64,000 nt of DNA from assembly GCA_964372275.1 (NCBI GenBank), contig CAYJRR010000001.1, forward strand, positions 4,962 through 68,961, written 5' to 3'. Shown here piece after piece: positions 1 through 64,000 of this stretch. Position 1 is the stretch's first letter, and every line of letters starts with the position of its first letter. Both the position numbers and the translations under genes were made by a program. The notes under the pieces are model-generated. The model saw nothing but the letters and a program-made list of their open reading frames with translations. It did not search any database and was not told where the DNA came from. Source of the DNA: an uncultured bacterium. Lineage in GTDB: Bacteria; CAYJRR01.

Positions 1-66
1 CTGGCGCTGGTCGACCGGGAGCTGGGGCTCCTGTGGGGCCTGACGCACGTCCGGCTTGACCGCTGA
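1..66 (+). CDS. C-terminal fragment of a four-helix-bundle (23S rRNA IVS / TIGR02436-like) protein, truncated by the window start
   Basis: Frame 1 reads ...LALVDRELGLLWGLTHVRLDR then TGA at 64-66. This tail is paralogous to the C-terminus (IDRELAMLWRLTH) of the convergent gene at 114..476. Confidence 0.4.
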   Translation: MALVDRELGLLWGLTHVRLDR

Positions 67-113
67 CGGACGAAGTCGGTGGCGCCTCAACCCGGGGCGC
101 CGCCGGCTCCGCA

Positions 114-476
114 TCAAGCAGTGGTCACGGATGGTTTCGGATGCGTCAGCCGCCACAACATCGCCAGCTCTCGATCGATCCGTGTCATCACCGGTTCGAT
201 CTGCGCCGCCGTCAGCAGATCGTAGGCCTCCGCGAACTGGAGCGCGGCCCGTAGTTCCTGCGCGCTGCCCGCCGAGATCGCAAAGTGATAGCTGCGGTCC
301 TTCCCGAGCCGCCGGCCGCCCTCTCCCGTGTTAGAGACGATGCTCTTCATCGCCCGATAGGCCTGATCCTCCAGGTCCCGATCCCTCGTCTTCAGGACCG
401 CCCGGAGCGGCTTCATCTGCCGGCCGATCTCCAACGCCACGTCGTATGCCTGGAACCCCATCTTCTCGCCCTCCAA
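114..476 (-). CDS. four-helix-bundle protein (TIGR02436 / 23S rRNA intervening-sequence protein family)
   Basis: The 120-aa ORF matches the family's typical length and motifs (YDVALEIGR...LKTRDRDL.DQ..RA..SI..N..EG). Confidence 0.65.
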   Translation of the reverse strand: MEGEKMGFQAYDVALEIGRQMKPLRAVLKTRDRDLEDQAYRAMKSIVSNTGEGGRRLGKDRSYHFAISAGSAQELRAALQFAEAYDLLTAAQIEPVMTRIDRELAMLWRLTHPKPSVTTA

Positions 477-654
477 GTTGTGGTCTGTCCGCCTCGTTCC
501 TTTCTTCGCCCCGTTCGAGAAAGGAACGTGGCGGACAGACCCGCGGAGCGACGACGCCGCGCATTGCCGTTCAAGCGTGAGGAGGCCCGAATGCGGGAAG
601 CGTGACGCCGGCAGTACCGGCGGCGCGCTTCCCGCAGCGTCGACGGCCCGACAC

Positions 655-955
655 CGAAGCGCTTCCCACAGCGGTAGCGGTAGCCGTAGCCAAATCCGTG
701 GCCGTGGCCGTCACCGAATCCGACGCCGTAACCGTATCCGAGCCCGTTGCCGAGACCGAACCCGTATCCGTAACCGCATCCGAGCCCGACTCCGTATCCG
801 TATCCGAGTCTGTGCAACCGGGAAGATGGGCGACGTTTTAGACCGGGCACATGGGCGACAGATCTAGGCCCGGGAGGGGTCGGTTTCGGTTACGGATACG
901 GCGTCGGCGACGGACTCGGTTACGGGTGCGGACTCGGACTCGGCGTCGCCGCCAA
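655..955. repeat. hexamer-periodic (GGNNNC / GNNNCC) imperfect inverted repeat encoding Gly-X dipeptide repeats on both strands
   Basis: Positions 660-830 read as about 28 consecutive 'ccgtaN/ccgagN' hexamers. Positions 880-950 carry the inverse 'ggttac/ggatac/ggactc' hexamers. The minus ORF 413..850 (GTG start) translates as MPGLKRRPSSRLHRLGYGYGVGLGCGYGYGFGLGNGLGYGYGVGFGDGHGHGFGYGY, then Arg-rich text. The plus strand 882-950 reads GFGYGYGVGDGLGYGCGLGLGVA but has no start codon. Confidence 0.6.
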
Positions 956-1059
956 GACGGAAAGGCCCTTGTCTCCCGGGGCCCCTTCCATCGGCGTGCC
1001 GGCGAAGCCGGCGCCCCGCATGCCGGCGAAACCGGCGCGGCGCGTGCCGGCGCGCCGCG

Positions 1060-1506
1060 CTACTCGCCCTTCACCACGTTGATCCGCACCTTCGCCGTCA
1101 CCTCGGGGTGGATCTTGATCGGGATCTCGTGCAGGCCGAGCGTCTTGATCGGCTCCGCGAGCTGGATCTGTTTGCGGTTCACCGCCACGCCTGCGGCGCG
1201 CAGGGCGGCTTCGACGTCCATCGAGGTGACGGAGCCGAACAGCTTGTCCTCCTCGCCAACCTGTCGCGGGATGACCGGCTTGACCGCCTCGATCTGCTTC
1301 TGGAACTTCTCGGCCTCGGTCTTCAGCTTGTCGCGTCGCGCCTGCGCGGCCCGCTTCTGGTGCTCGAGCATCGAGATGTTGCGGGTGGAGGCCTCCATCG
1401 CCAGCCGGTTCGGCAGCAGGTAGTTCCGGGCGTAGCCCGGCTTCACCTTGACCACGTCCCCGACCTTGCCGAGGTTGTCGACGTTCTCTTGAAGGATGAC
1501 TTGCAT
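1060..1506 (-). CDS. rplI: 50S ribosomal protein L9
   Basis: MQVILQENVDNLGKVGDVVKVKPGYARNYLLP... is a full-length L9. The ATG is at 1506. The longer six-frame ORF reaching 1800 is an upstream artefact. Confidence 0.9.
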   Translation of the reverse strand: MQVILQENVDNLGKVGDVVKVKPGYARNYLLPNRLAMEASTRNISMLEHQKRAAQARRDKLKTEAEKFQKQIEAVKPVIPRQVGEEDKLFGSVTSMDVEAALRAAGVAVNRKQIQLAEPIKTLGLHEIPIKIHPEVTAKVRINVVKGE

Positions 1507-1516
1507 GGCGTGACCT

Positions 1517-1882
1517 CTAGATCTTGCTCGAGACGTAGGGAAGCATCGCCACGTTGCGCGCCTGCTTGATCGAGCGCGCCACCTGCTTCTGGTGCTTCTG
1601 GCAGTTCCCGGAAATGCGCCGGGGAATGATCTTTCCCCGCTCCGAGGTGAAGTAGCGCAGCGTGTTGGTGTCCTTGTAGTCGATAGGCAGGGTGGTGTCG
1701 GCGCAGAAGCGGCAGACCCGCCGCCGGCCGAATCGCCGCCCGCCGCCCCGCTCGTCGTCGCGGTCGTCGCCCGGCGCCGCCGGGCCGCGATCGCGGGCAT
1801 CCGAGCCCGCCTTGTCCCTGATGCTGCTGCCGGTGGCGGCCGCCGGTCGGGCGCCGCCGGGGAAGTTCGTCGTGCTGGACAT
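1517..1882 (-). CDS. rpsR: 30S ribosomal protein S18, with an approximately 50-aa N-terminal extension if the ATG at 1882 is used
   Basis: [11 protein letters not shown]...[50 protein letters not shown]. The gene sits 10 nt upstream of rplI. Confidence 0.8.
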
Positions 1883-1911
1883 CGTCGTCGTTCCTTTTCG
1901 AAAGTGGGTGA

Positions 1912-2448
1912 TCAGCCTTCTTCGTCGTCGGAGCCGCGGGCGCGGTCGTCGTCGTCCTCACGATCGCCGAATCCGCCCCGGTCGCCGTAGCCACCGCGGT
2001 CGCCATACCCGCGATCTCCGTAGCCGCGATCGCCGTAGCCGCGCGACTCGGCCGACCGCTCGTCCTCCTCCGGGGCCTCGCGCCGGACGCGCTTGGTGCT
2101 GGCGTACTCCTTCTTCCGCTGCTCCGGATCGACCTCGTCGGCGAGCTTCACCGTGAAGTGGCGGATCACCGCGTCGTCGAGGCGCAGCTCGCGCTCGACC
2201 TCGTTCACCAGCTGCCCGCCGCCGCAGTAGCCGATCTGGACGAACACCCCGCGCGGGCTCTTCTGGATCGGGTAGGAGAGCTTCTTCTTCCCCCACTCGT
2301 CGATCCCGAGCAGCGTGCCGTTCTGCCGCTCGATCGCCCGGGTCACCTTTTCGACGACCTTGGGGCCGCGGTCCTCGGGGAGCTCCCCCTTGAGGACGTA
2401 GACCGTTTCGTACTCCCGTGCCTTCGTCGCGCCTGCCGTCGTGCTCAT
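1912..2448 (-). CDS. rpsF: 30S ribosomal protein S6 with a C-terminal (R)GYGDR pentapeptide-repeat acidic tail
   Basis: [50 protein letters not shown]... followed by [33 protein letters not shown]. This is the rpsF-rpsR-rplI operon. Confidence 0.88.
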
Positions 2449-2571
2449 CTACGTTCCTTCCTTCCGGTCGAGGGGTCCGCCGTTCCAGGACCCCAAGGCC
2501 CCAGGTCGCCCTGGAGCAAGGTGGTTTCAATCTCTCGCCATCGCCTCTGCTTCTTCCTATCTACCTCGCCG

Positions 2572-3171
2572 TCACGTCACCGCCACGTTGAACTCGTTCC
2601 CCGCCACCTGCAACCCCCGGGTCACGATCGCTTCCACCGCCTCGGCGGCGCGAACCACCGCCGCCTCGACCGCCGTCCGCTCCCCCTTCGGGAAGCGGCT
2701 CAAGACCCAGTCGGCCCCGCTCGTCCCCCACCCCTTCGGGGGCTTGTCGATCCCGACCCGGACCCGGGCGAAGTCGTTCGTCCCGAGCGCGGCGACGATG
2801 GAGCGGATCCCGTTGTGTCCGCCGGCGCCGCGCCCCGACTGCAGCTTCAACCGTCCGAGCGGCAGGTCGAGCTCGTCGTGCACCACGATCAGCCGTTCGG
2901 GCCACGCCTCGGGCGGGAGCCCCACGTCGTTCACCGCCTTCCGGACCGCGTCGCCGGAGCGATTCATGTAGTCCTGCGGAAGCACCATCAACACGTCGTG
3001 TCCGCCGATCCGGGCGCTGGCGACCTTCGCGCCGTACCGCCGCCCGTCGATCGGCCCGGCCTCCAGGCGCCCGGCCAACCGCTCGACGACCATGAATCCG
3101 ACGTTGTGGCGCGTCCCTTCGTATTCGGGGCCCGGATTCCCCAGGCCGACCACCACGTGTGACGCGCCCAT
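2572..3171 (-). CDS. pth: peptidyl-tRNA hydrolase
   Basis: VVGLGNPGPEYEGTRHNVGF...HNGIRSI. Its TGA stop is read from 2572-2574 on the minus strand. Confidence 0.9.
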   Translation of the reverse strand: MGASHVVVGLGNPGPEYEGTRHNVGFMVVERLAGRLEAGPIDGRRYGAKVASARIGGHDVLMVLPQDYMNRSGDAVRKAVNDVGLPPEAWPERLIVVHDELDLPLGRLKLQSGRGAGGHNGIRSIVAALGTNDFARVRVGIDKPPKGWGTSGADWVLSRFPKGERTAVEAAVVRAAEAVEAIVTRGLQVAGNEFNVAVT

Positions 3172-3189
3172 CGATCGGGTGCCTCCTTG

Positions 3190-3959
3190 TTATTTCTTCT
3201 TCTCCCCTCCCGCCTTCGCCGCAGGCGCTGCGGCCGCACCCGCCGCCGGCTTGGCGCCGGCCGCCGGCGCGGCTCCGGGGGCCGGTTTGGCGCCCGCCGC
3301 CGCCTTGCCTCCCGCCGCCGGGGCCGCCGCCGCACCCTCCGCCGTCGCCGCCGCGCCCTCGGCCGGAGCCGCCGCCACGACCGGCGTCTCCTCGATCGCA
3401 ACGGTGGTGACCGACGCGATGGTGTAGTTGTCGGTGTAGACCGCCTTCAGCCCGGCCGGCAGCTTCACGTCGGCGACGTGCAGCGATTCGTGCACGTCGA
3501 GGTGCGAGACGTCGACCTCGATCGTGTCGACGACGTCCTTCGGAAGGCAGCGAACCTCGATCTCGCGGTGACCTGGCGTGAGAATCCCCCCCTTCGCCAG
3601 CCCGGCCGGCTTGCCGGTGAGCACCACCTCGATCGCCACGGTGATCTCCTTGTGGAGGTCGACCGTCACGAAGTCGGTGTGGATCAGGTTGTGCTTCAGC
3701 GGATGGCGCTGCACCTCGCGGATCATGACCACCTTGCCGTCGATCGTCGGCTCCCGGGGGCCTTCAGGGTGATGAAGACGTTGTGCCCGACGGCGCCGGC
3801 GACCTTCTTGAGCTGGTCGGGCGGGATCGAGACGCTCTTCGGCGTCGGGATCCCGGCGCCGTAGACGACACCGGGCACGATCCCGGCGGCGCGCGAGCGG
3901 CGCGACGCCCCCTTGCCGTTCGTGCTGCGGGGTTGGACGTTCAGGTCGATGGTCTGCAT
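3190..3959 (-). pseudogene. rplY: 50S ribosomal protein L25 / general stress protein Ctc, apparently frameshifted (or a sequencing indel)
   Basis: The N-terminus is in ORF 3723..3959 (MQTIDLNVQPRSTNGKGASRRSRAAGIVPGVVYGAG...NVFITLKAPG). The C-terminus is in ORF 3190..3732 (VMIREVQRHPLKHNLIHTDFV... with an Ala/Pro/Lys-rich tail). The two frames join if one G is added to the ggg run in ggcccccgggagccg near 3740-3752, giving ...KAPGEPTIDGKVVMIREVQ. Confidence 0.75.
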
Positions 3960-3986
3960 GGCGGTGTCGTTTCCTTAAGGAAGGGG

Positions 3987-4937
3987 CTAGACGAAGAGCG
4001 AAGAGACCGAGTCGTTGTGATGGATGCGGCGGATCGCCTCGGCGAACAGGCCCGAGACCGGGATCCGGTCGATCTTTCCGAGGCGCTTGGCCTCCTCGGA
4101 CAGGGGGATGGTGTTGGTCACGCCGACGGCTTCGAGGACGCTCTCTTTGAGCCGCGAGAGCGCCGACCCCGACAGCACGGCATGGGTGGCGGTGGCGAAG
4201 ATCCGCTTCGCCCCCGCGTCGCGCATCGCCTTGGCCCCCTGGGTGAGGGTCCCGGCGGTGTCGATCATGTCGTCGACGATCACCACGTCCTTCCCCTTCA
4301 CGTCGCCGATGATGTGCATGATCTCGGCGACGTTCGGGCCGGAGCGCCGCTTGTCGATGATCGCGAGCGATGCCTGCAGCCGCTTGGCGTAGGCGCGCGC
4401 CCGCTCCACCCCGCCGGCGTCGGGACTGACCACCACCAGGTCGGCGGTGTCGCCGTTGAACTTGCGGCGGATGTACTCCAGCGTCACCGGCATCGCGAAC
4501 AGGTGGTCGAACGGGATGTCGTAGAACCCCTGGTTCTGCCCGGAGCGCAGGTCCATCGACAGCACCCGCTCCGCGCCGGCGGCGGTCAACAGGTCGGCGA
4601 TCAGCTTGGCGGTGATCGGCGCCCGCGGGGCGACCTTGCGGTCCTGGCGGGCGTAGCCGTAGTAGGGCAGGACGGCGGTGATGCGCGTGGCGCTGGCGCG
4701 CTTCATCGCGTCGATCATCACCAACAGCTCCATCAGGTTCTCGTTGACCGGCGGGCAGGTCGACTGGAGCAGGAAGACGTCGACTCCGCGGACGTTGTCG
4801 TCGATCTCGACCTGGATTTCGCCGTCGGAGAACCGCTTCACCTCGGCGCGTCCGAGCGGAATCCCCAACGCCTCGGCCACCTCGCGCGCGAGCGCCGGGT
4901 TGGAGTTTCCGGTGAACAGTTTGAGCGACATCGCCAT
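3987..4937 (-). CDS. prs: ribose-phosphate pyrophosphokinase (PRPP synthetase)
   Basis: The 316-aa protein has the PRPP-binding motif [15 protein letters not shown] and [12 protein letters not shown]. The prs-rplY-pth gene order is conserved. Confidence 0.92.
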
Positions 4938-5119
4938 GATGGGCCGGACGAGGAGTTCGGAGACCGCGAAGGAAAGCGGCCTTCTATCATCGGGTTAGGC
5001 CGGTGGCAAGAAACCTTCGGAGGGGGGACGGGGGTCGTCGCCGCCGCGCGACCACGCGGGGAGCGCCCGCCCGAAGGTCTCGCAGGAGTTGCGTTTTTTT
5101 GCCTGGGCCTCCCCGGAAG

Positions 5120-5713
5120 CTACTGCTCTTCGAACGATTCGATCTGGATCACCGGGTCGAGGCGGTAGCCCTGGCCGTTGACCTTGATGCTCTCGTCGGT
5201 GTCGAAGTCGAGGGTCATGGTGTAGGTCTTCCCCGCCTCCACATCGAAGTTGCCGACGATCTTGATCCCGGTCTGGGATCCGCTCGGAACCTGCAGCGAC
5301 TCCGTCTCGCCGTTGACGGTGACCGTCGCGCCGGACGCCAGCAGCAGCCGGACCTGGTTGTAGCGGCCGGCCGACACCGTCTCGGACCCGAGAACGGCGG
5401 TGGCGTCGGCGGCGATCTGCATCAGGTCGACGACCTGCGCGGTGCTGGTCAGCACCACCCATCCGGCGGTCCCCGGCTCGGCGGCGGTGTCGACGGTCGC
5501 GCTTCCTCCGCTCCTGTGCGCGTCGACGCGGACGACGGTCACGACCGCCGAGGTGACGCCCGGCAAGAGGTTGTTGGGAGGGACGGCGCCGTTGGTAAGG
5601 TGGGTCTCGATCGTCGGCGAACCGGCGCCCCCTCCGCTGCCGCACGCGGCGGCGGCGACGACGAGAACGGAGACGGCGAGAACGGCCAACCAGCACTGTC
5701 GAGAGTTCGTCAT
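5120..5713 (-). CDS. DUF4382-type lipoprotein
   Basis: Signal peptide plus lipobox (LVVAAAAC). The mature part is Thr/Val-rich and beta-sandwich-like (TYTMTLDFDTDESIKVNG). Confidence 0.6.
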   Translation of the reverse strand: MTNSRQCWLAVLAVSVLVVAAAACGSGGGAGSPTIETHLTNGAVPPNNLLPGVTSAVVTVVRVDAHRSGGSATVDTAAEPGTAGWVVLTSTAQVVDLMQIAADATAVLGSETVSAGRYNQVRLLLASGATVTVNGETESLQVPSGSQTGIKIVGNFDVEAGKTYTMTLDFDTDESIKVNGQGYRLDPVIQIESFEEQ

Positions 5714-5923
5714 GGGACCGATCCTACGTCACGACCCCGTCGCTGCGAAGTCGCCTCAGTCACCGGCGACGCCGGGGCCGCGCGCCGCCCCGCGCGCAGA
5801 TGGGGGCACCTCCCGCACCCGTTGCGATGCGCCGGCCGCGGCGATCGACCTCCTAACTCCGCGCGCCGTCGGGCGGTTCGCCACCTCCGGGCGGGGCACG
5901 CGCCTTGCTCGCCGCTGCGGTCG

Positions 5924-7450
5924 ATGAAACGAGCCCACCGCTTCCGCCGGTCCGCCGTGCTCGCACTGACGCTCGTCGCCGCGCTCGCCGCCGGCTGCGA
6001 ACGCGCCGCGCGCTCCCCGTCCGGCGACGACGACGTCGTGGGCGACGACGACGACGACGGGGCGACCCCCACGCCGACGCCGTTCGGCGAACTCTGCAAC
6101 GACGCGCTCCCCGAAGGGGCGGCGGTCTACCACGTCGCCCCCGACGGCGACGACGACTTCGGCGACGGCTCCGCGTCGGACCCGTGGGCGACGATCACCG
6201 TCGCGGTGGAATCGGTGCCCGACGGAAGCGTCGTCCTGGTCGAACCGGGAACCTACTACGGGCGGGCCGAACTGGACGGGGCGTTCGCGAGCGGAATCCT
6301 CGTGCGATCGCGCGTCCCCTACCAGGCGCGGCTGCGCCACGACCGCACCGTCGTCACCAGCCATTCGGGGGAGGGGATCACGCTCGAAGGGTTCGACATC
6401 GCGCACACCGGCGACGCCACCGGCGACCTGGTGGTGCAGATCGCCGACCCCGGCGTCCGCCGGATCACGATCCGCAACAACGTCCTCCATGACAGCTACT
6501 TGAACGACATCCTGAAGGTGAACAACGGCGCCGCGGACGTCCTCGTCGAAGGAAATATCTTCTACAACCAGGAGGGACACGACGAGCACATCGACGTCAA
6601 CAGCGTGACCGGCGTGACGGTGCGCGGAAACGTCTTCTTCAACGACTTCGACGGAAGCGGCCGGACGAACGCCAACGACACCGGGAGCTTCGTGGTGGTG
6701 AAGGACTCGAACGACGACGTCGACGGCGTGCTCGGCGCGAGCGACATCTCGATCGAGCGGAACGTCTTCCTCAACTGGGAGGGGGGCGAGTCCTCGTTCT
6801 TCGTCCTGGTGGGGGAGGACGGAAAGGACTACCACGAGGCGTTCGACGTGACGGTCGAGAACAACCTCCTCGTCGGGAACGCGGCGAACCCGATTCACGG
6901 CGCGTTCGGCGCGTTCGGCGCGCGCGACGTCGTCTTCCGCCACAACACCGTCGTCGGCGATCTCCCGGGACGCGCCTACGGGATCGTCCTCTACCAGATC
7001 GGCGGGAATCCGCCGAACGACGGGATCGCACTCTACGGGAACGTCTTCGCCGATCCGACCGGCACGATGTTCGACTTCAGCGACACGCCCGCCTACGAGA
7101 CCGAGGAGTTCGACCTGACCGGCAACCTCTATTGGAACGGCGGCGACGAGATGCCGTACGGGGCGGCGGACCTGCTCAATCCCGACGACGATCCCCAGGG
7201 TTTGGTTGCCGATCCGCGCCTGCCCGACCCTTCGCAGCCGCCGCTGCCGCGCTGGGACCCGGAGCGGGGGCGCTTCACCGACGGGTCGGCGACCACCTGC
7301 GAGGCGTTCGCCCGCCTGGTCGACCTCCACGCGAAGCCGTTGGCCGACAGTCCGGTCGTTGACGCCGGCGACAACGCGTTGGCGCCCGCGGTCGACATCC
7401 TCGGGCGTTCACGCTCGGGGGCCCCCGATCGAGGGGCCTACGAACGGTAG
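5924..7450 (+). CDS. secreted lipoprotein with a right-handed parallel beta-helix (pectate-lyase-like) domain
   Basis: Start MKRAHRFRRSAVLALTLVAALAAGC (lipobox). The mature part carries repeated NNV/GNxF beta-helix rungs (IRNNVLHDSY, VEGNIFYNQ, VRGNVFFND, IERNVFLN, VENNLLVGN). The six-frame ORF 5003..7450 over-extends upstream. Confidence 0.7.
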   Translation: MKRAHRFRRSAVLALTLVAALAAGCERAARSPSGDDDVVGDDDDDGATPTPTPFGELCNDALPEGAAVYHVAPDGDDDFGDGSASDPWATITVAVESVPDGSVVLVEPGTYYGRAELDGAFASGILVRSRVPYQARLRHDRTVVTSHSGEGITLEGFDIAHTGDATGDLVVQIADPGVRRITIRNNVLHDSYLNDILKVNNGAADVLVEGNIFYNQEGHDEHIDVNSVTGVTVRGNVFFNDFDGSGRTNANDTGSFVVVKDSNDDVDGVLGASDISIERNVFLNWEGGESSFFVLVGEDGKDYHEAFDVTVENNLLVGNAANPIHGAFGAFGARDVVFRHNTVVGDLPGRAYGIVLYQIGGNPPNDGIALYGNVFADPTGTMFDFSDTPAYETEEFDLTGNLYWNGGDEMPYGAADLLNPDDDPQGLVADPRLPDPSQPPLPRWDPERGRFTDGSATTCEAFARLVDLHAKPLADSPVVDAGDNALAPAVDILGRSRSGAPDRGAYER

Positions 7451-7617
7451 CGACCCCCGCGATCCGATTGGAGGTTCGGCACTCCCGTCGAGGGGGGGAT
7501 CCTCCCCCAGCCACCGACGGCGATCCGATTGCCGGGAGAATTTCTCAACGAATTCGGGAGCGGCCGGTTGGCTCGATGGCTGCTTTCCAACTCGGTGGGG
7601 TTTTTCAGGGGGTCGCC

Positions 7618-8538
7618 ATGGAACGTTCCGTGCTGCTCGTCGCGTCGTTGCTCCTCGTGGCCGCCTGCAACGATCCGACGATGGTCGGCGGCCCCTGCGT
7701 CGCGGACGGGACGGCGCCGATGACCGCTTCCGACGCCCCGCGTCGGTCGACCGCGAACGCCTACACGCCACGGGCGTCCGGCGCGATCGGCAGCGCGGCG
7801 TCGAATCCGTCGGACCTTCTCTCGGCGATGAACGTCGAACTGTCGGCCGTCACCTCCGCGTCGCTCTCGGGGCACTTCACGCAATCGGCCATCTTCCCCG
7901 GACTCGGTTCGGTCTCCCCGAGCCGCGGCAGCACCTTCGCGTGGCTCTCGACCGGCGTCGCCGGGGCGGGCACGCCGCAGACGCTCGACACCGCGGCGGC
8001 CGGCACGCAAGAGGGATCGAACCTTTCGGGGCCGGGTTGCGGCGCCGGGCTCTCCTTCGACTGCGTGCAGCTGGCGTTCGCGTTCATCGTCCCCAACAAC
8101 CTGCATTCGGTGAAGTTCGACTTCCGGTTCCTCTCGGCGGAGTACCCGGAATACGTCCTCTCCGGCTACAACGACGCCTTCCGCGTCAGCCTCCGGTCGC
8201 CGTCGCACAACTTCGCCAACGTCGTCTTCGACCATCAGGGGAACCCGATCAACATCGACTCCGCCTTCTTCGGCGAATCGTGCGCCGACCTTGCGGGGAC
8301 GGGATTCGACCTCGGCACCGAAGAGTATTGCGACGCCGGCGCGACCGGCCTGCTCTCGACCCAGGCGCCGGTCGAACCGGGGGAGGAGGTCGAGGTGACA
8401 TTCACCCTCTACGACTGGGGAGACGCGATCTACGACACGGCGGTGATGATCGACAACTTCGAGCTGTCGCCCGACGAGGTCGACGGGCCCAACACCGATC
8501 CCACCGACGAGCCCGAACCCGACGGCGATTGCGGTTAG
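7618..8538 (+). CDS. secreted lipoprotein, choice-of-anchor-L-like conserved hypothetical
   Basis: Start MERSVLLVASLLLVAAC (lipobox). Contains FLSAEYPEYVLSGYNDAFRVSL and an acidic C-terminus ending in DCG. The family assignment is from memory only. Confidence 0.55.
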   Translation: MERSVLLVASLLLVAACNDPTMVGGPCVADGTAPMTASDAPRRSTANAYTPRASGAIGSAASNPSDLLSAMNVELSAVTSASLSGHFTQSAIFPGLGSVSPSRGSTFAWLSTGVAGAGTPQTLDTAAAGTQEGSNLSGPGCGAGLSFDCVQLAFAFIVPNNLHSVKFDFRFLSAEYPEYVLSGYNDAFRVSLRSPSHNFANVVFDHQGNPINIDSAFFGESCADLAGTGFDLGTEEYCDAGATGLLSTQAPVEPGEEVEVTFTLYDWGDAIYDTAVMIDNFELSPDEVDGPNTDPTDEPEPDGDCG

Positions 8539-9005
8539 TGCTGCCAGGGGCGCGGGCGCGGCGGCGGCATCCGATCGCGCAGCGCATCGCGGGTCTTGAG
8601 CCGTGCCACCCGGCCGAACACCAGCCGGTCGAGCGCCTCGTCCTCTTCGTCGATGCGGGCATCACGCGATTCGAGCCGGATCAGCCGCGCCTCGATCCGG
8701 TCGAGCGACGCCTGCGCAATCTCGTCGGCGTCGCGCGATTCGTGGCTCCCGCGGTGCACCAGCGTCGCGGTGAGGACGACGAACGCCAGCAGCTGGAGGA
8801 ACTCCGACTGCCAGTTCTCGAACGTCGACTCGCCCCACGTCCAGATGTAGCCACCGGGCCCCCACACGCGAGCCATGCCGCCATGAGCGCCCTGTTCGTC
8901 GGCGAAGGCGTGCCAGCCCATCCAGGTCTGGAGCGTCCAGCTCACCAGCAGCAGGGCGAGCAGCGTCAGGCTCAGGCTGTAGTTCGTCCAGAGGCGGCGA
9001 ATCAT
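8535..9005 (-). CDS. small membrane protein with a coiled-coil tail (possibly DUF6766 family)
   Basis: MIRRLWTNYSLSLTLLALLLVSWTLQTWMGWHAFADEQ has two TM helices. This is followed by an Arg/Glu-rich coiled coil. Confidence 0.5.
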   Translation of the reverse strand: MIRRLWTNYSLSLTLLALLLVSWTLQTWMGWHAFADEQGAHGGMARVWGPGGYIWTWGESTFENWQSEFLQLLAFVVLTATLVHRGSHESRDADEIAQASLDRIEARLIRLESRDARIDEEDEALDRLVFGRVARLKTRDALRDRMPPPRPRPWQH

Positions 9006-9103
9006 GGAGCCTTCTCCCCGTTCTGGTGGCCGGGGGCCCGGACGCAAGCGCACGCGGGAGGACCGGGTGGTCTGGCGGCCGCCGAGCCGCTACGCTCTCC
9101 CCC

Positions 9104-9688
9104 GTGATCCTCCGCGCCCGCCGGGCCGGCCTCGTGTCCGCGATCTCCGCCGCGACGGGTGCCTTCCTCTTCGCCGCGACCGCCGGCTGCGTACGGGCCG
9201 GCGGACCGGGGACGGCGGCGCCGAAACACGGCACGATGGAGAACGACTGGTGCGGCGAGCACGGAGTGCCGGAATCGCAGTGCCGGATCTGCAATCCGGA
9301 GATCGCCCTCCCCGCTGCGCAGGCGTCGGCCGACGTGAAGACGATCGCCCACGCCGGCGAGGACGTCCCGGCCCTGGAGGCGCACCTGGTTCCGGGAAAG
9401 GTGACGGTCTTCGACTTCTACGCCGACTGGTGCGGCCCCTGCCGCCAGATCGACGCCCACATGCTCGCCGTCGCCAACGGCCTCCCGCACGTCGCGTATC
9501 GCAAGCTCAACGTCCTGGCCTGGGACTCGGCGCTGGCCAAGCGGTACCTGGGGCGCGTGGCGGGGCTGCCGTACGTCGTCGTCTACGGACGCGACGGATC
9601 GCGGGTCCGCGAGATCGTGGGATTGAACCTGCTCGCGCTCGACGCAGCGATCCAGGAAGGGGCGAACGTGAAGGGGGGAGGCCGATGA
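9104..9688 (+). CDS. thioredoxin-fold lipoprotein (WCGPC active site)
   Basis: GTG start, then signal peptide LRARRAGLVSAISAATGAFLFAATAGC. The mature part has FDFYADWCGPCRQ. The stop overlaps the ATG of the next ORF (ATGA). Confidence 0.65.
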   Translation: MILRARRAGLVSAISAATGAFLFAATAGCVRAGGPGTAAPKHGTMENDWCGEHGVPESQCRICNPEIALPAAQASADVKTIAHAGEDVPALEAHLVPGKVTVFDFYADWCGPCRQIDAHMLAVANGLPHVAYRKLNVLAWDSALAKRYLGRVAGLPYVVVYGRDGSRVREIVGLNLLALDAAIQEGANVKGGGR

Positions 9689-10689
9689 GGCGGAGCGGGC
9701 GGATCGCGGCGGCGGTCCTGTTCGTCGCGAGCATCGCGCTCCCGGTGCGCGGCTTCGCCTGAGCGGGGTGAAGCAATCCCAATCTCCCGGTCGGGGGATC
9801 CGAGGGCGGAACGGCGGTCGAGGGGGGCTGGATCGTCGGCGCGTCGGCGACCGGCTCGACCGCCCGGGTGCGCCACGATGCGCCGGAGGACGATCCGCCG
9901 ACCGAGCACGACCAGCGCTTCTGGCTCGGGGAGCTGACGTTGAGCGCGATCGTCGGGCTGTCCGACCGGTTGGCCATCCACGCGCAGGCCCCGTTCCGGT
10001 GGACGCGCAGCGCGGTCGACTTCCGGCGGCTGGACGGCGAGCCCCTCGATCCGGAGTACGAGAGCGTTCACCACCGCGACGAGACGCTGCGCGGTCCGGG
10101 AGATCCGCGCGTCGGCGGTCGGCGCCGATTCGTCGCAGGGGGGATCGCCGGCACCGTCGAGCTGGGACTGACCGTCCCCCTCGGGCGCACCGAGCCGAAC
10201 CCATTCGCGCTCGGCGCCGCCGGGAAGCGGCACCAGCACCTGCAGTTCGGCACCGGCACCTTCGATCCGTTCGTGGAGATCGACCTCTCGCGCCGGGACG
10301 GGACGGTGGCGGTCGGCGCGCGGGCGGAGGCACGTCTGCCGTGGACCGAGAACGAGCACGGGTATCGCGCCGGTCGGCGCTGGAGCGGCGGGCTGCGGAC
10401 CGTCTTCCCGCCGCGGCGGGGGATCGAGGCGACGGCGCGCCTCGACCTCCACCGCGAAGAGCCGGAGCGCTGGGGCGGCCGCGTGCCCGGCGAAGGGAAC
10501 CTCGGTCGAACCGACCTGCTCCTCGGGGGATCGGTCTCGATCCCGCGGGGACCGTACCGCGCGTCGATCGGACTGGCGGTCCCGCTCTGGCGGCGCGTGG
10601 CCGGCGCGCAGGTCGAGTGGCCGGCGATCGTCACCGTCGGCGTGACGCGCGCGATCGGTCCCGGCGGTATCCTGCGCGCGGAGGAGTGA
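9685..10689 (+). CDS. outer-membrane beta-barrel (MetA-pathway/'transporter' family-like) protein, interrupted by two in-frame TGA codons after the signal peptide (pseudogene or recoded)
   Basis: Signal peptide MRRSGRIAAAVLFVASIALPVRGFA at 9685-9759. TGA at 9760-9762 and again at 9769-9771 in the same frame 1. The same frame then reads SNPNLPVGGSEGG...DQRFWLGELTLSAIVGLSD... through to 10689. There is no start codon downstream that would restore a signal peptide. Confidence 0.45.
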
Positions 10690-10690
10690 C

Positions 10691-11947
10691 ATGGATCGAC
10701 GGGAGTTCGTTTCGAACGCGGCGGCGGCGGCCGCCGCGGTGGCGGCGTGGCCGGGCGACGCGGCGGCGGCGGCGACGGAGGAGCGTCTGTGGGAGAAGCT
10801 CCGAAAGAGCTGGCTGATCCCCGACGACGTCCTCTACCTGAACAACGGCAGCGTCGGCGCCACTCCCAAGCCCGTCCTCGACGCCGTGGAGCGCTACCAG
10901 CTCGAGGTGGAGCGGTTCGCGGGGCGCCGTTACGGCGAATACCCGTGGTGGGGGTATCCCGACACCACGCTGGAATGGCGCGCCAGGGTCGGCGCGTTCG
11001 TCGGAGCGGAGGCCGACGAGATCGCGCTGACCCGCAACGCCACCGAAGCGATGTGCACGGTGGCCAGCGGGCTCGACCTGAACGCCGGCGACGAGGTGCT
11101 GATCAGCGATCAGGAGCACCCCGGAGGGAAGTCTGCGTGGCTGCAGCGCGCGAAACGCTACGGCATCGTCGTCCGCGAGTTCACGATCGGGATGCCGCCC
11201 GAAAGCCCGGCCGCCATCGTGCAGCGCGTGGCCGACGCCCTCACGCCGCGCACGCGCGTGATCAGCGTCAGCCACATCACCACCATCACCGGCGGAATGC
11301 TGCCGGTGAAGGAGATCTGCGCGCTCGCGCGGGCAAAGGGGATCGTGAGCCTGGTCGACGGTGCGCACACGCTGGGGCAGCTGCCGGTCGACGTGAAGGA
11401 GATCGGCTGCGACTACTACGCGGTGAGCCAACACAAGTGGCTGTTCGCGCCGAAGGGAACGGGGGCCCTCTATTGCCGCAAGGGAATGGCGGAGCGCCTG
11501 TGGTGCCACACCCCCTCGGTGAACTGGGACAAGCCGGAGCTGGGGGTCGAGCGCCTCTCCAACATCGGCACCACGCCGCGGTCGACGCTGATCGGGCTCG
11601 GCGCGGCGATCGACCTCTACGAGAAGGTCGGCGGCGAACGGATCGTCGCCCGACACCGCTTCCTCACCCACCTGGCGCGCGAGCGGCTGTCGGCGATCCC
11701 GGGCCTGCGCTTCATCACCGGCAGCCCCCCGGAGCTGGCGGTGGCGATGGTGCGGTTCACCCTCCCCTTCGAGAAGTTCTCGCCGATCGCGATGCGGCTG
11801 TGGGACCGGCACAAGATCTGGGTCGCTCCCGGAGACGCCGACCCGGTGATCCCCCTCGCCTCGGCCCGCCTGTCGTTCCCCTACTACATCCTCCCGCGCC
11901 ACATCGAACGCGCGGTCGAGGTCCTGCGCAAGGAGATCGCCGCCTAG
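10691..11947 (+). CDS. class V aminotransferase (cysteine desulfurase / isopenicillin-N-epimerase-like PLP enzyme) with an N-terminal Tat signal
   Basis: MDRREFVSNAAAAAAAVAAWPGDAAAAA (twin-Arg RREFV). The class-V fold shows in LYLNNGSVGATPKPVLDA, SVSHITTITGGMLPV and AVSQHKWLFAPKGTGALY (PLP Lys). Confidence 0.75.
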   Translation: MDRREFVSNAAAAAAAVAAWPGDAAAAATEERLWEKLRKSWLIPDDVLYLNNGSVGATPKPVLDAVERYQLEVERFAGRRYGEYPWWGYPDTTLEWRARVGAFVGAEADEIALTRNATEAMCTVASGLDLNAGDEVLISDQEHPGGKSAWLQRAKRYGIVVREFTIGMPPESPAAIVQRVADALTPRTRVISVSHITTITGGMLPVKEICALARAKGIVSLVDGAHTLGQLPVDVKEIGCDYYAVSQHKWLFAPKGTGALYCRKGMAERLWCHTPSVNWDKPELGVERLSNIGTTPRSTLIGLGAAIDLYEKVGGERIVARHRFLTHLARERLSAIPGLRFITGSPPELAVAMVRFTLPFEKFSPIAMRLWDRHKIWVAPGDADPVIPLASARLSFPYYILPRHIERAVEVLRKEIAA

Positions 11948-12516
11948 GAACGGGGGGAGAGCAGGCGCGCGTCGATCCGCGGTCCGGTGGCGAAGAAGGT
12001 CCCCTTCGAGAGGTGATGGATCGTCGCACGGTCGGGCGACGGGAAGCGCCACTCGTTGCCGACGAAGAGCGCGTCGTCGGCCCAGGCGGCGACCACCTCG
12101 GCGAGGAACAGGTCGTGGTCGTGGGCGAGTGCCGCGTCCGGGAGCACGCGGCACTCGAGCCACCCGGCGCAGCCGGCGATGAGTGGGGCGGCGATCGTCG
12201 AGGCGGGCTCGGTCGCAATCCCGAAGGCGGCGAACTTGTCGAGGTCGCGCCCGCTCGTCTTCCCCACCGTCCAGGTCAGGTCGGCCTGCGCGCCCACGGG
12301 GAGCGAGAGCCCGAACTCCCCCGACGCGTCGATCAGCGTGCGGGTGAAGGTGCCCCCGTCGATCACCGCCGCCACCGTGGGAGGATCGAAGTCGATCGCC
12401 ATCACCCACGCCGCGGCCATCACGTTGGCGCGGCCGCCCGCGGACGAGGTGACGAGGGTCGTCGGCCCGTGGTTGACGAGCTTGTAGGCCTTGGGAAGTT
12501 CGACCGGGACGCGCAT
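11944..12516 (-). CDS. flavin reductase-like FMN-binding split-barrel protein
   Basis: LVNHGPTTLVTSSAGGRANVMAAAWVMAIDFDPPTVAAVID is typical of the flavin reductase domain. Confidence 0.7.
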   Translation of the reverse strand: MRVPVELPKAYKLVNHGPTTLVTSSAGGRANVMAAAWVMAIDFDPPTVAAVIDGGTFTRTLIDASGEFGLSLPVGAQADLTWTVGKTSGRDLDKFAAFGIATEPASTIAAPLIAGCAGWLECRVLPDAALAHDHDLFLAEVVAAWADDALFVGNEWRFPSPDRATIHHLSKGTFFATGPRIDARLLSPRS

Positions 12517-12607
12517 CGTTCACCTCACCCGCCGGAGATCGGGTGGCGCAGCATACACCGCGACGCGCTTGACGATCGCGACGACGTGCGCCTATTGGGA
12601 TCCTGGA

Positions 12608-13021
12608 ATGACGACGGTCCTGTTCGCCTGCGTCCACAACGCCGGCCGGTCGCAGATGGCGGCGGCGCTCTTCAACCGGTTGGCCGATCCGGCCACGGCG
12701 CGCGCGATCTCGGCGGGGACGCGGCCCGCGGACCGGGTCCATCCCGCGGTGGTGGCGGCGATGAACGAGGAGGGGATCGACCTGTCGTCGGAGCGCCCGC
12801 AGCGACTCACCGAGAGCCTCGCGCGCGGCGCCTCGCTCCTGGTGACGATGGGGTGCGGCGACGCCTGCCCGTACGTCCCCGGCCTCGAGGTGATCGACTG
12901 GCCCCTCGAGGACCCGAACGGGAAGCCGCCGGAGGTCGTCCGGCGGATTCGCGACGACGTCCGCACGCGCGTCCGGGGGCTGCTCGCCGAGCGCGGCTGG
13001 TCGGCCCTCGAGGCACGCTGA
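12608..13021 (+). CDS. arsC: arsenate reductase / low-molecular-weight protein-tyrosine phosphatase family (ArsC, thioredoxin-coupled type)
   Basis: MTTVLFACVHNAGRSQMAAALFN (CX5R P-loop) ... MGCGDACPY. The ATG is at 12608. The longer ORF from 12491 is an artefact. Confidence 0.8.
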   Translation: MTTVLFACVHNAGRSQMAAALFNRLADPATARAISAGTRPADRVHPAVVAAMNEEGIDLSSERPQRLTESLARGASLLVTMGCGDACPYVPGLEVIDWPLEDPNGKPPEVVRRIRDDVRTRVRGLLAERGWSALEAR

Positions 13022-13869
13022 TGGACGACGTTGCCGTACGCACGACGCCCGAGCGGCGGCTGGCGGATCTCTGGGCTCGGGCGCTCGCGCTCGAGGGGAT
13101 CGCCGCGCGAGTCGATCCGACGGAGAACGGGTGGGCCGTCGTCGTGCCGGCGGACGAGGCGGAGTTGGCGGGGGGAAGCCTCGACGACCTCGACGAGGAG
13201 CCCGCGGACGAGGCGGTGCCGCAGCCGCCCCGCCGGTGGGGTCGCAGCGGGGTCGGGGTGGTCGCGGCCTGGGCGCTCCTCGCGGCTCACGCCTTCACCG
13301 GACCGTCCGGCGCGACCCCCGCCTACGAGCGCGGCGCCGCGGACGCCGGGCGCATCCTCGACGGCGAGGTCTGGCGCTCGGTGACGGCGCTCGCGCTCCA
13401 CGCCGACCTGGCGCACGCGATCGCGAACGCGGCGGCGCTGCTCGCCTTCCTGACCGCGTTGGCCTGGAGGCTCGGTCCGGGTCTCTCGCTGGCGCTTGCG
13501 ACCGGCGGCGGCGCCGCCGGCAACCTCCTCACCGCGCTCGCGATGCGCGACGCCCATCGTTCGATCGGCGCCTCGACCGCCGTCTTCGCAGTCCTGGGGA
13601 CGCTGGCGGCGCTCGGAAGCCTCGAGCCCGGCCGCCGCCGGCGCGTGTGGGTGATCGTCGCGGCGAGCGTGGCGCTGCTGGGACTGCTCGGAACGTCCGA
13701 GGGCTCGGACCTTCCGGCCCACCTGTTCGGCGGGCTCGCCGGCGGACTCCTCGGCGTCGGCGCGGCGCGGATCTGGCCGGAACCGCCAAGCGGCACGATC
13801 CAGGCGGGCTGGGCGCTCGCCACCGTCGCCGCCATCGCGCTGGCCTGGACGGCGGCCCTCGCGGCGTGA
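13021..13869 (+). CDS. rhomboid-family intramembrane serine protease
   Basis: Multi-TM protein with the rhomboid motif GASTAVFAVLG and a conserved His in a later TM (AHLFGGLAG). The ATG overlaps the arsC stop. Confidence 0.75.
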   Translation: MDDVAVRTTPERRLADLWARALALEGIAARVDPTENGWAVVVPADEAELAGGSLDDLDEEPADEAVPQPPRRWGRSGVGVVAAWALLAAHAFTGPSGATPAYERGAADAGRILDGEVWRSVTALALHADLAHAIANAAALLAFLTALAWRLGPGLSLALATGGGAAGNLLTALAMRDAHRSIGASTAVFAVLGTLAALGSLEPGRRRRVWVIVAASVALLGLLGTSEGSDLPAHLFGGLAGGLLGVGAARIWPEPPSGTIQAGWALATVAAIALAWTAALAA

Positions 13870-13909
13870 GCGCCGGGCGCCGCGCCGTCGTCACGGCGCG
13901 TCCGCGGCG

Positions 13910-14410
13910 TCACGCCCGGACGGGAGCGGCGCGGCGGACGCGTTTCTCGGCCCCGGCGTAGAGCAGCCCGAGCGGGATGCCGTAGAAGAACGCGTGCATC
14001 GTCGCCTGCATCAGCTGCGGCGCGTCGAGGAACCACGGGTAGACCAGGCGCGCGACGATCTGGAAGTTCACGAACCACAGGGCGACCCCGTAGAGCAGAC
14101 CGATCCCGATCTGCCGTCCGGGCTGCGTCTTCGCCTCGGCCGGAAGCCGCGCCGCGAGGAGTGTGTAGATCGCGCCGAACACCCCGGAGAACGCGAGATG
14201 CATCGCCGTCCCAACGACGACCGCGGTGCCCAGCGGCGTCGCCTCCAGCGCCGCCCGCCCGAGCAGCGTGCTGGCGAACATCCGGATCGGCATCAGCGCC
14301 GGCTGCTCCATCATCGAGGCGCCGACCATCTCCACGATCCCGAAGATCACGCCGGCCACGATCCCCAGGCCGACGCCCTCCTTCACCGTCCGTCCGTTCT
14401 GCACCGCCAT
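13910..14410 (-). CDS. conserved membrane protein (four predicted TM helices), transcribed divergently from merR
   Basis: Hydrophobic 166-aa ORF (GLGIVAGVIFGIVEMVGA..., LLYGVALWFVNFQIVARL...). No motif I can name. Confidence 0.5.
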   Translation of the reverse strand: MAVQNGRTVKEGVGLGIVAGVIFGIVEMVGASMMEQPALMPIRMFASTLLGRAALEATPLGTAVVVGTAMHLAFSGVFGAIYTLLAARLPAEAKTQPGRQIGIGLLYGVALWFVNFQIVARLVYPWFLDAPQLMQATMHAFFYGIPLGLLYAGAEKRVRRAAPVRA

Positions 14411-14466
14411 CGCCCCTCCCCGAGGGTCCCCTCGGGTCTGCCCTTGCGCACGATTCGCGGGGAAGA

Positions 14467-14500
14467 AAGTGCTTGAATCGGTACCTTGGTACAGGGTTCA
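14467..14500 (+). promoter_or_regulatory. MerR-type operator dyad inside a sigma-70-like promoter, directly upstream of merR
   Basis: cTTGAATCGGTACCttGGTACAGGGTTCAg. The left half TTGAATCGGTACC matches the reverse complement of the right half (TGAACCCTGTACC). This resembles the mer operator and ends 10 nt before the merR ATG. Confidence 0.55.
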
Positions 14501-14510
14501 GACTGGGGCC

Positions 14511-14939
14511 ATGGCGAGGAGCGCGACGGTGTGGCAGATCGGCCGGGTCGCCGCGGAGGCGGGGGTGAACGTGCAGACGCTCCGCTACTACGAACGCCGG
14601 GGCCTGCTCGCGCGTCCGGCACGGGCCCCGTCGGGCTTCCGTCTCTACGGGCCGGACGCGGTGGCGACGATCCGCTTCATCAAGCGCGCGCAGGAGCTCG
14701 GCTTCTCGCTCGCCGAGACCGAGGAGCTGCTTCGACTCAAGGACGACCGCCGCTCCCCCTGCGCCGAGGTGCGGGCAGCCGCCCGCGCCAAGATCGAGGA
14801 GATCGACGGCAAGCTGAAGACGCTGCGCGCCATGAAGCGGGCGCTCGCGCTGCTCGAGCGAACCTGCGCCCGCCAGGGAACGGCCCGGCGGTGCCCGATC
14901 CTGGAGGCGATCGGGTTTCCGGTCGGGGGCCGGACGTGA
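14511..14939 (+). CDS. merR: MerR-family metal-responsive transcriptional regulator with a Hg-type Cys triad
   Basis: The HTH is WQIGRVAAEAGVNVQTLRYYERRGLL. A coiled-coil dimerisation helix follows. The three Cys are spaced like the Tn21/Tn501 MerR metal-binding triad: SPC near residue 79, then TCARQGTARRCP (C-x8-C-P). Confidence 0.8.
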   Translation: MARSATVWQIGRVAAEAGVNVQTLRYYERRGLLARPARAPSGFRLYGPDAVATIRFIKRAQELGFSLAETEELLRLKDDRRSPCAEVRAAARAKIEEIDGKLKTLRAMKRALALLERTCARQGTARRCPILEAIGFPVGGRT

Positions 14940-15649
14940 GGGTGCAGCTCGTCTACTTCGGCGGATGCCCGCACGTCGACGCCACGCGCGACGCGCTCCG
15001 GCGCGCGCTCGCCGTGTGCGGACAGCCGCCGTCGTTCGAGGAGGTCGACGTCGACGCCCCCGGCACGCCTCCGTCCCATCGTCGATTCGGTTCGCCGGCG
15101 ATCGTCGTCGACGGGGTCGACCTGTTCGGCGATGGATCGGCCGCCGGATGCGCCTGCCGGATCTACGGCAACGGCCCGAAGTCGGGCGCGCCGGGGGTGG
15201 CGGCGATCACGGCGGCTCTCCGCGCACGGATGCGACGGCCGCACTGGATCGCTTCGGTCGCGCATCTTCCCGGCGCCCTTCTTCCGCTCCTCCCGGCGGC
15301 CTCGTGCCCCTTCTGCGTCGCCGCGTACGCCGGCGTGCTGTCGTCGGTTGGGCTCGGCTTCCTCCTGACCGAGCGGGTGGTCGTGCCGCTGATCGTCGCG
15401 TTCCTCCTCACGAGCCTCGCCAGCGTCGCCTGGGCGACCCGCGGTCATCGAAAAGTGGGGCCGCTGTTCGCAACGGCCCTCGGGTCCGGGGCCGTCGTCG
15501 CGGGCCGCCTGGTATGGACGTTCGAGCCGGCCGTCTACGCCGGGGTGGTGCTGCTGGTCGCCGCCTCGCTCTGGAACCTTTGGCTGAAGCGGCCGAACCC
15601 GACGCCGCTCATCCGTCTCGGCTCGACACCGTCCCAAGGAACCCGGTAA
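14936..15649 (+). CDS. Cys-motif protein: thioredoxin-like N-terminal domain (CPH, GCAC) fused to a 3-4 TM domain (CPFC), candidate thiophilic-metal binding/transport protein of the mer-like operon
   Basis: GTG start overlapping the merR stop. The N-terminus is VQLVYFGGCPHVDATRDALRRALAVCG...AIVVDGVDLFGDG...GCACRIYG. TM helices then carry LLPLLPAASCPFCVAAYAGVL. The resemblance to MerT/MerC/DUF2703 is from memory. Confidence 0.55.
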   Translation: MRVQLVYFGGCPHVDATRDALRRALAVCGQPPSFEEVDVDAPGTPPSHRRFGSPAIVVDGVDLFGDGSAAGCACRIYGNGPKSGAPGVAAITAALRARMRRPHWIASVAHLPGALLPLLPAASCPFCVAAYAGVLSSVGLGFLLTERVVVPLIVAFLLTSLASVAWATRGHRKVGPLFATALGSGAVVAGRLVWTFEPAVYAGVVLLVAASLWNLWLKRPNPTPLIRLGSTPSQGTR

Positions 15650-15669
15650 TAACTCCCACGGAGGTCCGT

Positions 15670-15873
15670 ATGAAGAAGGTCGTCGTCGGAGTCCTGTTCG
15701 CGCTCTCCCTTGCCGGCTGCGCGGCGAAGTCGGCCCGCATCGCCGCGAACTGTCCGCTCGCCGGCACGGCGGCGTGCCCGCTCACGAGCTGCCCGCTCGC
15801 CGGCACCCCCGAGTGTCCGCTGAAGAAGGCGTCCTGCTGCGCGGCCGGCGGCGCGGTCGCCGAGGCGAGGTAG
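15670..15873 (+). CDS. small Cys-rich lipoprotein with three CPL(A)GT repeats, candidate periplasmic metal-binding protein
   Basis: RBS-like GGAGG upstream. MKKVVVGVLFALSLAGC (lipobox), then AAKSARIAANCPLAGTAACPLTSCPLAGTPECPLKKASCCAAGGAVAEAR. That is 9 Cys in 50 mature residues. Confidence 0.6.
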   Translation: MKKVVVGVLFALSLAGCAAKSARIAANCPLAGTAACPLTSCPLAGTPECPLKKASCCAAGGAVAEAR

Positions 15874-15882
15874 GAGGGGCGC

Positions 15883-16248
15883 ATGACCACGACTCGACGG
15901 ACCTTCCTGCTGACCGCCCTCGCCTTTTGCGCCGGCGCCGCCGACACGCCGCCCCGCCGGCTGGAACCGTGGGAGCCGATCGACCCGACCTTCACCGGCT
16001 GCGAAGGGGGCTGAGGGCGGCGCGCACGCGGCCGGTCGGCCGACGTCCAGGAGCAACCCGGTGCGGCGGTCGGCGATCGCGCCTACTGCGTGGTGAGCGG
16101 GGTCGTCTTTTCCGTGAAGGACGCGAGCCCCTCGGCCGCGCTCGACGGGCGCACGATCTACTTCTGCTGCCAGGGCTGCGCCGACTGGTTCACCCTGCAC
16201 CGCGACGAGGTCCTCGCCGCCCGCGGACTCGCCCCGCGGGTCGATTGA
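15883..16248 (+). CDS. Tat-signal protein with a YHS/TRASH-like metal-binding domain, interrupted by an in-frame TGA at 16012-16014 (selenocysteine, readthrough or pseudogene)
   Basis: AGGAGGGG RBS, then ATG at 15883. The ORF reads MTTTRRTFLLTALAFCAGAADTPPRRLEPWEPIDPTFTGCEGG-TGA-GRRARGRSADVQEQPGAAVGDRAYCVVSGVVFSVKDASPSAALDGRTIYFCCQGCADWF... all in one frame. The first domain Cys lies before any possible downstream start codon. Confidence 0.5.
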
Positions 16249-16268
16249 CGCCCCGTGATTCCGGTGAT

Positions 16269-16784
16269 GTGGTGCGGCCGGTGAAACGCGTCGCGAGAGC
16301 CGTTCGAGCGTCGACCTGCCTGGTCGCGCTGATGGGCGGGCAGGCGAGCGCCGTCGCCCATTTCGCGGCGCACGACCGGCCGCACCTCCACGAGGCGGAC
16401 GGCTCGACGGTCTGGTTGGACGGTTCGGCGCCGATCGATCCGGCGCAGCCGCTCGACGTCCGTGCCCTCTACCTCCGGCTCGCGTCCCAGATCGGCGCGA
16501 GCCACGCGCACGCCGACGCGCCGCACGACCACGATCACGGCGACGCGCACGGGGACGGCGACGACGGCGGCGACCACCCTGGCGACGACGGCGCTCCGTC
16601 CTCCCGACATCACGAGGCCCGCGGACCGTTGCACTTCGCGGGTGTCTCTCTTCCGACCGTGCACTCGGTCTTTTCGGCGCAGCTCGCGCCATCGCGACCG
16701 CTGCGGACGCCCGAGCCCGCACGCGCCGCGGTGACGGACCGCGTCGAACCCGGAGCGCCGCGGGGACCACCCCCAGGCCGGTAG
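16269..16784 (+). CDS. secreted His/Asp-rich protein, candidate metal-binding periplasmic protein
   Basis: GTG start. Signal-like VRPVKRVARAVRASTCLVALMGGQASAVAHF, then HAHADAPHDHDHGDAHGDGDDGGDHPGDDGAPSSRHHE. The coding call is weakened by spurious high-GC ORFs on both strands here. Confidence 0.45.
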   Translation: MVRPVKRVARAVRASTCLVALMGGQASAVAHFAAHDRPHLHEADGSTVWLDGSAPIDPAQPLDVRALYLRLASQIGASHAHADAPHDHDHGDAHGDGDDGGDHPGDDGAPSSRHHEARGPLHFAGVSLPTVHSVFSAQLAPSRPLRTPEPARAAVTDRVEPGAPRGPPPGR

Positions 16785-16836
16785 CGCGGTCCGTTGAGCG
16801 CTCCACCGGTTCGGCCCCCCTCCTCGAGGTCCGTCG

Positions 16837-18999
16837 ATGCACCGACTCGTGTCGGCAGGCGTCTGCCTGCTCGCGATCTTCCGTCTAACGTCCGCTGCCG
16901 GCAGAGAGACCGGCCCGGAACCGTCGCCGCCGACGGACCCGGCAGGATCCCCGACCCCGACGGCGACTGCCGCGCCCATCGCCGAGGCGAAGGCCGAGGA
17001 GCTGGTCGTCACCGCCCGGAAGCCGCTTCAAGCGGCGAGCTCGAAGGAGGTCCGCGATCGCGACTTCCTCCTTCGGCCGCACCCCCGACCGGCCGACGTG
17101 CTGATGGTGACGCCGGGTCTCTACGTCGTGCAGCACGCCGGAGGCGGCAAGGCGAACCAATATTTCCTCCGCGGGTTCGACGCCGATCACGGGACCGACG
17201 TGGCCCTGTCGGTCGACGGCGTCCCGGTCAACATGGTCAGCCACGGTCACGGGCAGGGGTATGCCGACCTCAACTGGTTGATCCCCGAGGTGGTCGAGAC
17301 GATCGAGGTGTCGAAAGGCCCCTACGACGCCTCCCACGGCGATTTCGCCACCGCGGGCGCCGTCAACCTGGTGACGCGCGAGGGGTTCGAGGCTCACCGG
17401 GTCTCCGTCGGCGGAGGGATGTTCGGCACCTACCGCACGCTGCTGGTGACGAGCCCGACGATCCCCGGCTGGAAGCCGTTCGTCGCCGTCGAGCTCCACG
17501 GCACCGACGGCCCCTTCGACCGTCCGGAGCGCCTGCAACGATTCGGTCTGTTCGGAAAGGTCTCGCGCGAGCTCGAGGGGGGATCCTCGTTGTCGCTGGC
17601 GGCCACGGGGTACGGCGCGGGCTGGAACGCCTCCGGGCAGATCCCGTTGCGCGAACTCCGCCGCGGCGACCTGGACCGGTTCGGGACCGTCGACGAGACC
17701 GAGGGCGGCAACTCGGAGCGCTACAGCCTCTACGGCTCCTGGAGGGCCCGCGGCGCGGCCGGAGACGAGATGGAGCTCTTGGCCTATGCCGCGTCGTACC
17801 GCCTGAGCCTCTTCTCGAACTTCACCTTCTTCCGCCGCGATCGGGTGAACGGCGACCAGATCGAGCAGCAGGACCGGCGGACCCTGTTCGGCGTCGCCGG
17901 TCGCTGGCGCCGGCAGCGGTTGATCGGGGCGACCGTCTTCGACACGACGCTCGGCTTCCGCACCCGCACCGACCGCATCGAGAACGGCCTTTACCGCGAC
18001 CGGGAGCGGGAACGGATGGCGACCGTCGTCGACGCGTCGATCGACGAAGCGTCGCTGGGGGTCCACGCGCAAGAGGAGATCGTCTGGACGCCGTGGCTTC
18101 GCACCGTGGTCGGCGGGCGCGTCGATCGCGTCGACTTCCGGGTCGACGACCGTCTCGAGGATCTCTCGACGCAGGAGACGCGCACCTCCGGCGTGGCGCA
18201 GAAGACGCTCCTCAGCCCCAAGGCGTCGGCGATCCTCTCGCCGCTCCGCGACACCGACCTCTTCCTGAACGTCGGCACCGGATTCCATTCAAACGACGCC
18301 CGCGGCGTGGTGCGCGGGCAGGATGCCGTCACGCCGCTCACGCGCGCGATCGGCTACGAGCTCGGCGCGCGGACCCGTCTCCTCGACCGCGTCGACCTGG
18401 CCGCCGCCCTGTTCCGGATCGATCTCGACAGCGAGATCGTGTGGGTCGGCGATGAAGGGGTCACCGAGGCGAGCGGGGCGACGCGCCGCGACGGCGTCGA
18501 GATCGAAGCGCGCGCGCGCCTCCTGCCGTGGCTCTTCGCCGATGCCGACGCCAACTTCGTTCGCGCGGAGTTCACGCGGAACCCGGGGAACGCCGACGCC
18601 GTCGCACTCGCGCCGACGCGCCTGGTATCGGGAGGGATCTCGGCCCGGCATCCCGCCGGCTGGTACGGCCGCCTGGGCGCCCTGCACATCGGCGACCGTC
18701 CCGCGACCGAAGACCGCTTCCTGACCGCCGAAGGGTTCACCCGTGTCGACCTCTCCGCCGGCTACCGTCGCGGCCGCTGGGAGGTCTCCACGTCGGTGCA
18801 GAACCTGACGAACACCGAATGGCGGGAGGCCCAGTTCGCCACCGTCTCCCGTCTGGCGGACGAAGAGACCGCCGCCGACTGCCCGCCCGGCACGCGCGCC
18901 CGCGCCGACGGCGGCGGCGCCTTCGACGGCTGCGAAGACCTCCACTTCACCCCCGGCGCCCCGATCAACGTCCAGGCGACCGCGACGCTCCACTTCTGA
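16837..18999 (+). CDS. TonB-dependent outer-membrane receptor
   Basis: Signal peptide, then plug-domain motifs (DVLMVTPGLYV, ANQYFLRGFDADHGTDVALSVDGVP, ETIEVSKGPYDASHG). It is 720 aa and ends in a C-terminal F. Confidence 0.85.
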   Translation: MHRLVSAGVCLLAIFRLTSAAGRETGPEPSPPTDPAGSPTPTATAAPIAEAKAEELVVTARKPLQAASSKEVRDRDFLLRPHPRPADVLMVTPGLYVVQHAGGGKANQYFLRGFDADHGTDVALSVDGVPVNMVSHGHGQGYADLNWLIPEVVETIEVSKGPYDASHGDFATAGAVNLVTREGFEAHRVSVGGGMFGTYRTLLVTSPTIPGWKPFVAVELHGTDGPFDRPERLQRFGLFGKVSRELEGGSSLSLAATGYGAGWNASGQIPLRELRRGDLDRFGTVDETEGGNSERYSLYGSWRARGAAGDEMELLAYAASYRLSLFSNFTFFRRDRVNGDQIEQQDRRTLFGVAGRWRRQRLIGATVFDTTLGFRTRTDRIENGLYRDRERERMATVVDASIDEASLGVHAQEEIVWTPWLRTVVGGRVDRVDFRVDDRLEDLSTQETRTSGVAQKTLLSPKASAILSPLRDTDLFLNVGTGFHSNDARGVVRGQDAVTPLTRAIGYELGARTRLLDRVDLAAALFRIDLDSEIVWVGDEGVTEASGATRRDGVEIEARARLLPWLFADADANFVRAEFTRNPGNADAVALAPTRLVSGGISARHPAGWYGRLGALHIGDRPATEDRFLTAEGFTRVDLSAGYRRGRWEVSTSVQNLTNTEWREAQFATVSRLADEETAADCPPGTRARADGGGAFDGCEDLHFTPGAPINVQATATLHF

Positions 19000-19038
19000 A
19001 CGCATGGTGGCCGGCCCGGATGCTCTAGAATCGGGCGG

Positions 19039-20190
19039 TTGGTCGGGCGCGTCCTCCGGTACGTCTTCGCGCGCGTCTACTTCCGGTGGACCCTACGGAA
19101 GCCGTTGCAGTTGCGCTCCCGGCGCCCCCGCCGCAAGGATCCCGAGATCCCCTACACCGGCTGCTTCTGGTCGGGCCGCTGGTGGAAGGGGTACGTGGAG
19201 GGGATCCCCTTCGCGGTTCATCCGGTGGAGTTCCGCCGAGGGGGGATCCGTGGACAGCTCTTTCTGGGCGCCTTCGACTACGACTGGAACACCGGCTTCT
19301 TCCGGGACGGTGAAGGGGCGCCGCTCGTCCACGACGACGGTCTCACGCCACGCCCGCCGCACCCGGAGCTGGAGTGCGCCGCCGTCCACGACGCCGTGCC
19401 GCGGCTGAGCCCGGCCGTCCGGCACATCGCCTTCGGCCACCGCGGGATCGCCGTCTCCAAATACGGTCCGGCGTCCCTGGAGACCTTCCGTTCCGACCTC
19501 GATCTCCTCGCGGGCGTCGTGAAGGCGCTCCAGTCGCGCACCGATCCGCCGCTGGTGGCCGCCGTCGAGAGGGGCGACGTCGACCGGGCGCAGCGCCTCC
19601 TCGGCGCAGGGGAGGATCCGAATCGCGTCGGCCCCTTCCAACACACCCACCGCGCGTTCGGTCGCACGGGGTTCAAGGCGCCGCTGCACCTGGCGGCCGA
19701 CGCCGGAAACACGGCGATGGTGCGCGCGCTCCTCGACGCCGGGGCCCGCCTGGAGGACGTGCCGTTGGCGCTGGCCTTCGCGATCGAGCACGGCCACCTC
19801 GATACGGCGCGTCTGCTCGCGACCCGGATCGCGAGACAAATGGAGTTCCATCGGAGCCTGGACTGCGTCCTCTGGCTGGCGCCACCGCCGCTGGACGAGA
19901 CGAACGCGCTCGACCTTGCCAGTCGCAAAGGGAACCTGGAGATGGTCCGGATGCTCCTCGAGGCGGGAGCGAGCCCGTCGGCGGCACCGCGTTTCCGGGG
20001 GATCGCCTACCCGAATCTCGACCCGTGGCGCAGCGCCGCCGGGCCGGACCGACAGGCGATTCGCGAGGCGATCACCGTCGCCCGGGTCGGCCGGTCGCCC
20101 GAAGGAGGACTCTCGCTGGCGACGACGTCCGGCGCCGCGGGCGCCTTGTCCCCTCCGGCCGCCGACGGCGCGCTCTCCCTGAAGCGCTAG
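19039..20190 (+). CDS. ankyrin-repeat protein with an unknown N-terminal domain and the shared C-terminal 'GLSLA...GALSxP...GALS' tail
   Basis: ANK repeats (PLHLAADAGNTAMVRALLDAGARLED, ALAFAIEHGHLDTARLL, LDLASRKGNLEMVRMLLEAGASP). The tail is [34 protein letters not shown] or other alternative start is likely. Confidence 0.6.
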   Translation: MVGRVLRYVFARVYFRWTLRKPLQLRSRRPRRKDPEIPYTGCFWSGRWWKGYVEGIPFAVHPVEFRRGGIRGQLFLGAFDYDWNTGFFRDGEGAPLVHDDGLTPRPPHPELECAAVHDAVPRLSPAVRHIAFGHRGIAVSKYGPASLETFRSDLDLLAGVVKALQSRTDPPLVAAVERGDVDRAQRLLGAGEDPNRVGPFQHTHRAFGRTGFKAPLHLAADAGNTAMVRALLDAGARLEDVPLALAFAIEHGHLDTARLLATRIARQMEFHRSLDCVLWLAPPPLDETNALDLASRKGNLEMVRMLLEAGASPSAAPRFRGIAYPNLDPWRSAAGPDRQAIREAITVARVGRSPEGGLSLATTSGAAGALSPPAADGALSLKR

Positions 20191-21428
20191 CGATCCACGC
20201 CCTTCTTCGCGTCAGGCAGCGACAGCGCCGCCGCCGGGGCGGCGAGGGTGACCTGGCCGCCGGTGCCAGCGTCGGCGATCGCCAGGCTCCCGGCGTGGTC
20301 GTGGAGGATCCGTTCGGCCCGCTCGCGGACGCTGCCGGCGGCGCCCGTCTCGACCAGGTGACGGGCCGCGCGGTGGCGGACGCGGGGATCGGCGTCCTCC
20401 ATCGCCCGTTCGCTCGTCGACCGCGCGAGGTTCGCCGCGGCGGTCGCGCCCCGAAGCAGCGCGTCGAGGTTCGCCAGCCGCACCCCCGGCTCCGGGTCGG
20501 CGAGGGCGTTGTGCGCGAGCCGGGAGAGGGGCCACGCCGCGTCGCCGTCCGATCCCGCGGGAAGGAGAGCGGTCAACGTCACCAGCTCGTCAACCATCCC
20601 CGGCAGTCCACGACCGCCGCCGCGCGAGGAGATCCGATGGCGCGCGCGCAGCCGCCCTCCCCCGACCACCACCCCGGCCTGCAACGCCTCCGCGAGCGCC
20701 ATCCGCACCGGTCGGGTCAGCAGGGCGAGCGCCGTCGCCTCGTCGCCCCGAAGGAACGCGAGGTCGTCGAACGCGGCGTCGCCGGTGACGACCTGCTCCT
20801 TCCGCAACGCGGCGCGGAGCCCCGTCGTCGAGCCCTCGCGCTCGATCGCCAGGTCCCCCCATCGCGCGTCCCCCACCTCGACCCACGCCTCGCCCCCCTC
20901 CAGCGCGCGCAGAAGGACGGGAACGCCGCGAACCTCGCCGCGCGCCTCCGGCATCCGGAAGTAGCGCTGGCGCGTGGCAAGTCCCAGTCGATGCGAGGCC
21001 TCCGCCAGCGCGCGACCCGCCGCTCCGCCGAGCGCGCCGGCGTGCAGGAAGCCGGCGCCGACCGCCATCACCAGCAACCCGAACGCGAAGCCGACGAATC
21101 GCGCGAAGATCCCGGCGCCCGACTCCTCCGGCATCGCCCCGGCGAGCATCAGCCCCATGCCGAAGACGAGCGCGCCGATGGTGATCCCGCCGTGCCCCGG
21201 CGTGAGGCGGACGAAGCTCCCCACGATCCCCCAGAGCCCGCCGACCACCATCAGGGCCGCCCCGATCGCGTGCGCCACCGTCCCGATCGGACCCAGCGGC
21301 GGTTCGATGTCGTGGTGGAGGACCCCCCAGACCCAGATCGATCCGAAGACGACTCCGAACAACCCGATGCAGCCCGCCCCCTGATTCAGCCCCGCCGCCT
21401 CGCCCTGGATCTGCTCGCGCCAGCCCAT
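20187..21428 (-). CDS. membrane protein (four N-terminal TM helices) with a cytoplasmic HEAT/ARM-like repeat domain and the shared C-terminal tail
   Basis: TM helices GCIGLFGVVFGSIWVWGVL ... FAFGLLVMAVGAGFL. Cytoplasmic helical repeats follow (DPRVRHRAARHLVETGAAGSVRERAERIL). The tail is HAGSLAIADAGTGGQVTLAAPAAALSLPDAKKGVDR. Confidence 0.55.
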   Translation of the reverse strand: MGWREQIQGEAAGLNQGAGCIGLFGVVFGSIWVWGVLHHDIEPPLGPIGTVAHAIGAALMVVGGLWGIVGSFVRLTPGHGGITIGALVFGMGLMLAGAMPEESGAGIFARFVGFAFGLLVMAVGAGFLHAGALGGAAGRALAEASHRLGLATRQRYFRMPEARGEVRGVPVLLRALEGGEAWVEVGDARWGDLAIEREGSTTGLRAALRKEQVVTGDAAFDDLAFLRGDEATALALLTRPVRMALAEALQAGVVVGGGRLRARHRISSRGGGRGLPGMVDELVTLTALLPAGSDGDAAWPLSRLAHNALADPEPGVRLANLDALLRGATAAANLARSTSERAMEDADPRVRHRAARHLVETGAAGSVRERAERILHDHAGSLAIADAGTGGQVTLAAPAAALSLPDAKKGVDR

Positions 21429-21465
21429 CCGGGCGATACGATACTACCGGCCGTACAATCGATCG

Positions 21466-21984
21466 GTGCGTCTGGTGCCGACCTCAAAGCTGCTGGGGTG
21501 CCTCTATCCGATCGCCTGGCTCGTTCTGATGTGCGGAGGGATCGGAGGGGCGTTCGCCGTGGTGCCCTACGTCTTCGACGGCTCACCGTACGCGCTTCTC
21601 TTTCTGCCTGCGTTCGGAGCGGGACCGGCGTTGATCTACCTGCTCGCACTCGTTTGGCGCGTGATTCCGGCGCGGTGCCAACGTCCCGGATGCCCGGGGC
21701 TCGCGTATCTCCACGGAGACTTCCAGTATCGGTGCGCTCTCTGCGGATTCGACAACACCGACACGGCCGGAAAGATGTCCGGGAACTGGCGCCCGGACTG
21801 GATCGAGCGACTCTCGCACGAGCGCATCGCCCCCGTGCTCCGATCGCTCTCGCGACGTCACCCGGAGGGCCGGCTTTCGCTCGCCCAACCCCGATCGGAG
21901 GGGGCGTTGAGCGAGCCCGCACAGCCCGGGGCCGTCTCGGTGTCGACGGAGCGGGTCGAAGGCTCCCGCGAGGCTCCTGAGTAG
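21466..21984 (+). CDS. membrane-anchored zinc-ribbon protein (paralog 1) with the shared C-terminal tail
   Basis: Two or three TM helices, then CQRPGCPGLAYLHGDFQYRCALCGFDN (C-x4-C ... C-x2-C). The tail is HPEGRLSLAQPRSEGALSEPAQPGAVSVSTERVE. Confidence 0.6.
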   Translation: MRLVPTSKLLGCLYPIAWLVLMCGGIGGAFAVVPYVFDGSPYALLFLPAFGAGPALIYLLALVWRVIPARCQRPGCPGLAYLHGDFQYRCALCGFDNTDTAGKMSGNWRPDWIERLSHERIAPVLRSLSRRHPEGRLSLAQPRSEGALSEPAQPGAVSVSTERVEGSREAPE

Positions 21985-21988
21985 GGAC

Positions 21989-22480
21989 GTGAGCCCTCGG
22001 CGAAAAATTGCCCTGCTCTCCGAACCGGTGGCGATCGCCGCTTTCCTGGCAGGCGGCCTCGGCGGTCTGCTCCTCGGCATGCAACTCGTTCACGTCCATC
22101 CGCTCATCGGGCTCGTCGCAGGCTGCATCGGCATGCTGGTCGGAAGCATCATCCCGCCGTTCGTGCTCGACCTCGTCATCACTCTCCTTCCGTCCAGGTG
22201 TTCCACATGCGGCGTACGGTCGGCGTACGAGATCGACGGAGGGTGGTTCGCGTGCACGAAATGTGGAGCCCGCTGGCACCTGAACGCCGGGGACGTGGGG
22301 GCCGATTTCCCTGCGTCCATCGTCCTCACCCGGGCGAAGGTCGTTCGCGCATTGGCACGGCTGCGTGGGACGCCCCACGGCAGAGTCTCGCTTGCCGCAC
22401 CCGATGCACCGCCTGACGGAGCCCTCAGCGAGCCAAACCGCGATGGAGCGCTTTCCACGCCCGATACCGACGAGGATTGA
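21989..22480 (+). CDS. membrane-anchored zinc-ribbon protein (paralog 2) with the shared C-terminal tail
   Basis: Same architecture: TM helices, then CSTCGVRSAYEIDGGWFACTKCG. The tail is TPHGRVSLAAPDAPPDGALSEPNRDGALSTPDTDED. This is a tandem duplicate of 21466..21984. Confidence 0.6.
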   Translation: MSPRRKIALLSEPVAIAAFLAGGLGGLLLGMQLVHVHPLIGLVAGCIGMLVGSIIPPFVLDLVITLLPSRCSTCGVRSAYEIDGGWFACTKCGARWHLNAGDVGADFPASIVLTRAKVVRALARLRGTPHGRVSLAAPDAPPDGALSEPNRDGALSTPDTDED

Positions 22481-22506
22481 GCGCACCCTCGAACCGCCTC
22501 TACGAA

Positions 22507-22581
22507 TGGCTGGGGAGGGTGGATTCGAACCACCGGATGTCGGCTCCAAAGGCCGATGCCTTACCGCTTGGCGACTCCCCA
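22507..22581 (-). tRNA. tRNA-Gln (anticodon TTG)
   Basis: The minus strand reads TGGGGAG-TC-GCC-AAGCGGTAA-GGC-A-TCGGC-CTTTGGA-GCCGA-CATCC-GGTGG-TTCGAAT-CCACC-CTCCCCA-G-CCA. Acceptor, D, anticodon and T stems all pair. The anticodon UUG sits in loop C-U-UUG-G-A. CCA is encoded. Confidence 0.85.
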
Positions 22582-22646
22582 AGGGACGACGGCGGAGAAT
22601 AGCACTTCGCGTTGGGGCTCGGAGCGAGAGCGGATACCGTCGCGAC

Positions 22647-23624
22647 GTGCGGGCGCTGGTCGTCGGGGCGGGGGCGGTGGGTCGGGTGTACGGGCGGCAT
22701 CTCGCGCTCGGCGGGGCGGAGGTCTCCTTCCTGGTGAAGGAGGCGCACCTCGAGGCGTGCCGCCGGGGGTTCACCTTCTACCCGCTCAACCGGCGAGGGG
22801 AGCAGCGGCGGGAGCCGGTCGGGTGGCGGGCGTACGGGCTGCTCGTCGAGAGGGAGATCGCGTCGACGCGATGGGACGAGATCTACCTCGCCACCTCCTC
22901 GACGGCGCTGCGCGATCGGTGGATCGGGCGCCTCGCCGAGACCGGGGAGGCGACGGTCGTCCTCCTCCAGCCGGGGCCCGACGACCGGGCGCGGCTCCAG
23001 GCGGTCGTCGGGCCGGAGCGCCTGGTGCAAGGAGTGCTCTCGCTCCTCGCCTACGCGGCGCCCCTCCCGGGTGAGACCCGCTTCCCGCGCCCCGGGATCG
23101 CCTACTGGTTTCCGCCCGCGGCGGCGCCGTTCGACGGGCCGCCCGATCGACGCGCCGCGGTGGTGCGCGCGCTGCGCGCCGGCGGCCTCCCGGCGCGCGC
23201 GGCCGCCGACGCGACGCGCGAGGCGGCGTTCGCCACCGCGACGATGATGCCGCTGCTGGTCGCGCTCGAAGCGGCGGGCTGGTCGTTCGCGCGCCTGTTC
23301 TCGGCGGCGGAGCGGCCGCGCCTCCGCACCGCCTTCGCGGCGGCGCGCGAGGCCCGCGCCGTCGTCGCACGCACCCGCGGCCGCCGCCCGCCGCCGCTGC
23401 TCGCGCTCCTCGCCCGCCCTCTCCCCTTGCGGCTGGCGATCGCCGCCGGGCGCCGGACCGTGCCGCTCGACCTCGAGACCTACCTCTCGGTCCACTTCAC
23501 CAAGGTCGGCGACCAGACGCGCGCGCTGATCGGCGACTACCTCGCGCACGCGCGCGCGCTCGGGATCGACGCGCCGAACCTCGAGGCGATCGCGCGCGAG
23601 GCGCCTACTCCCCCTGGGCGATGA
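22647..23624 (+). CDS. 2-dehydropantoate 2-reductase (ketopantoate reductase)-family NAD(P)-binding protein
   Basis: GTG start giving (M)RALVVGAGAVGRVYGRHLALGGAEVSFLV, a Rossmann GxGxxG. KPR-like length and C-terminal helical domain. Upstream ORF text overlapping the tRNA is spurious. Confidence 0.6.
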   Translation: MRALVVGAGAVGRVYGRHLALGGAEVSFLVKEAHLEACRRGFTFYPLNRRGEQRREPVGWRAYGLLVEREIASTRWDEIYLATSSTALRDRWIGRLAETGEATVVLLQPGPDDRARLQAVVGPERLVQGVLSLLAYAAPLPGETRFPRPGIAYWFPPAAAPFDGPPDRRAAVVRALRAGGLPARAAADATREAAFATATMMPLLVALEAAGWSFARLFSAAERPRLRTAFAAAREARAVVARTRGRRPPPLLALLARPLPLRLAIAAGRRTVPLDLETYLSVHFTKVGDQTRALIGDYLAHARALGIDAPNLEAIAREAPTPPGR

Positions 23625-24504
23625 AGACGCGGGTGCCGCTGCCCTGAAGGACCGACTCGAGCGCGCGGCGGGCGTCGTCGGCGGCGGGGAGATCGGGGAA
23701 GAGGCCGAAGACGGTCGGGCCGCTGCCGGACATCTGGGCGGCGGCAGCGCCGAGGGAGAGGAGGCGGCCCTTGAGCGTCGCGATCTCGGGGTGGCGCGCG
23801 GAGACGACCGGCTCGAGGTCGTTGCGCAGCGAGCGCACCAGCCCCTCGAAGGTGGAGAGGTCGGCGAACGACTGGGCATCCGCCGGCGCGCGGGACGACA
23901 ACGGAGGGAATCTCGCTTCGTCGAACGCCCACGCGGTCGAGACCTCGAATCCGGGATTGGCGAGGACGTACCACGCCGGCGCGGGGTTCGGCACCGGCTC
24001 GAGGATCTCGCCGACGCCGCGGCCGACCGCCATCCGCATCGCCTCGCCGCGCGCATCGCGCTCCTTGAGCAGCGCAAGCGTGAAGAACGGAACGTCGGCG
24101 CCGAGGTCCCGCGCGGTGGTCAAGAGCGCGGCGGGACCGATCCCGAGGCCCAACGCTTCGTTGACGGCGATCAAGGTGGCGGCAGCGTCGGAGGAGCCGC
24201 CGCCGAGTCCGCCGCCGACCGGGATCCCCTTGTGCAGGCGGATCGAGACCCCCGCCGCGGAGCCGGCCGTCTCGAGCGCGGCGGCGGCGGCGCGCCAGGC
24301 GAGGTTCCGGTCGTCGTTCGGGACCGTCTTGTCGACGCACGTGAGCTCGATGCCGGTGCGCGGCCTCGTCGCGACCTGCACCAGGTCGGAGAGCGAGAGG
24401 CGATCGAAGACGGTCGTCAGCTCGTGGTAGCCGTCGGGGCGGCGGCCGTGGACGCGCAGGTGCAGGTTCACCTTGGCGCGGGCGCGGAGCGTCCGTTCGC
24501 TCAT
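23605..24504 (-). CDS. ispE: 4-(cytidine 5'-diphospho)-2-C-methyl-D-erythritol kinase
   Basis: MSERTLRARAKVNLHLRVHGRRPDGYHEL... GHMP-kinase motif GIPVGGGLGGGSSDAAATL. Confidence 0.88.
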   Translation of the reverse strand: MSERTLRARAKVNLHLRVHGRRPDGYHELTTVFDRLSLSDLVQVATRPRTGIELTCVDKTVPNDDRNLAWRAAAAALETAGSAAGVSIRLHKGIPVGGGLGGGSSDAAATLIAVNEALGLGIGPAALLTTARDLGADVPFFTLALLKERDARGEAMRMAVGRGVGEILEPVPNPAPAWYVLANPGFEVSTAWAFDEARFPPLSSRAPADAQSFADLSTFEGLVRSLRNDLEPVVSARHPEIATLKGRLLSLGAAAAQMSGSGPTVFGLFPDLPAADDARRALESVLQGSGTRVFIAQGE

Positions 24505-25926
24505 CGGACCGGCTCCGGCGAGGGCGGCGGCTCGTCGTCCGGCGCGCGGTCGAGCAGCAGCTGGAACTCGCGGATCCCGGCGAGCGCGCGCAGCTCGGGC
24601 TGCGCGCGGACCTCGTCGGCGCGGAAGCCGCCGGCGCGCGCGAGACGTCCCAGCCACGCGATCGCCCGCGATCGCTCCCCGCGCGCGGCGTCGAGGCGGG
24701 CCAGGTCGAGCATCGCGCGCGGGTCGACGCGCTCCTCCCGCCCGAGCGGGTCGAGCAGGCGCGCCGCCTCCTCGTACTCCTTCCGGTCGATGCGCAACCG
24801 CCCGGCGAGCTCGCGCGCGGCGGCGTGGTCGGGCTCGGCGCGAAGCACCTCCGCCAGGTCCTCGAGCGCCGCGTCGACCCGGTTCGCGCCGGCCCTCGCC
24901 CGCGCGCGCAGGTGCAGCGCCGGCACGCGCTCCCCGGGATCGAGCGCGCGCGCGAGGTACGGATCGAGGATCTCGATCGCCGGGTCGTACTTCCCTTCCT
25001 CGAAGAGGGCGGCGGCGAGGAGGTAGGTCGCGCGCGCATCGCCCGGACGGCGCGCCAGCGCCTCGCGGAAGCGCGCGGCGGCGAAGGCGGGCTTGCGCTG
25101 CGCCAGGAACGCCTGCCCGACCAGGACGTGCGGCTCGTGGCGCGCCGGCGCGCGGCGCTCCGCTTCGCGCAGAACCTCGAGGGCGCGGTCGAACCGCCCC
25201 TGGTTCACCAGCATCTCGCCGTAGGCGATCCCGACCTGCGGGTCGAGCGGCGCCCGCTCGTAGGCCTCGGCCAGGACGACCAAGCGGCGCTCGTACTCCC
25301 GCTTCGTCGCGAGGAGGTCGGCCAGCTCCAACCGCTCGGCGATCGCTCCGGGATTGCGCTCGATGGCGCGGAGGAACCCCGCGACCGCGGCGTCGACCTC
25401 CCCCTTGGCGGCGTGGACGCGCGCCCCGGCGGCCTGCGCCAGGGCGAGGTTCGGATCGCGGGCGATAGCCTCCGTCGCCGCCGCCTCGGCGCCGGGGAGG
25501 TCGCCCCGCTCCAAGGCGAGCATCGCCCGGTTCGCCGCCGGGAGCGCGGAGGCCGGATGGCGCTCCGCGGCGGCGCGGTAGAGGGCGTCGGCCGCGTCGG
25601 CCCGTCCGGCGGCGCGCTCGACGCCCGCGGCCAACATCATCACGGTGAGCGCCGTCGGATCGGCGGCGGTGGCCCGGGCGGCATCGGAGCGCGCGCCGCC
25701 GAGATCGCCCGCGTAGAGGCGCGAGGCCCCCGCCGAGACGCACGCGGCGGCGATCGGCGTCCGCCGCCGACAGGCGCGATCCCAGATCCGGCGCGCCCCG
25801 TCGACATCACCGGAGGCGGCGCGCGCGTCGCCGGCGGCGACCGGATCGCCGGGTCCGCGCGCGAGGTAGGCGGCCACCACCCCCACGGCGGCGACGACCG
25901 ACGCGGCGGCGAGGAGGCGGTGCATC
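24501..25926 (-). CDS. TPR-repeat protein with an N-terminal membrane anchor
   Basis: MHRLLAAASVVAAVGVVAAYLA, then multiple TPR units (AIERNPGAIAERLELADLLATKREYERRL, AQRKPAFAAARFREALARRP...). It overlaps the ispE start by 4 nt. Confidence 0.65.
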
Positions 25927-26019
25927 GCGAGAAGGTCGTTGGGAACGCGCGCCATGCGAGCCGGCCGGCGCGGGTGGATCGCCGGCGAATTCGCGGCGAG
26001 ACTACCATGGCGAACGCGA

Positions 26020-27369
26020 ATGACCGCCGCCGCGACGATCTTCGTCCTCACCTACGCCGCGATCGGAACGGGCCGCCTCCCGGGTCGGCGGCTCGACCGG
26101 CCCGTCGCCGCGCTGCTCGGCGCGGTGGCGATGGTGGTCTGCGGCGTCCTCCCCGCGTCGCGCGCCTACGCGGCGATCGACGTGCCGACGTTGACGCTGC
26201 TGCTCGGGCTGATGGTGCTGACGTCGCGGCTCGCGGAGGACGGGCTGTTCACGGCGGTCGCCGGCGCGATCGCCCGCAGCGGCCGCGGTCCGCACGCGCT
26301 GTTGGCGTCGGTCGTCGTCGCGAGCGGCCTCCTCTCGGCCCTCTTCCTGAACGACGCCGTCTGCCTCCTCTTCACGCCCCTGGTGCTGCGGGTCGCGCGG
26401 CGTTCCGGACTGCCGCCCCTCCCCTACCTGCTCGCTGTCGCGACCGCGTCGAACGTCGGCGGCGCGTGCACCCTGAGCGGCAATCCGCAGAACGCGCTGA
26501 TCGGCGTGCAGAGCGGGATCGGCTACGGCGAGTTCCTGCGGCGGCTGGCGCCGGCCTCCTTGCTGGGGCTGGCGCTCACCTACGCGGTGATCGCCTTCGT
26601 CTATCGCCGCGCGCTCGGCGCGGCGGCCGCCGCGTCGCGCACGGGCGCCGCCGCCGGCGCACCGGGCGGCGTACCCTCCGGTCGAGCCATCGGCGGCGCC
26701 GCGGACGGCGGCGGCCTCGACGCCGGCGCGCCTCCGGTCTCGGCCCGCTCGCTCTCGCGCTCGCTCGTCGTGGCGGCGGGGATGCTCGTCGCCTTCCTGC
26801 TCCACGTCGACGTCGGCCTCGCCGCGATCGCCGCCGGCGGGGCGGTCCTGCTCCTCGCCTCCGACGGCCCCCGGGCGGGCGGCCGGCCCGGAGCCACTCC
26901 ACCAGAGGGTGCAGGCAGGCCCGAACCGTTCCGTGGCGTCGACTTTCCGCTGCTCGTCACCTTCGCCGGTCTGTTCGTCGTCACCGAGGGCGTCCGCGCG
27001 TCGGGGCTCGCCGATCTCCTCCTGGCCGTGGCGGAGACGCACGGCGCCAGCGACCCGGCGGCGCGGATCGCCGGCATCACCGGGGTCTCGCTGGTGCTGT
27101 CCAACCTCGTCTCCAACGTGCCGGCGGTGATGCTCCTCGGTCCGGTCGTCGCCGCCGGACCGCACCCCACGCTCGGATGGCTGGCGCTGGCGATGGGGAG
27201 CACCTTCGCCGGAAACCTCACCCTTGTGGGATCGATCGCCAACCTGATCGTGGCGGAGCTGGCCCGCCGCGAATGTCCGATCTCCTTCGTCGAATACCTG
27301 AAGGTCGGCGTTCCGATCACCGCGGGAACGACGGCGATCGGTCTGCTGGTCCTGATCGCGCAGAGTTAG
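26020..27369 (+). CDS. ArsB/NhaD-superfamily (citrate/anion permease-like) transporter
   Basis: About 12 TM helices with a duplicated halves pattern (LLASVVVASGLLSALFLNDAVCLLFTP ... VSLVLSNLVSNVPAVMLL). Confidence 0.7.
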   Translation: MTAAATIFVLTYAAIGTGRLPGRRLDRPVAALLGAVAMVVCGVLPASRAYAAIDVPTLTLLLGLMVLTSRLAEDGLFTAVAGAIARSGRGPHALLASVVVASGLLSALFLNDAVCLLFTPLVLRVARRSGLPPLPYLLAVATASNVGGACTLSGNPQNALIGVQSGIGYGEFLRRLAPASLLGLALTYAVIAFVYRRALGAAAAASRTGAAAGAPGGVPSGRAIGGAADGGGLDAGAPPVSARSLSRSLVVAAGMLVAFLLHVDVGLAAIAAGGAVLLLASDGPRAGGRPGATPPEGAGRPEPFRGVDFPLLVTFAGLFVVTEGVRASGLADLLLAVAETHGASDPAARIAGITGVSLVLSNLVSNVPAVMLLGPVVAAGPHPTLGWLALAMGSTFAGNLTLVGSIANLIVAELARRECPISFVEYLKVGVPITAGTTAIGLLVLIAQS

Positions 27370-27448
27370 CGCCCACGCAATCCACAGGGCCATCGCACCG
27401 GAATCGCGCGAATACGAGCGGTTGCCCCGCATCGCGCGGCGAGTATTC

Positions 27449-27477
27449 TTGACGATCCTTCGCGCGGAACTAGATAT
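27449..27477 (+). promoter_or_regulatory. candidate promoter of the hsp20-rpoH operon (TTGACG-16-TAGATA; the -35 reads CTTGA as in sigma-32 promoters)
   Basis: gagtattCTTGACgatccttcgcgcggaaCTAGATATgcc lies immediately upstream of the hsp20 ATG. Confidence 0.3.
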
Positions 27478-27961
27478 GCCGAAACCGGGGCCGGACGACG
27501 AGCGTCGAATGAACAGCGAACGTGAAAGCGGAACGGGCGATCCGTTCGCCGACTTCCTCGAGGCGTTCTACAGCGACCCCGAAAAGCCGCTCAAGTTCCT
27601 GCGCAACGTCCTCGACGGCGAGGCGGTCTACAACCCGGCCGTCGACGTGGTGGAGGAGCGGGACCGGGTGACGTTGCTGATCGACCTGCCGGGGGTCCCC
27701 AAGGAGCAGATCGCCGTCGAGTTCGTCGCCGGCGGCGTGGTGCTACGCGGCCGCCGCGCCCCGGCCCCCGAGCCGCACGGATCGCGGCTTCGCCGCGCCG
27801 AGCGCCCGGCCGGCGAGTTCGTGAAGAGCGTTCCGCTCCCCAAGGGGCTGGACGCGGAGCGGGCGACGCTCGCCCTCGAGAACGGCGTGATGACCTTGAC
27901 GATCCCGCGCGCGGAGGGCGCGCGGCGACCGTCGTTGAAAGCGGGATCGAACGAACGATGA
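27476..27961 (+). CDS. Hsp20/alpha-crystallin family small heat-shock protein
   Basis: AVDVVEERDRVTLLIDLPGVPKEQIAVEF...GEFVKSVPLPKGLDAERATLALENGVMTLTIPR. The true start may be the internal MNSE at 27509. Confidence 0.8.
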   Translation: MPKPGPDDERRMNSERESGTGDPFADFLEAFYSDPEKPLKFLRNVLDGEAVYNPAVDVVEERDRVTLLIDLPGVPKEQIAVEFVAGGVVLRGRRAPAPEPHGSRLRRAERPAGEFVKSVPLPKGLDAERATLALENGVMTLTIPRAEGARRPSLKAGSNER

Positions 27962-29025
27962 CCTCCCCGGCAAACGGCGACGACGTGCGCGAAGAGAGCA
28001 TCCCCGAGGAGCCGATCGAGCCGGGGCCCGAGGAGATCCTCCTCGACGAGGAGATCGTCGCCCCGGCGGAGGCGGCGAAGCCGGCCGCCGCGCCGCGCGC
28101 GAAGTCGGCGCGGGCGAAGGCGGCCGCGCCCTCCCGCGCCGCCGCCGGACCGGCGTACCAGGGAAGCCTGTCGCTCTACCTCTCCCGCATCAACAAGTAC
28201 CCGGTCCTCGACCGCGAGGCGGAGCTGGCGATCGCCCGGAAGTGGCGGGAGACGGGGGACCCGGAGGCGGCGCAGCAGCTGATCACCTCCAACCTGCGCT
28301 TCGTGGTGAAGATCGCGCAGGAGTACCGCACCTACGGCATCAAGCTCGGCGACCTGATCCAGGAGGGGAACATCGGGCTGATGCAGGCGGTCAACCGCTT
28401 CGACCCGGACAAGGGCTACCGCCTCATCTCCTACGCCGTGTGGTGGATCCGCGCCTACATCCACAACTTCATCCTCCGCTCGTGGAGCCTGGTGAAGCTG
28501 GGGACGACGCAGGCGCAGCGGCGGCTCTTCTACCAGTTGAACCGCGCCAAGCGCCGCATCTCCGGCCTGCAGGGGAAAGGGGAGACCGAGCGGGTGCGGA
28601 TCCTTTCCGAGAAGCTCGACGCGTCGGAGGAGGAGATCCGGGAGATGGAGCGGCGGCTGGCCGGCCGCGATCTTCCGCTCGACGTCCCGATCGGCGACGA
28701 CACCGACACCACCTACCTCGACCTCGTCCCGGCGAAGACGCAGAACCAGGAGGAGATGATCGGCGACCGCCAGGAGCGTTCCGTGCTGCGCGAGAAGGTG
28801 ACCGGGATCCTGGCCAGCCTCCCCAAGCGCGAGCGCTACATCCTGGAGCAACGAATCCTTTCGGAGAAGCCGATGACCCTGCGCTCGATCGGCGAGAAGT
28901 TCGGCATCAGCCGCGAGCGCGTCCGCCAGCTCGAGACCGCGACGATCGAGAAGATCCGCGCCGAGGTCGCCCCGGAGCTGGGCGTGGAGGTCAAAGGGCC
29001 GGTGCGGCTGCAGATCGACGATTAG
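27958..29025 (+). CDS. rpoH: RNA polymerase sigma-32 factor
   Basis: Region 2 reads QEGNIGLMQAVNRFDPDKGYRLISYAVWWIRAYI. The RpoH box is SLVKLGTTQAQRRLFYQL. Region 4 has an HTH. The ATG overlaps the hsp20 stop (ATGA). Confidence 0.88.
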   Translation: MTSPANGDDVREESIPEEPIEPGPEEILLDEEIVAPAEAAKPAAAPRAKSARAKAAAPSRAAAGPAYQGSLSLYLSRINKYPVLDREAELAIARKWRETGDPEAAQQLITSNLRFVVKIAQEYRTYGIKLGDLIQEGNIGLMQAVNRFDPDKGYRLISYAVWWIRAYIHNFILRSWSLVKLGTTQAQRRLFYQLNRAKRRISGLQGKGETERVRILSEKLDASEEEIREMERRLAGRDLPLDVPIGDDTDTTYLDLVPAKTQNQEEMIGDRQERSVLREKVTGILASLPKRERYILEQRILSEKPMTLRSIGEKFGISRERVRQLETATIEKIRAEVAPELGVEVKGPVRLQIDD

Positions 29026-29094
29026 CAGGCGATCGGCAGAGGCGTGCGGCCGGTGGCTTGCCGGGGCGCGGGGGGTCGCGTAGGCTGGTTCTCC

Positions 29095-29664
29095 ATGGCC
29101 CCCCCTCTCCTGCGACGCCTGGCGATCGCCACGGGCTGCGTGGCGATGGCGGTGGGGACGGTGGCGGCGGAGACGGCGGTCGCGGCGGCGCCGAAGAAGG
29201 CGGGGCCGGCCGCCGGCGCCATGAAGCGCTTCGAGAACGAGCGCTTTTCCTTCCGCTTCGACTACGACGCGGCGTGGATCCCCTCGATCAAGGAGGAGGG
29301 AGAGTCGGTCACCTGCTCGCTCTCGGCGGGCGAGGTGCTGGTCTCGGTGCAGCGAGATCCGAATCCGAAACACCTCAAGACGCGCGCCGAGCTCGCCGAC
29401 GACCACGTACAGACCTGGAAGAACCGCCTCGGTCTCGAGTTCAAGTCGCTGACGCGCGAGGAGACGACGCTCGGCGGCGCGCCGGCGACGGTGATCAAGG
29501 GGACGGCGAAGCTTTACGACGCGGAGGAGCCGTACCGCCTGCAGCTCTACCTGCTGGAGAAGAACGGCCTGTTCTACGCGATCAAGTACTCCGGCCTCCA
29601 CGAGCCCGACCGCCCCTACTGGAGCGGCTTCGAGCGCCTGGTGAAGTCGTTCGAGTTCCGCTGA
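29095..29664 (+). CDS. secreted conserved hypothetical protein
   Basis: Signal peptide MAPPLLRRLAIATGCVAMAVGTVAAETAVAA. The mature domain is FENERFSFRFDYDAAW...LYLLEKNGLFYAIKYSG. Confidence 0.55.
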   Translation: MAPPLLRRLAIATGCVAMAVGTVAAETAVAAAPKKAGPAAGAMKRFENERFSFRFDYDAAWIPSIKEEGESVTCSLSAGEVLVSVQRDPNPKHLKTRAELADDHVQTWKNRLGLEFKSLTREETTLGGAPATVIKGTAKLYDAEEPYRLQLYLLEKNGLFYAIKYSGLHEPDRPYWSGFERLVKSFEFR

Positions 29665-29676
29665 GCGGCGGACCGC

Positions 29677-29832
29677 TTATCGGGGGCGCTTGGGGCCGGC
29701 GGCGACCGGGACGCGGACGGGTCGGCGGACGTCGAGCAGCCGTTGCAGCTCCTCCAGCGCCCCTTCGACCGCCTCCCGGACGCGGTCGGCCAGCGACTTA
29801 CCGGCCTTCGGCTTGGGATCCCGGTCCGACAT
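29677..29832 (-). CDS. small hypothetical protein (51 aa)
   Basis: MSDRDPKPKAGKSLADRVREAVEGALEELQRLLDVRRPVRVPVAAGPKRPR. Protein-like composition, unlike the surrounding Arg-rich spurious frames. Confidence 0.3.
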   Translation of the reverse strand: MSDRDPKPKAGKSLADRVREAVEGALEELQRLLDVRRPVRVPVAAGPKRPR

Positions 29833-30040
29833 GCGTAGGACGCCCCCCCGGCTCCGTACCAGTGTAACGAACGGCGTGGGCGCCTGCCGGCGGAATTTCG
29901 GCGAACCGGAGCGGATTGGGAGGGTCGCCCCGTCGAGCGGCCCGAACGGTCCGGTCGGGCGACGCCGCCCGGGCCTCGGTCCGCGGGGAAAATCCCTCGC
30001 GGTTCCGTGCGGTTGACTTCCCGTAGGCGGCTCCCATACG

Positions 30041-30730
30041 GTGTTCCCCGTGAAGCACGGCGTCCTCACCCTGATCCTGAACGCGGGACCGGTGGTCAAG
30101 CTGGTGATGGCGTTGCTGCTCGTCTTTTCGCTGATCTCCTGGGCGATCATCCTGGTCAAGCTCCTCGCCCTCTCCAAGGCGCGCAAGGAGTCGGGGGAGT
30201 TCCTCGACCTGTTCTGGAGCTCCAACGAGCTCGACACCCTCTACCAGAAGGCGGAAAAGATGCCGGCTCCGATCCCGGCCGTCTTCCGGGCGGGCTACGT
30301 GGAGCTGGTGCGGGTCACCGACCCGCGCGGCGGGATCGCCGCCGTCGCCGGCAAAGGGGAGCCGGGGGACCTGGAGACGGTGCAGCGCGCGATGCGGCGC
30401 GAGCGGCGGACGCAGCTCACCGGACTCGAGCGAACCGTCCCTTTCCTGGCCACCGTCGCTTCGAGCTCCCCGTTCATCGGCCTGTTCGGCACCGTGTGGG
30501 GCATCATGAACAGCTTCCAGGGGCTGATCGGGGCGACCGGGAACACCACGATCCAGGCGGTCGCGCCGGGGATCGCCGAGGCGCTGATCGCGACGGCGAT
30601 CGGCCTGCTGGCCGCGATCCCGGCGGTGATCTTCTACAATCTGTTCCTGAACCGCATCAAGGTGCTGGCAGGGGAGATGGAGAACTTCTCCTCCGACTTC
30701 TTGAACATCATCGACCGTCACTTCCTCTAG
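30041..30730 (+). CDS. tolQ: MotA/TolQ/ExbB proton-channel protein
   Basis: Three TM helices. FLATVASSSPFIGLFGTVWGIMNSF...AIPAVIFYN. Confidence 0.85.
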   Translation: MFPVKHGVLTLILNAGPVVKLVMALLLVFSLISWAIILVKLLALSKARKESGEFLDLFWSSNELDTLYQKAEKMPAPIPAVFRAGYVELVRVTDPRGGIAAVAGKGEPGDLETVQRAMRRERRTQLTGLERTVPFLATVASSSPFIGLFGTVWGIMNSFQGLIGATGNTTIQAVAPGIAEALIATAIGLLAAIPAVIFYNLFLNRIKVLAGEMENFSSDFLNIIDRHFL

Positions 30731-30738
30731 AGGCGTTG

Positions 30739-31200
30739 ATGGGGTTCTCGACCGCTGGCGGCGCGGGGGACGACGAGGAGGTGGCGGGGGTCGCCCTCGC
30801 CGAGATCAACGTCACGCCGCTGGTCGACGTGATGCTGGTGCTGCTGGTGATCTTCATGGTGACGGCGCCGCTGATCAACCAGACCGGCATCGACGTCAAC
30901 CTGCCGCAGACGCGCACCGGGGCCGCGAAGGATCCGCAACCGGAGGCGGCGATCGTGACGATCGACGCCAAGGGGAACGTCCACCTCGGGGAGCGGCGTT
31001 TCACGCCGCAGGAGATGGCGTCGCAGTTCAAGGCGGTGATCGAGGCGCGCAAGCCGCCGTCGGTGATCCTACGCGCCGACACCGCCGTCCCCTACGGTAC
31101 GGTGATGAGGGTGATGGACGAGCTGCGAGCGGCCGGCGTCACCAAGCTCGGCCTCCCCACCGCACCCATCGCGGACAGCGGAGGCCGCGCCCAGCGGTGA
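30739..31200 (+). CDS. tolR: ExbD/TolR biopolymer transport protein
   Basis: EINVTPLVDVMLVLLVIFMVTAPL...TVPYGTVMRVMDELRAAGV. Confidence 0.85.
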   Translation: MGFSTAGGAGDDEEVAGVALAEINVTPLVDVMLVLLVIFMVTAPLINQTGIDVNLPQTRTGAAKDPQPEAAIVTIDAKGNVHLGERRFTPQEMASQFKAVIEARKPPSVILRADTAVPYGTVMRVMDELRAAGVTKLGLPTAPIADSGGRAQR

Positions 31201-32045
31201 GCGCGAGACCGCCGGCGCTGTGGGAGGACGGCGGCACCGCACGGCGGGTGCACGCGATGCTGCCGGTCTCGCTCGCGTTGCATGGACTGTTGTTCGGCGC
31301 GGTGGCGGTCGCCGGCAGCGGCCGCTCGCCGATCGACCTCGCGGCCCCCGTCTACGAGGTGGCGTTGATCGCGCCGGTGATGAAGGGGAGTCCGGGGGAC
31401 GGCGCGAAGGAGACGGTCGTGGCGAGTCTCACGCCCCCCGCGCCCCCTTCCCTCCCGCCGGAGATGCGAACGCCGCCGGACCCCGACGAGATTCGGCTCC
31501 CTTCCGCGAAGTCGAAGACGACGCCGCCCCCGGTCTCGCCGAACGCGCGCGAGGACGCGCTCGCCCGGCTGCAGCGCGAGCAGGCGCTCAAGCGCGCCGC
31601 CGAGGCCGCGAAGGCCGGGAAGGTCACGACGCAGACCCTCGTCGCCGCCAACGCCAAGACGCCGGCGACCACCCCCGGCACGGGCGGGACCGGCGCCGGG
31701 GGGGAGGAGTACGGCGTCTGGAACGGGATCCCGGGCGCCGCGAGCTACGAGCGGCAGATCCAGGCGATCGTCAACGAGCGGTGGCTCCCGCCGACCTGGA
31801 TCTCCGCCGACCAGCCGAAGCAGTGCATCATCCACGTCTGGATCCACTACGACGGGAAGATCGGGACGATGGAGTGGGAGGTCCGCTCGGGGGACAGCGC
31901 GTTCGACCAGTCGGCGATGGGGGCACTGATGAAGAGCGATCCGCTCCCGCCGCCGCCGCTGGCGACCAAGCAGTACCTGGCCAAGAAGGGGATCTCGATC
32001 CGCTTCGACTCCCGCACCAAGCTCGGCGCGAAGGGACGGCGATGA
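31197..32045 (+). CDS. TolA/TonB-family energy-transducer with a Pro/Ala-rich linker and TonB C-terminal domain
   Basis: A single N-terminal TM helix, then a Pro-rich spacer. The C-terminus reads YERQIQAIVNERWLPPT...IHVWIHYDGKIGTMEWEVRSG. Confidence 0.7.
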   Translation: MSARPPALWEDGGTARRVHAMLPVSLALHGLLFGAVAVAGSGRSPIDLAAPVYEVALIAPVMKGSPGDGAKETVVASLTPPAPPSLPPEMRTPPDPDEIRLPSAKSKTTPPPVSPNAREDALARLQREQALKRAAEAAKAGKVTTQTLVAANAKTPATTPGTGGTGAGGEEYGVWNGIPGAASYERQIQAIVNERWLPPTWISADQPKQCIIHVWIHYDGKIGTMEWEVRSGDSAFDQSAMGALMKSDPLPPPPLATKQYLAKKGISIRFDSRTKLGAKGRR

Positions 32046-33358
32046 GGCTTGGGCTGGCCGCCGTCCTCGCCGCGCTCGCCCTGGTGCCGGGTCGCCTCTC
32101 GGGACAGCCGGCGGCGGGGGAGCCGATCATCGACATCTTCCGTCCGGAGAAGGTCGTCCATCCGATCGCGATCCAGGAGTTCCAGATCGACGGCAACGCC
32201 GACCCCATGTTGGCGCGGGCGCTCCCGGCGGCGATCGCGCGGAACCTGGAGTTCACCGGGCTGTTCCGGGCGCTTCGGCCCGACGCCTACCTCGAGCCAA
32301 GGGGGAAGGTGCCGACCGACGGGCGCGGAACGCGCTGGGAGGACTGGCGGGTCCTGAACGCGAGCGTCCTGGTGCGCGGCGCCGCGCGGCCCGACGCCGG
32401 CAAGGTGGCGGTCCGGGTGACGATGTGGAACGTCGCCGACGGGACGAAGATCGCGGAGCGGATCCTCTCCGAGCCTCCGGATCGCGCCGACACCCTCACC
32501 GCGCGCGTGGCCGACGCCGTCTACAAGGCGCTCACCGGCGAGGACTCCTTCTTCAGCAGCCGGCTCGCCTTCGTCAACAACCGCGCCGGCTCCAAAGAGA
32601 TCTTCCTCTCCCAGTTCGACGGTCGCGGCGAGCAGGCGCTCACCGGGAACCGATCGATCAACCTCTCGCCCGCTTGGAACGGCGACGGCACCAAGCTCGC
32701 CTTCACCAGCTACGTGCGCAACAAGCCGGACCTCTATCTCTACGACCGGCTGATCGACAAGTTCTTCCGCATCAGCGATCGGCCGGGGATCAACATCGGC
32801 GCGGCGTGGGCGCCGCTCGGGCGGGTCATGGCGGCGACCCTGTCGTCCGACGGCGGGAACCCGGACATCTACTCGCTCGGCGAGGACGGGAGAGGCCCGC
32901 GGCGATTGACCGACAGTCACGCCAACGACGTCTCGCCGAGCTGGTCCCCGGACGGGACGAAGATCGTCTTCGTCTCCGACCGCGGCGGCAGCCCGAACCT
33001 CTACCTGATGTCGTCGGGGGGGGGCCCGGCGACGCGCCTGACCTTCGGCGACGGCGGGATCGGCAAGGACAACCAGGCGCCGGCCTGGTCGCCGCGCGGC
33101 GACCGCATCGCCTTCCAGAGCCGCGTCGACGGGCGCTGGCGGATCTTCACCATGAAGCCGGACGGCGGCGAGGCGGTGGCGATCACCGCCGAGGGGAATT
33201 GCGAAGATCCGAGCTGGTCCCCGGACGGACGGATGCTGGCCTACGTCCGCGACGGGAAGATCTGGGTGATGGAGGCCGACGGCTCGAACGCGCGGCCGGT
33301 CGCCTCCGGCGCCGGGACCTACTCCAACGTCGCCTGGAGCCCGCGCATCCCGTGGTGA
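32042..33358 (+). CDS. tolB: Tol-Pal system beta-propeller protein TolB
   Basis: Signal peptide, N-terminal TolB domain, then repeated WSPDG(T/R)K(I/L)(A/V)F propeller blades. Confidence 0.88.
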   Translation: MRLGLAAVLAALALVPGRLSGQPAAGEPIIDIFRPEKVVHPIAIQEFQIDGNADPMLARALPAAIARNLEFTGLFRALRPDAYLEPRGKVPTDGRGTRWEDWRVLNASVLVRGAARPDAGKVAVRVTMWNVADGTKIAERILSEPPDRADTLTARVADAVYKALTGEDSFFSSRLAFVNNRAGSKEIFLSQFDGRGEQALTGNRSINLSPAWNGDGTKLAFTSYVRNKPDLYLYDRLIDKFFRISDRPGINIGAAWAPLGRVMAATLSSDGGNPDIYSLGEDGRGPRRLTDSHANDVSPSWSPDGTKIVFVSDRGGSPNLYLMSSGGGPATRLTFGDGGIGKDNQAPAWSPRGDRIAFQSRVDGRWRIFTMKPDGGEAVAITAEGNCEDPSWSPDGRMLAYVRDGKIWVMEADGSNARPVASGAGTYSNVAWSPRIPW

Positions 33359-34302
33359 CCGCCCGCGATCGGCTCGCGCCCGCGCGGGCGGCGGTGATCG
33401 ACGCCGGGACCAACACCATCCTGCTGCTGGTCGGAGAGCGCGACCCGGCCCGTGCCGGCGGCGTGCGCCTACTCGCCGACGAGATCGAGTTCGCGCGGCT
33501 CGGGGAGGGGGTCGACCGGAGCCGGCGCCTGTCGGCGGCGGCGATCGAGCGGGGGCTCGCCGCCTTCCGGCGCTTTTCCGGGATCGCCCGCGCGCACGGC
33601 GTCGAGCGCGTGCGCGCCACCGGGACGAGCGCGTTGCGCGATGCCGGGAACGCGCGGGCGTTCGTCGACGCGGTGCGCGAGGAGACGGGGATCGACCTGG
33701 AGGTGATCGACGGCGGGCGGGAGGCGCGGCTCGGATTCGCGGCCGCGACCGACGACCTCCCGGAAGGGGAGCCGGCGCTGGTGCTCGACATCGGCGGCGG
33801 CAGCGTGCAGCTGATGCGGGGGGCGGCGCGCCGCGGTCCGGACGAGGCGCGGAGCTTCGACGTCGGCGTGGTGCGGATGACCGAACGGTGGCTCCGCACC
33901 GATCCGCCGACGGCCGAGGAACGCGCCCGCCTCGAGGCCGAGGTCGACGCGGCGCTCGCGCAAGCCCCCGACGCCGACCGGTCGGCGGAGCTGGTCGGCG
34001 TCGCCGGGACGTGCACCACCCTCGCCGCGGTGCGGCTCGGACTCGCCGACTACGACGGCGAGAAGGTGCACGGGACGCGTCTCACCCTCGCCGAGATCGA
34101 AGCGCTCGACGCGCGCTTCCTCGCGCTCGACCGCGCCGGCCGGGCGCGGGTTCCGGGGCTCCATCCCAAACGGGCCGACGTGATCCTCGCCGGGACCGCC
34201 ATCCTGCGGCGGGTGCTGGCGCGGTACCGGATCGAATCGCTGCGCGTCGCCGACCGCGGGATCCGCCACGCCCTCCTGCGCGAGACGCTCTTCGCGACGT
34301 GA
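33355..34302 (+). CDS. Ppx/GppA-family phosphatase (exopolyphosphatase / pppGpp phosphohydrolase)
   Basis: GTG start overlapping the tolB stop. AVIDAGTNTILLLVGE ... LDIGGGSVQL ... actin-like ATPase fold. Confidence 0.75.
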   Translation: MTARDRLAPARAAVIDAGTNTILLLVGERDPARAGGVRLLADEIEFARLGEGVDRSRRLSAAAIERGLAAFRRFSGIARAHGVERVRATGTSALRDAGNARAFVDAVREETGIDLEVIDGGREARLGFAAATDDLPEGEPALVLDIGGGSVQLMRGAARRGPDEARSFDVGVVRMTERWLRTDPPTAEERARLEAEVDAALAQAPDADRSAELVGVAGTCTTLAAVRLGLADYDGEKVHGTRLTLAEIEALDARFLALDRAGRARVPGLHPKRADVILAGTAILRRVLARYRIESLRVADRGIRHALLRETLFAT

Positions 34303-34327
34303 CCGTTTCGCGCTACAAAAAGACGAG

Positions 34328-34906
34328 ATGGAGACGGCGACCGGGCCCGAGCTTCACGTCGACGACGTGCGCAGGATCCTGCAGGGGATGTCGGCCGCGG
34401 AGCTCTCGCCGGACGGGGTTCGGCAGCGGCTGGAGGGGATCGCCGTCTCGGCCGATTCGCTCCGTCCGTACGTCCACTTCCGGAAAGGCCGCTACACCCG
34501 CAACCTGGTGCACCGCGACGAACGGTTCGAGCTGCTCGCGCTGTGCTGGGACGAGGGGACCTGCTCGCCGATCCACAACCACTCCGGCCAGGACTGCTGG
34601 TTCCTGGTCCACGAGGGTCGCTTCTGCTTCGAGGGGTACCGGATCGTCGAGGGGGGGACCGAGCCGGGGCACGCCCGGCTCGAGCAGGACGAGTCGACGC
34701 ACCGCGTGGGGCGCGGGGCGCTCGATCACCGCGGGCCGGACCACGACGTCCACCGCGTCATCGTGAGCAAGGGTTCGGTGCCGGCGGTCTCGCTGCACGT
34801 CTACGCCAAGCCGTTCGACGAGTGCCTGGTCTACGACCTCAAGTCCCACCGCTGCCAGCGGCTGCGTCTCCAGTACCACTCGGTGGGCGGGCGGCTCTGC
34901 GACTGA
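34328..34906 (+). CDS. cysteine-dioxygenase-type cupin protein
   Basis: Cupin motifs ELLALCWDEGTCSPIHNHSGQDCWFLVHEG and SLHVYAKP, as in CDO type I. Confidence 0.65.
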   Translation: METATGPELHVDDVRRILQGMSAAELSPDGVRQRLEGIAVSADSLRPYVHFRKGRYTRNLVHRDERFELLALCWDEGTCSPIHNHSGQDCWFLVHEGRFCFEGYRIVEGGTEPGHARLEQDESTHRVGRGALDHRGPDHDVHRVIVSKGSVPAVSLHVYAKPFDECLVYDLKSHRCQRLRLQYHSVGGRLCD

Positions 34907-37355
34907 CCTGCTCCATCCAGCGGAACGCTTCGCCGAAATAGAGGCGCACGGCGGCGTTCTTGGCGGGCGTGCGGACGCTCGGGTGGTAGTAGCGTTCGGG
35001 CCCGTCCGGGAAGAGCCAGCGCATCGACCGCTCCGCCGCCTCGCGGTATCGCGGATCGCCGGTGAGGCGCCATCCCCAGACGAACGGGTCGGCCAACGCC
35101 TGCGACATCGACGCTTCGCGCGCGTCGGCGGTGCCGTCCGGCCGGACCACGAACGCCACCGTCTCCGGATAGCGGCGGCCGTGGATCGTCGTCGGCTCCC
35201 GGATCCACGCCGGCCCGGCGAGGTGGTCGAGCATCGCCACCAGCGCCGCCTCCCCGTCGGGCCAGCGCTCGCCGCGGCGGCGGAGGACGACGAGCAGGCG
35301 GCCGAGGCCGTCGGCGACGTAGGCTTGCTGCCAGGGGGCGAAGCCGTCGCGGCGGCGAAGCCAGCGGCTGCCCGCGAGCGAGCCGCGTGGATCGACGGCG
35401 GGCAGCACGTGGGTGGAGACGATCCGCCGCGCGAGGGCGAGCGTCTCCGGGTCGCCGGTCACCTCGTAGAGATCGACGAGCGCCACGAGCGGCCATCCGA
35501 CCTCGCGCACCTCGTCGGCGTGGAGGAGGCGGCCGCTGCCGGGCGGAGATTCGCGCGCGGCGATCCAGCGGCCGATCTCGCCCACCGCCACCTCACGCGC
35601 GCGGTCGTCGCCGGTGACCAGGTGGAGGGCGAGCAGGCCGCGCACCCACACGTGCGAGAGCTCCGGCTGGCGCGAATGGCCGACCACGTCGCCGGCGTCG
35701 TGCTTTCGGACGCCGCGGTTCGACGCCGGCTGGTCGTCGTCGGTGTGGAGGACGTCGACGTCGCTCAGGTGCCGGAGCGCCGCCTCGGCGGCGTCGAGCC
35801 AGGCCCGGTCGTGGTCGGGCTCGCGCAGGTACTGGCGGAGGAGGACCCAGCCGAGGTCGAATTCGAGGTTTCCGAAGCGGCGGTGCGCGCGATCGCCGTC
35901 GCGCCAGGTATCGCCGAAGTCGAGCCAGCCGTAGGCCCCCTCGGCGGCGCGCTCGTCGTCGAGCGTCCCGGGGAGCCCGCGCGCGGAGTCGACGCCGACG
36001 ACCGCGTCGGCGGTCCGCTCGAACGACGGCCATGCCCGCTCGTCCTCGACCGACAGCGCGCCGAGCGCCCCGGCGTCGCGCAGCCACGCCGGATCGACCG
36101 TCGCGCGCAGCGGGGCGTTCGCGGCCCGCGCCGCCTCGGCGCCGCGATCGGCGGCAGAACCCTCGCCGGCGACGTGGATCCAGACGTCGTGGGTCTTCGC
36201 CCGCCCCCCTCCGACGATCGTGCCGCCCGGAAGGGCCGGGAAGAGCTCCAGCGCCAGCGCATCGCGCGAGGAGGCGAGCCCCTTCGGATGGTTCTCCCAG
36301 AAGCGGCGCATCCCGAGCACGACGAACCGCCGCCCGTCGCCGCGCGCGATCCACCCCTCCGCGCGCCGCCCGCGCGCGGCGATCGACGGCCGCGGCCCCT
36401 CCGCGCGCACCGTGAACCCGCCGGCGGCGAGACCGTCGCCCGTCTGCACCAGGCGCCACGTGGCGGCGTCCGCGTCGCGCGAACCCGGGACGCCGCCGAA
36501 CGTCACCGTCCCGCCGCCGTTCCACGCCGATCCGTCCGGAACGAGCTCGAGGGCGAGCCTCCCGAGCCGCTTGGCGGCGCGCGCCCGGTCGGGGTTCTCG
36601 ACCGTCACCTGGAGCCGGATCTCGGGGGAGTTCCGGTGGAACGTCCAGCGCGACGTCACGAGCAACGGGTGGCGGCCCCCCATCTCGTCGAAGCCGCCGG
36701 CGATCTCGGCGCGCACGCGCACCCGGGCGCGGATCGGGCCGTTCTCGTCGAGGACGATCTCGCGCACCGCCGTCGACCCGGACGCGCCGCCGGGACCGGT
36801 GGCGACGATCCGCATCGGCCCCGGCGCCTCGACCGAGAATCGCGCCTCGACGCGGCCCGCCGACACGACGATCGTCCCCCCCTCCGATCGCGCAAGGGGC
36901 AGGAAGGGCGCCTCGGCGACGGCCACGTCCGCGCCTCCGGCCACGGCGATCCCGAACGCCCCGGCGCGACCGCGGGGTGCGGCCTCGTCCCGTGGGAAGA
37001 GGCGCAGGCGTCGCGTTCCGCCCCCCGCCACGCTGGCGAGGAACGCCGCCTCGATCCACTTGAGCGGCGCGGAGGGGTCGCCGGCCGGCGCGTCCCACCG
37101 GCTCGACACCCGGTACTGCGCCGCCACCTCCTCGCCGCGCTCGTCCACCAGCCGGAGCCGCGCCGGATCGAGTACCGCCGCCTCCGCGGGGAACGGGATG
37201 CCGGCCGCGACCGGCTCCGAGAGGCGCCCGACGCCGGCGTCCTCGTGCACGGTGATCGCAATCCCCTCCACCGGAAACGCGGCCGCCGTGCCGCGCAACG
37301 GGGCGGTGGTTACAGCGCCGAGGACGAGCGCGAATGCTACGCAAGGTCGCCGCAT
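34839..37355 (-). CDS. large secreted protein (838 aa): beta-rich N-terminal half plus (alpha/alpha)-toroid-like C-terminal half, candidate polysaccharide lyase/hydrolase of the EPS locus
   Basis: Signal peptide MRRPCVAFALVLGAVTTAPLRGTAAA. Non-spurious composition throughout. It is divergent from the Wzx flippase gene. The family is not identified. Confidence 0.55.
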   Translation of the reverse strand: MRRPCVAFALVLGAVTTAPLRGTAAAFPVEGIAITVHEDAGVGRLSEPVAAGIPFPAEAAVLDPARLRLVDERGEEVAAQYRVSSRWDAPAGDPSAPLKWIEAAFLASVAGGGTRRLRLFPRDEAAPRGRAGAFGIAVAGGADVAVAEAPFLPLARSEGGTIVVSAGRVEARFSVEAPGPMRIVATGPGGASGSTAVREIVLDENGPIRARVRVRAEIAGGFDEMGGRHPLLVTSRWTFHRNSPEIRLQVTVENPDRARAAKRLGRLALELVPDGSAWNGGGTVTFGGVPGSRDADAATWRLVQTGDGLAAGGFTVRAEGPRPSIAARGRRAEGWIARGDGRRFVVLGMRRFWENHPKGLASSRDALALELFPALPGGTIVGGGRAKTHDVWIHVAGEGSAADRGAEAARAANAPLRATVDPAWLRDAGALGALSVEDERAWPSFERTADAVVGVDSARGLPGTLDDERAAEGAYGWLDFGDTWRDGDRAHRRFGNLEFDLGWVLLRQYLREPDHDRAWLDAAEAALRHLSDVDVLHTDDDQPASNRGVRKHDAGDVVGHSRQPELSHVWVRGLLALHLVTGDDRAREVAVGEIGRWIAARESPPGSGRLLHADEVREVGWPLVALVDLYEVTGDPETLALARRIVSTHVLPAVDPRGSLAGSRWLRRRDGFAPWQQAYVADGLGRLLVVLRRRGERWPDGEAALVAMLDHLAGPAWIREPTTIHGRRYPETVAFVVRPDGTADAREASMSQALADPFVWGWRLTGDPRYREAAERSMRWLFPDGPERYYHPSVRTPAKNAAVRLYFGEAFRWMEQVSRRAARPPSGTGDAAAGSGGT

Positions 37356-38806
37356 ACTCCGCCTCCGTCTACGCCGCGACCGTCGTCTCCTCGGGCGTCG
37401 CGTTCGTCGCCACGCTTTTCGTCGCGCGGCGGATCCCGAAGGATGCGCTTGGGCTCTACGGGCTGTACGTCACCGTCTACTCCTTCCTCTCCGTGCTCAC
37501 GATCGCCGGGGTGAACCAGGCGGTGGTGAAGTTTCTCGGCGACGCCAAGACCGACCGCCGGGAGATGGCAGCCATCGTGCTCGCGCTGGTGGCGGCGATC
37601 GCCGCCGTCGCCTGGACGCTCGCCGCCGCCGCCGCCCTCGCCGGCGCGCGGATCCTGCCGTGGTCGTTCGCCGCCTTCCCGTTCGCCGCGCAGCAGGTGC
37701 TGGTCGGGAGCCTCTTCCGCGCCGATTTCGCGCGCGGCCGGGAGATGGCCCTGACCCTCTCGATCTCGCTGCTCAACTCCGCGCTCACCGTCCTGTTCGT
37801 CGTCGCGGGGGTCGACGGTCTGCCGCCGCCGATCGCCGGCGATCTGCTTTCGCTCGTCCTTCCCGGCGGCGTGGTCGCGATCTTCCTGGCGCGGCGCGGA
37901 GGGGTCGCCGCTCCGCGCGAGCTGGTCGCGGCGCTGCGCGGCGGCGTCTGCCGGCGGCTGCTCGCCTTCGCCGTTCCGCTGTCGATCGCCGGCGTGGCGT
38001 TCACCACCTACCACCACGCCTCGGCGATCCTGCTCCGCCTCTTCGCCGGCCTGGCCGCCCTGGGGGAGCTGACCTTCGCGCTCGGCCTGATGCAGATCCT
38101 GGAAAAGCCGCTGCAGATCGTGGCCCGCGTCTTCCTCGCCTCCCTGGCCCAGGAGCCGTTCCTCACGGCGCGCGAGCACCGGAAGCTGGTGTCGTTCAAC
38201 GTCACCCTCTTCCCCCTGCTGGCGGCGTCGGTGGCCGCCTTCGCGCCGCACCTCCTGGCGCTCGCCGACCGGATCCTCGGATTCGCCGGCGGGGACGCCC
38301 TCTCCCGGAAGTACGAAAGCGCCGCCCTGTTCCTCGCGCTGTTCGCCGCCGCCGTGCCGCTGCGGAGCGTGGAGCTGCTCGTCTCGGGGTTGGCGATCGC
38401 TCGCGGCCGCGGCGACGTGCACCGCGACACGCACGTGACCGCCGCCTGCCTCTCCTTGCCGCTCCTCGCCGTCTCGATCGCCCTGTTCGGCGCGGTCGGC
38501 GCGGCGGCGATGCCGCTCGTCTACCAGGCGATCTTCTTCGCCACCCTCCGGCGTCGGTTCCGGGCGAGCGCCCCCGAGATCGTTTCGAACGCCACCCGGG
38601 CCGCGGTCGGCGCGACGTTCCTGATCGCGGGGTTGTTGGCGAGCGGTCGTCTCCCGGGCGGCGCGTGGATCTTCCCGGTCGGCGCCGCGGCCTACGTCGC
38701 CGCCGGTCCTCTGCTCGGACTTTGGAACCTCGGAGGCTGGTGGACGCGCAACCCGCCGGCGGATCGACCGGTCCGCTCGACCTCCGCGGCTCCGCCGGCG
38801 CCGTGA
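37334..38806 (+). CDS. MOP-superfamily polysaccharide flippase (Wzx-like)
   Basis: 490 aa with about 12-14 TM helices and the typical polysaccharide-biosynthesis-protein N-terminus (VAFVATLFVARRIPKDALGLYGLYVTVYSFLSVL). Confidence 0.7.
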   Translation: MLRKVAAYSASVYAATVVSSGVAFVATLFVARRIPKDALGLYGLYVTVYSFLSVLTIAGVNQAVVKFLGDAKTDRREMAAIVLALVAAIAAVAWTLAAAAALAGARILPWSFAAFPFAAQQVLVGSLFRADFARGREMALTLSISLLNSALTVLFVVAGVDGLPPPIAGDLLSLVLPGGVVAIFLARRGGVAAPRELVAALRGGVCRRLLAFAVPLSIAGVAFTTYHHASAILLRLFAGLAALGELTFALGLMQILEKPLQIVARVFLASLAQEPFLTAREHRKLVSFNVTLFPLLAASVAAFAPHLLALADRILGFAGGDALSRKYESAALFLALFAAAVPLRSVELLVSGLAIARGRGDVHRDTHVTAACLSLPLLAVSIALFGAVGAAAMPLVYQAIFFATLRRRFRASAPEIVSNATRAAVGATFLIAGLLASGRLPGGAWIFPVGAAAYVAAGPLLGLWNLGGWWTRNPPADRPVRSTSAAPPAP

Positions 38807-39961
38807 CTAGGAGGGGTCCGGGGAGATCCCGGGGAAGCCCGACGGCCGGAACGCTCCGACGAACCGGCGCCAGATCGAGGGGGGCGGAGCGAGCGGGCGC
38901 GTCGCCCGCGCCGTCGCCGACCACTGGGTGGCGTCGAGGACCACGCAGGTCAGGGAAGGCCGGGCGAGGCGCGCCCGGCTCGGCTCGCCGCGCGGCGCGT
39001 CCGGTGTCTCCACCGGCGGCGGCGGAACGGCGGGCGGGCGCGCCGCGCGCGCGAGGAGGCGCAGCTGCGACCGTCCCTCTTCCGCGGGGGCAGGAGGGAG
39101 CGCGGCGTCGATCGCCTCGACGACGTCGGTCGCGCGCGGAAAGCGCATCTCGGGCGACGACTGGAGCAGACCGGCCAGCACGCGCCGGGCACCCGCCGGC
39201 AGCTGCGCCAGCACGAACGGGTCGACCTGGCGGAACTGCGCGATCTCCGCACAGAGCGCCTCGGCCGAGCCGCGGCCGAACAGCGGCTCCCCGACCAGGA
39301 GCTCGTAGAGGACGACCCCCAGGGAGAACAGGTCGCTCCGCGCGTCCGCCGCGCGACGGCCGACCTGCTCGGGGCTCATGAACGGGAGCTTCCCGCGGGC
39401 CTCGTCGTCGCCGGCGCCGCCGATCCCTCCGGCCACGCGGGCGATCCCGAAGTCGGCGAGCTTCACCTCGCCGTCGTGCGACAGGAGCACGTTCTGCGGC
39501 GTGACGTCGCGGTGGATCACCGCCTCCCGCGCCGGATCGCCGTCGGCGTGCGCGTGGGCCAGGGCGCGGGCCACCTCGCGCGCCACGAAGAGCGACGCCT
39601 CGAGCGAGAGCTTCTCGCCCCGGCGCCCGATCGACCGCGCCAGCGATGCCAGCGTCGTCCCCTCGACGTACTCCATCGCCAGGTAGTAGTCGCCGGCGTC
39701 TCCGGCGCCGAAGTCGTAGACCTGCACGATGTTGGAGTGCACCAGCGACGCGGCGATCCGCGCCTCCTCCACGAACATCCGCACCAGCGAAGGCTGCGCG
39801 GCGAGCGACGGCAGCATCCGCTTGAGCGCGACCCGGCGCTCGAAGCGCTCCGCGCCGACGAGCTGCGCCAGCCACACCTCGGCCATCCCCCCACGGCCGA
39901 TCGGCCGCACCAGCCGGTAGCGACCGACCGCCGTGGAGCGCGAAGGCGCGGATCGATTCAC
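38807..39961 (-). CDS. Ser/Thr protein kinase (Hanks type)
   Basis: GTG start. GRYRLVRPIGRGGMAEVW (Gly loop), VALKRM (Lys), HRDVTPQNVLL, KLADFGIA, SPEQ. The start overlaps the upstream stop (GTGA). Confidence 0.85.
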   Translation of the reverse strand: MNRSAPSRSTAVGRYRLVRPIGRGGMAEVWLAQLVGAERFERRVALKRMLPSLAAQPSLVRMFVEEARIAASLVHSNIVQVYDFGAGDAGDYYLAMEYVEGTTLASLARSIGRRGEKLSLEASLFVAREVARALAHAHADGDPAREAVIHRDVTPQNVLLSHDGEVKLADFGIARVAGGIGGAGDDEARGKLPFMSPEQVGRRAADARSDLFSLGVVLYELLVGEPLFGRGSAEALCAEIAQFRQVDPFVLAQLPAGARRVLAGLLQSSPEMRFPRATDVVEAIDAALPPAPAEEGRSQLRLLARAARPPAVPPPPVETPDAPRGEPSRARLARPSLTCVVLDATQWSATARATRPLAPPPSIWRRFVGAFRPSGFPGISPDPS

Positions 39962-41055
39962 GACGCCGCCTCCAGCGTCGACTCGCGCCACGATCGGAAT
40001 CCGGCGTGGCGGATCCCGCGGGCGACCCGATCGCGCAGCCGGCCACGAGCCTCGTCCGAGAGGTCGCGGAGCGCCAGCCCCACGCGCCACGATCGCTCCG
40101 CCGCCGGCGCCGTCCAGACCACCGAGGCGGCCGCGACCAGGCGGCCCCCGCCGTCCGCCAGGTCGACCTCCACCGCCGCCGGGGAGCCGACCGCCACGCG
40201 CGCCCGGAGAACGACCCCGACCCCCCCTTCGCTCACGTCGACGGCGTCGCCGTAGATCGAGGCGGCACCGAGATGGAGCCCCAGCTCCGTCCGGATCGGG
40301 ACCCGGACGTGGTGTCGCCGGGCGCGGTCGAGGCGCTCCTCGATCTCCGACCGGTGCTCGAGCACCGGAACGTCGGCGCGCGAGAGCAGTGCGATCGTCT
40401 CGTGGTCGGCGTCGGATCGAGGGGCCGCAAGCGCGAAGTCGGGGACCGGGCCGTTCCGGAGGAGCGACGAGGCGGCGCTCCGGTCGACCGTCCGGACGAC
40501 CGCCCTCCCGGCCGTGTCGACCTCCCGGAGGACGGCGGTCGCCTCGTCCGCCCTTCCGACCGCGACCACGAGCGCCGGATGCGGGTCGGCCGCCGTCGCG
40601 GCGTCCGCGCGAACCGCTCCCTGCGGGGCGCGCGCCGGTCCGTCGAACGCGAGGCCCGCGAGGAGCTCGCTCACCGTCGCCCGCAGCCGGCGTTCGGTGA
40701 ACGGCTTGTGCAGGATCGCGTGGATCCCCATCGCCGCGCGCAGCGGCCCCCTCAGGCGCGCCGCGCCGTAGAGCCCGGTGCACAGGACGATCGGCGGCGC
40801 GTCCGGCAGGTCGATCTCGCGCAGTCGCCGGGCGACGTCGAGACCGCCGATCCCCGCGAGGACGGCGTCGAGGATCGCCAGGTCGAAACGATCGGTCAGG
40901 ATCGCGTCGAGCGCGGCGGTACCGCTGTCGACCGCGACGACCCGGTGGTCGCGTGCCAACGCGCGCGCGAGGTGCTCGCGAACCTCGCGCGCGTCGTCGG
41001 CGATCAGAATCGAGCCCACACCGGCCTCTGGAGCAGGCGTTGTACCAGGGCGCAC
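39958..41055 (-). CDS. response-regulator receiver domain fused to a PilZ (c-di-GMP-binding) domain
   Basis: REC reads ILIADDAREVREHL...FDLAILD...PIVLCTG. PilZ reads RARRHHVRV (RxxxR) and DVSEGGVG (DxSxGG). Confidence 0.75.
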   Translation of the reverse strand: MRPGTTPAPEAGVGSILIADDAREVREHLARALARDHRVVAVDSGTAALDAILTDRFDLAILDAVLAGIGGLDVARRLREIDLPDAPPIVLCTGLYGAARLRGPLRAAMGIHAILHKPFTERRLRATVSELLAGLAFDGPARAPQGAVRADAATAADPHPALVVAVGRADEATAVLREVDTAGRAVVRTVDRSAASSLLRNGPVPDFALAAPRSDADHETIALLSRADVPVLEHRSEIEERLDRARRHHVRVPIRTELGLHLGAASIYGDAVDVSEGGVGVVLRARVAVGSPAAVEVDLADGGGRLVAAASVVWTAPAAERSWRVGLALRDLSDEARGRLRDRVARGIRHAGFRSWRESTLEAAS

Positions 41056-41167
41056 AAGGCGCGCGACGGCCCGGTCCCTCGAAAATCCGCCGACTTTTCA
41101 CACGATCGGACGCCGCGCCGGGAACGATTTCCCGGACCGGTGACGACTTTCGTCGCTGGAACGGACG

Positions 41168-42448
41168 CTATTCGGCCCCGGCGGCGTGGGCCCGGGCGCC
41201 CAGACCGAAGACCGTCAGCGGCTCGGCCCGCCCCTTGACGGCCGAGGTCCCGAGCTCGACCAGGCCGGAGAGCGCGCCCAGCCGTTCGACCGTGGCCGCC
41301 GAAACCAGGACCGGGACACCGCGTTCTTTCGTCAGCGATTCCAGTCGCGACGCGATGTTCACGGCGTCGCCGATCACCGTGAACTCCAGCCGCCGTCCCG
41401 GCACGCCGAGGTTCCCGGCGACCACCGTCCCGGTGTGGATCCCGATCCCCATCGCCAGCGGCCCCCGCCCGGCCGCGGCGCGCTCCCGGTTGAGTCGCTC
41501 CAGCCGCCCGAGCATCGCCGCGGCGCATTCGACGGCCGACCGCGCCCCCGCATCGCCGATCAGGTCGTGCAGGCCGAAAACGACCAGCGCCCCATCGCCG
41601 ATGAACTTGTCGAGCATCCCGCCGTGGTGGTCGATCTCGGCGTGCATCGCCGCGTGGTAGGCGTTGAGCTGCTCGATCACCTCCGGCGGCGTGAGCCGCT
41701 CGCTCATGGCGGTGAAGCCGCGCAGGTCGGTCGCCATCAGCGTCACCGTCCGCTGCGATCCGCCGAGGTCCATCACCCGCTCGAGGTCCTGCTCCATCAC
41801 CCGGTCGACGGCCTCCGACGGAAGGAACCGCCGCAAGAGCTGGAGCCGCACCAACCGGTCGAGGCGCTGCCTGGACTCGCGGGCCGTCAGCCGGCCGACC
41901 ACCGCCGTCAGGACGATCAACGTCGCCACCACCACCTGCGGCGGCTCGAACGAACGCATGACGATCATCACCCACAGGAAGGCGCTCGCGCCGACGACCG
42001 CGCCGAACGCCGCCATTCGCGCGTCGTTGCGGGCGACGGTGGTGAGCAGGACGAGCAGGATCCCCGGCGCCGTGGTGTGCACCGCCCAGAGCAGCGAGTC
42101 GTCCCGCTCTCCGGGAGGCGAGAGCTGCCCGAACACCCAGCAGCTGGCGGCGACCACGACCAGGTCGATCGCCAGCGCCGCGTAGCTCAACGTAACCGCC
42201 GCGCCGTGGCGCCGGACGTGGGCGCGAACGCCGGCCGCGTACAGGAAGATCGCCCCGAAATAGATCGTCGGGAGCCAGTTCCCGTCCGCGAAGACGACCT
42301 GCATCACGACGGTCTGCACGACGACCGCCGCGAAGATCCAGAAGCGCCCCTCGGCGACGATCCGCTCGATCCGGTCCCGGGAGTCGCGCAGCGTCTGGTC
42401 GATCAGGGGATCCGGCGCCGCCACGAGGGGATCGAGGATACCTCGCAC
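41168..42448 (-). CDS. membrane-anchored class III adenylate/guanylate cyclase
   Basis: Six TM helices, then a CHD domain: VTLMATDLRGFTAMSE, KFIGDGALVVFG, GIHTGTVVAGNLG. Confidence 0.8.
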   Translation of the reverse strand: MRGILDPLVAAPDPLIDQTLRDSRDRIERIVAEGRFWIFAAVVVQTVVMQVVFADGNWLPTIYFGAIFLYAAGVRAHVRRHGAAVTLSYAALAIDLVVVAASCWVFGQLSPPGERDDSLLWAVHTTAPGILLVLLTTVARNDARMAAFGAVVGASAFLWVMIVMRSFEPPQVVVATLIVLTAVVGRLTARESRQRLDRLVRLQLLRRFLPSEAVDRVMEQDLERVMDLGGSQRTVTLMATDLRGFTAMSERLTPPEVIEQLNAYHAAMHAEIDHHGGMLDKFIGDGALVVFGLHDLIGDAGARSAVECAAAMLGRLERLNRERAAAGRGPLAMGIGIHTGTVVAGNLGVPGRRLEFTVIGDAVNIASRLESLTKERGVPVLVSAATVERLGALSGLVELGTSAVKGRAEPLTVFGLGARAHAAGAE

Positions 42449-43593
42449 CGCGCCAGGTGATCGAGCGATCGGGACGCGTTCCGGTCCCAGAAGTGTCCCT
42501 GCCGTTCGATCGTGCGGCGCGCCTCGGCGCCAAGCCGCTCACGGAGCGGCCGATCGAGCACGAGGCGCGTCACGCGATCCATCATTCCGTCCGCGTCCCC
42601 TTCGTCGAACAGGAGGGCGTCGACGCCGTCGGTCAGTGTCTCGCGGATCGCCGGCGTCGCGACGGCGACGATCGCCGTTCCCAGCGCCATGTATTCGAAG
42701 AGCTTCATCGGGCTGGCGTACGGTGTCGCCGCCGGCTGGAGCGCGATGTCGAAAGCGGCGATGTGAGCGGCGATCGCCTCTCGGTCGACCCGGCCTGCGA
42801 ACCGCACCGCCCGCTCGAGGCCGCGGCGTGCGACCACCTCCCGGAGCGCCGGCAGGCTCCTCCCCTCGCCGACCAGCAGCACCGTCGCGCCGTGCCGCTC
42901 GAGGCCGGCGTCGGCGAACCCTTCGAGAAGACGTTCGAGTCCGTGCCACGGACGGAACCAGCCGGTGAAGCCGACGACCACCGCGTCGGCCGGGATCCCC
43001 AGGCGGCGCCGCGCCGGCGCGCCGTCCCGCGGCGCGGCGAGCATCTCCCGGCGGACGGCGTTCGGCACCACCCGCACCCGGTCCGCGGCTACGCCCGCGG
43101 CCACGATCCGATCGCGCAGCGGCGTCGAGACGGCGACGATCGCCGTCGACGCCCGCCAGATCCGCGCCTCGACGCCGGCCGCGATCCGCGGGAAGGTGAG
43201 CCCTCCGTTGGCCGCGCGCTCTTCGGCGAGGGGGGCGTTCACCTCCAGCAGAAGTGGCACCCCCGTCGCCGCCGCGGCGACCGCGCCCGCGGCGTTGTGG
43301 AGCGAATAGCGCTCGTAGATCGCGTCCGGACGGAACGCCCGGATCTCGGCCAGGAGGCGCGCCGACTCCGGGAGGTTCGACGCGATCTCCATCCACTCGT
43401 AGAGGCCACGCGGAGCGGCCGCCGCGACTCGCGACAGGAGCCTCGCGCCGCTGGACGGTCCGTCCCCGCCGCGCGGCACGATCGCCGATTCCCGGACCTC
43501 GTGTCCGAGGTCTCGCAGCGCCCGCTGGATCTCCTCGATGTGGATCCCCTGCGCGTCCTCCGCGCGCGTGCGGTGGTGGTAGAGGATCCTCAC
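42403..43593 (-). CDS. glycosyltransferase family 4
   Basis: GT4/GT-B fold with an EX7E-like C-terminal half (GEGRSLPALREVV...ASPMKLFEYMALG). Confidence 0.75.
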   Translation of the reverse strand: MRILYHHRTRAEDAQGIHIEEIQRALRDLGHEVRESAIVPRGGDGPSSGARLLSRVAAAAPRGLYEWMEIASNLPESARLLAEIRAFRPDAIYERYSLHNAAGAVAAAATGVPLLLEVNAPLAEERAANGGLTFPRIAAGVEARIWRASTAIVAVSTPLRDRIVAAGVAADRVRVVPNAVRREMLAAPRDGAPARRRLGIPADAVVVGFTGWFRPWHGLERLLEGFADAGLERHGATVLLVGEGRSLPALREVVARRGLERAVRFAGRVDREAIAAHIAAFDIALQPAATPYASPMKLFEYMALGTAIVAVATPAIRETLTDGVDALLFDEGDADGMMDRVTRLVLDRPLRERLGAEARRTIERQGHFWDRNASRSLDHLARCEVSSIPSWRRRIP

Positions 43594-44807
43594 GGCGACG
43601 TCGTCCCCTCGGCGGCGAACCGGCCCATCGCCTCCCGGAAGACCTCGTCGACGCGCGACGCGACCGATTCCCAGGAGCGCGACGCGGCGCGGGCCCGGAT
43701 CCGCGCGCGGTCGAAGCGATCGCGCGCGGCCAGCGCCTCGGCCAGACCCGTCGCCAGCCCCTCCGCGTCCTCCGGCGGGACGACGCGGCCGTCACCGCCG
43801 CCGACCAGCTCCGACACCGAGCCGACGTCGGTGGCGACCGACGGCAGCCCGCAGCTGAGCGCCTCGAGCAGGGCGTTGGGATCCCCTTCGCTGCGGGAGG
43901 GCAGGCAGAACAGGTCGGCGGCCGAGTACCACGCCGGAAGCGAGGCGTGCGCGATGCGCCCCACGAACGACACCCGTCCGGCGATCCCCCGCTCGGCGGC
44001 GAGGCCGGCGAGCGCCGGCGCCCGCGAGCCTTCGCCCACGATCGCCAGACGCGCGCGCAGCCCCGTTCGCGCGATCCGGGCGAAGGCGTCGAGCAGGAGG
44101 TCGTGACCCTTCACCGGTTCCAGCCGGCCGACCGACAACACCAGTGCCTCGCCGGGCCGGCAGCCCGCCACGGCGCGGATGCGCTCCCGTTCCGCCGGCC
44201 TGGGGGAGAACAGCCTTCCGTCGACCCCGTTGGCGATGACGGCGATGCGCGCCGCTGCGCCGCCCAGCGCCTCGAGCGCCGCCGCGACGCGGCGGCTGAC
44301 GGCGATCAGCATCGTGGCCCGCGCCACGCAGGCCTCGACCATCCGGCGCGTCGTCCCCCGCGCGGGGGCCACGAGCGCGTCGCTGCCGCGCGCCGAAAGC
44401 ACCACCGGGAGCCCGATCCGCCTCCCGAACGCCATCGCGGCGGCGCCGTCGGGGTGGAGGAAGTGCGCGTCGATCACGTCGATGCGGCGGGCGGCGTGGT
44501 ACCGCCGAACCGACGGAAACGAGCCCCACGACAGGCCGGCCGCATGCATCGCGCCCCCCGCCTTGGGGAGGAGCGGGTATCGCGGATGCGCGACCGCGAT
44601 CCCGTACCGGCGTTCGACCGGCGGAACGGCCCGGTAGACGCGGTAGCGGCGCGGTACCGGGACGGGGGGGACGAACGGCACCGGAGCCACCACCCGCAGC
44701 GAATGTCCGGGGAGGGCGGCGACGCGTCGCATCCGTTCCTCGACGAACACCCCGTGTTCCGGCTGGGCACGGTTCGGATAGAGCCGGGTGAAGGTCACGA
44801 CGTTCAT
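43590..44807 (-). CDS. glycosyltransferase family 4
   Basis: MNVVTFTRLYPNRAQPEHGVFVEER... LFCLPSRSEGDPNALLEALSCGLP. The ATG is at 44807. Confidence 0.75.
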   Translation of the reverse strand: MNVVTFTRLYPNRAQPEHGVFVEERMRRVAALPGHSLRVVAPVPFVPPVPVPRRYRVYRAVPPVERRYGIAVAHPRYPLLPKAGGAMHAAGLSWGSFPSVRRYHAARRIDVIDAHFLHPDGAAAMAFGRRIGLPVVLSARGSDALVAPARGTTRRMVEACVARATMLIAVSRRVAAALEALGGAAARIAVIANGVDGRLFSPRPAERERIRAVAGCRPGEALVLSVGRLEPVKGHDLLLDAFARIARTGLRARLAIVGEGSRAPALAGLAAERGIAGRVSFVGRIAHASLPAWYSAADLFCLPSRSEGDPNALLEALSCGLPSVATDVGSVSELVGGGDGRVVPPEDAEGLATGLAEALAARDRFDRARIRARAASRSWESVASRVDEVFREAMGRFAAEGTTSP

Positions 44808-46102
44808 GGCCCGGGCGCGGGTGGGGCGAAGGCGGGTCGCGGCGGTGGATCGCGCCGGCGGCCGACCTCCGTGGCCGCGTCGGCGGAACGTCCTCGTGGA
44901 CCGGCCGGGCGACCGCTTCCGGCGTTTCGCGCGAGCGCCGCCTCGAGCCGGCTCGCCTGCGACTCCCAGGAGTGTCCCCGGCTCACCGCCGCCCGGGCGC
45001 TCGCGCCGATCGCGGCGGCGAGCGCCGGATCGCGAAGCAGCGCCACGATCGCCGCCGCGAACGGCATCGCCTCGTCCTCGACGACGAGGTCGCGCCCGGG
45101 CGCCGCCTCGACCCCTTCGGCGGCGGCGGTGGTCGCGACCACCGGCAGCGCGGCGGCCATCGCCTCCAGCACCTTGTTCTGGATCCCGCGCGCGATGTGC
45201 AGCGGCGCCACCGCCAACGAAGCGCCGTCGAGCGCCGCCGGCAGGTCGTCGACGTATCCCCGGATCGAGACCCCGTCCCGCCCGTGGAGCCGTCGCACCG
45301 CCGCGGTCGGGCGGCTCCCCAGCACGTCGAACCGGGCGTCGGGGAGGGCGCGGCGCACCGCCGGCCAGACCTCCCGCGCCATCCAGAGGACGCCGGCGAC
45401 ATTGGGGGCGTAGTCCATCGCGCCGAAGAAGACGACGCGTCGCGGGTCGCGCGCGCGCCCGGCGGGCGCGAAGCGGTCGACGTCGACGCCGTTGCACACC
45501 ACATCCAGGCGGCCTTCGGCGCAGAAGGAGCGGAACAGCCGCGCCTCGGGTTCGGTGGCGACGGTGATCGCGTCCCATTCGCGGGCGAGCCGCGTCTCGT
45601 ATCGCCGCAGCGTCGCCGCCTCGCGCCGGTAGATCCAGCGTGCCGGCAGCGGCGCGTCGTCGGCGTACTGCCGCCACTTTTCCGAGTCGACGTCGCACAG
45701 GTCGGCGACGCGGGTCATCCCCTCCACCGCCGGCACGTACTGCGCCATCGGCGCCGAGTGGACCCAGGCGGCGTCGTAGCGCTCTTCGCGCATCCACCGG
45801 CCGACCTCCGCGGCCAGGGCGGGGGCGCGGAAGAAGGGCAGGCTCGCCGGCTCCCCGGAGAACGGCGCCGCGAGCGCCGCCGCCCTCGCCCGGAGGCGCG
45901 GTCTCCAGGCGATCGCCAACCGACGGCAGATCGCCGCCACCCGATCGGTCCGCTCGCGCGCGAGATCCTCGCGGCGGTCGGCGAGCGCCGCCACGTCGAC
46001 GGTATGACGCCGCGCCAGGCAGCGGAGGAGATGGAAGGAACGGATCTTGTCCCCCTTGTCCGGAGGGAAGGGGAGCCGGTGGGCGAGGAAGAGCAGGCGC
46101 AC
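44804..46102 (-). CDS. PEP-CTERM/XrtA-system-associated sugar transferase (TIGR03087-like GT4)
   Basis: N-terminus MRLLFLAHRLPFPPDKGDKIRSFHLLRCLARRH is characteristic of this family. The GT-B C-terminal half follows. Confidence 0.65.
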   Translation of the reverse strand: MRLLFLAHRLPFPPDKGDKIRSFHLLRCLARRHTVDVAALADRREDLARERTDRVAAICRRLAIAWRPRLRARAAALAAPFSGEPASLPFFRAPALAAEVGRWMREERYDAAWVHSAPMAQYVPAVEGMTRVADLCDVDSEKWRQYADDAPLPARWIYRREAATLRRYETRLAREWDAITVATEPEARLFRSFCAEGRLDVVCNGVDVDRFAPAGRARDPRRVVFFGAMDYAPNVAGVLWMAREVWPAVRRALPDARFDVLGSRPTAAVRRLHGRDGVSIRGYVDDLPAALDGASLAVAPLHIARGIQNKVLEAMAAALPVVATTAAAEGVEAAPGRDLVVEDEAMPFAAAIVALLRDPALAAAIGASARAAVSRGHSWESQASRLEAALARNAGSGRPAGPRGRSADAATEVGRRRDPPPRPAFAPPAPGP

Positions 46103-46105
46103 GGG

Positions 46106-46990
46106 CTATCCCTTCGACGCCGCCACGGCGCCTGCGCGCGCGGGGGCGGGCGCGTCGACCGGATGGGCGATGAGCATCTCGCGCACCGTCCCGAAGCGGA
46201 ATCGCCGGAGAAGGCGGTCGAGCCGATCGCGCGTGCGGTGGAGGTTCCGGTAGTGCCGGATCCGGGTGGAGATCGGGACCGGGAGCCTCGGTTGCGCGGG
46301 ATCGATCTCCCACGGGTGGAGGTAGACGACCGCCGGAACGCCGTCGATCCGGTGGATCCGCTCGATCCCCCAGCGGAGGAGCGGAAACGGGAGGTGACGC
46401 AGGTAGCCGCCCCCCGCCACCGGGAGGTTCATCCCCAGGACGCGCGTCGTCGCCGGAGGAACTTCGATCAGACTGCCGGCGAGCAGGCGCAGGCGGTGCG
46501 GACGGCGCGGACTGTCCGGGATCCCGTACCGGTCGTGGCGGATCGGGAAGACGCTGGAGTCGTAGAGGTACCCTTCACGGCAGAGGATCTCGAGCGCCCA
46601 CTGCGTCCCGTGCACGACCGACCAGGAGGGGGCGCGGAAGCCGACCACGGCCCGACCCGAGGCGTCCTCGATCCGCGCGCGGGCGCGGCGCAGGTCCTCG
46701 CGGAACCGCTCGGGGGTCAACGTCGTCAGCTCGCGGTGCTCGTCCCCGTGACTCGCCAGCTCGTGGCCGCGCTCGCCGATCTCGCGCACCAGGAGCGGAT
46801 CACGCGCGGCGACCCAACCGAGGACGAAAAAGGTCGCCTTCGCCCCGCGCTCGTCGAGCAGGTCGAGCAGCTCGCGGACCTTCGCCGCCGCGCGCCGCGG
46901 CCGCGCCTCCCACGTCGGCGGAGGGGCGTGACGCGCGAAGAGCGACACCTGGAAGTACTCCTCCACGTCGATCGTGAGGGCGTCGAGCAC
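46106..46990 (-). CDS. polysaccharide deacetylase, PEP-CTERM-locus subfamily (TIGR03006-like)
   Basis: GTG start, then (M)LDALTIDVEEYFQVSLFA ... NodB motifs HGDEHR and RAPSWS. Confidence 0.65.
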   Translation of the reverse strand: MLDALTIDVEEYFQVSLFARHAPPPTWEARPRRAAAKVRELLDLLDERGAKATFFVLGWVAARDPLLVREIGERGHELASHGDEHRELTTLTPERFREDLRRARARIEDASGRAVVGFRAPSWSVVHGTQWALEILCREGYLYDSSVFPIRHDRYGIPDSPRRPHRLRLLAGSLIEVPPATTRVLGMNLPVAGGGYLRHLPFPLLRWGIERIHRIDGVPAVVYLHPWEIDPAQPRLPVPISTRIRHYRNLHRTRDRLDRLLRRFRFGTVREMLIAHPVDAPAPARAGAVAASKG

Positions 46991-47128
46991 GCGCCTGATT
47001 GGAGTAGCCCCGCCCGCCCGGCTTGCAAGGGCTCGGGGCGCCGGAACGGAACGTTGCCGACCGCGCTCGCCGTTGCCATCCGAGGTTCGGTGCAACGCGC
47101 GGCACCCCTCCCCGTTCCCCGTTCGAGC

Positions 47129-48082
47129 GTGCGGCGCGCACTCGGCTCGCTCGCCGTTCGGAGCGGGGCCTGTCGGGTTTCGGCCTGGGTCCGCCGCCGC
47201 GAGGCGGTGGTCCTCACCTACCACGGCCTCGTCGAGCACGATCCGCCGGCGGCGCGACGGCCGCTCTTCAAGATCTTCGTCACCGCGGCGGCGTTCCGCG
47301 AGCAGATGCAGCTCCTGCGATCGCGCCATTGCGTCGTGCCGCTCGACCGGCTGGTCGATCACCTCTCGGCGGGGGCGCCGCCGCCCGACCGGCTGGCCGC
47401 GGTGACGTTCGACGACGGATGGCGCAGCACCCGACGGCTCGCCGCGCCGATCCTGCGGGAGCTCGCGCTACCGGCGACCGTCTTCCTCGCCACCGGCCTC
47501 GTCGATTCGGGGGCGCGCGGCCTGTGGACGCAGCGCCTGTGGAACGCGCTCCTGCACGCCGGCGAGGGTCCGGGTCCGGACGGCGCCGCCGTCCGGCGGA
47601 TCGTGGATTCGCTCAAGCGGATGCCGGCCGGCGCCCGCGACGCTGCGCTCGCCGCGCTCCACGCGCGGCACGGAGAGGGTCCGCCGCTCGGCGCCGCGCA
47701 CGAGTTCCTGAGCTGGCGCGAGGCGCGGGAGCTGGCCGACTTCGGCGTGGCGTGCGGCGCGCACACCGTCGACCACGAGATCCTGGCCCGGCTGCCGCTC
47801 GCGGAGGCCGAGCGCCAGGTGGCGGAGTCGAAAGACGCCGTCGAGCGCGAGACCGGCGAGCCCTGCCGCCTGTTCGCCTACCCGAACGGCGGCGCCGGCG
47901 ACTTCGGCCCGGAGCACGCGTCGCTCGTGGCCCGCCATCGCTTCGCGGCCGCCGTCACCCAGATCCCGGGGCGCAACGCCGCCGGGGCCGATCCGTTCCG
48001 TCTCCGCCGCATCGACGTGGGACTCGACCACTCGCGTGACGCCTTCCTCGCCGCGCTCGACGGCTTGCGCCATTGGCGCTAG
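47129..48082 (+). CDS. polysaccharide deacetylase (NodB-homology) family protein
   Basis: AVTFDDGWRSTRRLAAPILRELALPATVFLATG...HTVDHEILARLPLAEAERQV. GTG start. The long six-frame ORF upstream is spurious. Confidence 0.65.
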   Translation: MRRALGSLAVRSGACRVSAWVRRREAVVLTYHGLVEHDPPAARRPLFKIFVTAAAFREQMQLLRSRHCVVPLDRLVDHLSAGAPPPDRLAAVTFDDGWRSTRRLAAPILRELALPATVFLATGLVDSGARGLWTQRLWNALLHAGEGPGPDGAAVRRIVDSLKRMPAGARDAALAALHARHGEGPPLGAAHEFLSWREARELADFGVACGAHTVDHEILARLPLAEAERQVAESKDAVERETGEPCRLFAYPNGGAGDFGPEHASLVARHRFAAAVTQIPGRNAAGADPFRLRRIDVGLDHSRDAFLAALDGLRHWR

Positions 48083-48912
48083 CGGAGGCGGACGTGCTGC
48101 AGGGTCGGAAGGCTTCGGCGCGTCCGCGCGAGGAGATCGCCGTCGACCTCCGCGATGGCGATCCCCTCCCCTTCCGAGGCGCAGGCCACCACCTGCCCCC
48201 ACGGGTCGACGATCATCGACTTCCCCCACGAGATGCGGCCCGGCGCGTGTTGTCCCCACTGCGCGGCGGCGAAGAGGTAGGCGGTGTTCTCGATGGCGCG
48301 GGCGCGCAGCAGCGTCTCCCAGTGATCCTTGCCGGTGTGGAGCGTGAACGCCGCCGGAACCGAGAACGCCTCCGCGCCGTCGAGGGCGAGGCGCCGGAAC
48401 AGCTCCGGGAAGCGGAGGTCGTAGCAGATCGATAGACCGAGGCGGAACGCCGGGAGATCGACGCACGTCGGTCGATCGCCGGCGGCGATCGACTCCGATT
48501 CGCGGTGCGTCGGCCCGCCCTCGAACGAGACGTCGAACAGGTGGATCTTGCGGTAGGTCGAGACGACACGCCCGTCGGGATCGAGGACGACCGAGGTGTT
48601 GTAGGCGCGCGACGTCTCGCCGTCGGCGCGCTCCGGCATCGCGCCCAGGACGAGGTGCGCGCCGAGCGCGCGACTCAGACCCGACATCCGCTCCACGATC
48701 GGCCCGCCGCCCGGAAGAGTTTCGGCGAGCTCCATTCGCCGGCGATCGGCCGCGGGGGAGCCGTCGCCGAGGAAGGCGAAGTTCTCCGGCACCACGATCG
48801 TTCGCGCGCCGCGCTCCGCCGCCTCGCGCGCCAGCCGCTCGACGGTGCGCAGGTTCGCGTCGACGTCGGCGTTGCTCCGCATCTGGACCACGGCCACGCG
48901 CGTTCGGTTCAT
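48079..48912 (-). CDS. carbon-nitrogen hydrolase (nitrilase-superfamily amidohydrolase)
   Basis: MNRTRVAVVQMRSNADVDANL...VVPENF (Glu) ... YRKIHLFD (Lys) ... LSICYDLRFPE (Cys). Confidence 0.8.
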   Translation of the reverse strand: MNRTRVAVVQMRSNADVDANLRTVERLAREAAERGARTIVVPENFAFLGDGSPAADRRRMELAETLPGGGPIVERMSGLSRALGAHLVLGAMPERADGETSRAYNTSVVLDPDGRVVSTYRKIHLFDVSFEGGPTHRESESIAAGDRPTCVDLPAFRLGLSICYDLRFPELFRRLALDGAEAFSVPAAFTLHTGKDHWETLLRARAIENTAYLFAAAQWGQHAPGRISWGKSMIVDPWGQVVACASEGEGIAIAEVDGDLLARTRRSLPTLQHVRLR

Positions 48913-48919
48913 CCGGCGC

Positions 48920-49300
48920 TCCGATCTATCCACAGGTTCGCGTGCGGCGAATCCGGTCGAAAACAGGCTTCCTCGGGGCGTCGCGGGGCGATCCGCCGGT
49001 TTCGTACAACTTCTCGACACCGCGATTGTGGACAACCGCCCCGTTTTTTCGCCGTCAAGATTCTTGCGAGCGCGAAATCGTCATGCCATCGCCGCGCCCG
49101 ACGAGCGGCACCACGCGGGGAAAAGGTCTTGTGGAACCAGGAGTTGGAGCCATCCATCTTTCGTTCACCTCGAACGATCGGCGTTTTCCCTCGGCCGGCG
49201 CGCGAATCCACAGCTGTGGACAGAGCGAACCCGCGTGAAACCCGCGCCGCGAGGGGTTCCACGGGGTTTTGCCCGATTACGGCGGTCCACAACCGTGACG
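48920..49300. promoter_or_regulatory. cluster of DnaA-box-like motifs (TCCACA core) in a 365-bp intergenic region, candidate oriC or DnaA-regulated region
   Basis: cTATCCACAgg (48926-34). TTGTCCACA on the opposite strand (49027-35). GGTTCCACA on the opposite strand (49130-38). GAATCCACAgCTGTGGACAg (49204-23), which forms a perfect TCCACAGCTGTGGA palindrome. GGTTCCACG (49256-64). GGTCCACAA (49284-92). T-runs sit at 49040-49046 and 49118-49124. Confidence 0.4.
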
Positions 49301-50494
49301 GAGGCGGACGCGGACGACGGCGTCGTTGGCGCGATTCCCCGTCGACTGCACCTCGACCTCGAGCCCCTTGAGTTTGGCCAGCAGTCCGTCGCTTCGCGGG
49401 CGCTCGGCCTCCTGCTTTTCGGGGGGGAGGTGGAAGATCCGGATCAGCTCGAAGCCGGTCGCGAGCGTCGCCTCGACCTTGCCGAGGAAGGCGACCGCCG
49501 CGTCGTGCCACTCCGAGGCCGCCGGCGGCGCCGCGCCGCGACGCGTCCCCTCGGACCGGCGCTTCACCTTGTTGTCGAAGTCGCGCAGCGCGCGCTCGAA
49601 GCGCTGGAGGTCGGTCGGATCGCCGGGGCGGCCATCGCGGCGGGCCTTCTCCCAGAGATCGGCGAACGTCTGGAAGGCCGCCTTCTCCGATTCGGTCGGC
49701 TCGGTTTCGAGCCACAACGCCTTCATCGAGTCGAGGTAGGCGCAGACCGACCCGTCACCTCCCGGCGCCGAACGGTCGCCGGTCCGCCCGCCCGCTCCGC
49801 GCGCGCCGCCGGCGGCGCCGGCGACGTGGCGGAAGAGCGACCCCTGGAGTCCGTACGCCGGCGCGCGGTCGCCGCCGCCGGACGGCGTCTCGGTGGACGC
49901 GGCCGAGCGGGGGGCGCCCGCCCCCGTTCCGGTGAGCGCGAGCACCGAGCCGGCGAGGTCGGTGGAGAAGCCGATCGCCTCCGCGGCGCGCTTCAGCGAG
50001 ACCGGCTCGACGTAGGCCGATCCCGAACGCGCCCCGCCGCCGGCGACCTTCGCCGGCAGCGGGAGGATCTTTCCGTCGACGACCAGGGTGAGCGTGGAGA
50101 CGGAAAATCCGGTGAAGCGGTCGTCGATCGACCCGGTGCCTCCGCGGGTGAGCGACACGACCCCCGACGACGGATCGACCGCGAGGTCGGTCCCCGGCCG
50201 CGCGCGCGCCAGCTCCGCGAGCGCCGCGGCCTGGACCCAGGTCCCTTTGACGCCGGCCAGCGTCTCGACCGGAACGATCCGACCGTCGATCACCAGCGTA
50301 AACCGCGCGGCCGCCGCGTCCGGCGCCGCCGCCTCCGCGGCCACAGGCAGCGCCTGGCCGGCGGAAGCGAGCACGAGACCGAGCGCGATCGCGATCGACG
50401 CGCGCGCCGTGCGCCGGCCGTCGCCGCGGTGGCGTCCTGACGGGCCTTGTGCGTGGTGCCGCGGGGGCCGTAGGGTATCCGTCGTGGTCGGCAT
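49277..50494 (-). CDS. secreted conserved hypothetical protein
   Basis: Signal-like ASIAIALGLVLASAGQALPVAAEA. The C-terminal helical domain is protein-like (AYLDSMKALWLETEPTESEKAAFQTFADLWEKARRDG...). The start is uncertain. Confidence 0.45.
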   Translation of the reverse strand: MPTTTDTLRPPRHHAQGPSGRHRGDGRRTARASIAIALGLVLASAGQALPVAAEAAAPDAAAARFTLVIDGRIVPVETLAGVKGTWVQAAALAELARARPGTDLAVDPSSGVVSLTRGGTGSIDDRFTGFSVSTLTLVVDGKILPLPAKVAGGGARSGSAYVEPVSLKRAAEAIGFSTDLAGSVLALTGTGAGAPRSAASTETPSGGGDRAPAYGLQGSLFRHVAGAAGGARGAGGRTGDRSAPGGDGSVCAYLDSMKALWLETEPTESEKAAFQTFADLWEKARRDGRPGDPTDLQRFERALRDFDNKVKRRSEGTRRGAAPPAASEWHDAAVAFLGKVEATLATGFELIRIFHLPPEKQEAERPRSDGLLAKLKGLEVEVQSTGNRANDAVVRVRLRHGCGPP

Positions 50495-51458
50495 CGTCCT
50501 CTCTGTCGTCTTCGCGACCGTCCCGATCCTAGGATACCTGTACCTCGTCTGGTGGCTCGACCGCTACGACCGGGAGCCGGTCGGCCTGATGCTCCTGACC
50601 TTCGCCTGGGGGGCGGTCGGCGGGGTGCTGCTGGCCATCGTCGGATCGATCCTGCTCCGGCTCTCGATGGGGGCGATCTTCGGGATCACCGGGAACGAGC
50701 TGATGGACGTCGCCTTCGTCGCGCCGGTGGTCGAGGAGATGACGAAGGGCCTGTTCCTCCTCGCCGTCTTCGCGCGCCGCGACTTCGACAACACCACCGA
50801 CGGCGTGATCTACGGCGCGGCGGCGGGGCTCGGATTCGCCATGACCGAGAACTTCCTCTACTTCCTCGCCGCCTACTTCTACGGCGGCGCCGGCTCGTGG
50901 GCGCAGGCGGTCTTCTTCCGCACGCTCTTCACCGGCCTGATGCACGCCTTCGCCACCGCCACCCTCGGCGCCAGCCTCGGCTACAGCAAGTACGCCGACG
51001 GCGACACGCGCAAGTTCGTGACGCCGATCGCCGGACTCCTGGCGGCGATCGGGATCCACGCCGCCTGGAACGCCTGCATGCTCCTGACCGGGATCGTGGA
51101 GTCGGTCGTGCCGATCACCGTGGCGATGATCGGGATCCCGGTCTTCGGCCTGCTGCTCTTGACGCTGACGCAGGTGTCCCTCCTCCACGAGAGCCGGACG
51201 ATCGAAGCCGAGCTGCGCGAGGAGTGCGCGCTGGGGATCATCCCCGAGGCGCACCTGCGGATCCTCCCCCACTACCTCAAGCGCGCCGGCAACGGCTGGC
51301 TCCCCCCCGACGTCGAGAAGCGCCGCTACGTCCCGCTGGCGACGATCCTCGCCTTCCGCAAGTTCCAACGAAAGCGCTGCGCCCCCTCCGAGCTCGGCAG
51401 CTTCGAGGAGGAGATCGGGCGCCTCCGCCTCGAGATACGCAAGGTCCTCAACCGCTAA
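50484..51458 (+). CDS. PrsW-family intramembrane glutamic protease
   Basis: Multi-TM protein with the PrsW motifs VAPVVEEMTKGLFLL (EExxK) and FAMTENFLY...LMHAFATAT. Confidence 0.7.
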   Translation: MVGIVLSVVFATVPILGYLYLVWWLDRYDREPVGLMLLTFAWGAVGGVLLAIVGSILLRLSMGAIFGITGNELMDVAFVAPVVEEMTKGLFLLAVFARRDFDNTTDGVIYGAAAGLGFAMTENFLYFLAAYFYGGAGSWAQAVFFRTLFTGLMHAFATATLGASLGYSKYADGDTRKFVTPIAGLLAAIGIHAAWNACMLLTGIVESVVPITVAMIGIPVFGLLLLTLTQVSLLHESRTIEAELREECALGIIPEAHLRILPHYLKRAGNGWLPPDVEKRRYVPLATILAFRKFQRKRCAPSELGSFEEEIGRLRLEIRKVLNR

Positions 51459-54400
51459 AGCGAGTCGATCTCGGCGACGAGCTGGCGGTTGCCGATCTCC
51501 TCGGCGAGGAGGCGCGCTTCGGCGAGGAGGGCGCGGCCGCGCTTGCGGTCGCCGGCGTCGGCGAGGAGGCGGCCCAGGAAGAACTTGCCGCGGGCGACGG
51601 CCTCGCGGCTGCCGTGCTTGACCGACTCGCCCACGGCCGACTCCAGCTCGGCGCGGCCGTCCCTTGGGTTGCCGTCGACGGCGCGGAGCCAGGCGAGGTA
51701 GACGCGATTGGCCATCTCCCCCGCCTTCCAGCCGATCTCCTGCGAGATGGCGTCGGCCTCGGTCAGGTAGTAGCGCGCCTTCGGCGGGTCGTTCAGACGC
51801 GCGTGGAGCGCGCCCAGGTTGTGCAACGCCGTCGCCGCCCCCCGCTGATCGCCGATGGCGCGCGACAGCTCGAGCGCCTCGCGGAACTTCGCTTCCGCGA
51901 ACGACTGTTCCCCGCGCGCGACGGCCACCGTCCCCACCATGATCATCACCCGCGAGAGGAGGAACCGGTCCTCGGCGCGGCGGGCCCCCTCTTCGGCGCG
52001 CAGCAGGTACTCGCGGGACAGGTCGTACGCGCCGGCGCGCCGCTGCAACGCGCCGAGATCGGTGAGGATGCGCGCCACCATCGACAGGTCCTTGAGCTTC
52101 TTCGCCTCCGCCAGCGCGCGTTTCAGTTCCCGCTCCGCCTGCTCCGGGCGCCCGGTCCAGGCCAGGAGATTCCCCTGCGCCTCCAGCACCTCGAAGCGGA
52201 GCCTCGGGTCCTCCTCGCGCTCGACGATCGCCACCGCCTCCCGCAGCGCCTCCGCCGCGCGGTCGAGCGCCCCGTCGCCGCGCAACAGCTCGCCCAGCTC
52301 CTTGAGCGCCCAGGCCCGGCGCGCGCTGTCCCCGACCGCGCGGGCCAGCTCGTCGGCGCGCGTCAGCGCCGATTCCGCCTCGCGCATCCATCCCAGCCGC
52401 GCGGCGCAGCGCCCGATCTTCAGCTCCAGGTCGGAGAGTTCCACCCGCTGCGAGCGGTCGAGCTCCGGTTGGCCGTCGAGGAGGTCGCGCGCGCGGCGGA
52501 AGTAGGAGAGCGCGTCGCCGTCGCGGTACTCGCCGACCTGCTTGTCGCCGGCGAGCCCCAGGTGGGTCACGGCGCGCTCCACGTCCTGCGCCTGCTCGTA
52601 GTGGAGCGCCAGCGCCTCGACCGGAACCTGCCCCTCCGGGGAGTTGCGCACCAGGTGGTCGGCGACCGACCGGTGCAGGCGCCGCCGCGCCGTCGTCGGG
52701 AGCGCGTGGTAGGCGACCTCGCGCATCATCGGGTGGCGGAAGGCGTAGGTCAGCTCGCCCGCCGCGTCGGGGCTCTCGACCAGGAACCCGGCGCGCTGCA
52801 GCTCGACCAGCAGCCCGTCGGCGCGCTCCCCCATCCCGGCGAGGTCGATCAGCGCGCGGTAGGGGAACCGCCGCCCAAGCACCGAGGCGACCTGGAGGAG
52901 GCGCTTCAGGTCGGGATGGAGCCGGTCGATGCGCGCCGACACCGTGGCTCGCAGGGTGGGCGGGACCTCCAGCCGCTGCACCTCGCCGCCGAGGTGGATC
53001 GCGCCGTTCGGCGCGAGCAGCACCTTCCCGCCGCGGACCAGCGCGCCGCACAGCTCCTCCATGAACATCGGATTGCCCCCGGCGGTGTCGAGGATCACCT
53101 TCCCCAGCCGCTTGGGAAGGACGATCGACTCCGCCGGGACGGCCTCCGCGCCGGGCCGTCGCGCGAACTCTGCGGCGAAGCAGGCCCGCGCCATGTCGAG
53201 CGACTCTGTTACCGAGAGCGGCTTGAGGACGATCTGGTTGTACCAGGCGCGGTCCCACCAGCGGTGCTTGAACTCCGGCCGGTAGGTCAGCATCACAAGA
53301 AGCCTCCGCTCGGGGACGGCGTCGAGCAGGAACTCGAGCGCGTCGCGCGCCATCGGATCGGCGTGCTGCAGGTCCTCGAAGACCAGGAGCAGCGGCCGCT
53401 CCTTGGCCAACCGCTCGACCACCTTCCGCAGCGCGGCGAACATCCCCAGCCGGCGCGCCTGCGGGTCGAAGGCCTCGATCCCCGAGGCGTCGAACCGCGT
53501 GGCAGAGAGCTCGCCGACGAAGTGGACCTCGTGCTTCTCGAGACCCAGCTCGGTCAGCCGCATTAGCTTCTCGCGCCGCTCCTCGAGTGAGTCTTCGGCC
53601 GAGAAGCCGACGATCGAGGCGATCAGATCGCCGATCAGCGCGAAGTCCCCATCGGCGCCGAAGGGCGAGGCGCGCGCCACGAACAGCGCCAGCTCCTTGT
53701 TGGCGGTGAGGCGCGACAACTCGCGCACCAGCCGGCTCTTCCCCGATCCGGCCTCCCCGACCAGGGCCAGCACCTGCCCGTGGCCGCGCTGGATCTTGGC
53801 GAAGACGCCGGTGAGGATCGTCAGCTCCCGGGCGCGACCGATCAACGGCGCGGTGTCGCCGGCCAGCGCTTCGCCGGTCCGGCGCGCGGCTTCGAGGAGC
53901 TCGTGGCGCTCGGTCGTCGTCCCCGTCTCCCGGTCGACGTCCGGGTCGATGCGCACGAAGTCGTTGCGCCGATAGGCCGCGCGCACCACCGATCGGCTGG
54001 CAACGATCCGCCCGGCCGCCGCGCTGCGCGCGAGCCGCTCGACGAGCGAAAGCGGCGCGCCGCTCACCAGGGGTCCGATCCGCGGATTGCCGGACGACTC
54101 CACCGCCACCGTCCCGGTGTGCACCGCCAGCGCGACGGCGCGCGCGCCGCCGGTCCGCGCCGCCGCGTGGCGCTCCTCGCGCAGCGCCGCCAACGCGAAG
54201 GAGAGCGCGCGCTCGAGGTCGTCCTCCCCCGCCAGCGGGACGCCGAAGTAGGCGAGGAGCAGGTCCCCCTTCGCGGGGGTCGGCGTGCCGCCGAATCGCT
54301 TCACCAGCTGCGCCGTCTCGCCGGCGCGCGCGTCGTTCGGGCGCGCCGGGCGGCCCGCCTCGAAGAAACGGACGGCGACCAGCGCCGCGCGCTTCCGCTC

Positions 54401-55936
54401 GCCGCTGATGCTGATCTCCTGCGCCCCCGAACCGGCGTGCAGCGTCCAGTCGAACCCTTCGCGTCCGGTCGGCCGCGAGACGGTCGGCTCCCGGGCGGGA
54501 CCCGGCGGCGAGCCGCCCCGCGCGCGCCCCCGCTGCGCCGGCACCTCGCCGCGCGCCACCAGCTCGTCGCCGGCCAGCGGGATCGCCGAGCTCTCGGTCC
54601 CCTCCATGTCGTCGGGGATCGCCCCCTGCGCCGGAACGCTCTCCTCGCCACGCCCGTCGTAGGCCTGCGAATCGCCGTCGAACTCCAACGCGGAGGCCGG
54701 GATCACCGGGCTCCTCTCACCGTCGGTCCTCCGTTCGCCGGTGGGATCGAGGCCCATCGCCATCGACGTCGGCATCGACCTCGACGCCGTTCCGCCGTAG
54801 GGGGCGATGGCGCCGACCGGCTTCTCGATCGACGGAACGGTCCGCTCCGGCCGGGCAACGGTCGTGGCGCGGGTGTCGGCGGGACGCGCCGGCGTCATGC
54901 GGGCGGTGCCGCTCGCGGTGCCGGGCCCGATCGGCGCCGGGGGCCGCGCGCCGAGCCGCGACAGATCGCTGATCAAGTTGGCGAGGTCGGAGACGCCCGG
55001 GGCCGGCGCGGCCTCCTTGGCGAACACCTTCCGCAGGAAGCGGGAGAGGTCGGCGGCGTCGACGACGCGGGTGAAGCCGAACAGCACCTCGGTCAGGTCG
55101 GCCCGCAGCTCCTCCGCCGAGCGGTAGCGCCGGTCGGGATCGGCGGCCAAGGCCTTCATCGTCACCTGCTCTAGCTTCGGCGGCACCTGCGGATTGATCG
55201 TCGACGGCGGAGGCACGCTGCACTTCCGCACGTTCTCGATCGTCTTCACCTCGTCGGGCTCGTAGAACAGCCGCCGGCCGGTGATCAGCTCGTGCAGGAT
55301 CACGCCGGCCGAGAAGATGTCGGTCCGCTGGTCGACCGGCTTCCCGGTCGCCATCTCCGGGCTCATGTAGGCGTACTTCCCTCGCAGCACGCCCCCCTTC
55401 ATCTTCCCTTCGCCGCCGACCGCGTGCGCGATCCCGAAGTCGGCGATCTTCACGTCCCCCTCGAACGACACCAGGACGTTCTGCGGGGAGATGTCCATGT
55501 GGATGATGTTGAGGGGGCGATCCTCCAGGTCCTTGCGGCGGTGCGCGTAGTCGAGCCCGGCGGCGATCTCGGCGAGCAGGTAGCAAGCGAGCGACAGCGG
55601 CAGCGGGATGCGCTTCTTGGCGCAGGCGCGGGTGATCTCGCGCAGGTCCTTCCCGTGCACGAACTCCATCGCGATGTAGTAGTCGTCGGCGACCTTCCCC
55701 AGGTCGAACACCTGCACCACGTTCTTGTGGTTCAGATTGACGGCGATCTTCGCCTCCTTGATGAACATGGAGACGAACCGCTCGTTCTGCGAGAGGTGCG
55801 GAAGGATCTTCTTGATGACGAGGAGCTTCTCGAAGCCGGCGACGCCGTAGCTCTTCGACTTGTAGACCTCGGCCATCCCGCCGGCGGCGATGCGCTCCAG
55901 CAGGAGGTAGCGACCGAAGACGACCGGCTCGGCCAT
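51455..55936 (-). CDS. giant signalling protein: Ser/Thr kinase - class III cyclase-like domain - AAA/STAND NTPase - TPR repeats
   Basis: The kinase reads GRYLLLERIAAGGMAEVY, HMDISPQNVLV, KIADFGIA. The mid region has a cyclase-like fold (LLLAYFGVP...ALAVHTGTV). Walker A is GEAGSGKS. The C-terminal third is TPR/ARM-like. The protein is 1493 aa. Confidence 0.8.
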   Translation of the reverse strand: MAEPVVFGRYLLLERIAAGGMAEVYKSKSYGVAGFEKLLVIKKILPHLSQNERFVSMFIKEAKIAVNLNHKNVVQVFDLGKVADDYYIAMEFVHGKDLREITRACAKKRIPLPLSLACYLLAEIAAGLDYAHRRKDLEDRPLNIIHMDISPQNVLVSFEGDVKIADFGIAHAVGGEGKMKGGVLRGKYAYMSPEMATGKPVDQRTDIFSAGVILHELITGRRLFYEPDEVKTIENVRKCSVPPPSTINPQVPPKLEQVTMKALAADPDRRYRSAEELRADLTEVLFGFTRVVDAADLSRFLRKVFAKEAAPAPGVSDLANLISDLSRLGARPPAPIGPGTASGTARMTPARPADTRATTVARPERTVPSIEKPVGAIAPYGGTASRSMPTSMAMGLDPTGERRTDGERSPVIPASALEFDGDSQAYDGRGEESVPAQGAIPDDMEGTESSAIPLAGDELVARGEVPAQRGRARGGSPPGPAREPTVSRPTGREGFDWTLHAGSGAQEISISGERKRAALVAVRFFEAGRPARPNDARAGETAQLVKRFGGTPTPAKGDLLLAYFGVPLAGEDDLERALSFALAALREERHAAARTGGARAVALAVHTGTVAVESSGNPRIGPLVSGAPLSLVERLARSAAAGRIVASRSVVRAAYRRNDFVRIDPDVDRETGTTTERHELLEAARRTGEALAGDTAPLIGRARELTILTGVFAKIQRGHGQVLALVGEAGSGKSRLVRELSRLTANKELALFVARASPFGADGDFALIGDLIASIVGFSAEDSLEERREKLMRLTELGLEKHEVHFVGELSATRFDASGIEAFDPQARRLGMFAALRKVVERLAKERPLLLVFEDLQHADPMARDALEFLLDAVPERRLLVMLTYRPEFKHRWWDRAWYNQIVLKPLSVTESLDMARACFAAEFARRPGAEAVPAESIVLPKRLGKVILDTAGGNPMFMEELCGALVRGGKVLLAPNGAIHLGGEVQRLEVPPTLRATVSARIDRLHPDLKRLLQVASVLGRRFPYRALIDLAGMGERADGLLVELQRAGFLVESPDAAGELTYAFRHPMMREVAYHALPTTARRRLHRSVADHLVRNSPEGQVPVEALALHYEQAQDVERAVTHLGLAGDKQVGEYRDGDALSYFRRARDLLDGQPELDRSQRVELSDLELKIGRCAARLGWMREAESALTRADELARAVGDSARRAWALKELGELLRGDGALDRAAEALREAVAIVEREEDPRLRFEVLEAQGNLLAWTGRPEQAERELKRALAEAKKLKDLSMVARILTDLGALQRRAGAYDLSREYLLRAEEGARRAEDRFLLSRVMIMVGTVAVARGEQSFAEAKFREALELSRAIGDQRGAATALHNLGALHARLNDPPKARYYLTEADAISQEIGWKAGEMANRVYLAWLRAVDGNPRDGRAELESAVGESVKHGSREAVARGKFFLGRLLADAGDRKRGRALLAEARLLAEEIGNRQLVAEIDSL

Positions 55937-55977
55937 GCGAGCCGCAGTCTATCCGATCGGGGGCCCTTCGGACGGGC

Positions 55978-56190
55978 TTACGCTTCGGCCGATTCCCGGG
56001 AGGTCTGGTTGGTCTTCACCACGCCGGCCGCGATCTCGCGCAGGGCGGTGACGACCTCCTTGTTCCCGGGCGCCTCGAGCAGCGCCTTGGCGCCGGAGGT
56101 GAGCTGCCGGGCCCTCTTGGTCGCCAGGTGCACCAGCGAGAAGCGGTTCTCGACCTTTTCCAGGCAGTCTTCGACGGTCACGCGTGCCAT
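55978..56190 (-). CDS. rpoZ: DNA-directed RNA polymerase subunit omega
   Basis: [30 protein letters not shown] is a canonical RpoZ. Confidence 0.88.
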
Positions 56191-56241
56191 GGGCCTTGTT
56201 GCCTCCGAAAGCGCGCAGGCTAGTCCACGGCCCGGGCAAGG

Positions 56242-56817
56242 TCAAGCGGGGACCGGGACGGATCGACCCCGTGGATGGTGCGCGTGGGCGTGCCTTCGGC
56301 GCATCTCGGTCGGCCGCACACGTGAGGAAGGGCATCGCGCCGGCAGGGGTCCTCGTCCCGTACGCCGGCACGAGACGGTCCGGCAGGAGCGCCACGCCGG
56401 CGCGAATGCCGATCCCGGGGACGACCGAGCCGCGCGGCCGGAGGTCGTGAACGGCGCCGGCCGCGACGCTCGCGAACGCGATCGGATCCGGATCGCCGCC
56501 CGCCGGAACGCGCAGGTCGTCGGCGGTCCGGGTGAGATGTTCGGCTCGCGCGAACAGCTCGTTGCGCCCGTCGACGCGGAGGTTCGTCTCGAGGAGCAAG
56601 GCCCGCCGGTCTGGAGCAGCAGCGGGTAGCCGCGCAAACCGACCGTCCAGGGTTCGAGACTCCACATCGTCCGCAGGTGAAGCGTCCCGGCGCCCATTTC
56701 GCGCCGCGCCGACGCCATGACCCAGTTCGCGCTGAACAGCTGCCGATCGCCGCGCTCGCCCCCCTGAACGACCGGCCCGACGTGGGCGACGAGCGTGGCG
56801 ATCGGAACGAGACGGTT
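56242..56817 (-). pseudogene. possible frameshifted remnant of a copB-like outer-membrane protein gene downstream of the multicopper oxidase
   Basis: Two overlapping frames carry protein-like text. One is GTG..NRLVPIATLVAHVGPVVQGGERGDRQLFSANWVMASARREMGAGTLHLRTMWSLEPWTVGLRGYPLLLQ. The other is ALLLETNLRVDGRNELFARAEHLTRTADDLRVPAGGDPDPIAFASVAAGAV...AMPFLT. The location matches a copA-copB arrangement. Homology is weak and from memory. Confidence 0.25.
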
Positions 56818-56921
56818 CACCTGCCCGGGAGGATGCGACGCGACCGCTCGAAGGCGAATCGACGGCGCAACCCGAGGCCCCGAGCGCGAACCGATCGACC
56901 GACGGGCCGCTCGGCCCGGCG

Positions 56922-58364
56922 CTACTCGACGGAGAGGCTCCCCATCATCCCCAGCTCCGCGTGCTCGAGGATGTGGCAGTGGTACATCCAGGTCCCGGCG
57001 CCGGTGTAGGTCACGGCGAAGCGCAGCGTCGAGAGTTGCGGGACGATCACGGTGTCCTTCCAGCCGAGCCGCGTCTCCGGCATGCCGTCGACGTCGAGCA
57101 CCTGGAAGAACATGCCGTGCAGGTGGAACGGGTGGTCCATCTCGGCGGTGTTCTCGATCTCCCAGATCTCGGTCGCGCCAAGGTCGGCTTCGATCGGCGT
57201 GTTGAACGGCCAGGCCTCGCCGTTGATGTAGAAGCGCGGCTTGCCGTCGCCGCCGTCCTCCTCCTCGGAGAGCACGAACGACCGCACGGCGCTCGAGCCG
57301 GTGACCGCGATCGGCTCGACGTGGCCCCATTCGGTCGGTAGCGGATCCGGCGCCGGCGCCGTCCCGGAGAAGTCGAGGGAGACCAGGTCGAGCGGACCCG
57401 GATCGGGGAGGTCGTGCCCGCGGTCGTAGTGGAGCGTACGCAGCGCGATCCCTCCCGGTCCCGAGGGGCGCGCGAGATCGACCAGCACCTCGTATCGTTC
57501 GCCGGGGCTGATGAGCACGGTGCTTGCCTCATACGGCTCCGGCAGGAGGCCCCCGTCCCAAGCGATGACGGTGAAGTCGTGCCCCGGGATCTCCAGGTTG
57601 AAGAAACGCCCGTTCGCCGCGTTGACGAACCGCCAGCGCTCGCGGGCGCCGTCCTTCACCGTGAGGCGCGCCCCCCGCGCGCCGTTGACGAGGAGCTCGT
57701 TCCCCTGGCGGCCGACCATGTAGTCGAGCGCGGCCGGCTCGTCGACGAGCGTGCCGTCGGCGTCGAGCTTGACGTCGTCGAGGACGAAGGTGCGATCGGC
57801 CGTCACCGCCGGCTCGACGCCTCCGCGGACGATCAGCGGCGCGTAGAGACCGGCCTCGATCTGCTCGTCGGCCATCATGTGCGGGTGGTACCAGTAGCTC
57901 CCGGGATCGTCGACGTCGAAGCGGTAATCGAACGTCTCACCGGGCATGATCGGGAGCTGCGCCACGTTTGTACCGTCCATCGGCTGCGGCAGCCGGATCC
58001 CGTGCCAGTGGACGGTCGTCGACTCCGGCAGGTCGTTCTTCACGCGGACGACGAGGAGGTCCCCCTCTTTTGCCTCGATCAGCGGACCGGGCACCGTCAC
58101 CCGCGACCGCGAGGCGTCGCGGTAGCCCCACACCTCCGCCGGCTTCCCCGGGAGGTACTCCCAGGTCCCGACGTCGGCCACCAACTCCACCTCGACCACG
58201 TCGGGATCGGGGTCGAGATCGACCGCACGGGTCAGCTCGAGCGGGTCCTTCTTCTCGCGCGACGGCGAGGAGGAACAGCCGGCCGCCAGCACCGCCAGCG
58301 CGACGGCCACGCCCCCCCGACAACCGCCGGCGCGCGGTGCGGGGCGCGGCGCGCGCCGGCTCAT
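56922..58364 (-). CDS. multicopper oxidase (CopA/CueO-like) lipoprotein
   Basis: Lipobox LAVLAAGC. Type 1/2/3 copper sites are HWHG, HPH, HPFHLHG and HCHILEHAELGMM. The ATG at 58364 overlaps the upstream stop. Confidence 0.88.
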   Translation of the reverse strand: MSRRAPRPAPRAGGCRGGVAVALAVLAAGCSSSPSREKKDPLELTRAVDLDPDPDVVEVELVADVGTWEYLPGKPAEVWGYRDASRSRVTVPGPLIEAKEGDLLVVRVKNDLPESTTVHWHGIRLPQPMDGTNVAQLPIMPGETFDYRFDVDDPGSYWYHPHMMADEQIEAGLYAPLIVRGGVEPAVTADRTFVLDDVKLDADGTLVDEPAALDYMVGRQGNELLVNGARGARLTVKDGARERWRFVNAANGRFFNLEIPGHDFTVIAWDGGLLPEPYEASTVLISPGERYEVLVDLARPSGPGGIALRTLHYDRGHDLPDPGPLDLVSLDFSGTAPAPDPLPTEWGHVEPIAVTGSSAVRSFVLSEEEDGGDGKPRFYINGEAWPFNTPIEADLGATEIWEIENTAEMDHPFHLHGMFFQVLDVDGMPETRLGWKDTVIVPQLSTLRFAVTYTGAGTWMYHCHILEHAELGMMGSLSVE

Positions 58365-58927
58365 TCCGGCGCCCCGGCCTCGATCCAATCCCGGATCAAG
58401 GCGATCGTCTCCTCGGACAGGCTCGACGCGATCGGCATCGGGTCGGACGGATTTCCGCAGTACGGCCCGCCGTCGATCTTTCGCATCAGGTAGCTCCCGT
58501 CCGGATCCCCGGGCGCGACGTACGGTACGTTCGGATCGGGGTTCGACGGGTCGAAGACACTCGGGCCGCACTCCCAGGAGTTCATCAACAACCGGTCGTA
58601 GAGCGCGAAATCGTCGCAGCCGGTGGCGTCCCCTTGGTTGGGTCCGCTGTAGAAGACCGATCCCAACGCGGTGTTCTCGAGCGCGAGCCAGCCCCGGCAG
58701 GCGCCACCGACGGTGCTCGGGTTGGCGCCATAGGCGACGCGGCTGTGGCAGGCGTTGTCGCCGGTTCCGCAGCTCGACTCGAAGATCGGGACGATGTCGG
58801 CCTGGAACCTTGGGGGGCCGTCGTCGTCGTCGTCCGCGGCGTCGTCATCGGCGACGGATCCGCCGCCGCCGGTGGAGCAGGCGGCGATCGTCGCGACCAT
58901 TGCGAGGGCGGCGAGGAACCGGACCAT
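58361..58927 (-). CDS. lipoprotein with a PSCyt1-like (Planctomycete cytochrome-c-like) domain carrying a non-canonical CX6CH
   Basis: Lipobox MVATIAAC. IVPIFESSCGTGDNACHS. GDPDGSYLMRKI. C-terminal LSEETIALIRDWIEAGA matches the PSCyt1 tail. It sits immediately upstream of, and is translationally coupled to, the multicopper oxidase. Confidence 0.6.
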   Translation of the reverse strand: MVRFLAALAMVATIAACSTGGGGSVADDDAADDDDDGPPRFQADIVPIFESSCGTGDNACHSRVAYGANPSTVGGACRGWLALENTALGSVFYSGPNQGDATGCDDFALYDRLLMNSWECGPSVFDPSNPDPNVPYVAPGDPDGSYLMRKIDGGPYCGNPSDPMPIASSLSEETIALIRDWIEAGAPE

Positions 58928-58952
58928 GAGACCTCCCGACGTGCCCGATCCG

Positions 58953-59318
58953 TTACGGGGTCGCGATCTGGAACTCGTTCGACGGTTCCGACAGGCCGGT
59001 GTCGTTCTCCGCCAGGACGCGATAGGTGAAGCCGGTCCCGGCGGGCGCGCCCATGTCGTGGAACTGCTCGACGTTGTAGGTCTCGCTGCCGACCTCGGCG
59101 AACGACCCGGTCCCCGTCACCATCCGTTCGATCACGAAGCCGGTCTCGTCGTCGGAGTTGTCGTCCCAGGTCAGGTGGGGCTTTCCGTCCATCAGGGCGG
59201 CGGTCAAGCCCGACGGGGCCGCCGGTACGGTCGCGGAATCGTCATCGTCGCCCCCACCGCTGCACGCGAGGGTCGACGCGGCGATCGTGGCGAGTACGAG
59301 AAGGAGTCGGCGATTCAT
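58953..59318 (-). CDS. small lipoprotein with a fibronectin-type-III domain
   Basis: MNRRLLLVLATIAASTLAC, then PSGLTAALMDGKPHLTWDDNSDDETGFVIERM...GFTYRVLAENDTGLSEPS. Confidence 0.6.
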   Translation of the reverse strand: MNRRLLLVLATIAASTLACSGGGDDDDSATVPAAPSGLTAALMDGKPHLTWDDNSDDETGFVIERMVTGTGSFAEVGSETYNVEQFHDMGAPAGTGFTYRVLAENDTGLSEPSNEFQIATP

Positions 59319-59350
59319 CGTTTCATCCTGCAACGTCCCGGAGTTGATGG

Positions 59351-60334
59351 TCAACGGTTCAGCGCCGAAGCCCTCCTCGACCGCTCCGCCGCCATCGCGG
59401 GGGCGACGGTGTGCTTCAGGTAGCGCGCGACCTCCACCATCCCGTGGATCCCGATCTGCCGGCCGAGCACTCCGTTGTAGTTCGAGTTGGCGTTGATGTC
59501 GTAGGTGTAGCGGCGCCCCTCGGCGTCCTCCACGAACTCGATCCCCGCGATCTCGATCCCTTCCGCGTGGCAGAGGTCGAGGTACTGGCGCACCAGCGCG
59601 TCGTCGGCGCCGATCGGCGACGGGGTGAACTTCGACGTGCCGTCGGTGGGGCAGATGTCGGGCGCGGTCGCCGGCTGGCACGCGTCGGACGGGCAGAGCT
59701 CGAAGCCGTCGATCGTCGACGATCGCATCGCGAACAGGAATCTCCCGCCGACGATCTCGACGCGCGTGATGAACGGCTTGGGGGCGCGGATGTACTGCTG
59801 CAACACCACCTGCCCGTTCGGTCCGGGATCGAACGCCTTTGAGGCGACGTGCGCGGCGAGCTGCTCGGCCGACTGGAACAGCTTGATGCCGAGCCCCTTC
59901 CCCCCCTGGTTGTGCTTGGTGATGAAAGGACCGTCGAACGTCCGCGCGACGCGGACGAGCTCGTCGGTCCCGACCGCGAGCACGGTGCGCGGGGTGCGGA
60001 TGCCGTGGCGGCGCAGCACCAGGTCCTGCTGGAGCTTGCTGACCTCGAGCTCGAAGACGCGCGAGCCGTTGATCACCCGCCGCCCGTGCCCTTCGAGCCA
60101 GAGGAGCCACTCGCGCATCAACGCCACGCTCTCGTGGTGCCCGCGGGTGTGCGACGAGGGGCTCATCCGGTTCCAATAGATCCCGTCCTCCGGGAGCCGC
60201 TCCGGATCGATGCTCCCGCGCCAGATTTCGTGAAGGCGAAAGGGGAACCCCTCGGCCGCGAGCGCCTCGGTCAGCGGCGGCAGCCAGGCGGGGTTCTCGT
60301 AGAGGACGTGAACGGTGGGAAGGGTCGAGGACAT
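59351..60334 (-). CDS. ATP-grasp-fold ligase (RimK / glutathione-synthetase-like)
   Basis: VLAVGTDELVRVARTFDGPFITKHNQGGKGLGIKLF ... VLQQYIR. The ATG is at 60334. Confidence 0.6.
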   Translation of the reverse strand: MSSTLPTVHVLYENPAWLPPLTEALAAEGFPFRLHEIWRGSIDPERLPEDGIYWNRMSPSSHTRGHHESVALMREWLLWLEGHGRRVINGSRVFELEVSKLQQDLVLRRHGIRTPRTVLAVGTDELVRVARTFDGPFITKHNQGGKGLGIKLFQSAEQLAAHVASKAFDPGPNGQVVLQQYIRAPKPFITRVEIVGGRFLFAMRSSTIDGFELCPSDACQPATAPDICPTDGTSKFTPSPIGADDALVRQYLDLCHAEGIEIAGIEFVEDAEGRRYTYDINANSNYNGVLGRQIGIHGMVEVARYLKHTVAPAMAAERSRRASALNR

Positions 60335-60473
60335 CCGGCGAGGTATACCGGACGCGCGCGCTGCGCGCCAGCCCCATCGGACGGACCGGATCGTCACGCC
60401 CCCCCTCCGGCGAGCTTGAGCGACCGTTCAGGACTAGGGTAGAGAAGGCGTTCCCACCCCGACGGAGGTCTCG

Positions 60474-61571
60474 ATGAACGCGCGGTTCTTTTCGGTCGTC
60501 GCCGGTTGTTGTCTTGCCTTCGGTTGCATCGGCAGCGACGAACGTGGCGGCGCCGACGGCGGCGATCCGCTGGCCAGCCTGGGCGGCGGAGACCACACCC
60601 TGGCCAACCTCGAGCTTCTGGAGGTCGGCGTCGACGGAGACGGGCTGCGCACGCCGCGCGACCTGAAGTTCCACCCCGACCGCAAGGACGAGCTCTGGGT
60701 CGTCAACCAGACCGACAGCTCGATCGTCGTCTTCCAGGGGATCGGCACCGGCGCCTCCTCCTCGCAGAAGTTCCGCGACACGGTGGCCGGTCCGCACTTC
60801 CTGGCCAAGCCCTCGGGCCTGGCCTTCAACGACGACGGAACGTTCGCCACCATCCACGAGGAGGACGAGGAGACGCAGGGGGAGATGACCCCCGCCGACT
60901 TCATGGGCCCGACGCTCTGGACCTCCGACCTGGAGATCTTCGACGCCGGCGACGAAGGGCACCTCGACATGCTTCACAACAGCCCCAACGGAATGGGGAT
61001 CGCGTGGGAAGGCGGCAACGCCTATTGGGTCTTCGACGGCTACCACGAGGCGATCGTCCGCTACGATTTCCACGACGACCACGGACCGGCCGGGACCGAC
61101 CACACCGACGGCGAGATCGCGCGCTACGTCGAAGGGGAGGTCGCCTACGTCGAAGGGGTCCCCTCGCACCTGGCGTTCGATCCGGCGAGCCGCCTCCTCT
61201 ACATCGCCGACACCGGCAACGCGCGGATCGCGGTCCTCGACACCACCACCGGCACCGAGGGATCGAACGTCAGCCCCAACTACGACGGCGCCGACCAGTA
61301 CCGCGTGAACGGCGCCACGATCGAGACCTTGATCGACGCCGACGACGGCCTGGAGCGCCCCTCCGGGCTCCTCCTGCGGGACGGGCTGCTGTTCGTCACC
61401 GACAACGCCACCTCCAGGGTGTGGGCCTTCTCGCTCGAGGGGGAGGCGATCGACTGGCTCGACACGGGGTTGCCGGCCGGATCGTTGATGGGGATCGAGT
61501 TCGACGGCAACGGGCGGATGTACCTGGCCGACGGGCCGGGCGACCGGATCGTGCGCATCGCTCCGAAGTAG
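60474..61571 (+). CDS. lipoprotein with an NHL/SMP-30-like beta-propeller
   Basis: MNARFFSVVAGCCLAFGC. Repeated blades (LLYIADTGNARIAVLD, GLLFVTDNATSRVWAFS, GRMYLADGPGDRIVRI). Confidence 0.6.
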   Translation: MNARFFSVVAGCCLAFGCIGSDERGGADGGDPLASLGGGDHTLANLELLEVGVDGDGLRTPRDLKFHPDRKDELWVVNQTDSSIVVFQGIGTGASSSQKFRDTVAGPHFLAKPSGLAFNDDGTFATIHEEDEETQGEMTPADFMGPTLWTSDLEIFDAGDEGHLDMLHNSPNGMGIAWEGGNAYWVFDGYHEAIVRYDFHDDHGPAGTDHTDGEIARYVEGEVAYVEGVPSHLAFDPASRLLYIADTGNARIAVLDTTTGTEGSNVSPNYDGADQYRVNGATIETLIDADDGLERPSGLLLRDGLLFVTDNATSRVWAFSLEGEAIDWLDTGLPAGSLMGIEFDGNGRMYLADGPGDRIVRIAPK

Positions 61572-61636
61572 CGGCCGCGTTGACAGTCCCCGAGGCGGCT
61601 GCTTAGGTTGCGGGCGCACCCTCTCCCGGGGATCGG

Positions 61637-62746
61637 TTGGCCAAGCGCGACTACTACGAGGTGCTGGGCGTCGCCAAGGACGCGCCGGCCGACGAGATCA
61701 AGAAGGCCTACCGCAAGGTCGCCTTCGAGGCCCATCCCGACCGCAACCCCGGCAACAAGGAGGCCGAGGAGCGGTTCAAGGAGGCGGCCGAGGCCTACTC
61801 GGTCCTGTCCGACACCCAGAAGCGGCAAGCCTACGACCGGTTCGGACACGAGGGGGCGCGCGCCGCCGGCTTCCACGGCTTCGGATCGAGCGAGGAGATC
61901 TTCAGCTCGTTCGGCGACCTGTTCGAGGAGATCTTCGGCGGCTTCGGCGGGATGCGCGGCCGCGCGCGTGGCGGGGCCGACCTGCGCCTCGACGTGGAGC
62001 TGACCTACGAGGAGGCATTCACCGGGGTCTCGCGCGAGATCGAGGTCCTGAAGACGGTCGAGTGCGAAACCTGCAAGGGGTCGGGGGCGAAGTCAGGGAC
62101 GCAGCCGACCACCTGCCCCACCTGCGCCGGGCGGGGGATGGTGGCCCACACCCAGGGGTTCTTCTCCTTCTCGACCACCTGCCCGCGGTGCAGCGGCCAG
62201 GGCCGGATCGTGAAGGCGCCGTGCGACACCTGCCGCGGCACCGGCAAGGCACGCCGCAAGCGGAAGCTGAAGATCGAGATCCCGGCCGGCGTCGACGACG
62301 GCAACCGGGTGCAGATCGCCGGCGAAGGGGAGCCCGGGGAACGCGGACTGCCTCCGGGCGACCTCTACCTGGTGATCCACCTGAAGGAGCACGACCTCTT
62401 CTCGCGGGAAGGGACGACCGTCCTGTGCCGCGTGCCGATCGGCTTCGCGCAGGCGGCGCTCGGGGCGAAGATCGAGGTGCCGACGCTCGACGGGACCCGG
62501 ACGCTGGAGGTCCCCGCCGGCACCCAGTCCGGGGAGCGGCTGGTGATCCACGGGGCCGGTTTCCCGACGCCGGGGCGCGGCGGCCGTCGCGGCGATCAGG
62601 TGGTGCGGGTCGACGTCGTCACCCCCCGCAAGGTGACTGCGCGCCAACGGGAGCTGCTGGAGGAGCTGGCCCGGCTCGACGCCGCCGAATCGGGGGACGA
62701 CTCCCTCCTCGGCAAGTTCAAGAAGAAGTTCCGCGGGAAGAGTTAG
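61637..62746 (+). CDS. dnaJ: molecular chaperone DnaJ
   Basis: TTG start. [27 protein letters not shown]...HPD (J domain). G/F region. Four CxxCxGxG zinc-finger repeats. C-terminal domains present. Confidence 0.9.
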
Positions 62747-64000
62747 TCCGCGCGAACGCCGATCCCTTCGTAGACGAATCCCTGCCGGTGGAGGCCGTAG
62801 GTCGACCAGACGTTCCGGCCGTCGAGAAGCAGCGGGCGGCGTAGGAGCGCCTTGAGCCGGTCGAAGTCGGGGCTGTGGTACTGCCGCCATTCGGTGACCA
62901 GGATCAGGGCGTCGCATCCCTCGGCGGCCTGGTAGGCGTCGTCGACCACCTCCACGCGGTCGCCGAATCGCGCGCGCGCCACCGCCCCCGCCGCGGGATC
63001 GTGCCCCACCACCGACGCCCCCTCGGCGAGACAGCCCTCGATCAGCGCCACCGCCGGCGACTCGCGTAGGTCGTCGGTTCCCGGCTTGAAGGCGAGCCCC
63101 CAGACGGCGAGCCTTCGGCCTCGCAGGTCGCCGTCGAAATGGTGCTTCAGCTTCCGCAGCAACAAGCCCTTTTGCCGCGCGTTCACGCGGTGGGTCGCCC
63201 CCGCGATCTCCAGCTCCACGCCGTGGTCGTGCCCGCTCCGGACCAGCGCCTGCACGTCCTTCGAGAAGCACGATCCCCCGTAGCCGGGTCCGGCGTAGAG
63301 GAATTTGTTTCCGATGCGGGTGTCGCTTCCGACGCCGAGGCGCACCTGCCGGACGTCGGCCCCGACCTTCTCGCAGAGCTGGGCGATCTCGTTCATGAAC
63401 GAGATGCGCATCGCCAGCATGGTGTTGGCGACGTACTTCGCCAGCTCCGCGCTCGCCGGTTCCATCCAGAGGATGCGGTCGCGGTCGAGGCAGAGCGGAT
63501 GGTAGAGCCGGCGCATCGTCTCCCGGCCGGGTCCGTCGCGATCGCACCCGATCACGATCCGGTCGGGTCGGAGGAAGTCGTTCACCGCGTCCCCCTCCTT
63601 CAGGAACTCCGGATTGGAGACGACGTCGATCGCGGCCGCCGATCCCTTCACGATCCGCCGGACGCGGGCGTTGGTGCCGACCGGGACGGTGCTCTTGAGG
63701 ACCAGCACCGTCTGCCGCGATGCCTTGGCCGCGACCGTCTCGGCGACGCGGTCGACGGCCGACAGGTCGGCGGCGCCGTCGGCGCGCGGCGGGGTGCCGA
63801 CGGCGACGAAGACGACGGAGGCCCCTTCGACCGCGGCCGGCACGTCGTCGACGAAGGACAGCCGGGCGGCCTCGGCGTTCCGGTCGACGATCTCCTGAAG
63901 ACCCGGCTCGAAGACCGGAAGCTCCCCCCGGCGGAGCCGATCGATCTTGACCGCGTCGACGTCGGCGCAGACGACGTCGTTCCCCATCTCCGCAAAGGAG
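62743..64000 (-). CDS. ugd: UDP-glucose 6-dehydrogenase, 5' end beyond the window
   Basis: [23 protein letters not shown]. Catalytic [11 protein letters not shown]-terminal UDP-binding domain. The N-terminal Rossmann GxGxxG is missing, so the true start lies past 64000. Confidence 0.85.

Follow-up and report, generated by a model that had tools for sequence, protein, structure and literature searches.

Gene layout at the tRNA-Gln locus

The locus was analysed within a window of 64 kb (the whole stretch of DNA under study). It comprises four protein genes and one tRNA gene, all of which were recovered at the positions given in an earlier note on this DNA. The four protein genes lie within a larger segment, at its tRNA-Gln end:

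P1, 19039..20190, + strand: 383 aa; N-terminal ~165 aa uncharacterised, ankyrin repeats at residues ~170-315, followed by the tail
P2, 20187..21428, - strand: 413 aa; four transmembrane (TM) helices; C-terminal half mostly helical and cytoplasmic
P3, 21466..21984, + strand: 172 aa; two TM helices, Cys4 zinc ribbon, linker helix, tail
P4, 21989..22480, + strand: 163 aa; paralog of P3 with two TM helices, Cys4 zinc ribbon, tail
tRNA-Gln (anticodon TTG), 22507..22581, - strand: predicted by ARAGORN; 64 bits with Rfam
Segment between prs and tRNA-Gln, 4938..22506, no strand assigned: 17.5 kb, lineage-specific, from synteny and Pfam

The stop codons of P1 and P2 overlap within the palindrome CTAG. 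P4 starts only 4 nt past P3, and both genes are therefore probably cotranscribed. The tRNA gene faces the cluster with its 3′ end, from which the stop codon of P4 is separated by 26 nt.

The assignment of P1 as an ankyrin protein was confirmed (Pfam Ank, E 1e-15), and its ankyrin part was modelled with confidence by AlphaFold2. P1 is identical to an entry of an NCBI-derived collection (P0001); the nearest other proteins are no closer than generic ankyrin matches. P2 had been described as a TM protein with HEAT repeats; the TM part of this description holds (four segments), but the HEAT match is weak (Pfam, E 0.11). P3 and P4 are indeed paralogous TM zinc-ribbon proteins (BLASTP 5e-10), each with two TM helices and four Cys.

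The location next to a tRNA gene had been taken as a sign of a genomic island, which the synteny comparison (covering 80 ispE loci) bears out in part. In ~40 loci of distant relatives, the genes follow the widely conserved order ispE, tRNA-Gln, prs, and tRNA-Gln and prs lie 40-170 bp apart versus 17.5 kb here, which corresponds to an insertion at the 3′ end of tRNA-Gln. However, neither an integrase nor a transposase domain was found in the 17.5-kb segment (Pfam), nor a direct repeat of the tRNA-Gln 3′ end, even when up to three mismatches were allowed. GC content shows only a mild dip over P3 and P4. Beside the cluster, the segment encodes a TonB-dependent receptor, a MerR regulator, a low-molecular-weight phosphatase, a flavin reductase, a class-V aminotransferase, DUF4382, and DUF6766 (Pfam).

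The C-terminal motif and the family it belongs to

All four proteins had been thought to end in a common tail. This applies to P1, P3, and P4 by shuffling, BLASTP, HMM, and hhalign, but not to P2 by any of the standard tests:

P1 tail, 20092..20187, + strand: residues 352-383, 32 aa; shuffles, BLASTP, tail HMM, hhalign
P2 tail, 20190..20297, - strand: residues 378-413, HAGSLAIADAGTGGQVTLAAPAAALSLPDAKKGVDR; spacing match only
P3 tail, 21856..21981, + strand: residues 131-172, RHPEGRLSLAQPRSEGALSEPAQPGAVSVSTERVEGSREAPE; shuffles, tail HMM, P3/P4 window comparison
P4 tail, 22367..22477, + strand: residues 127-163, GTPHGRVSLAAPDAPPDGALSEPNRDGALSTPDTDED; shuffles, tail HMM

The P3 tail had been quoted with an incomplete ending, as GSREAPE continues beyond "...STERVE". 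In P1, P3, and P4, the ~30 residues of the tail read P-x-G-x-[LV]-S-L-A, then at +11-13 residues G-A-L-S-x-P, and at exactly +9 residues G-A-[LV]-S, a motif defined from only five or six sequences. Whether such a resemblance could arise by chance from low complexity was checked with composition-preserving shuffles, of which none (0/5000) attained the scores of the P1, P3, and P4 tails. Pairwise local alignments of these tails gave z-scores of 8.4 to 9.6, and BLASTP also detected the similarity (P1-P3, 5e-4; P1-P4, 0.003). The tail HMM scored 54-73 bits on the three proteins, with a top background score of 8.6 bits among 12,500 six-frame ORFs. When the whole 64 kb was translated in six frames, clusters of G-x-[LV]-S turned up in the three tails only; strict and relaxed motif scans of these frames yielded no further copy, and every copy in the window is C-terminal. 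Thus, the motif of P1, P3, and P4 is real, both conserved and rare.

The P2 tail was non-significant in BLASTP (0.2) and with the tail HMM (0.2 bits), and hhalign gave no match. It can be read as G-S-L-A, G-Q-V-T at +11 residues, and A-A-L-S at +9 residues, and these spacings of 11 and 9 fit the architecture. A relaxed three-unit regular expression matched only P1-P4 and one homolog (P0059; see below) in 1.83 million residues. Shuffles of the P2 tail matched the relaxed pattern at a rate of 2-5e-4, which is optimistic because the pattern was drawn up after P2 had been seen. Ala and Thr stand in place of motif serines in P2. Its tail may at best be considered a degenerate or decayed copy of the motif.

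A full HMMER search of 1.84 billion representative proteins with the family profile returned just two more true relatives, both from other metagenomes: P0059 (179 aa, E 4e-16), with the tail HPAGRLSIAVPGVAEGALSPAAE..., and P0061 (167 aa, E 1e-5), with the tail RRGSVSVVQPGTEGSLSDPS.... Both have two TM helices and Cys4 and keep tail units 1 and 2; unit 3 of P0059 carries Ala. Apart from these, the tail part of the profile had a significant match in this search only to P1 (49.5 bits). By hhalign, P1 matched the family profile with E 2.8e-5 and, when the tail was left out, with E 0.18; its similarity to the family is thus limited to the tail.

The zinc ribbons of the two paralogs lie at the following positions:

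P3 zinc ribbon, bases 21676-21744, + strand: residues 71-93, Cys4
P4 zinc ribbon, bases 22199-22264, + strand: residues 71-92, Cys4

Two Cys pairs (CxxC or CxxxxC, 13-15 residues, CxxC) are conserved across the homologs. The family profile matched the zinc ribbons of L37Ae, TFIIB, and S27e weakly (E 0.01-0.06), and Pfam ribbon models scored below their cut-offs on P3 and P4. In the four-member alignment, three zinc-ligand cysteines (C71, C90, and C93) never vary; the fourth is found in all members, but its position is shifted. G135, S138, P142, G146, L148, and S149 are likewise invariant. No segment of the family is better conserved than the tail, which accompanies the ribbon in all members (4/4). 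At the loci of P0059 and P0061, no neighbouring gene carried the tail and no ankyrin or HEAT gene was found nearby. Genes with the tail are thus seen to cluster only in the present genome.

Consequently, the tail is the native C-terminal module of a rare family of 2-TM zinc-ribbon proteins. This is new compared with the earlier note, where it had been viewed as an independent tag shared by four scaffolds of equal standing. It follows that P1 appears to carry a transplanted family tail, which looks like a secondary acquisition.

The codon differences between the tails that had been reported are correct, and so is the view that their likeness is kept at the protein level. Synonymous sites approach saturation (pS 0.5-0.8), against a pN of 0.26-0.40; serine codons change class (TCN vs AGC), and a search for a DNA repeat joining the tails found none. 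In the alignment of P3 with P4, no other stretch of 30 columns is as well conserved as the tail, which has 16 identities compared with 4-10 elsewhere (permutation p = 0.026).

It is also conceivable that the tail functions only together with the ribbon of the family, serving perhaps as its latch or as a strand for dimerisation, and that the copies on P1 and P2 are relics of partial duplication or fusion in a region prone to insertions and rearranged. The constant pairing of tail and ribbon, the mixed content of the lineage-specific insertion, and the decayed appearance of the P2 copy are all consistent with this notion. However, a functionless disordered tail would be expected to decay, as that of P2 may have done, and the P1 tail retains all invariant positions despite saturation of its synonymous sites. 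This reading is rather doubtful, even if it is the foremost of the alternatives weighed here.

Possible roles of the tail

By the positive-inside rule, the tails face the cytoplasm, as had been proposed, and so does the zinc ribbon; both locations are predictions from topology. AlphaFold2 predicts the tails to be disordered (pLDDT <50 for P1 residues 356-383 and for the P2 tail) and, at low confidence, places no β strands in them. In the model of P1, the tail is not docked onto the protein's own ankyrin groove, which is weak negative evidence because the tail lacks alignment depth. Searches of Pfam, NCBIfam, and PADLOC gave no model for the tail, in agreement with the earlier view that no such tag has been described. 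The tail also lacks the hallmarks of the known C-terminal sorting signals: no model of this kind in NCBIfam or Pfam was returned by hmmscan for the four proteins (E up to 1), none of the four has a TM-like stretch within its last 100 residues, and the combination of a terminal TM helix with a basic cluster is missing.

We consider a multivalent docking peptide the most likely role of the tail, and assign a probability of roughly 0.4 to the reading that a C-terminal module of the zinc-ribbon family was grafted onto P1 and serves as a putative cytoplasmic docking peptide. The family consists of small inner-membrane proteins in which two TM helices are followed by a Cys4 zinc ribbon predicted to be cytoplasmic, a short helix, and the tail. 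In this genome, it has duplicated into P3 and P4, and its last 30-35 codons also occur on the neighbouring ankyrin protein P1, with a decayed version probably present on the 4-TM helical P2. The tail itself is a multivalent short linear motif kept by purifying selection; its two or three G-x-[LV]-S units have a fixed spacing, and neither Gly nor Ser varies in units 1 and 2. All carriers would bind the same partner, either a cytoplasmic protein or the family's own zinc-ribbon domain, and docking would tether the ankyrin protein to the membrane site of P3 and P4. The "one common recognition system" that had been envisaged gained no backing from linked genes, as no protease, kinase, or transferase was linked to the tail in the window and at the two other family loci. 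The tail is an orphan motif.

If the tail were a cytoplasmic degron for an AAA+ protease (FtsH, ClpXP, or Lon) or its adaptor, the membrane proteins and the ankyrin protein would be turned over jointly. Such a role is compatible with the C-terminal position of the tail, its predicted disorder and cytoplasmic location, its conservation above that of the folded parts of the protein, and its presence on different scaffolds of one gene cluster. The extreme C-termini differ, however (...LSLKR, ...GVDR, ...EAPE, and ...DTDED in P1 to P4), the motif stopping 3-20 residues ahead of the stop codon, and the tails are therefore unlike classical C-end degrons with their fixed terminus. In addition, no protease or adaptor gene co-occurs across the three loci, and the PrsW protease encoded in the window is 28 kb away, which makes a degron unlikely.

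Still less probable is a modification site, with the invariant serines of G-x-[LV]-S as targets of phosphorylation, perhaps by one of the Hanks-type kinases that such genomes commonly encode, or of another modification. The proteins could in this way be switched on and off jointly. All five clear members have Ser in units 1 and 2, never Thr, and it is preceded by a fixed Gly at -3 and by Leu or Val at -1. Two unvarying serines would be explained by modification no less readily than by docking. The window also encodes a Ser/Thr kinase of 1493 aa (AAA_16, TPR) and the low-molecular-weight phosphatase, but neither is adjacent to the cluster and both are missing from the other two loci. The replacement of serines by Ala and Thr in P2, and by Ala in unit 3 of P0059, also argues against this role, and we know of no bacterial kinase consensus that fits the tail.

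Comparison with known systems

C-terminal sorting signals (PEP-CTERM, GlyGly-CTERM, MYXO-CTERM, LPXTG, and the T9SS C-terminal domain) resemble the tail in that one C-terminal sequence occurs on unrelated N-terminal domains. They, however, either combine a motif with a hydrophobic TM helix and a basic cluster or form a folded C-terminal domain, and they function extracytoplasmically in concert with a dedicated sortase, whereas the tail is predicted to be cytoplasmic and lacks a hydrophobic helix.

Cargo-loading peptides of encapsulins are likewise short, disordered, Gly/Ser/Leu-rich, and C-terminal on different cargo proteins encoded nearby. The family 1 cargo peptide has a consensus of the type ...GSLxIGSLK; P1 ends in ...GALSLKR. 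In contrast to encapsulin cargo, the carriers are here integral membrane proteins, the units read G-x-L-S instead of G-S-L, and no encapsulin shell (Linocin_M18, HK97-like) was found among the ~55 ORFs of the window scanned with Pfam.

The short linear motifs that bind repeat scaffolds (ligands of ankyrin or HEAT grooves) and multivalent docking tails are also disordered and repeat a short motif; here, too, ankyrin and helical-repeat proteins are encoded beside the motif carriers. Against this likeness stand the undocked P1 tail in the AlphaFold2 model and the other family loci, which have no ankyrin or HEAT neighbours.

In bacterial amyloid signalling (BASS) systems, a short terminal motif is common to the unrelated products of adjacent genes, and Gly/Pro-rich spacers part the pseudorepeats (bioRxiv 10.1101/2020.01.06.895854; 10.1101/2024.11.07.622273). 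More generally, amyloid motifs (fungal HET-s, sigma, and PP; BASS1-11, e.g. Bab/Agp) share with the tail a terminal stretch of ~20-30 aa encoded in side-by-side genes, one partner carrying ligand-binding repeats (ANK, TPR, or WD) while its counterpart is directed to the membrane. By analogy with this genomic logic, the tail might mediate homotypic assembly or amyloid-like signalling through short β-strands between Gly/Pro turns. The ankyrin protein would then be a sensor that signals to the membrane effectors P2-P4, as in systems with BASS/HET-s-type motifs. The alternation of hydrophobic and small residues in the units (L-S-L-A, V-S-V), each preceded by Gly, is in line with this idea. However, all copies are C-terminal, whereas the motif is N-terminal in BASS sensors; strict and relaxed six-frame scans of the 64 kb revealed neither such an N-terminal sensor copy next door nor a second copy of the motif. 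Neither a NACHT or NB-ARC (STAND) domain nor a Bell or other cell-death effector domain was found in the four proteins (Pfam, NCBIfam, PADLOC) or their neighbours (Pfam, PADLOC), and NOD/NLR, HeLo, and Q/N-rich signatures are also missing; the sole AAA_16-TPR protein of the window is 29 kb distant and begins with a kinase domain. Conserved prolines and charged residues lie within the motif, AlphaFold2 gives no β structure, and family members of other genomes stand alone without partners. Amyloid-like signalling is therefore the least credible of the roles considered. That tails associate with each other, or with the zinc ribbon, and thereby link the ankyrin sensor to the small membrane proteins, as a novel type of cytoplasmic peptide for assembly or signalling, is a long shot; if true, such an association would represent an NLR-less bacterial counterpart of the BASS/HET-s amyloid signalling motifs.

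The C-terminal tails of P1 to P4

In the window, whose G+C content is 72%, positions 19039-22581 contain a tRNA gene and four ORFs that each show a clear coding signature:

19039-20190 (+): P1, 383 aa, ankyrin repeats (Pfam Ank, E 1e-15)
20187-21428 (-): P2, 413 aa, four TM helices plus a cytoplasmic half that is helical
21466-21984 (+): P3, two TM helices, four cysteines laid out as a zinc ribbon
21989-22480 (+): P4, two TM helices, four cysteines laid out as a zinc ribbon
22507-22581 (-): tRNA-Gln(TTG), 3′ end and P4 stop codon separated by 26 nt

In P1, which has neither a signal peptide nor a TM segment, the repeats are preceded by an uncharacterised region of ~165 aa; PDB sequence searches with this region and with P2 gave no match, and the HEAT match of P2 was weak (E 0.11). 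P3 and P4 are paralogs (BLASTP 5e-10, 31% identity), with a GC3 of 0.80 and 0.74, respectively, compared with about 0.9 in neighbouring genes. The stop codons of the converging P1 and P2 genes overlap in a palindrome, CTAG (20187-20190), and no intergenic terminator is present there. By exact look-up in the contig index, the P1, P2, and P4 ORFs as read here were not on record. A collection of 15 billion proteins contained P1 and P2 of the same contig and lacked P3 and P4 in the form read here; these two were either left unannotated in the source record or called from another start codon.

The tail considered here is a C-terminal peptide of about 30-35 residues with two or three G-x-[LV]-S units, numbered 1 to 3 from the N-terminal side. 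That all four proteins share it, as proposed in an earlier note made from the sequence, was largely correct: the common tail of P1, P3, and P4 is real, and P2 has only a probable degenerate copy. Local alignment of the last ~40 residues of P1, P3, and P4 scored 63-70, compared with 23 ± 5 in composition-preserving shuffles (z = 8.4 to 9.6); none of 5000 shuffles reached the observed scores, which places the similarity above what low complexity would yield. BLASTP with compositional adjustment gave 5e-4 (P1-P3) and 0.003 (P1-P4). An HMM of the three tails scored 54-73 bits on P1, P3, and P4 and 8.6 bits on the best background ORF (background: the window and 1.25 Mb of unrelated loci, 12,500 six-frame ORFs in all), and clusters of G-x-[LV]-S were confined to these tails across the six reading frames of the 64-kb window. 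From Gly to Gly, units 1 and 2 are 11-13 residues apart, units 2 and 3 exactly 9. When P3 was compared with P4, the tail was the most conserved 30-column window (16 identities versus 4-10 elsewhere; permutation p = 0.026).

The P2 tail, by contrast with these three, was not recovered by BLASTP (0.2), by the tail HMM (0.2 bits, about 1000th among 13,500), or by hhalign, which aligned nothing in the tail. By eye it has the same architecture, that is, G-S-L-A-I-A, G-Q-V-T-L-A-A-P starting 11 positions further, and A-A-L-S-L-P starting 9 positions beyond that. A relaxed pattern ([GA].[LV][STA].{7,9}[GA].[LV][STA].{5}[GA].[LV][STA]) matched only P1, P2, P3, P4, and one metagenomic homolog (P0059; see below) among six-frame ORFs totalling 1.83 million residues, always within 20 residues of the stop codon, and matched shuffled P2 tails 2-5 times per 10,000. 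Because the pattern was composed after P2 had been seen, the copy in P2 is graded as probable and not as proven.

The proposal that the likeness is maintained at the protein level was borne out. Since no repeat connects the tails of P1-P4 at the DNA level, identical residues are encoded by differing codons (including TCN/AGC serine switches), and synonymous sites have almost reached saturation (pS 0.5-0.8 versus pN 0.26-0.40), the motif is under selection. A DNA repeat or MITE as the source of the tails was ruled out by the same saturation and the absence of a repeat family.

The zinc-ribbon family and further carriers

A profile combining P3 and P4 with the tail of P1 returned five matches in a full HMMER search of 1.84 billion representative proteins. 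Two (P0060 and P0062) were spurious repeat proteins, and P1 was found through its tail only (49.5 bits). The remaining two are genuine P3/P4 homologs: P0059 (179 aa, E 4e-16) from a JGI metagenome, encoded at loci L081 and L082, and P0061 (167 aa, E 1e-5) from a Logan assembly, encoded at L083. Each has two TM helices, four cysteines, and the tail (P0059, ...HPAGRLSIAVPGVAEGALSPAAEAGGLAEAPGA...; P0061, ...RRGSVSVVQPGTEGSLSDPSIAKSVP...). In the four-member alignment, tail residues G135, S138, P142, G146, L148, and S149 are invariant, as are the zinc-ligand cysteines C71, C90, and C93; the fourth cysteine is present in all members at a shifted position. Because the homologs keep the tail with its invariant residues, and because it is the best conserved part between P3 and P4, the alignments indicate that the tail is an integral, selected part of a small family of zinc-ribbon membrane proteins.

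The family profile also matched P1 (hhalign, E 2.8e-5). Homology reaching into the zinc-ribbon region was rejected, the likeness being insignificant once the tail was removed (E 0.18), which is why P1 is best described, on sequence grounds, as an ankyrin scaffold unrelated to the family except for bearing its last ~35 residues.

At L081, L082, and L083, no ORF besides the family member carries the tail, and its neighbours are unlike those in the window: at L081 it is preceded by a 2136-aa beta-propeller/Peptidase_C25 protein, and at L083 it lies between an upstream Peptidase_S8/PKD protein and a downstream alpha/beta hydrolase. It is rather unlikely that the tail acts solely within the zinc-ribbon family, the copies in P1 and P2 being relics; the selection seen in the tails, that of P1 included, would not be expected of a relic. 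Immediately upstream of each of the two family members outside the window is a gene for a large secreted peptidase (L081 3585-10540, gap of 5 nt; L083 1-2204, overlap of 4 nt), an adjacency that may reflect either chance or a true functional connection. The upstream S8/PKD protein of L083 ends (about 1600-1704) in ...CSTGPGRRSPLSLLLLLIGVALSRRTRR; its cysteine, TM helix, and Arg-rich end resemble MYXO-CTERM, which hints at Myxococcota-like hosts of the family.

Further carriers were sought more widely. Among 5.8 billion proteins searched through a word index, the P3/P4 profile had no matches and P1 retrieved itself and generic ANK matches only; the tail profile had zero matches there and missed P1 itself, so that this result carries no weight. 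Back-translated tail patterns matched 257 times in viral contigs, 144 times in GTDB species representatives, and 428 times in JGI metagenomes, none confirmed by tblastn, and a scan with the P3 + P0059 alignment found nothing; these collections evidently contain neither the source genome nor the L081 sample. Against the tail HMM derived from the window, the tail of P0059 by itself scores just 24 bits, so a database-wide search would miss diverged tails on other scaffolds.

Genomic setting beside tRNA-Gln

The window is core chromosome. The following genes flank the segment in question:

1517-4937: rpsR, rpsF, pth, rplY, prs
23605-24504: ispE

The order ispE, tRNA-Gln, prs, (rplY), pth, (rpsF) is found in about 40 of 80 ispE loci of distant bacteria, with 40-170 bp between tRNA-Gln and prs, compared with 17.5 kb in the window. 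The widespread order ispE, tRNA-Gln, prs, rplY, pth, rpsF, rpsR (1517-4937 and 22507-24504) is here broken by 17.5 kb of mixed cargo, and the four-gene cluster forms the tRNA-proximal end of this insertion. Thus, of the suggested island at the 3′ side of tRNA-Gln, the insertion itself stands; an integrase, a transposase, and an att repeat or copy of the tRNA 3′ end were looked for in the segment and none was found. Its composition shows only a mild dip, over P3 and P4. The nearest ispE relatives are ~43% identical and offer no orthologous cluster for close-relative synteny. The segment is a lineage-specific variable region beside a tRNA, not a demonstrable mobile island. In several distant 'Deltaproteobacteria' MAGs (L015, L017, L030, L041, and L074), ispE and tRNA-Gln are present with no prs within 7-9.5 kb downstream, and for this reason insertion or rearrangement may recur in the 3′ flank of tRNA-Gln.

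Two further observations concern the window. An 836-aa open frame (4940-7450, +; GC3 0.82) overlaps a DUF4382 gene on the opposite strand (5120-5713, -; GC3 0.91), and either of the two may be the real gene. At 50088-55936, a gene for a PrsW-family intramembrane protease converges on one for a 1493-aa Ser/Thr kinase + AAA_16 + TPR protein (STAND-like).

Possible function of the tail

Neither Pfam, NCBIfam, nor PADLOC has a model matching the tail, curated C-terminal sorting signals included; the tail lacks a terminal hydrophobic helix, and literature searches returned nothing relevant. The motif is genuinely undescribed, as the earlier note had supposed. It is rare, traced to one protein family, and has no attached machinery. 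A degron or adaptor tag, which the C-terminal position would suit, is for its part unlikely, and modification of the tail serines, two of them invariant, is more doubtful still; the PrsW and kinase/AAA_16/TPR proteins lie 28 kb from the cluster and are not associated with the tail motif.

AlphaFold2 predicted the ANK domain of P1 with confidence and residues 356-383 with pLDDT below 50; the P2 tail was unstructured, in a single-sequence model too poor for a fold search. The model did not dock the P1 tail on its own ANK groove and left it disordered, a weak sign against such docking. By the positive-inside rule, the ribbon and tails of P3/P4 and the C-terminal half of P2 are predicted to be cytoplasmic.

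The tail is more conserved than the folded domains to which it is attached, is found on two or more unrelated scaffolds, and resembles nothing described, and so marks an uncharacterised interaction. Our preferred reading, tentatively held (probability roughly 0.4), is that it is a multivalent docking peptide. Each carrier would bind one common partner, which may be a protein of the cytoplasm or else the zinc-ribbon family's own ribbon domain; in the source genome, the ankyrin protein (and perhaps also P2) would thereby be recruited to the membrane site of P3/P4. Its reach appears small (three lineages among 1.84 billion proteins, with single genes only outside the source genome). If the docking partner were found, the function of an orphan zinc-ribbon membrane family would be defined; a widespread system is unlikely.

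Short linear motifs common to the products of neighbouring genes have more than once opened up new biology, such as sorting signals, cargo-loading peptides, and the amyloid signalling of phage defence. By analogy with the last, the bacterial amyloid signalling motifs (BASS) common to adjacent genes' products, homotypic amyloid-like signalling through the tail is conceivable but highly improbable.
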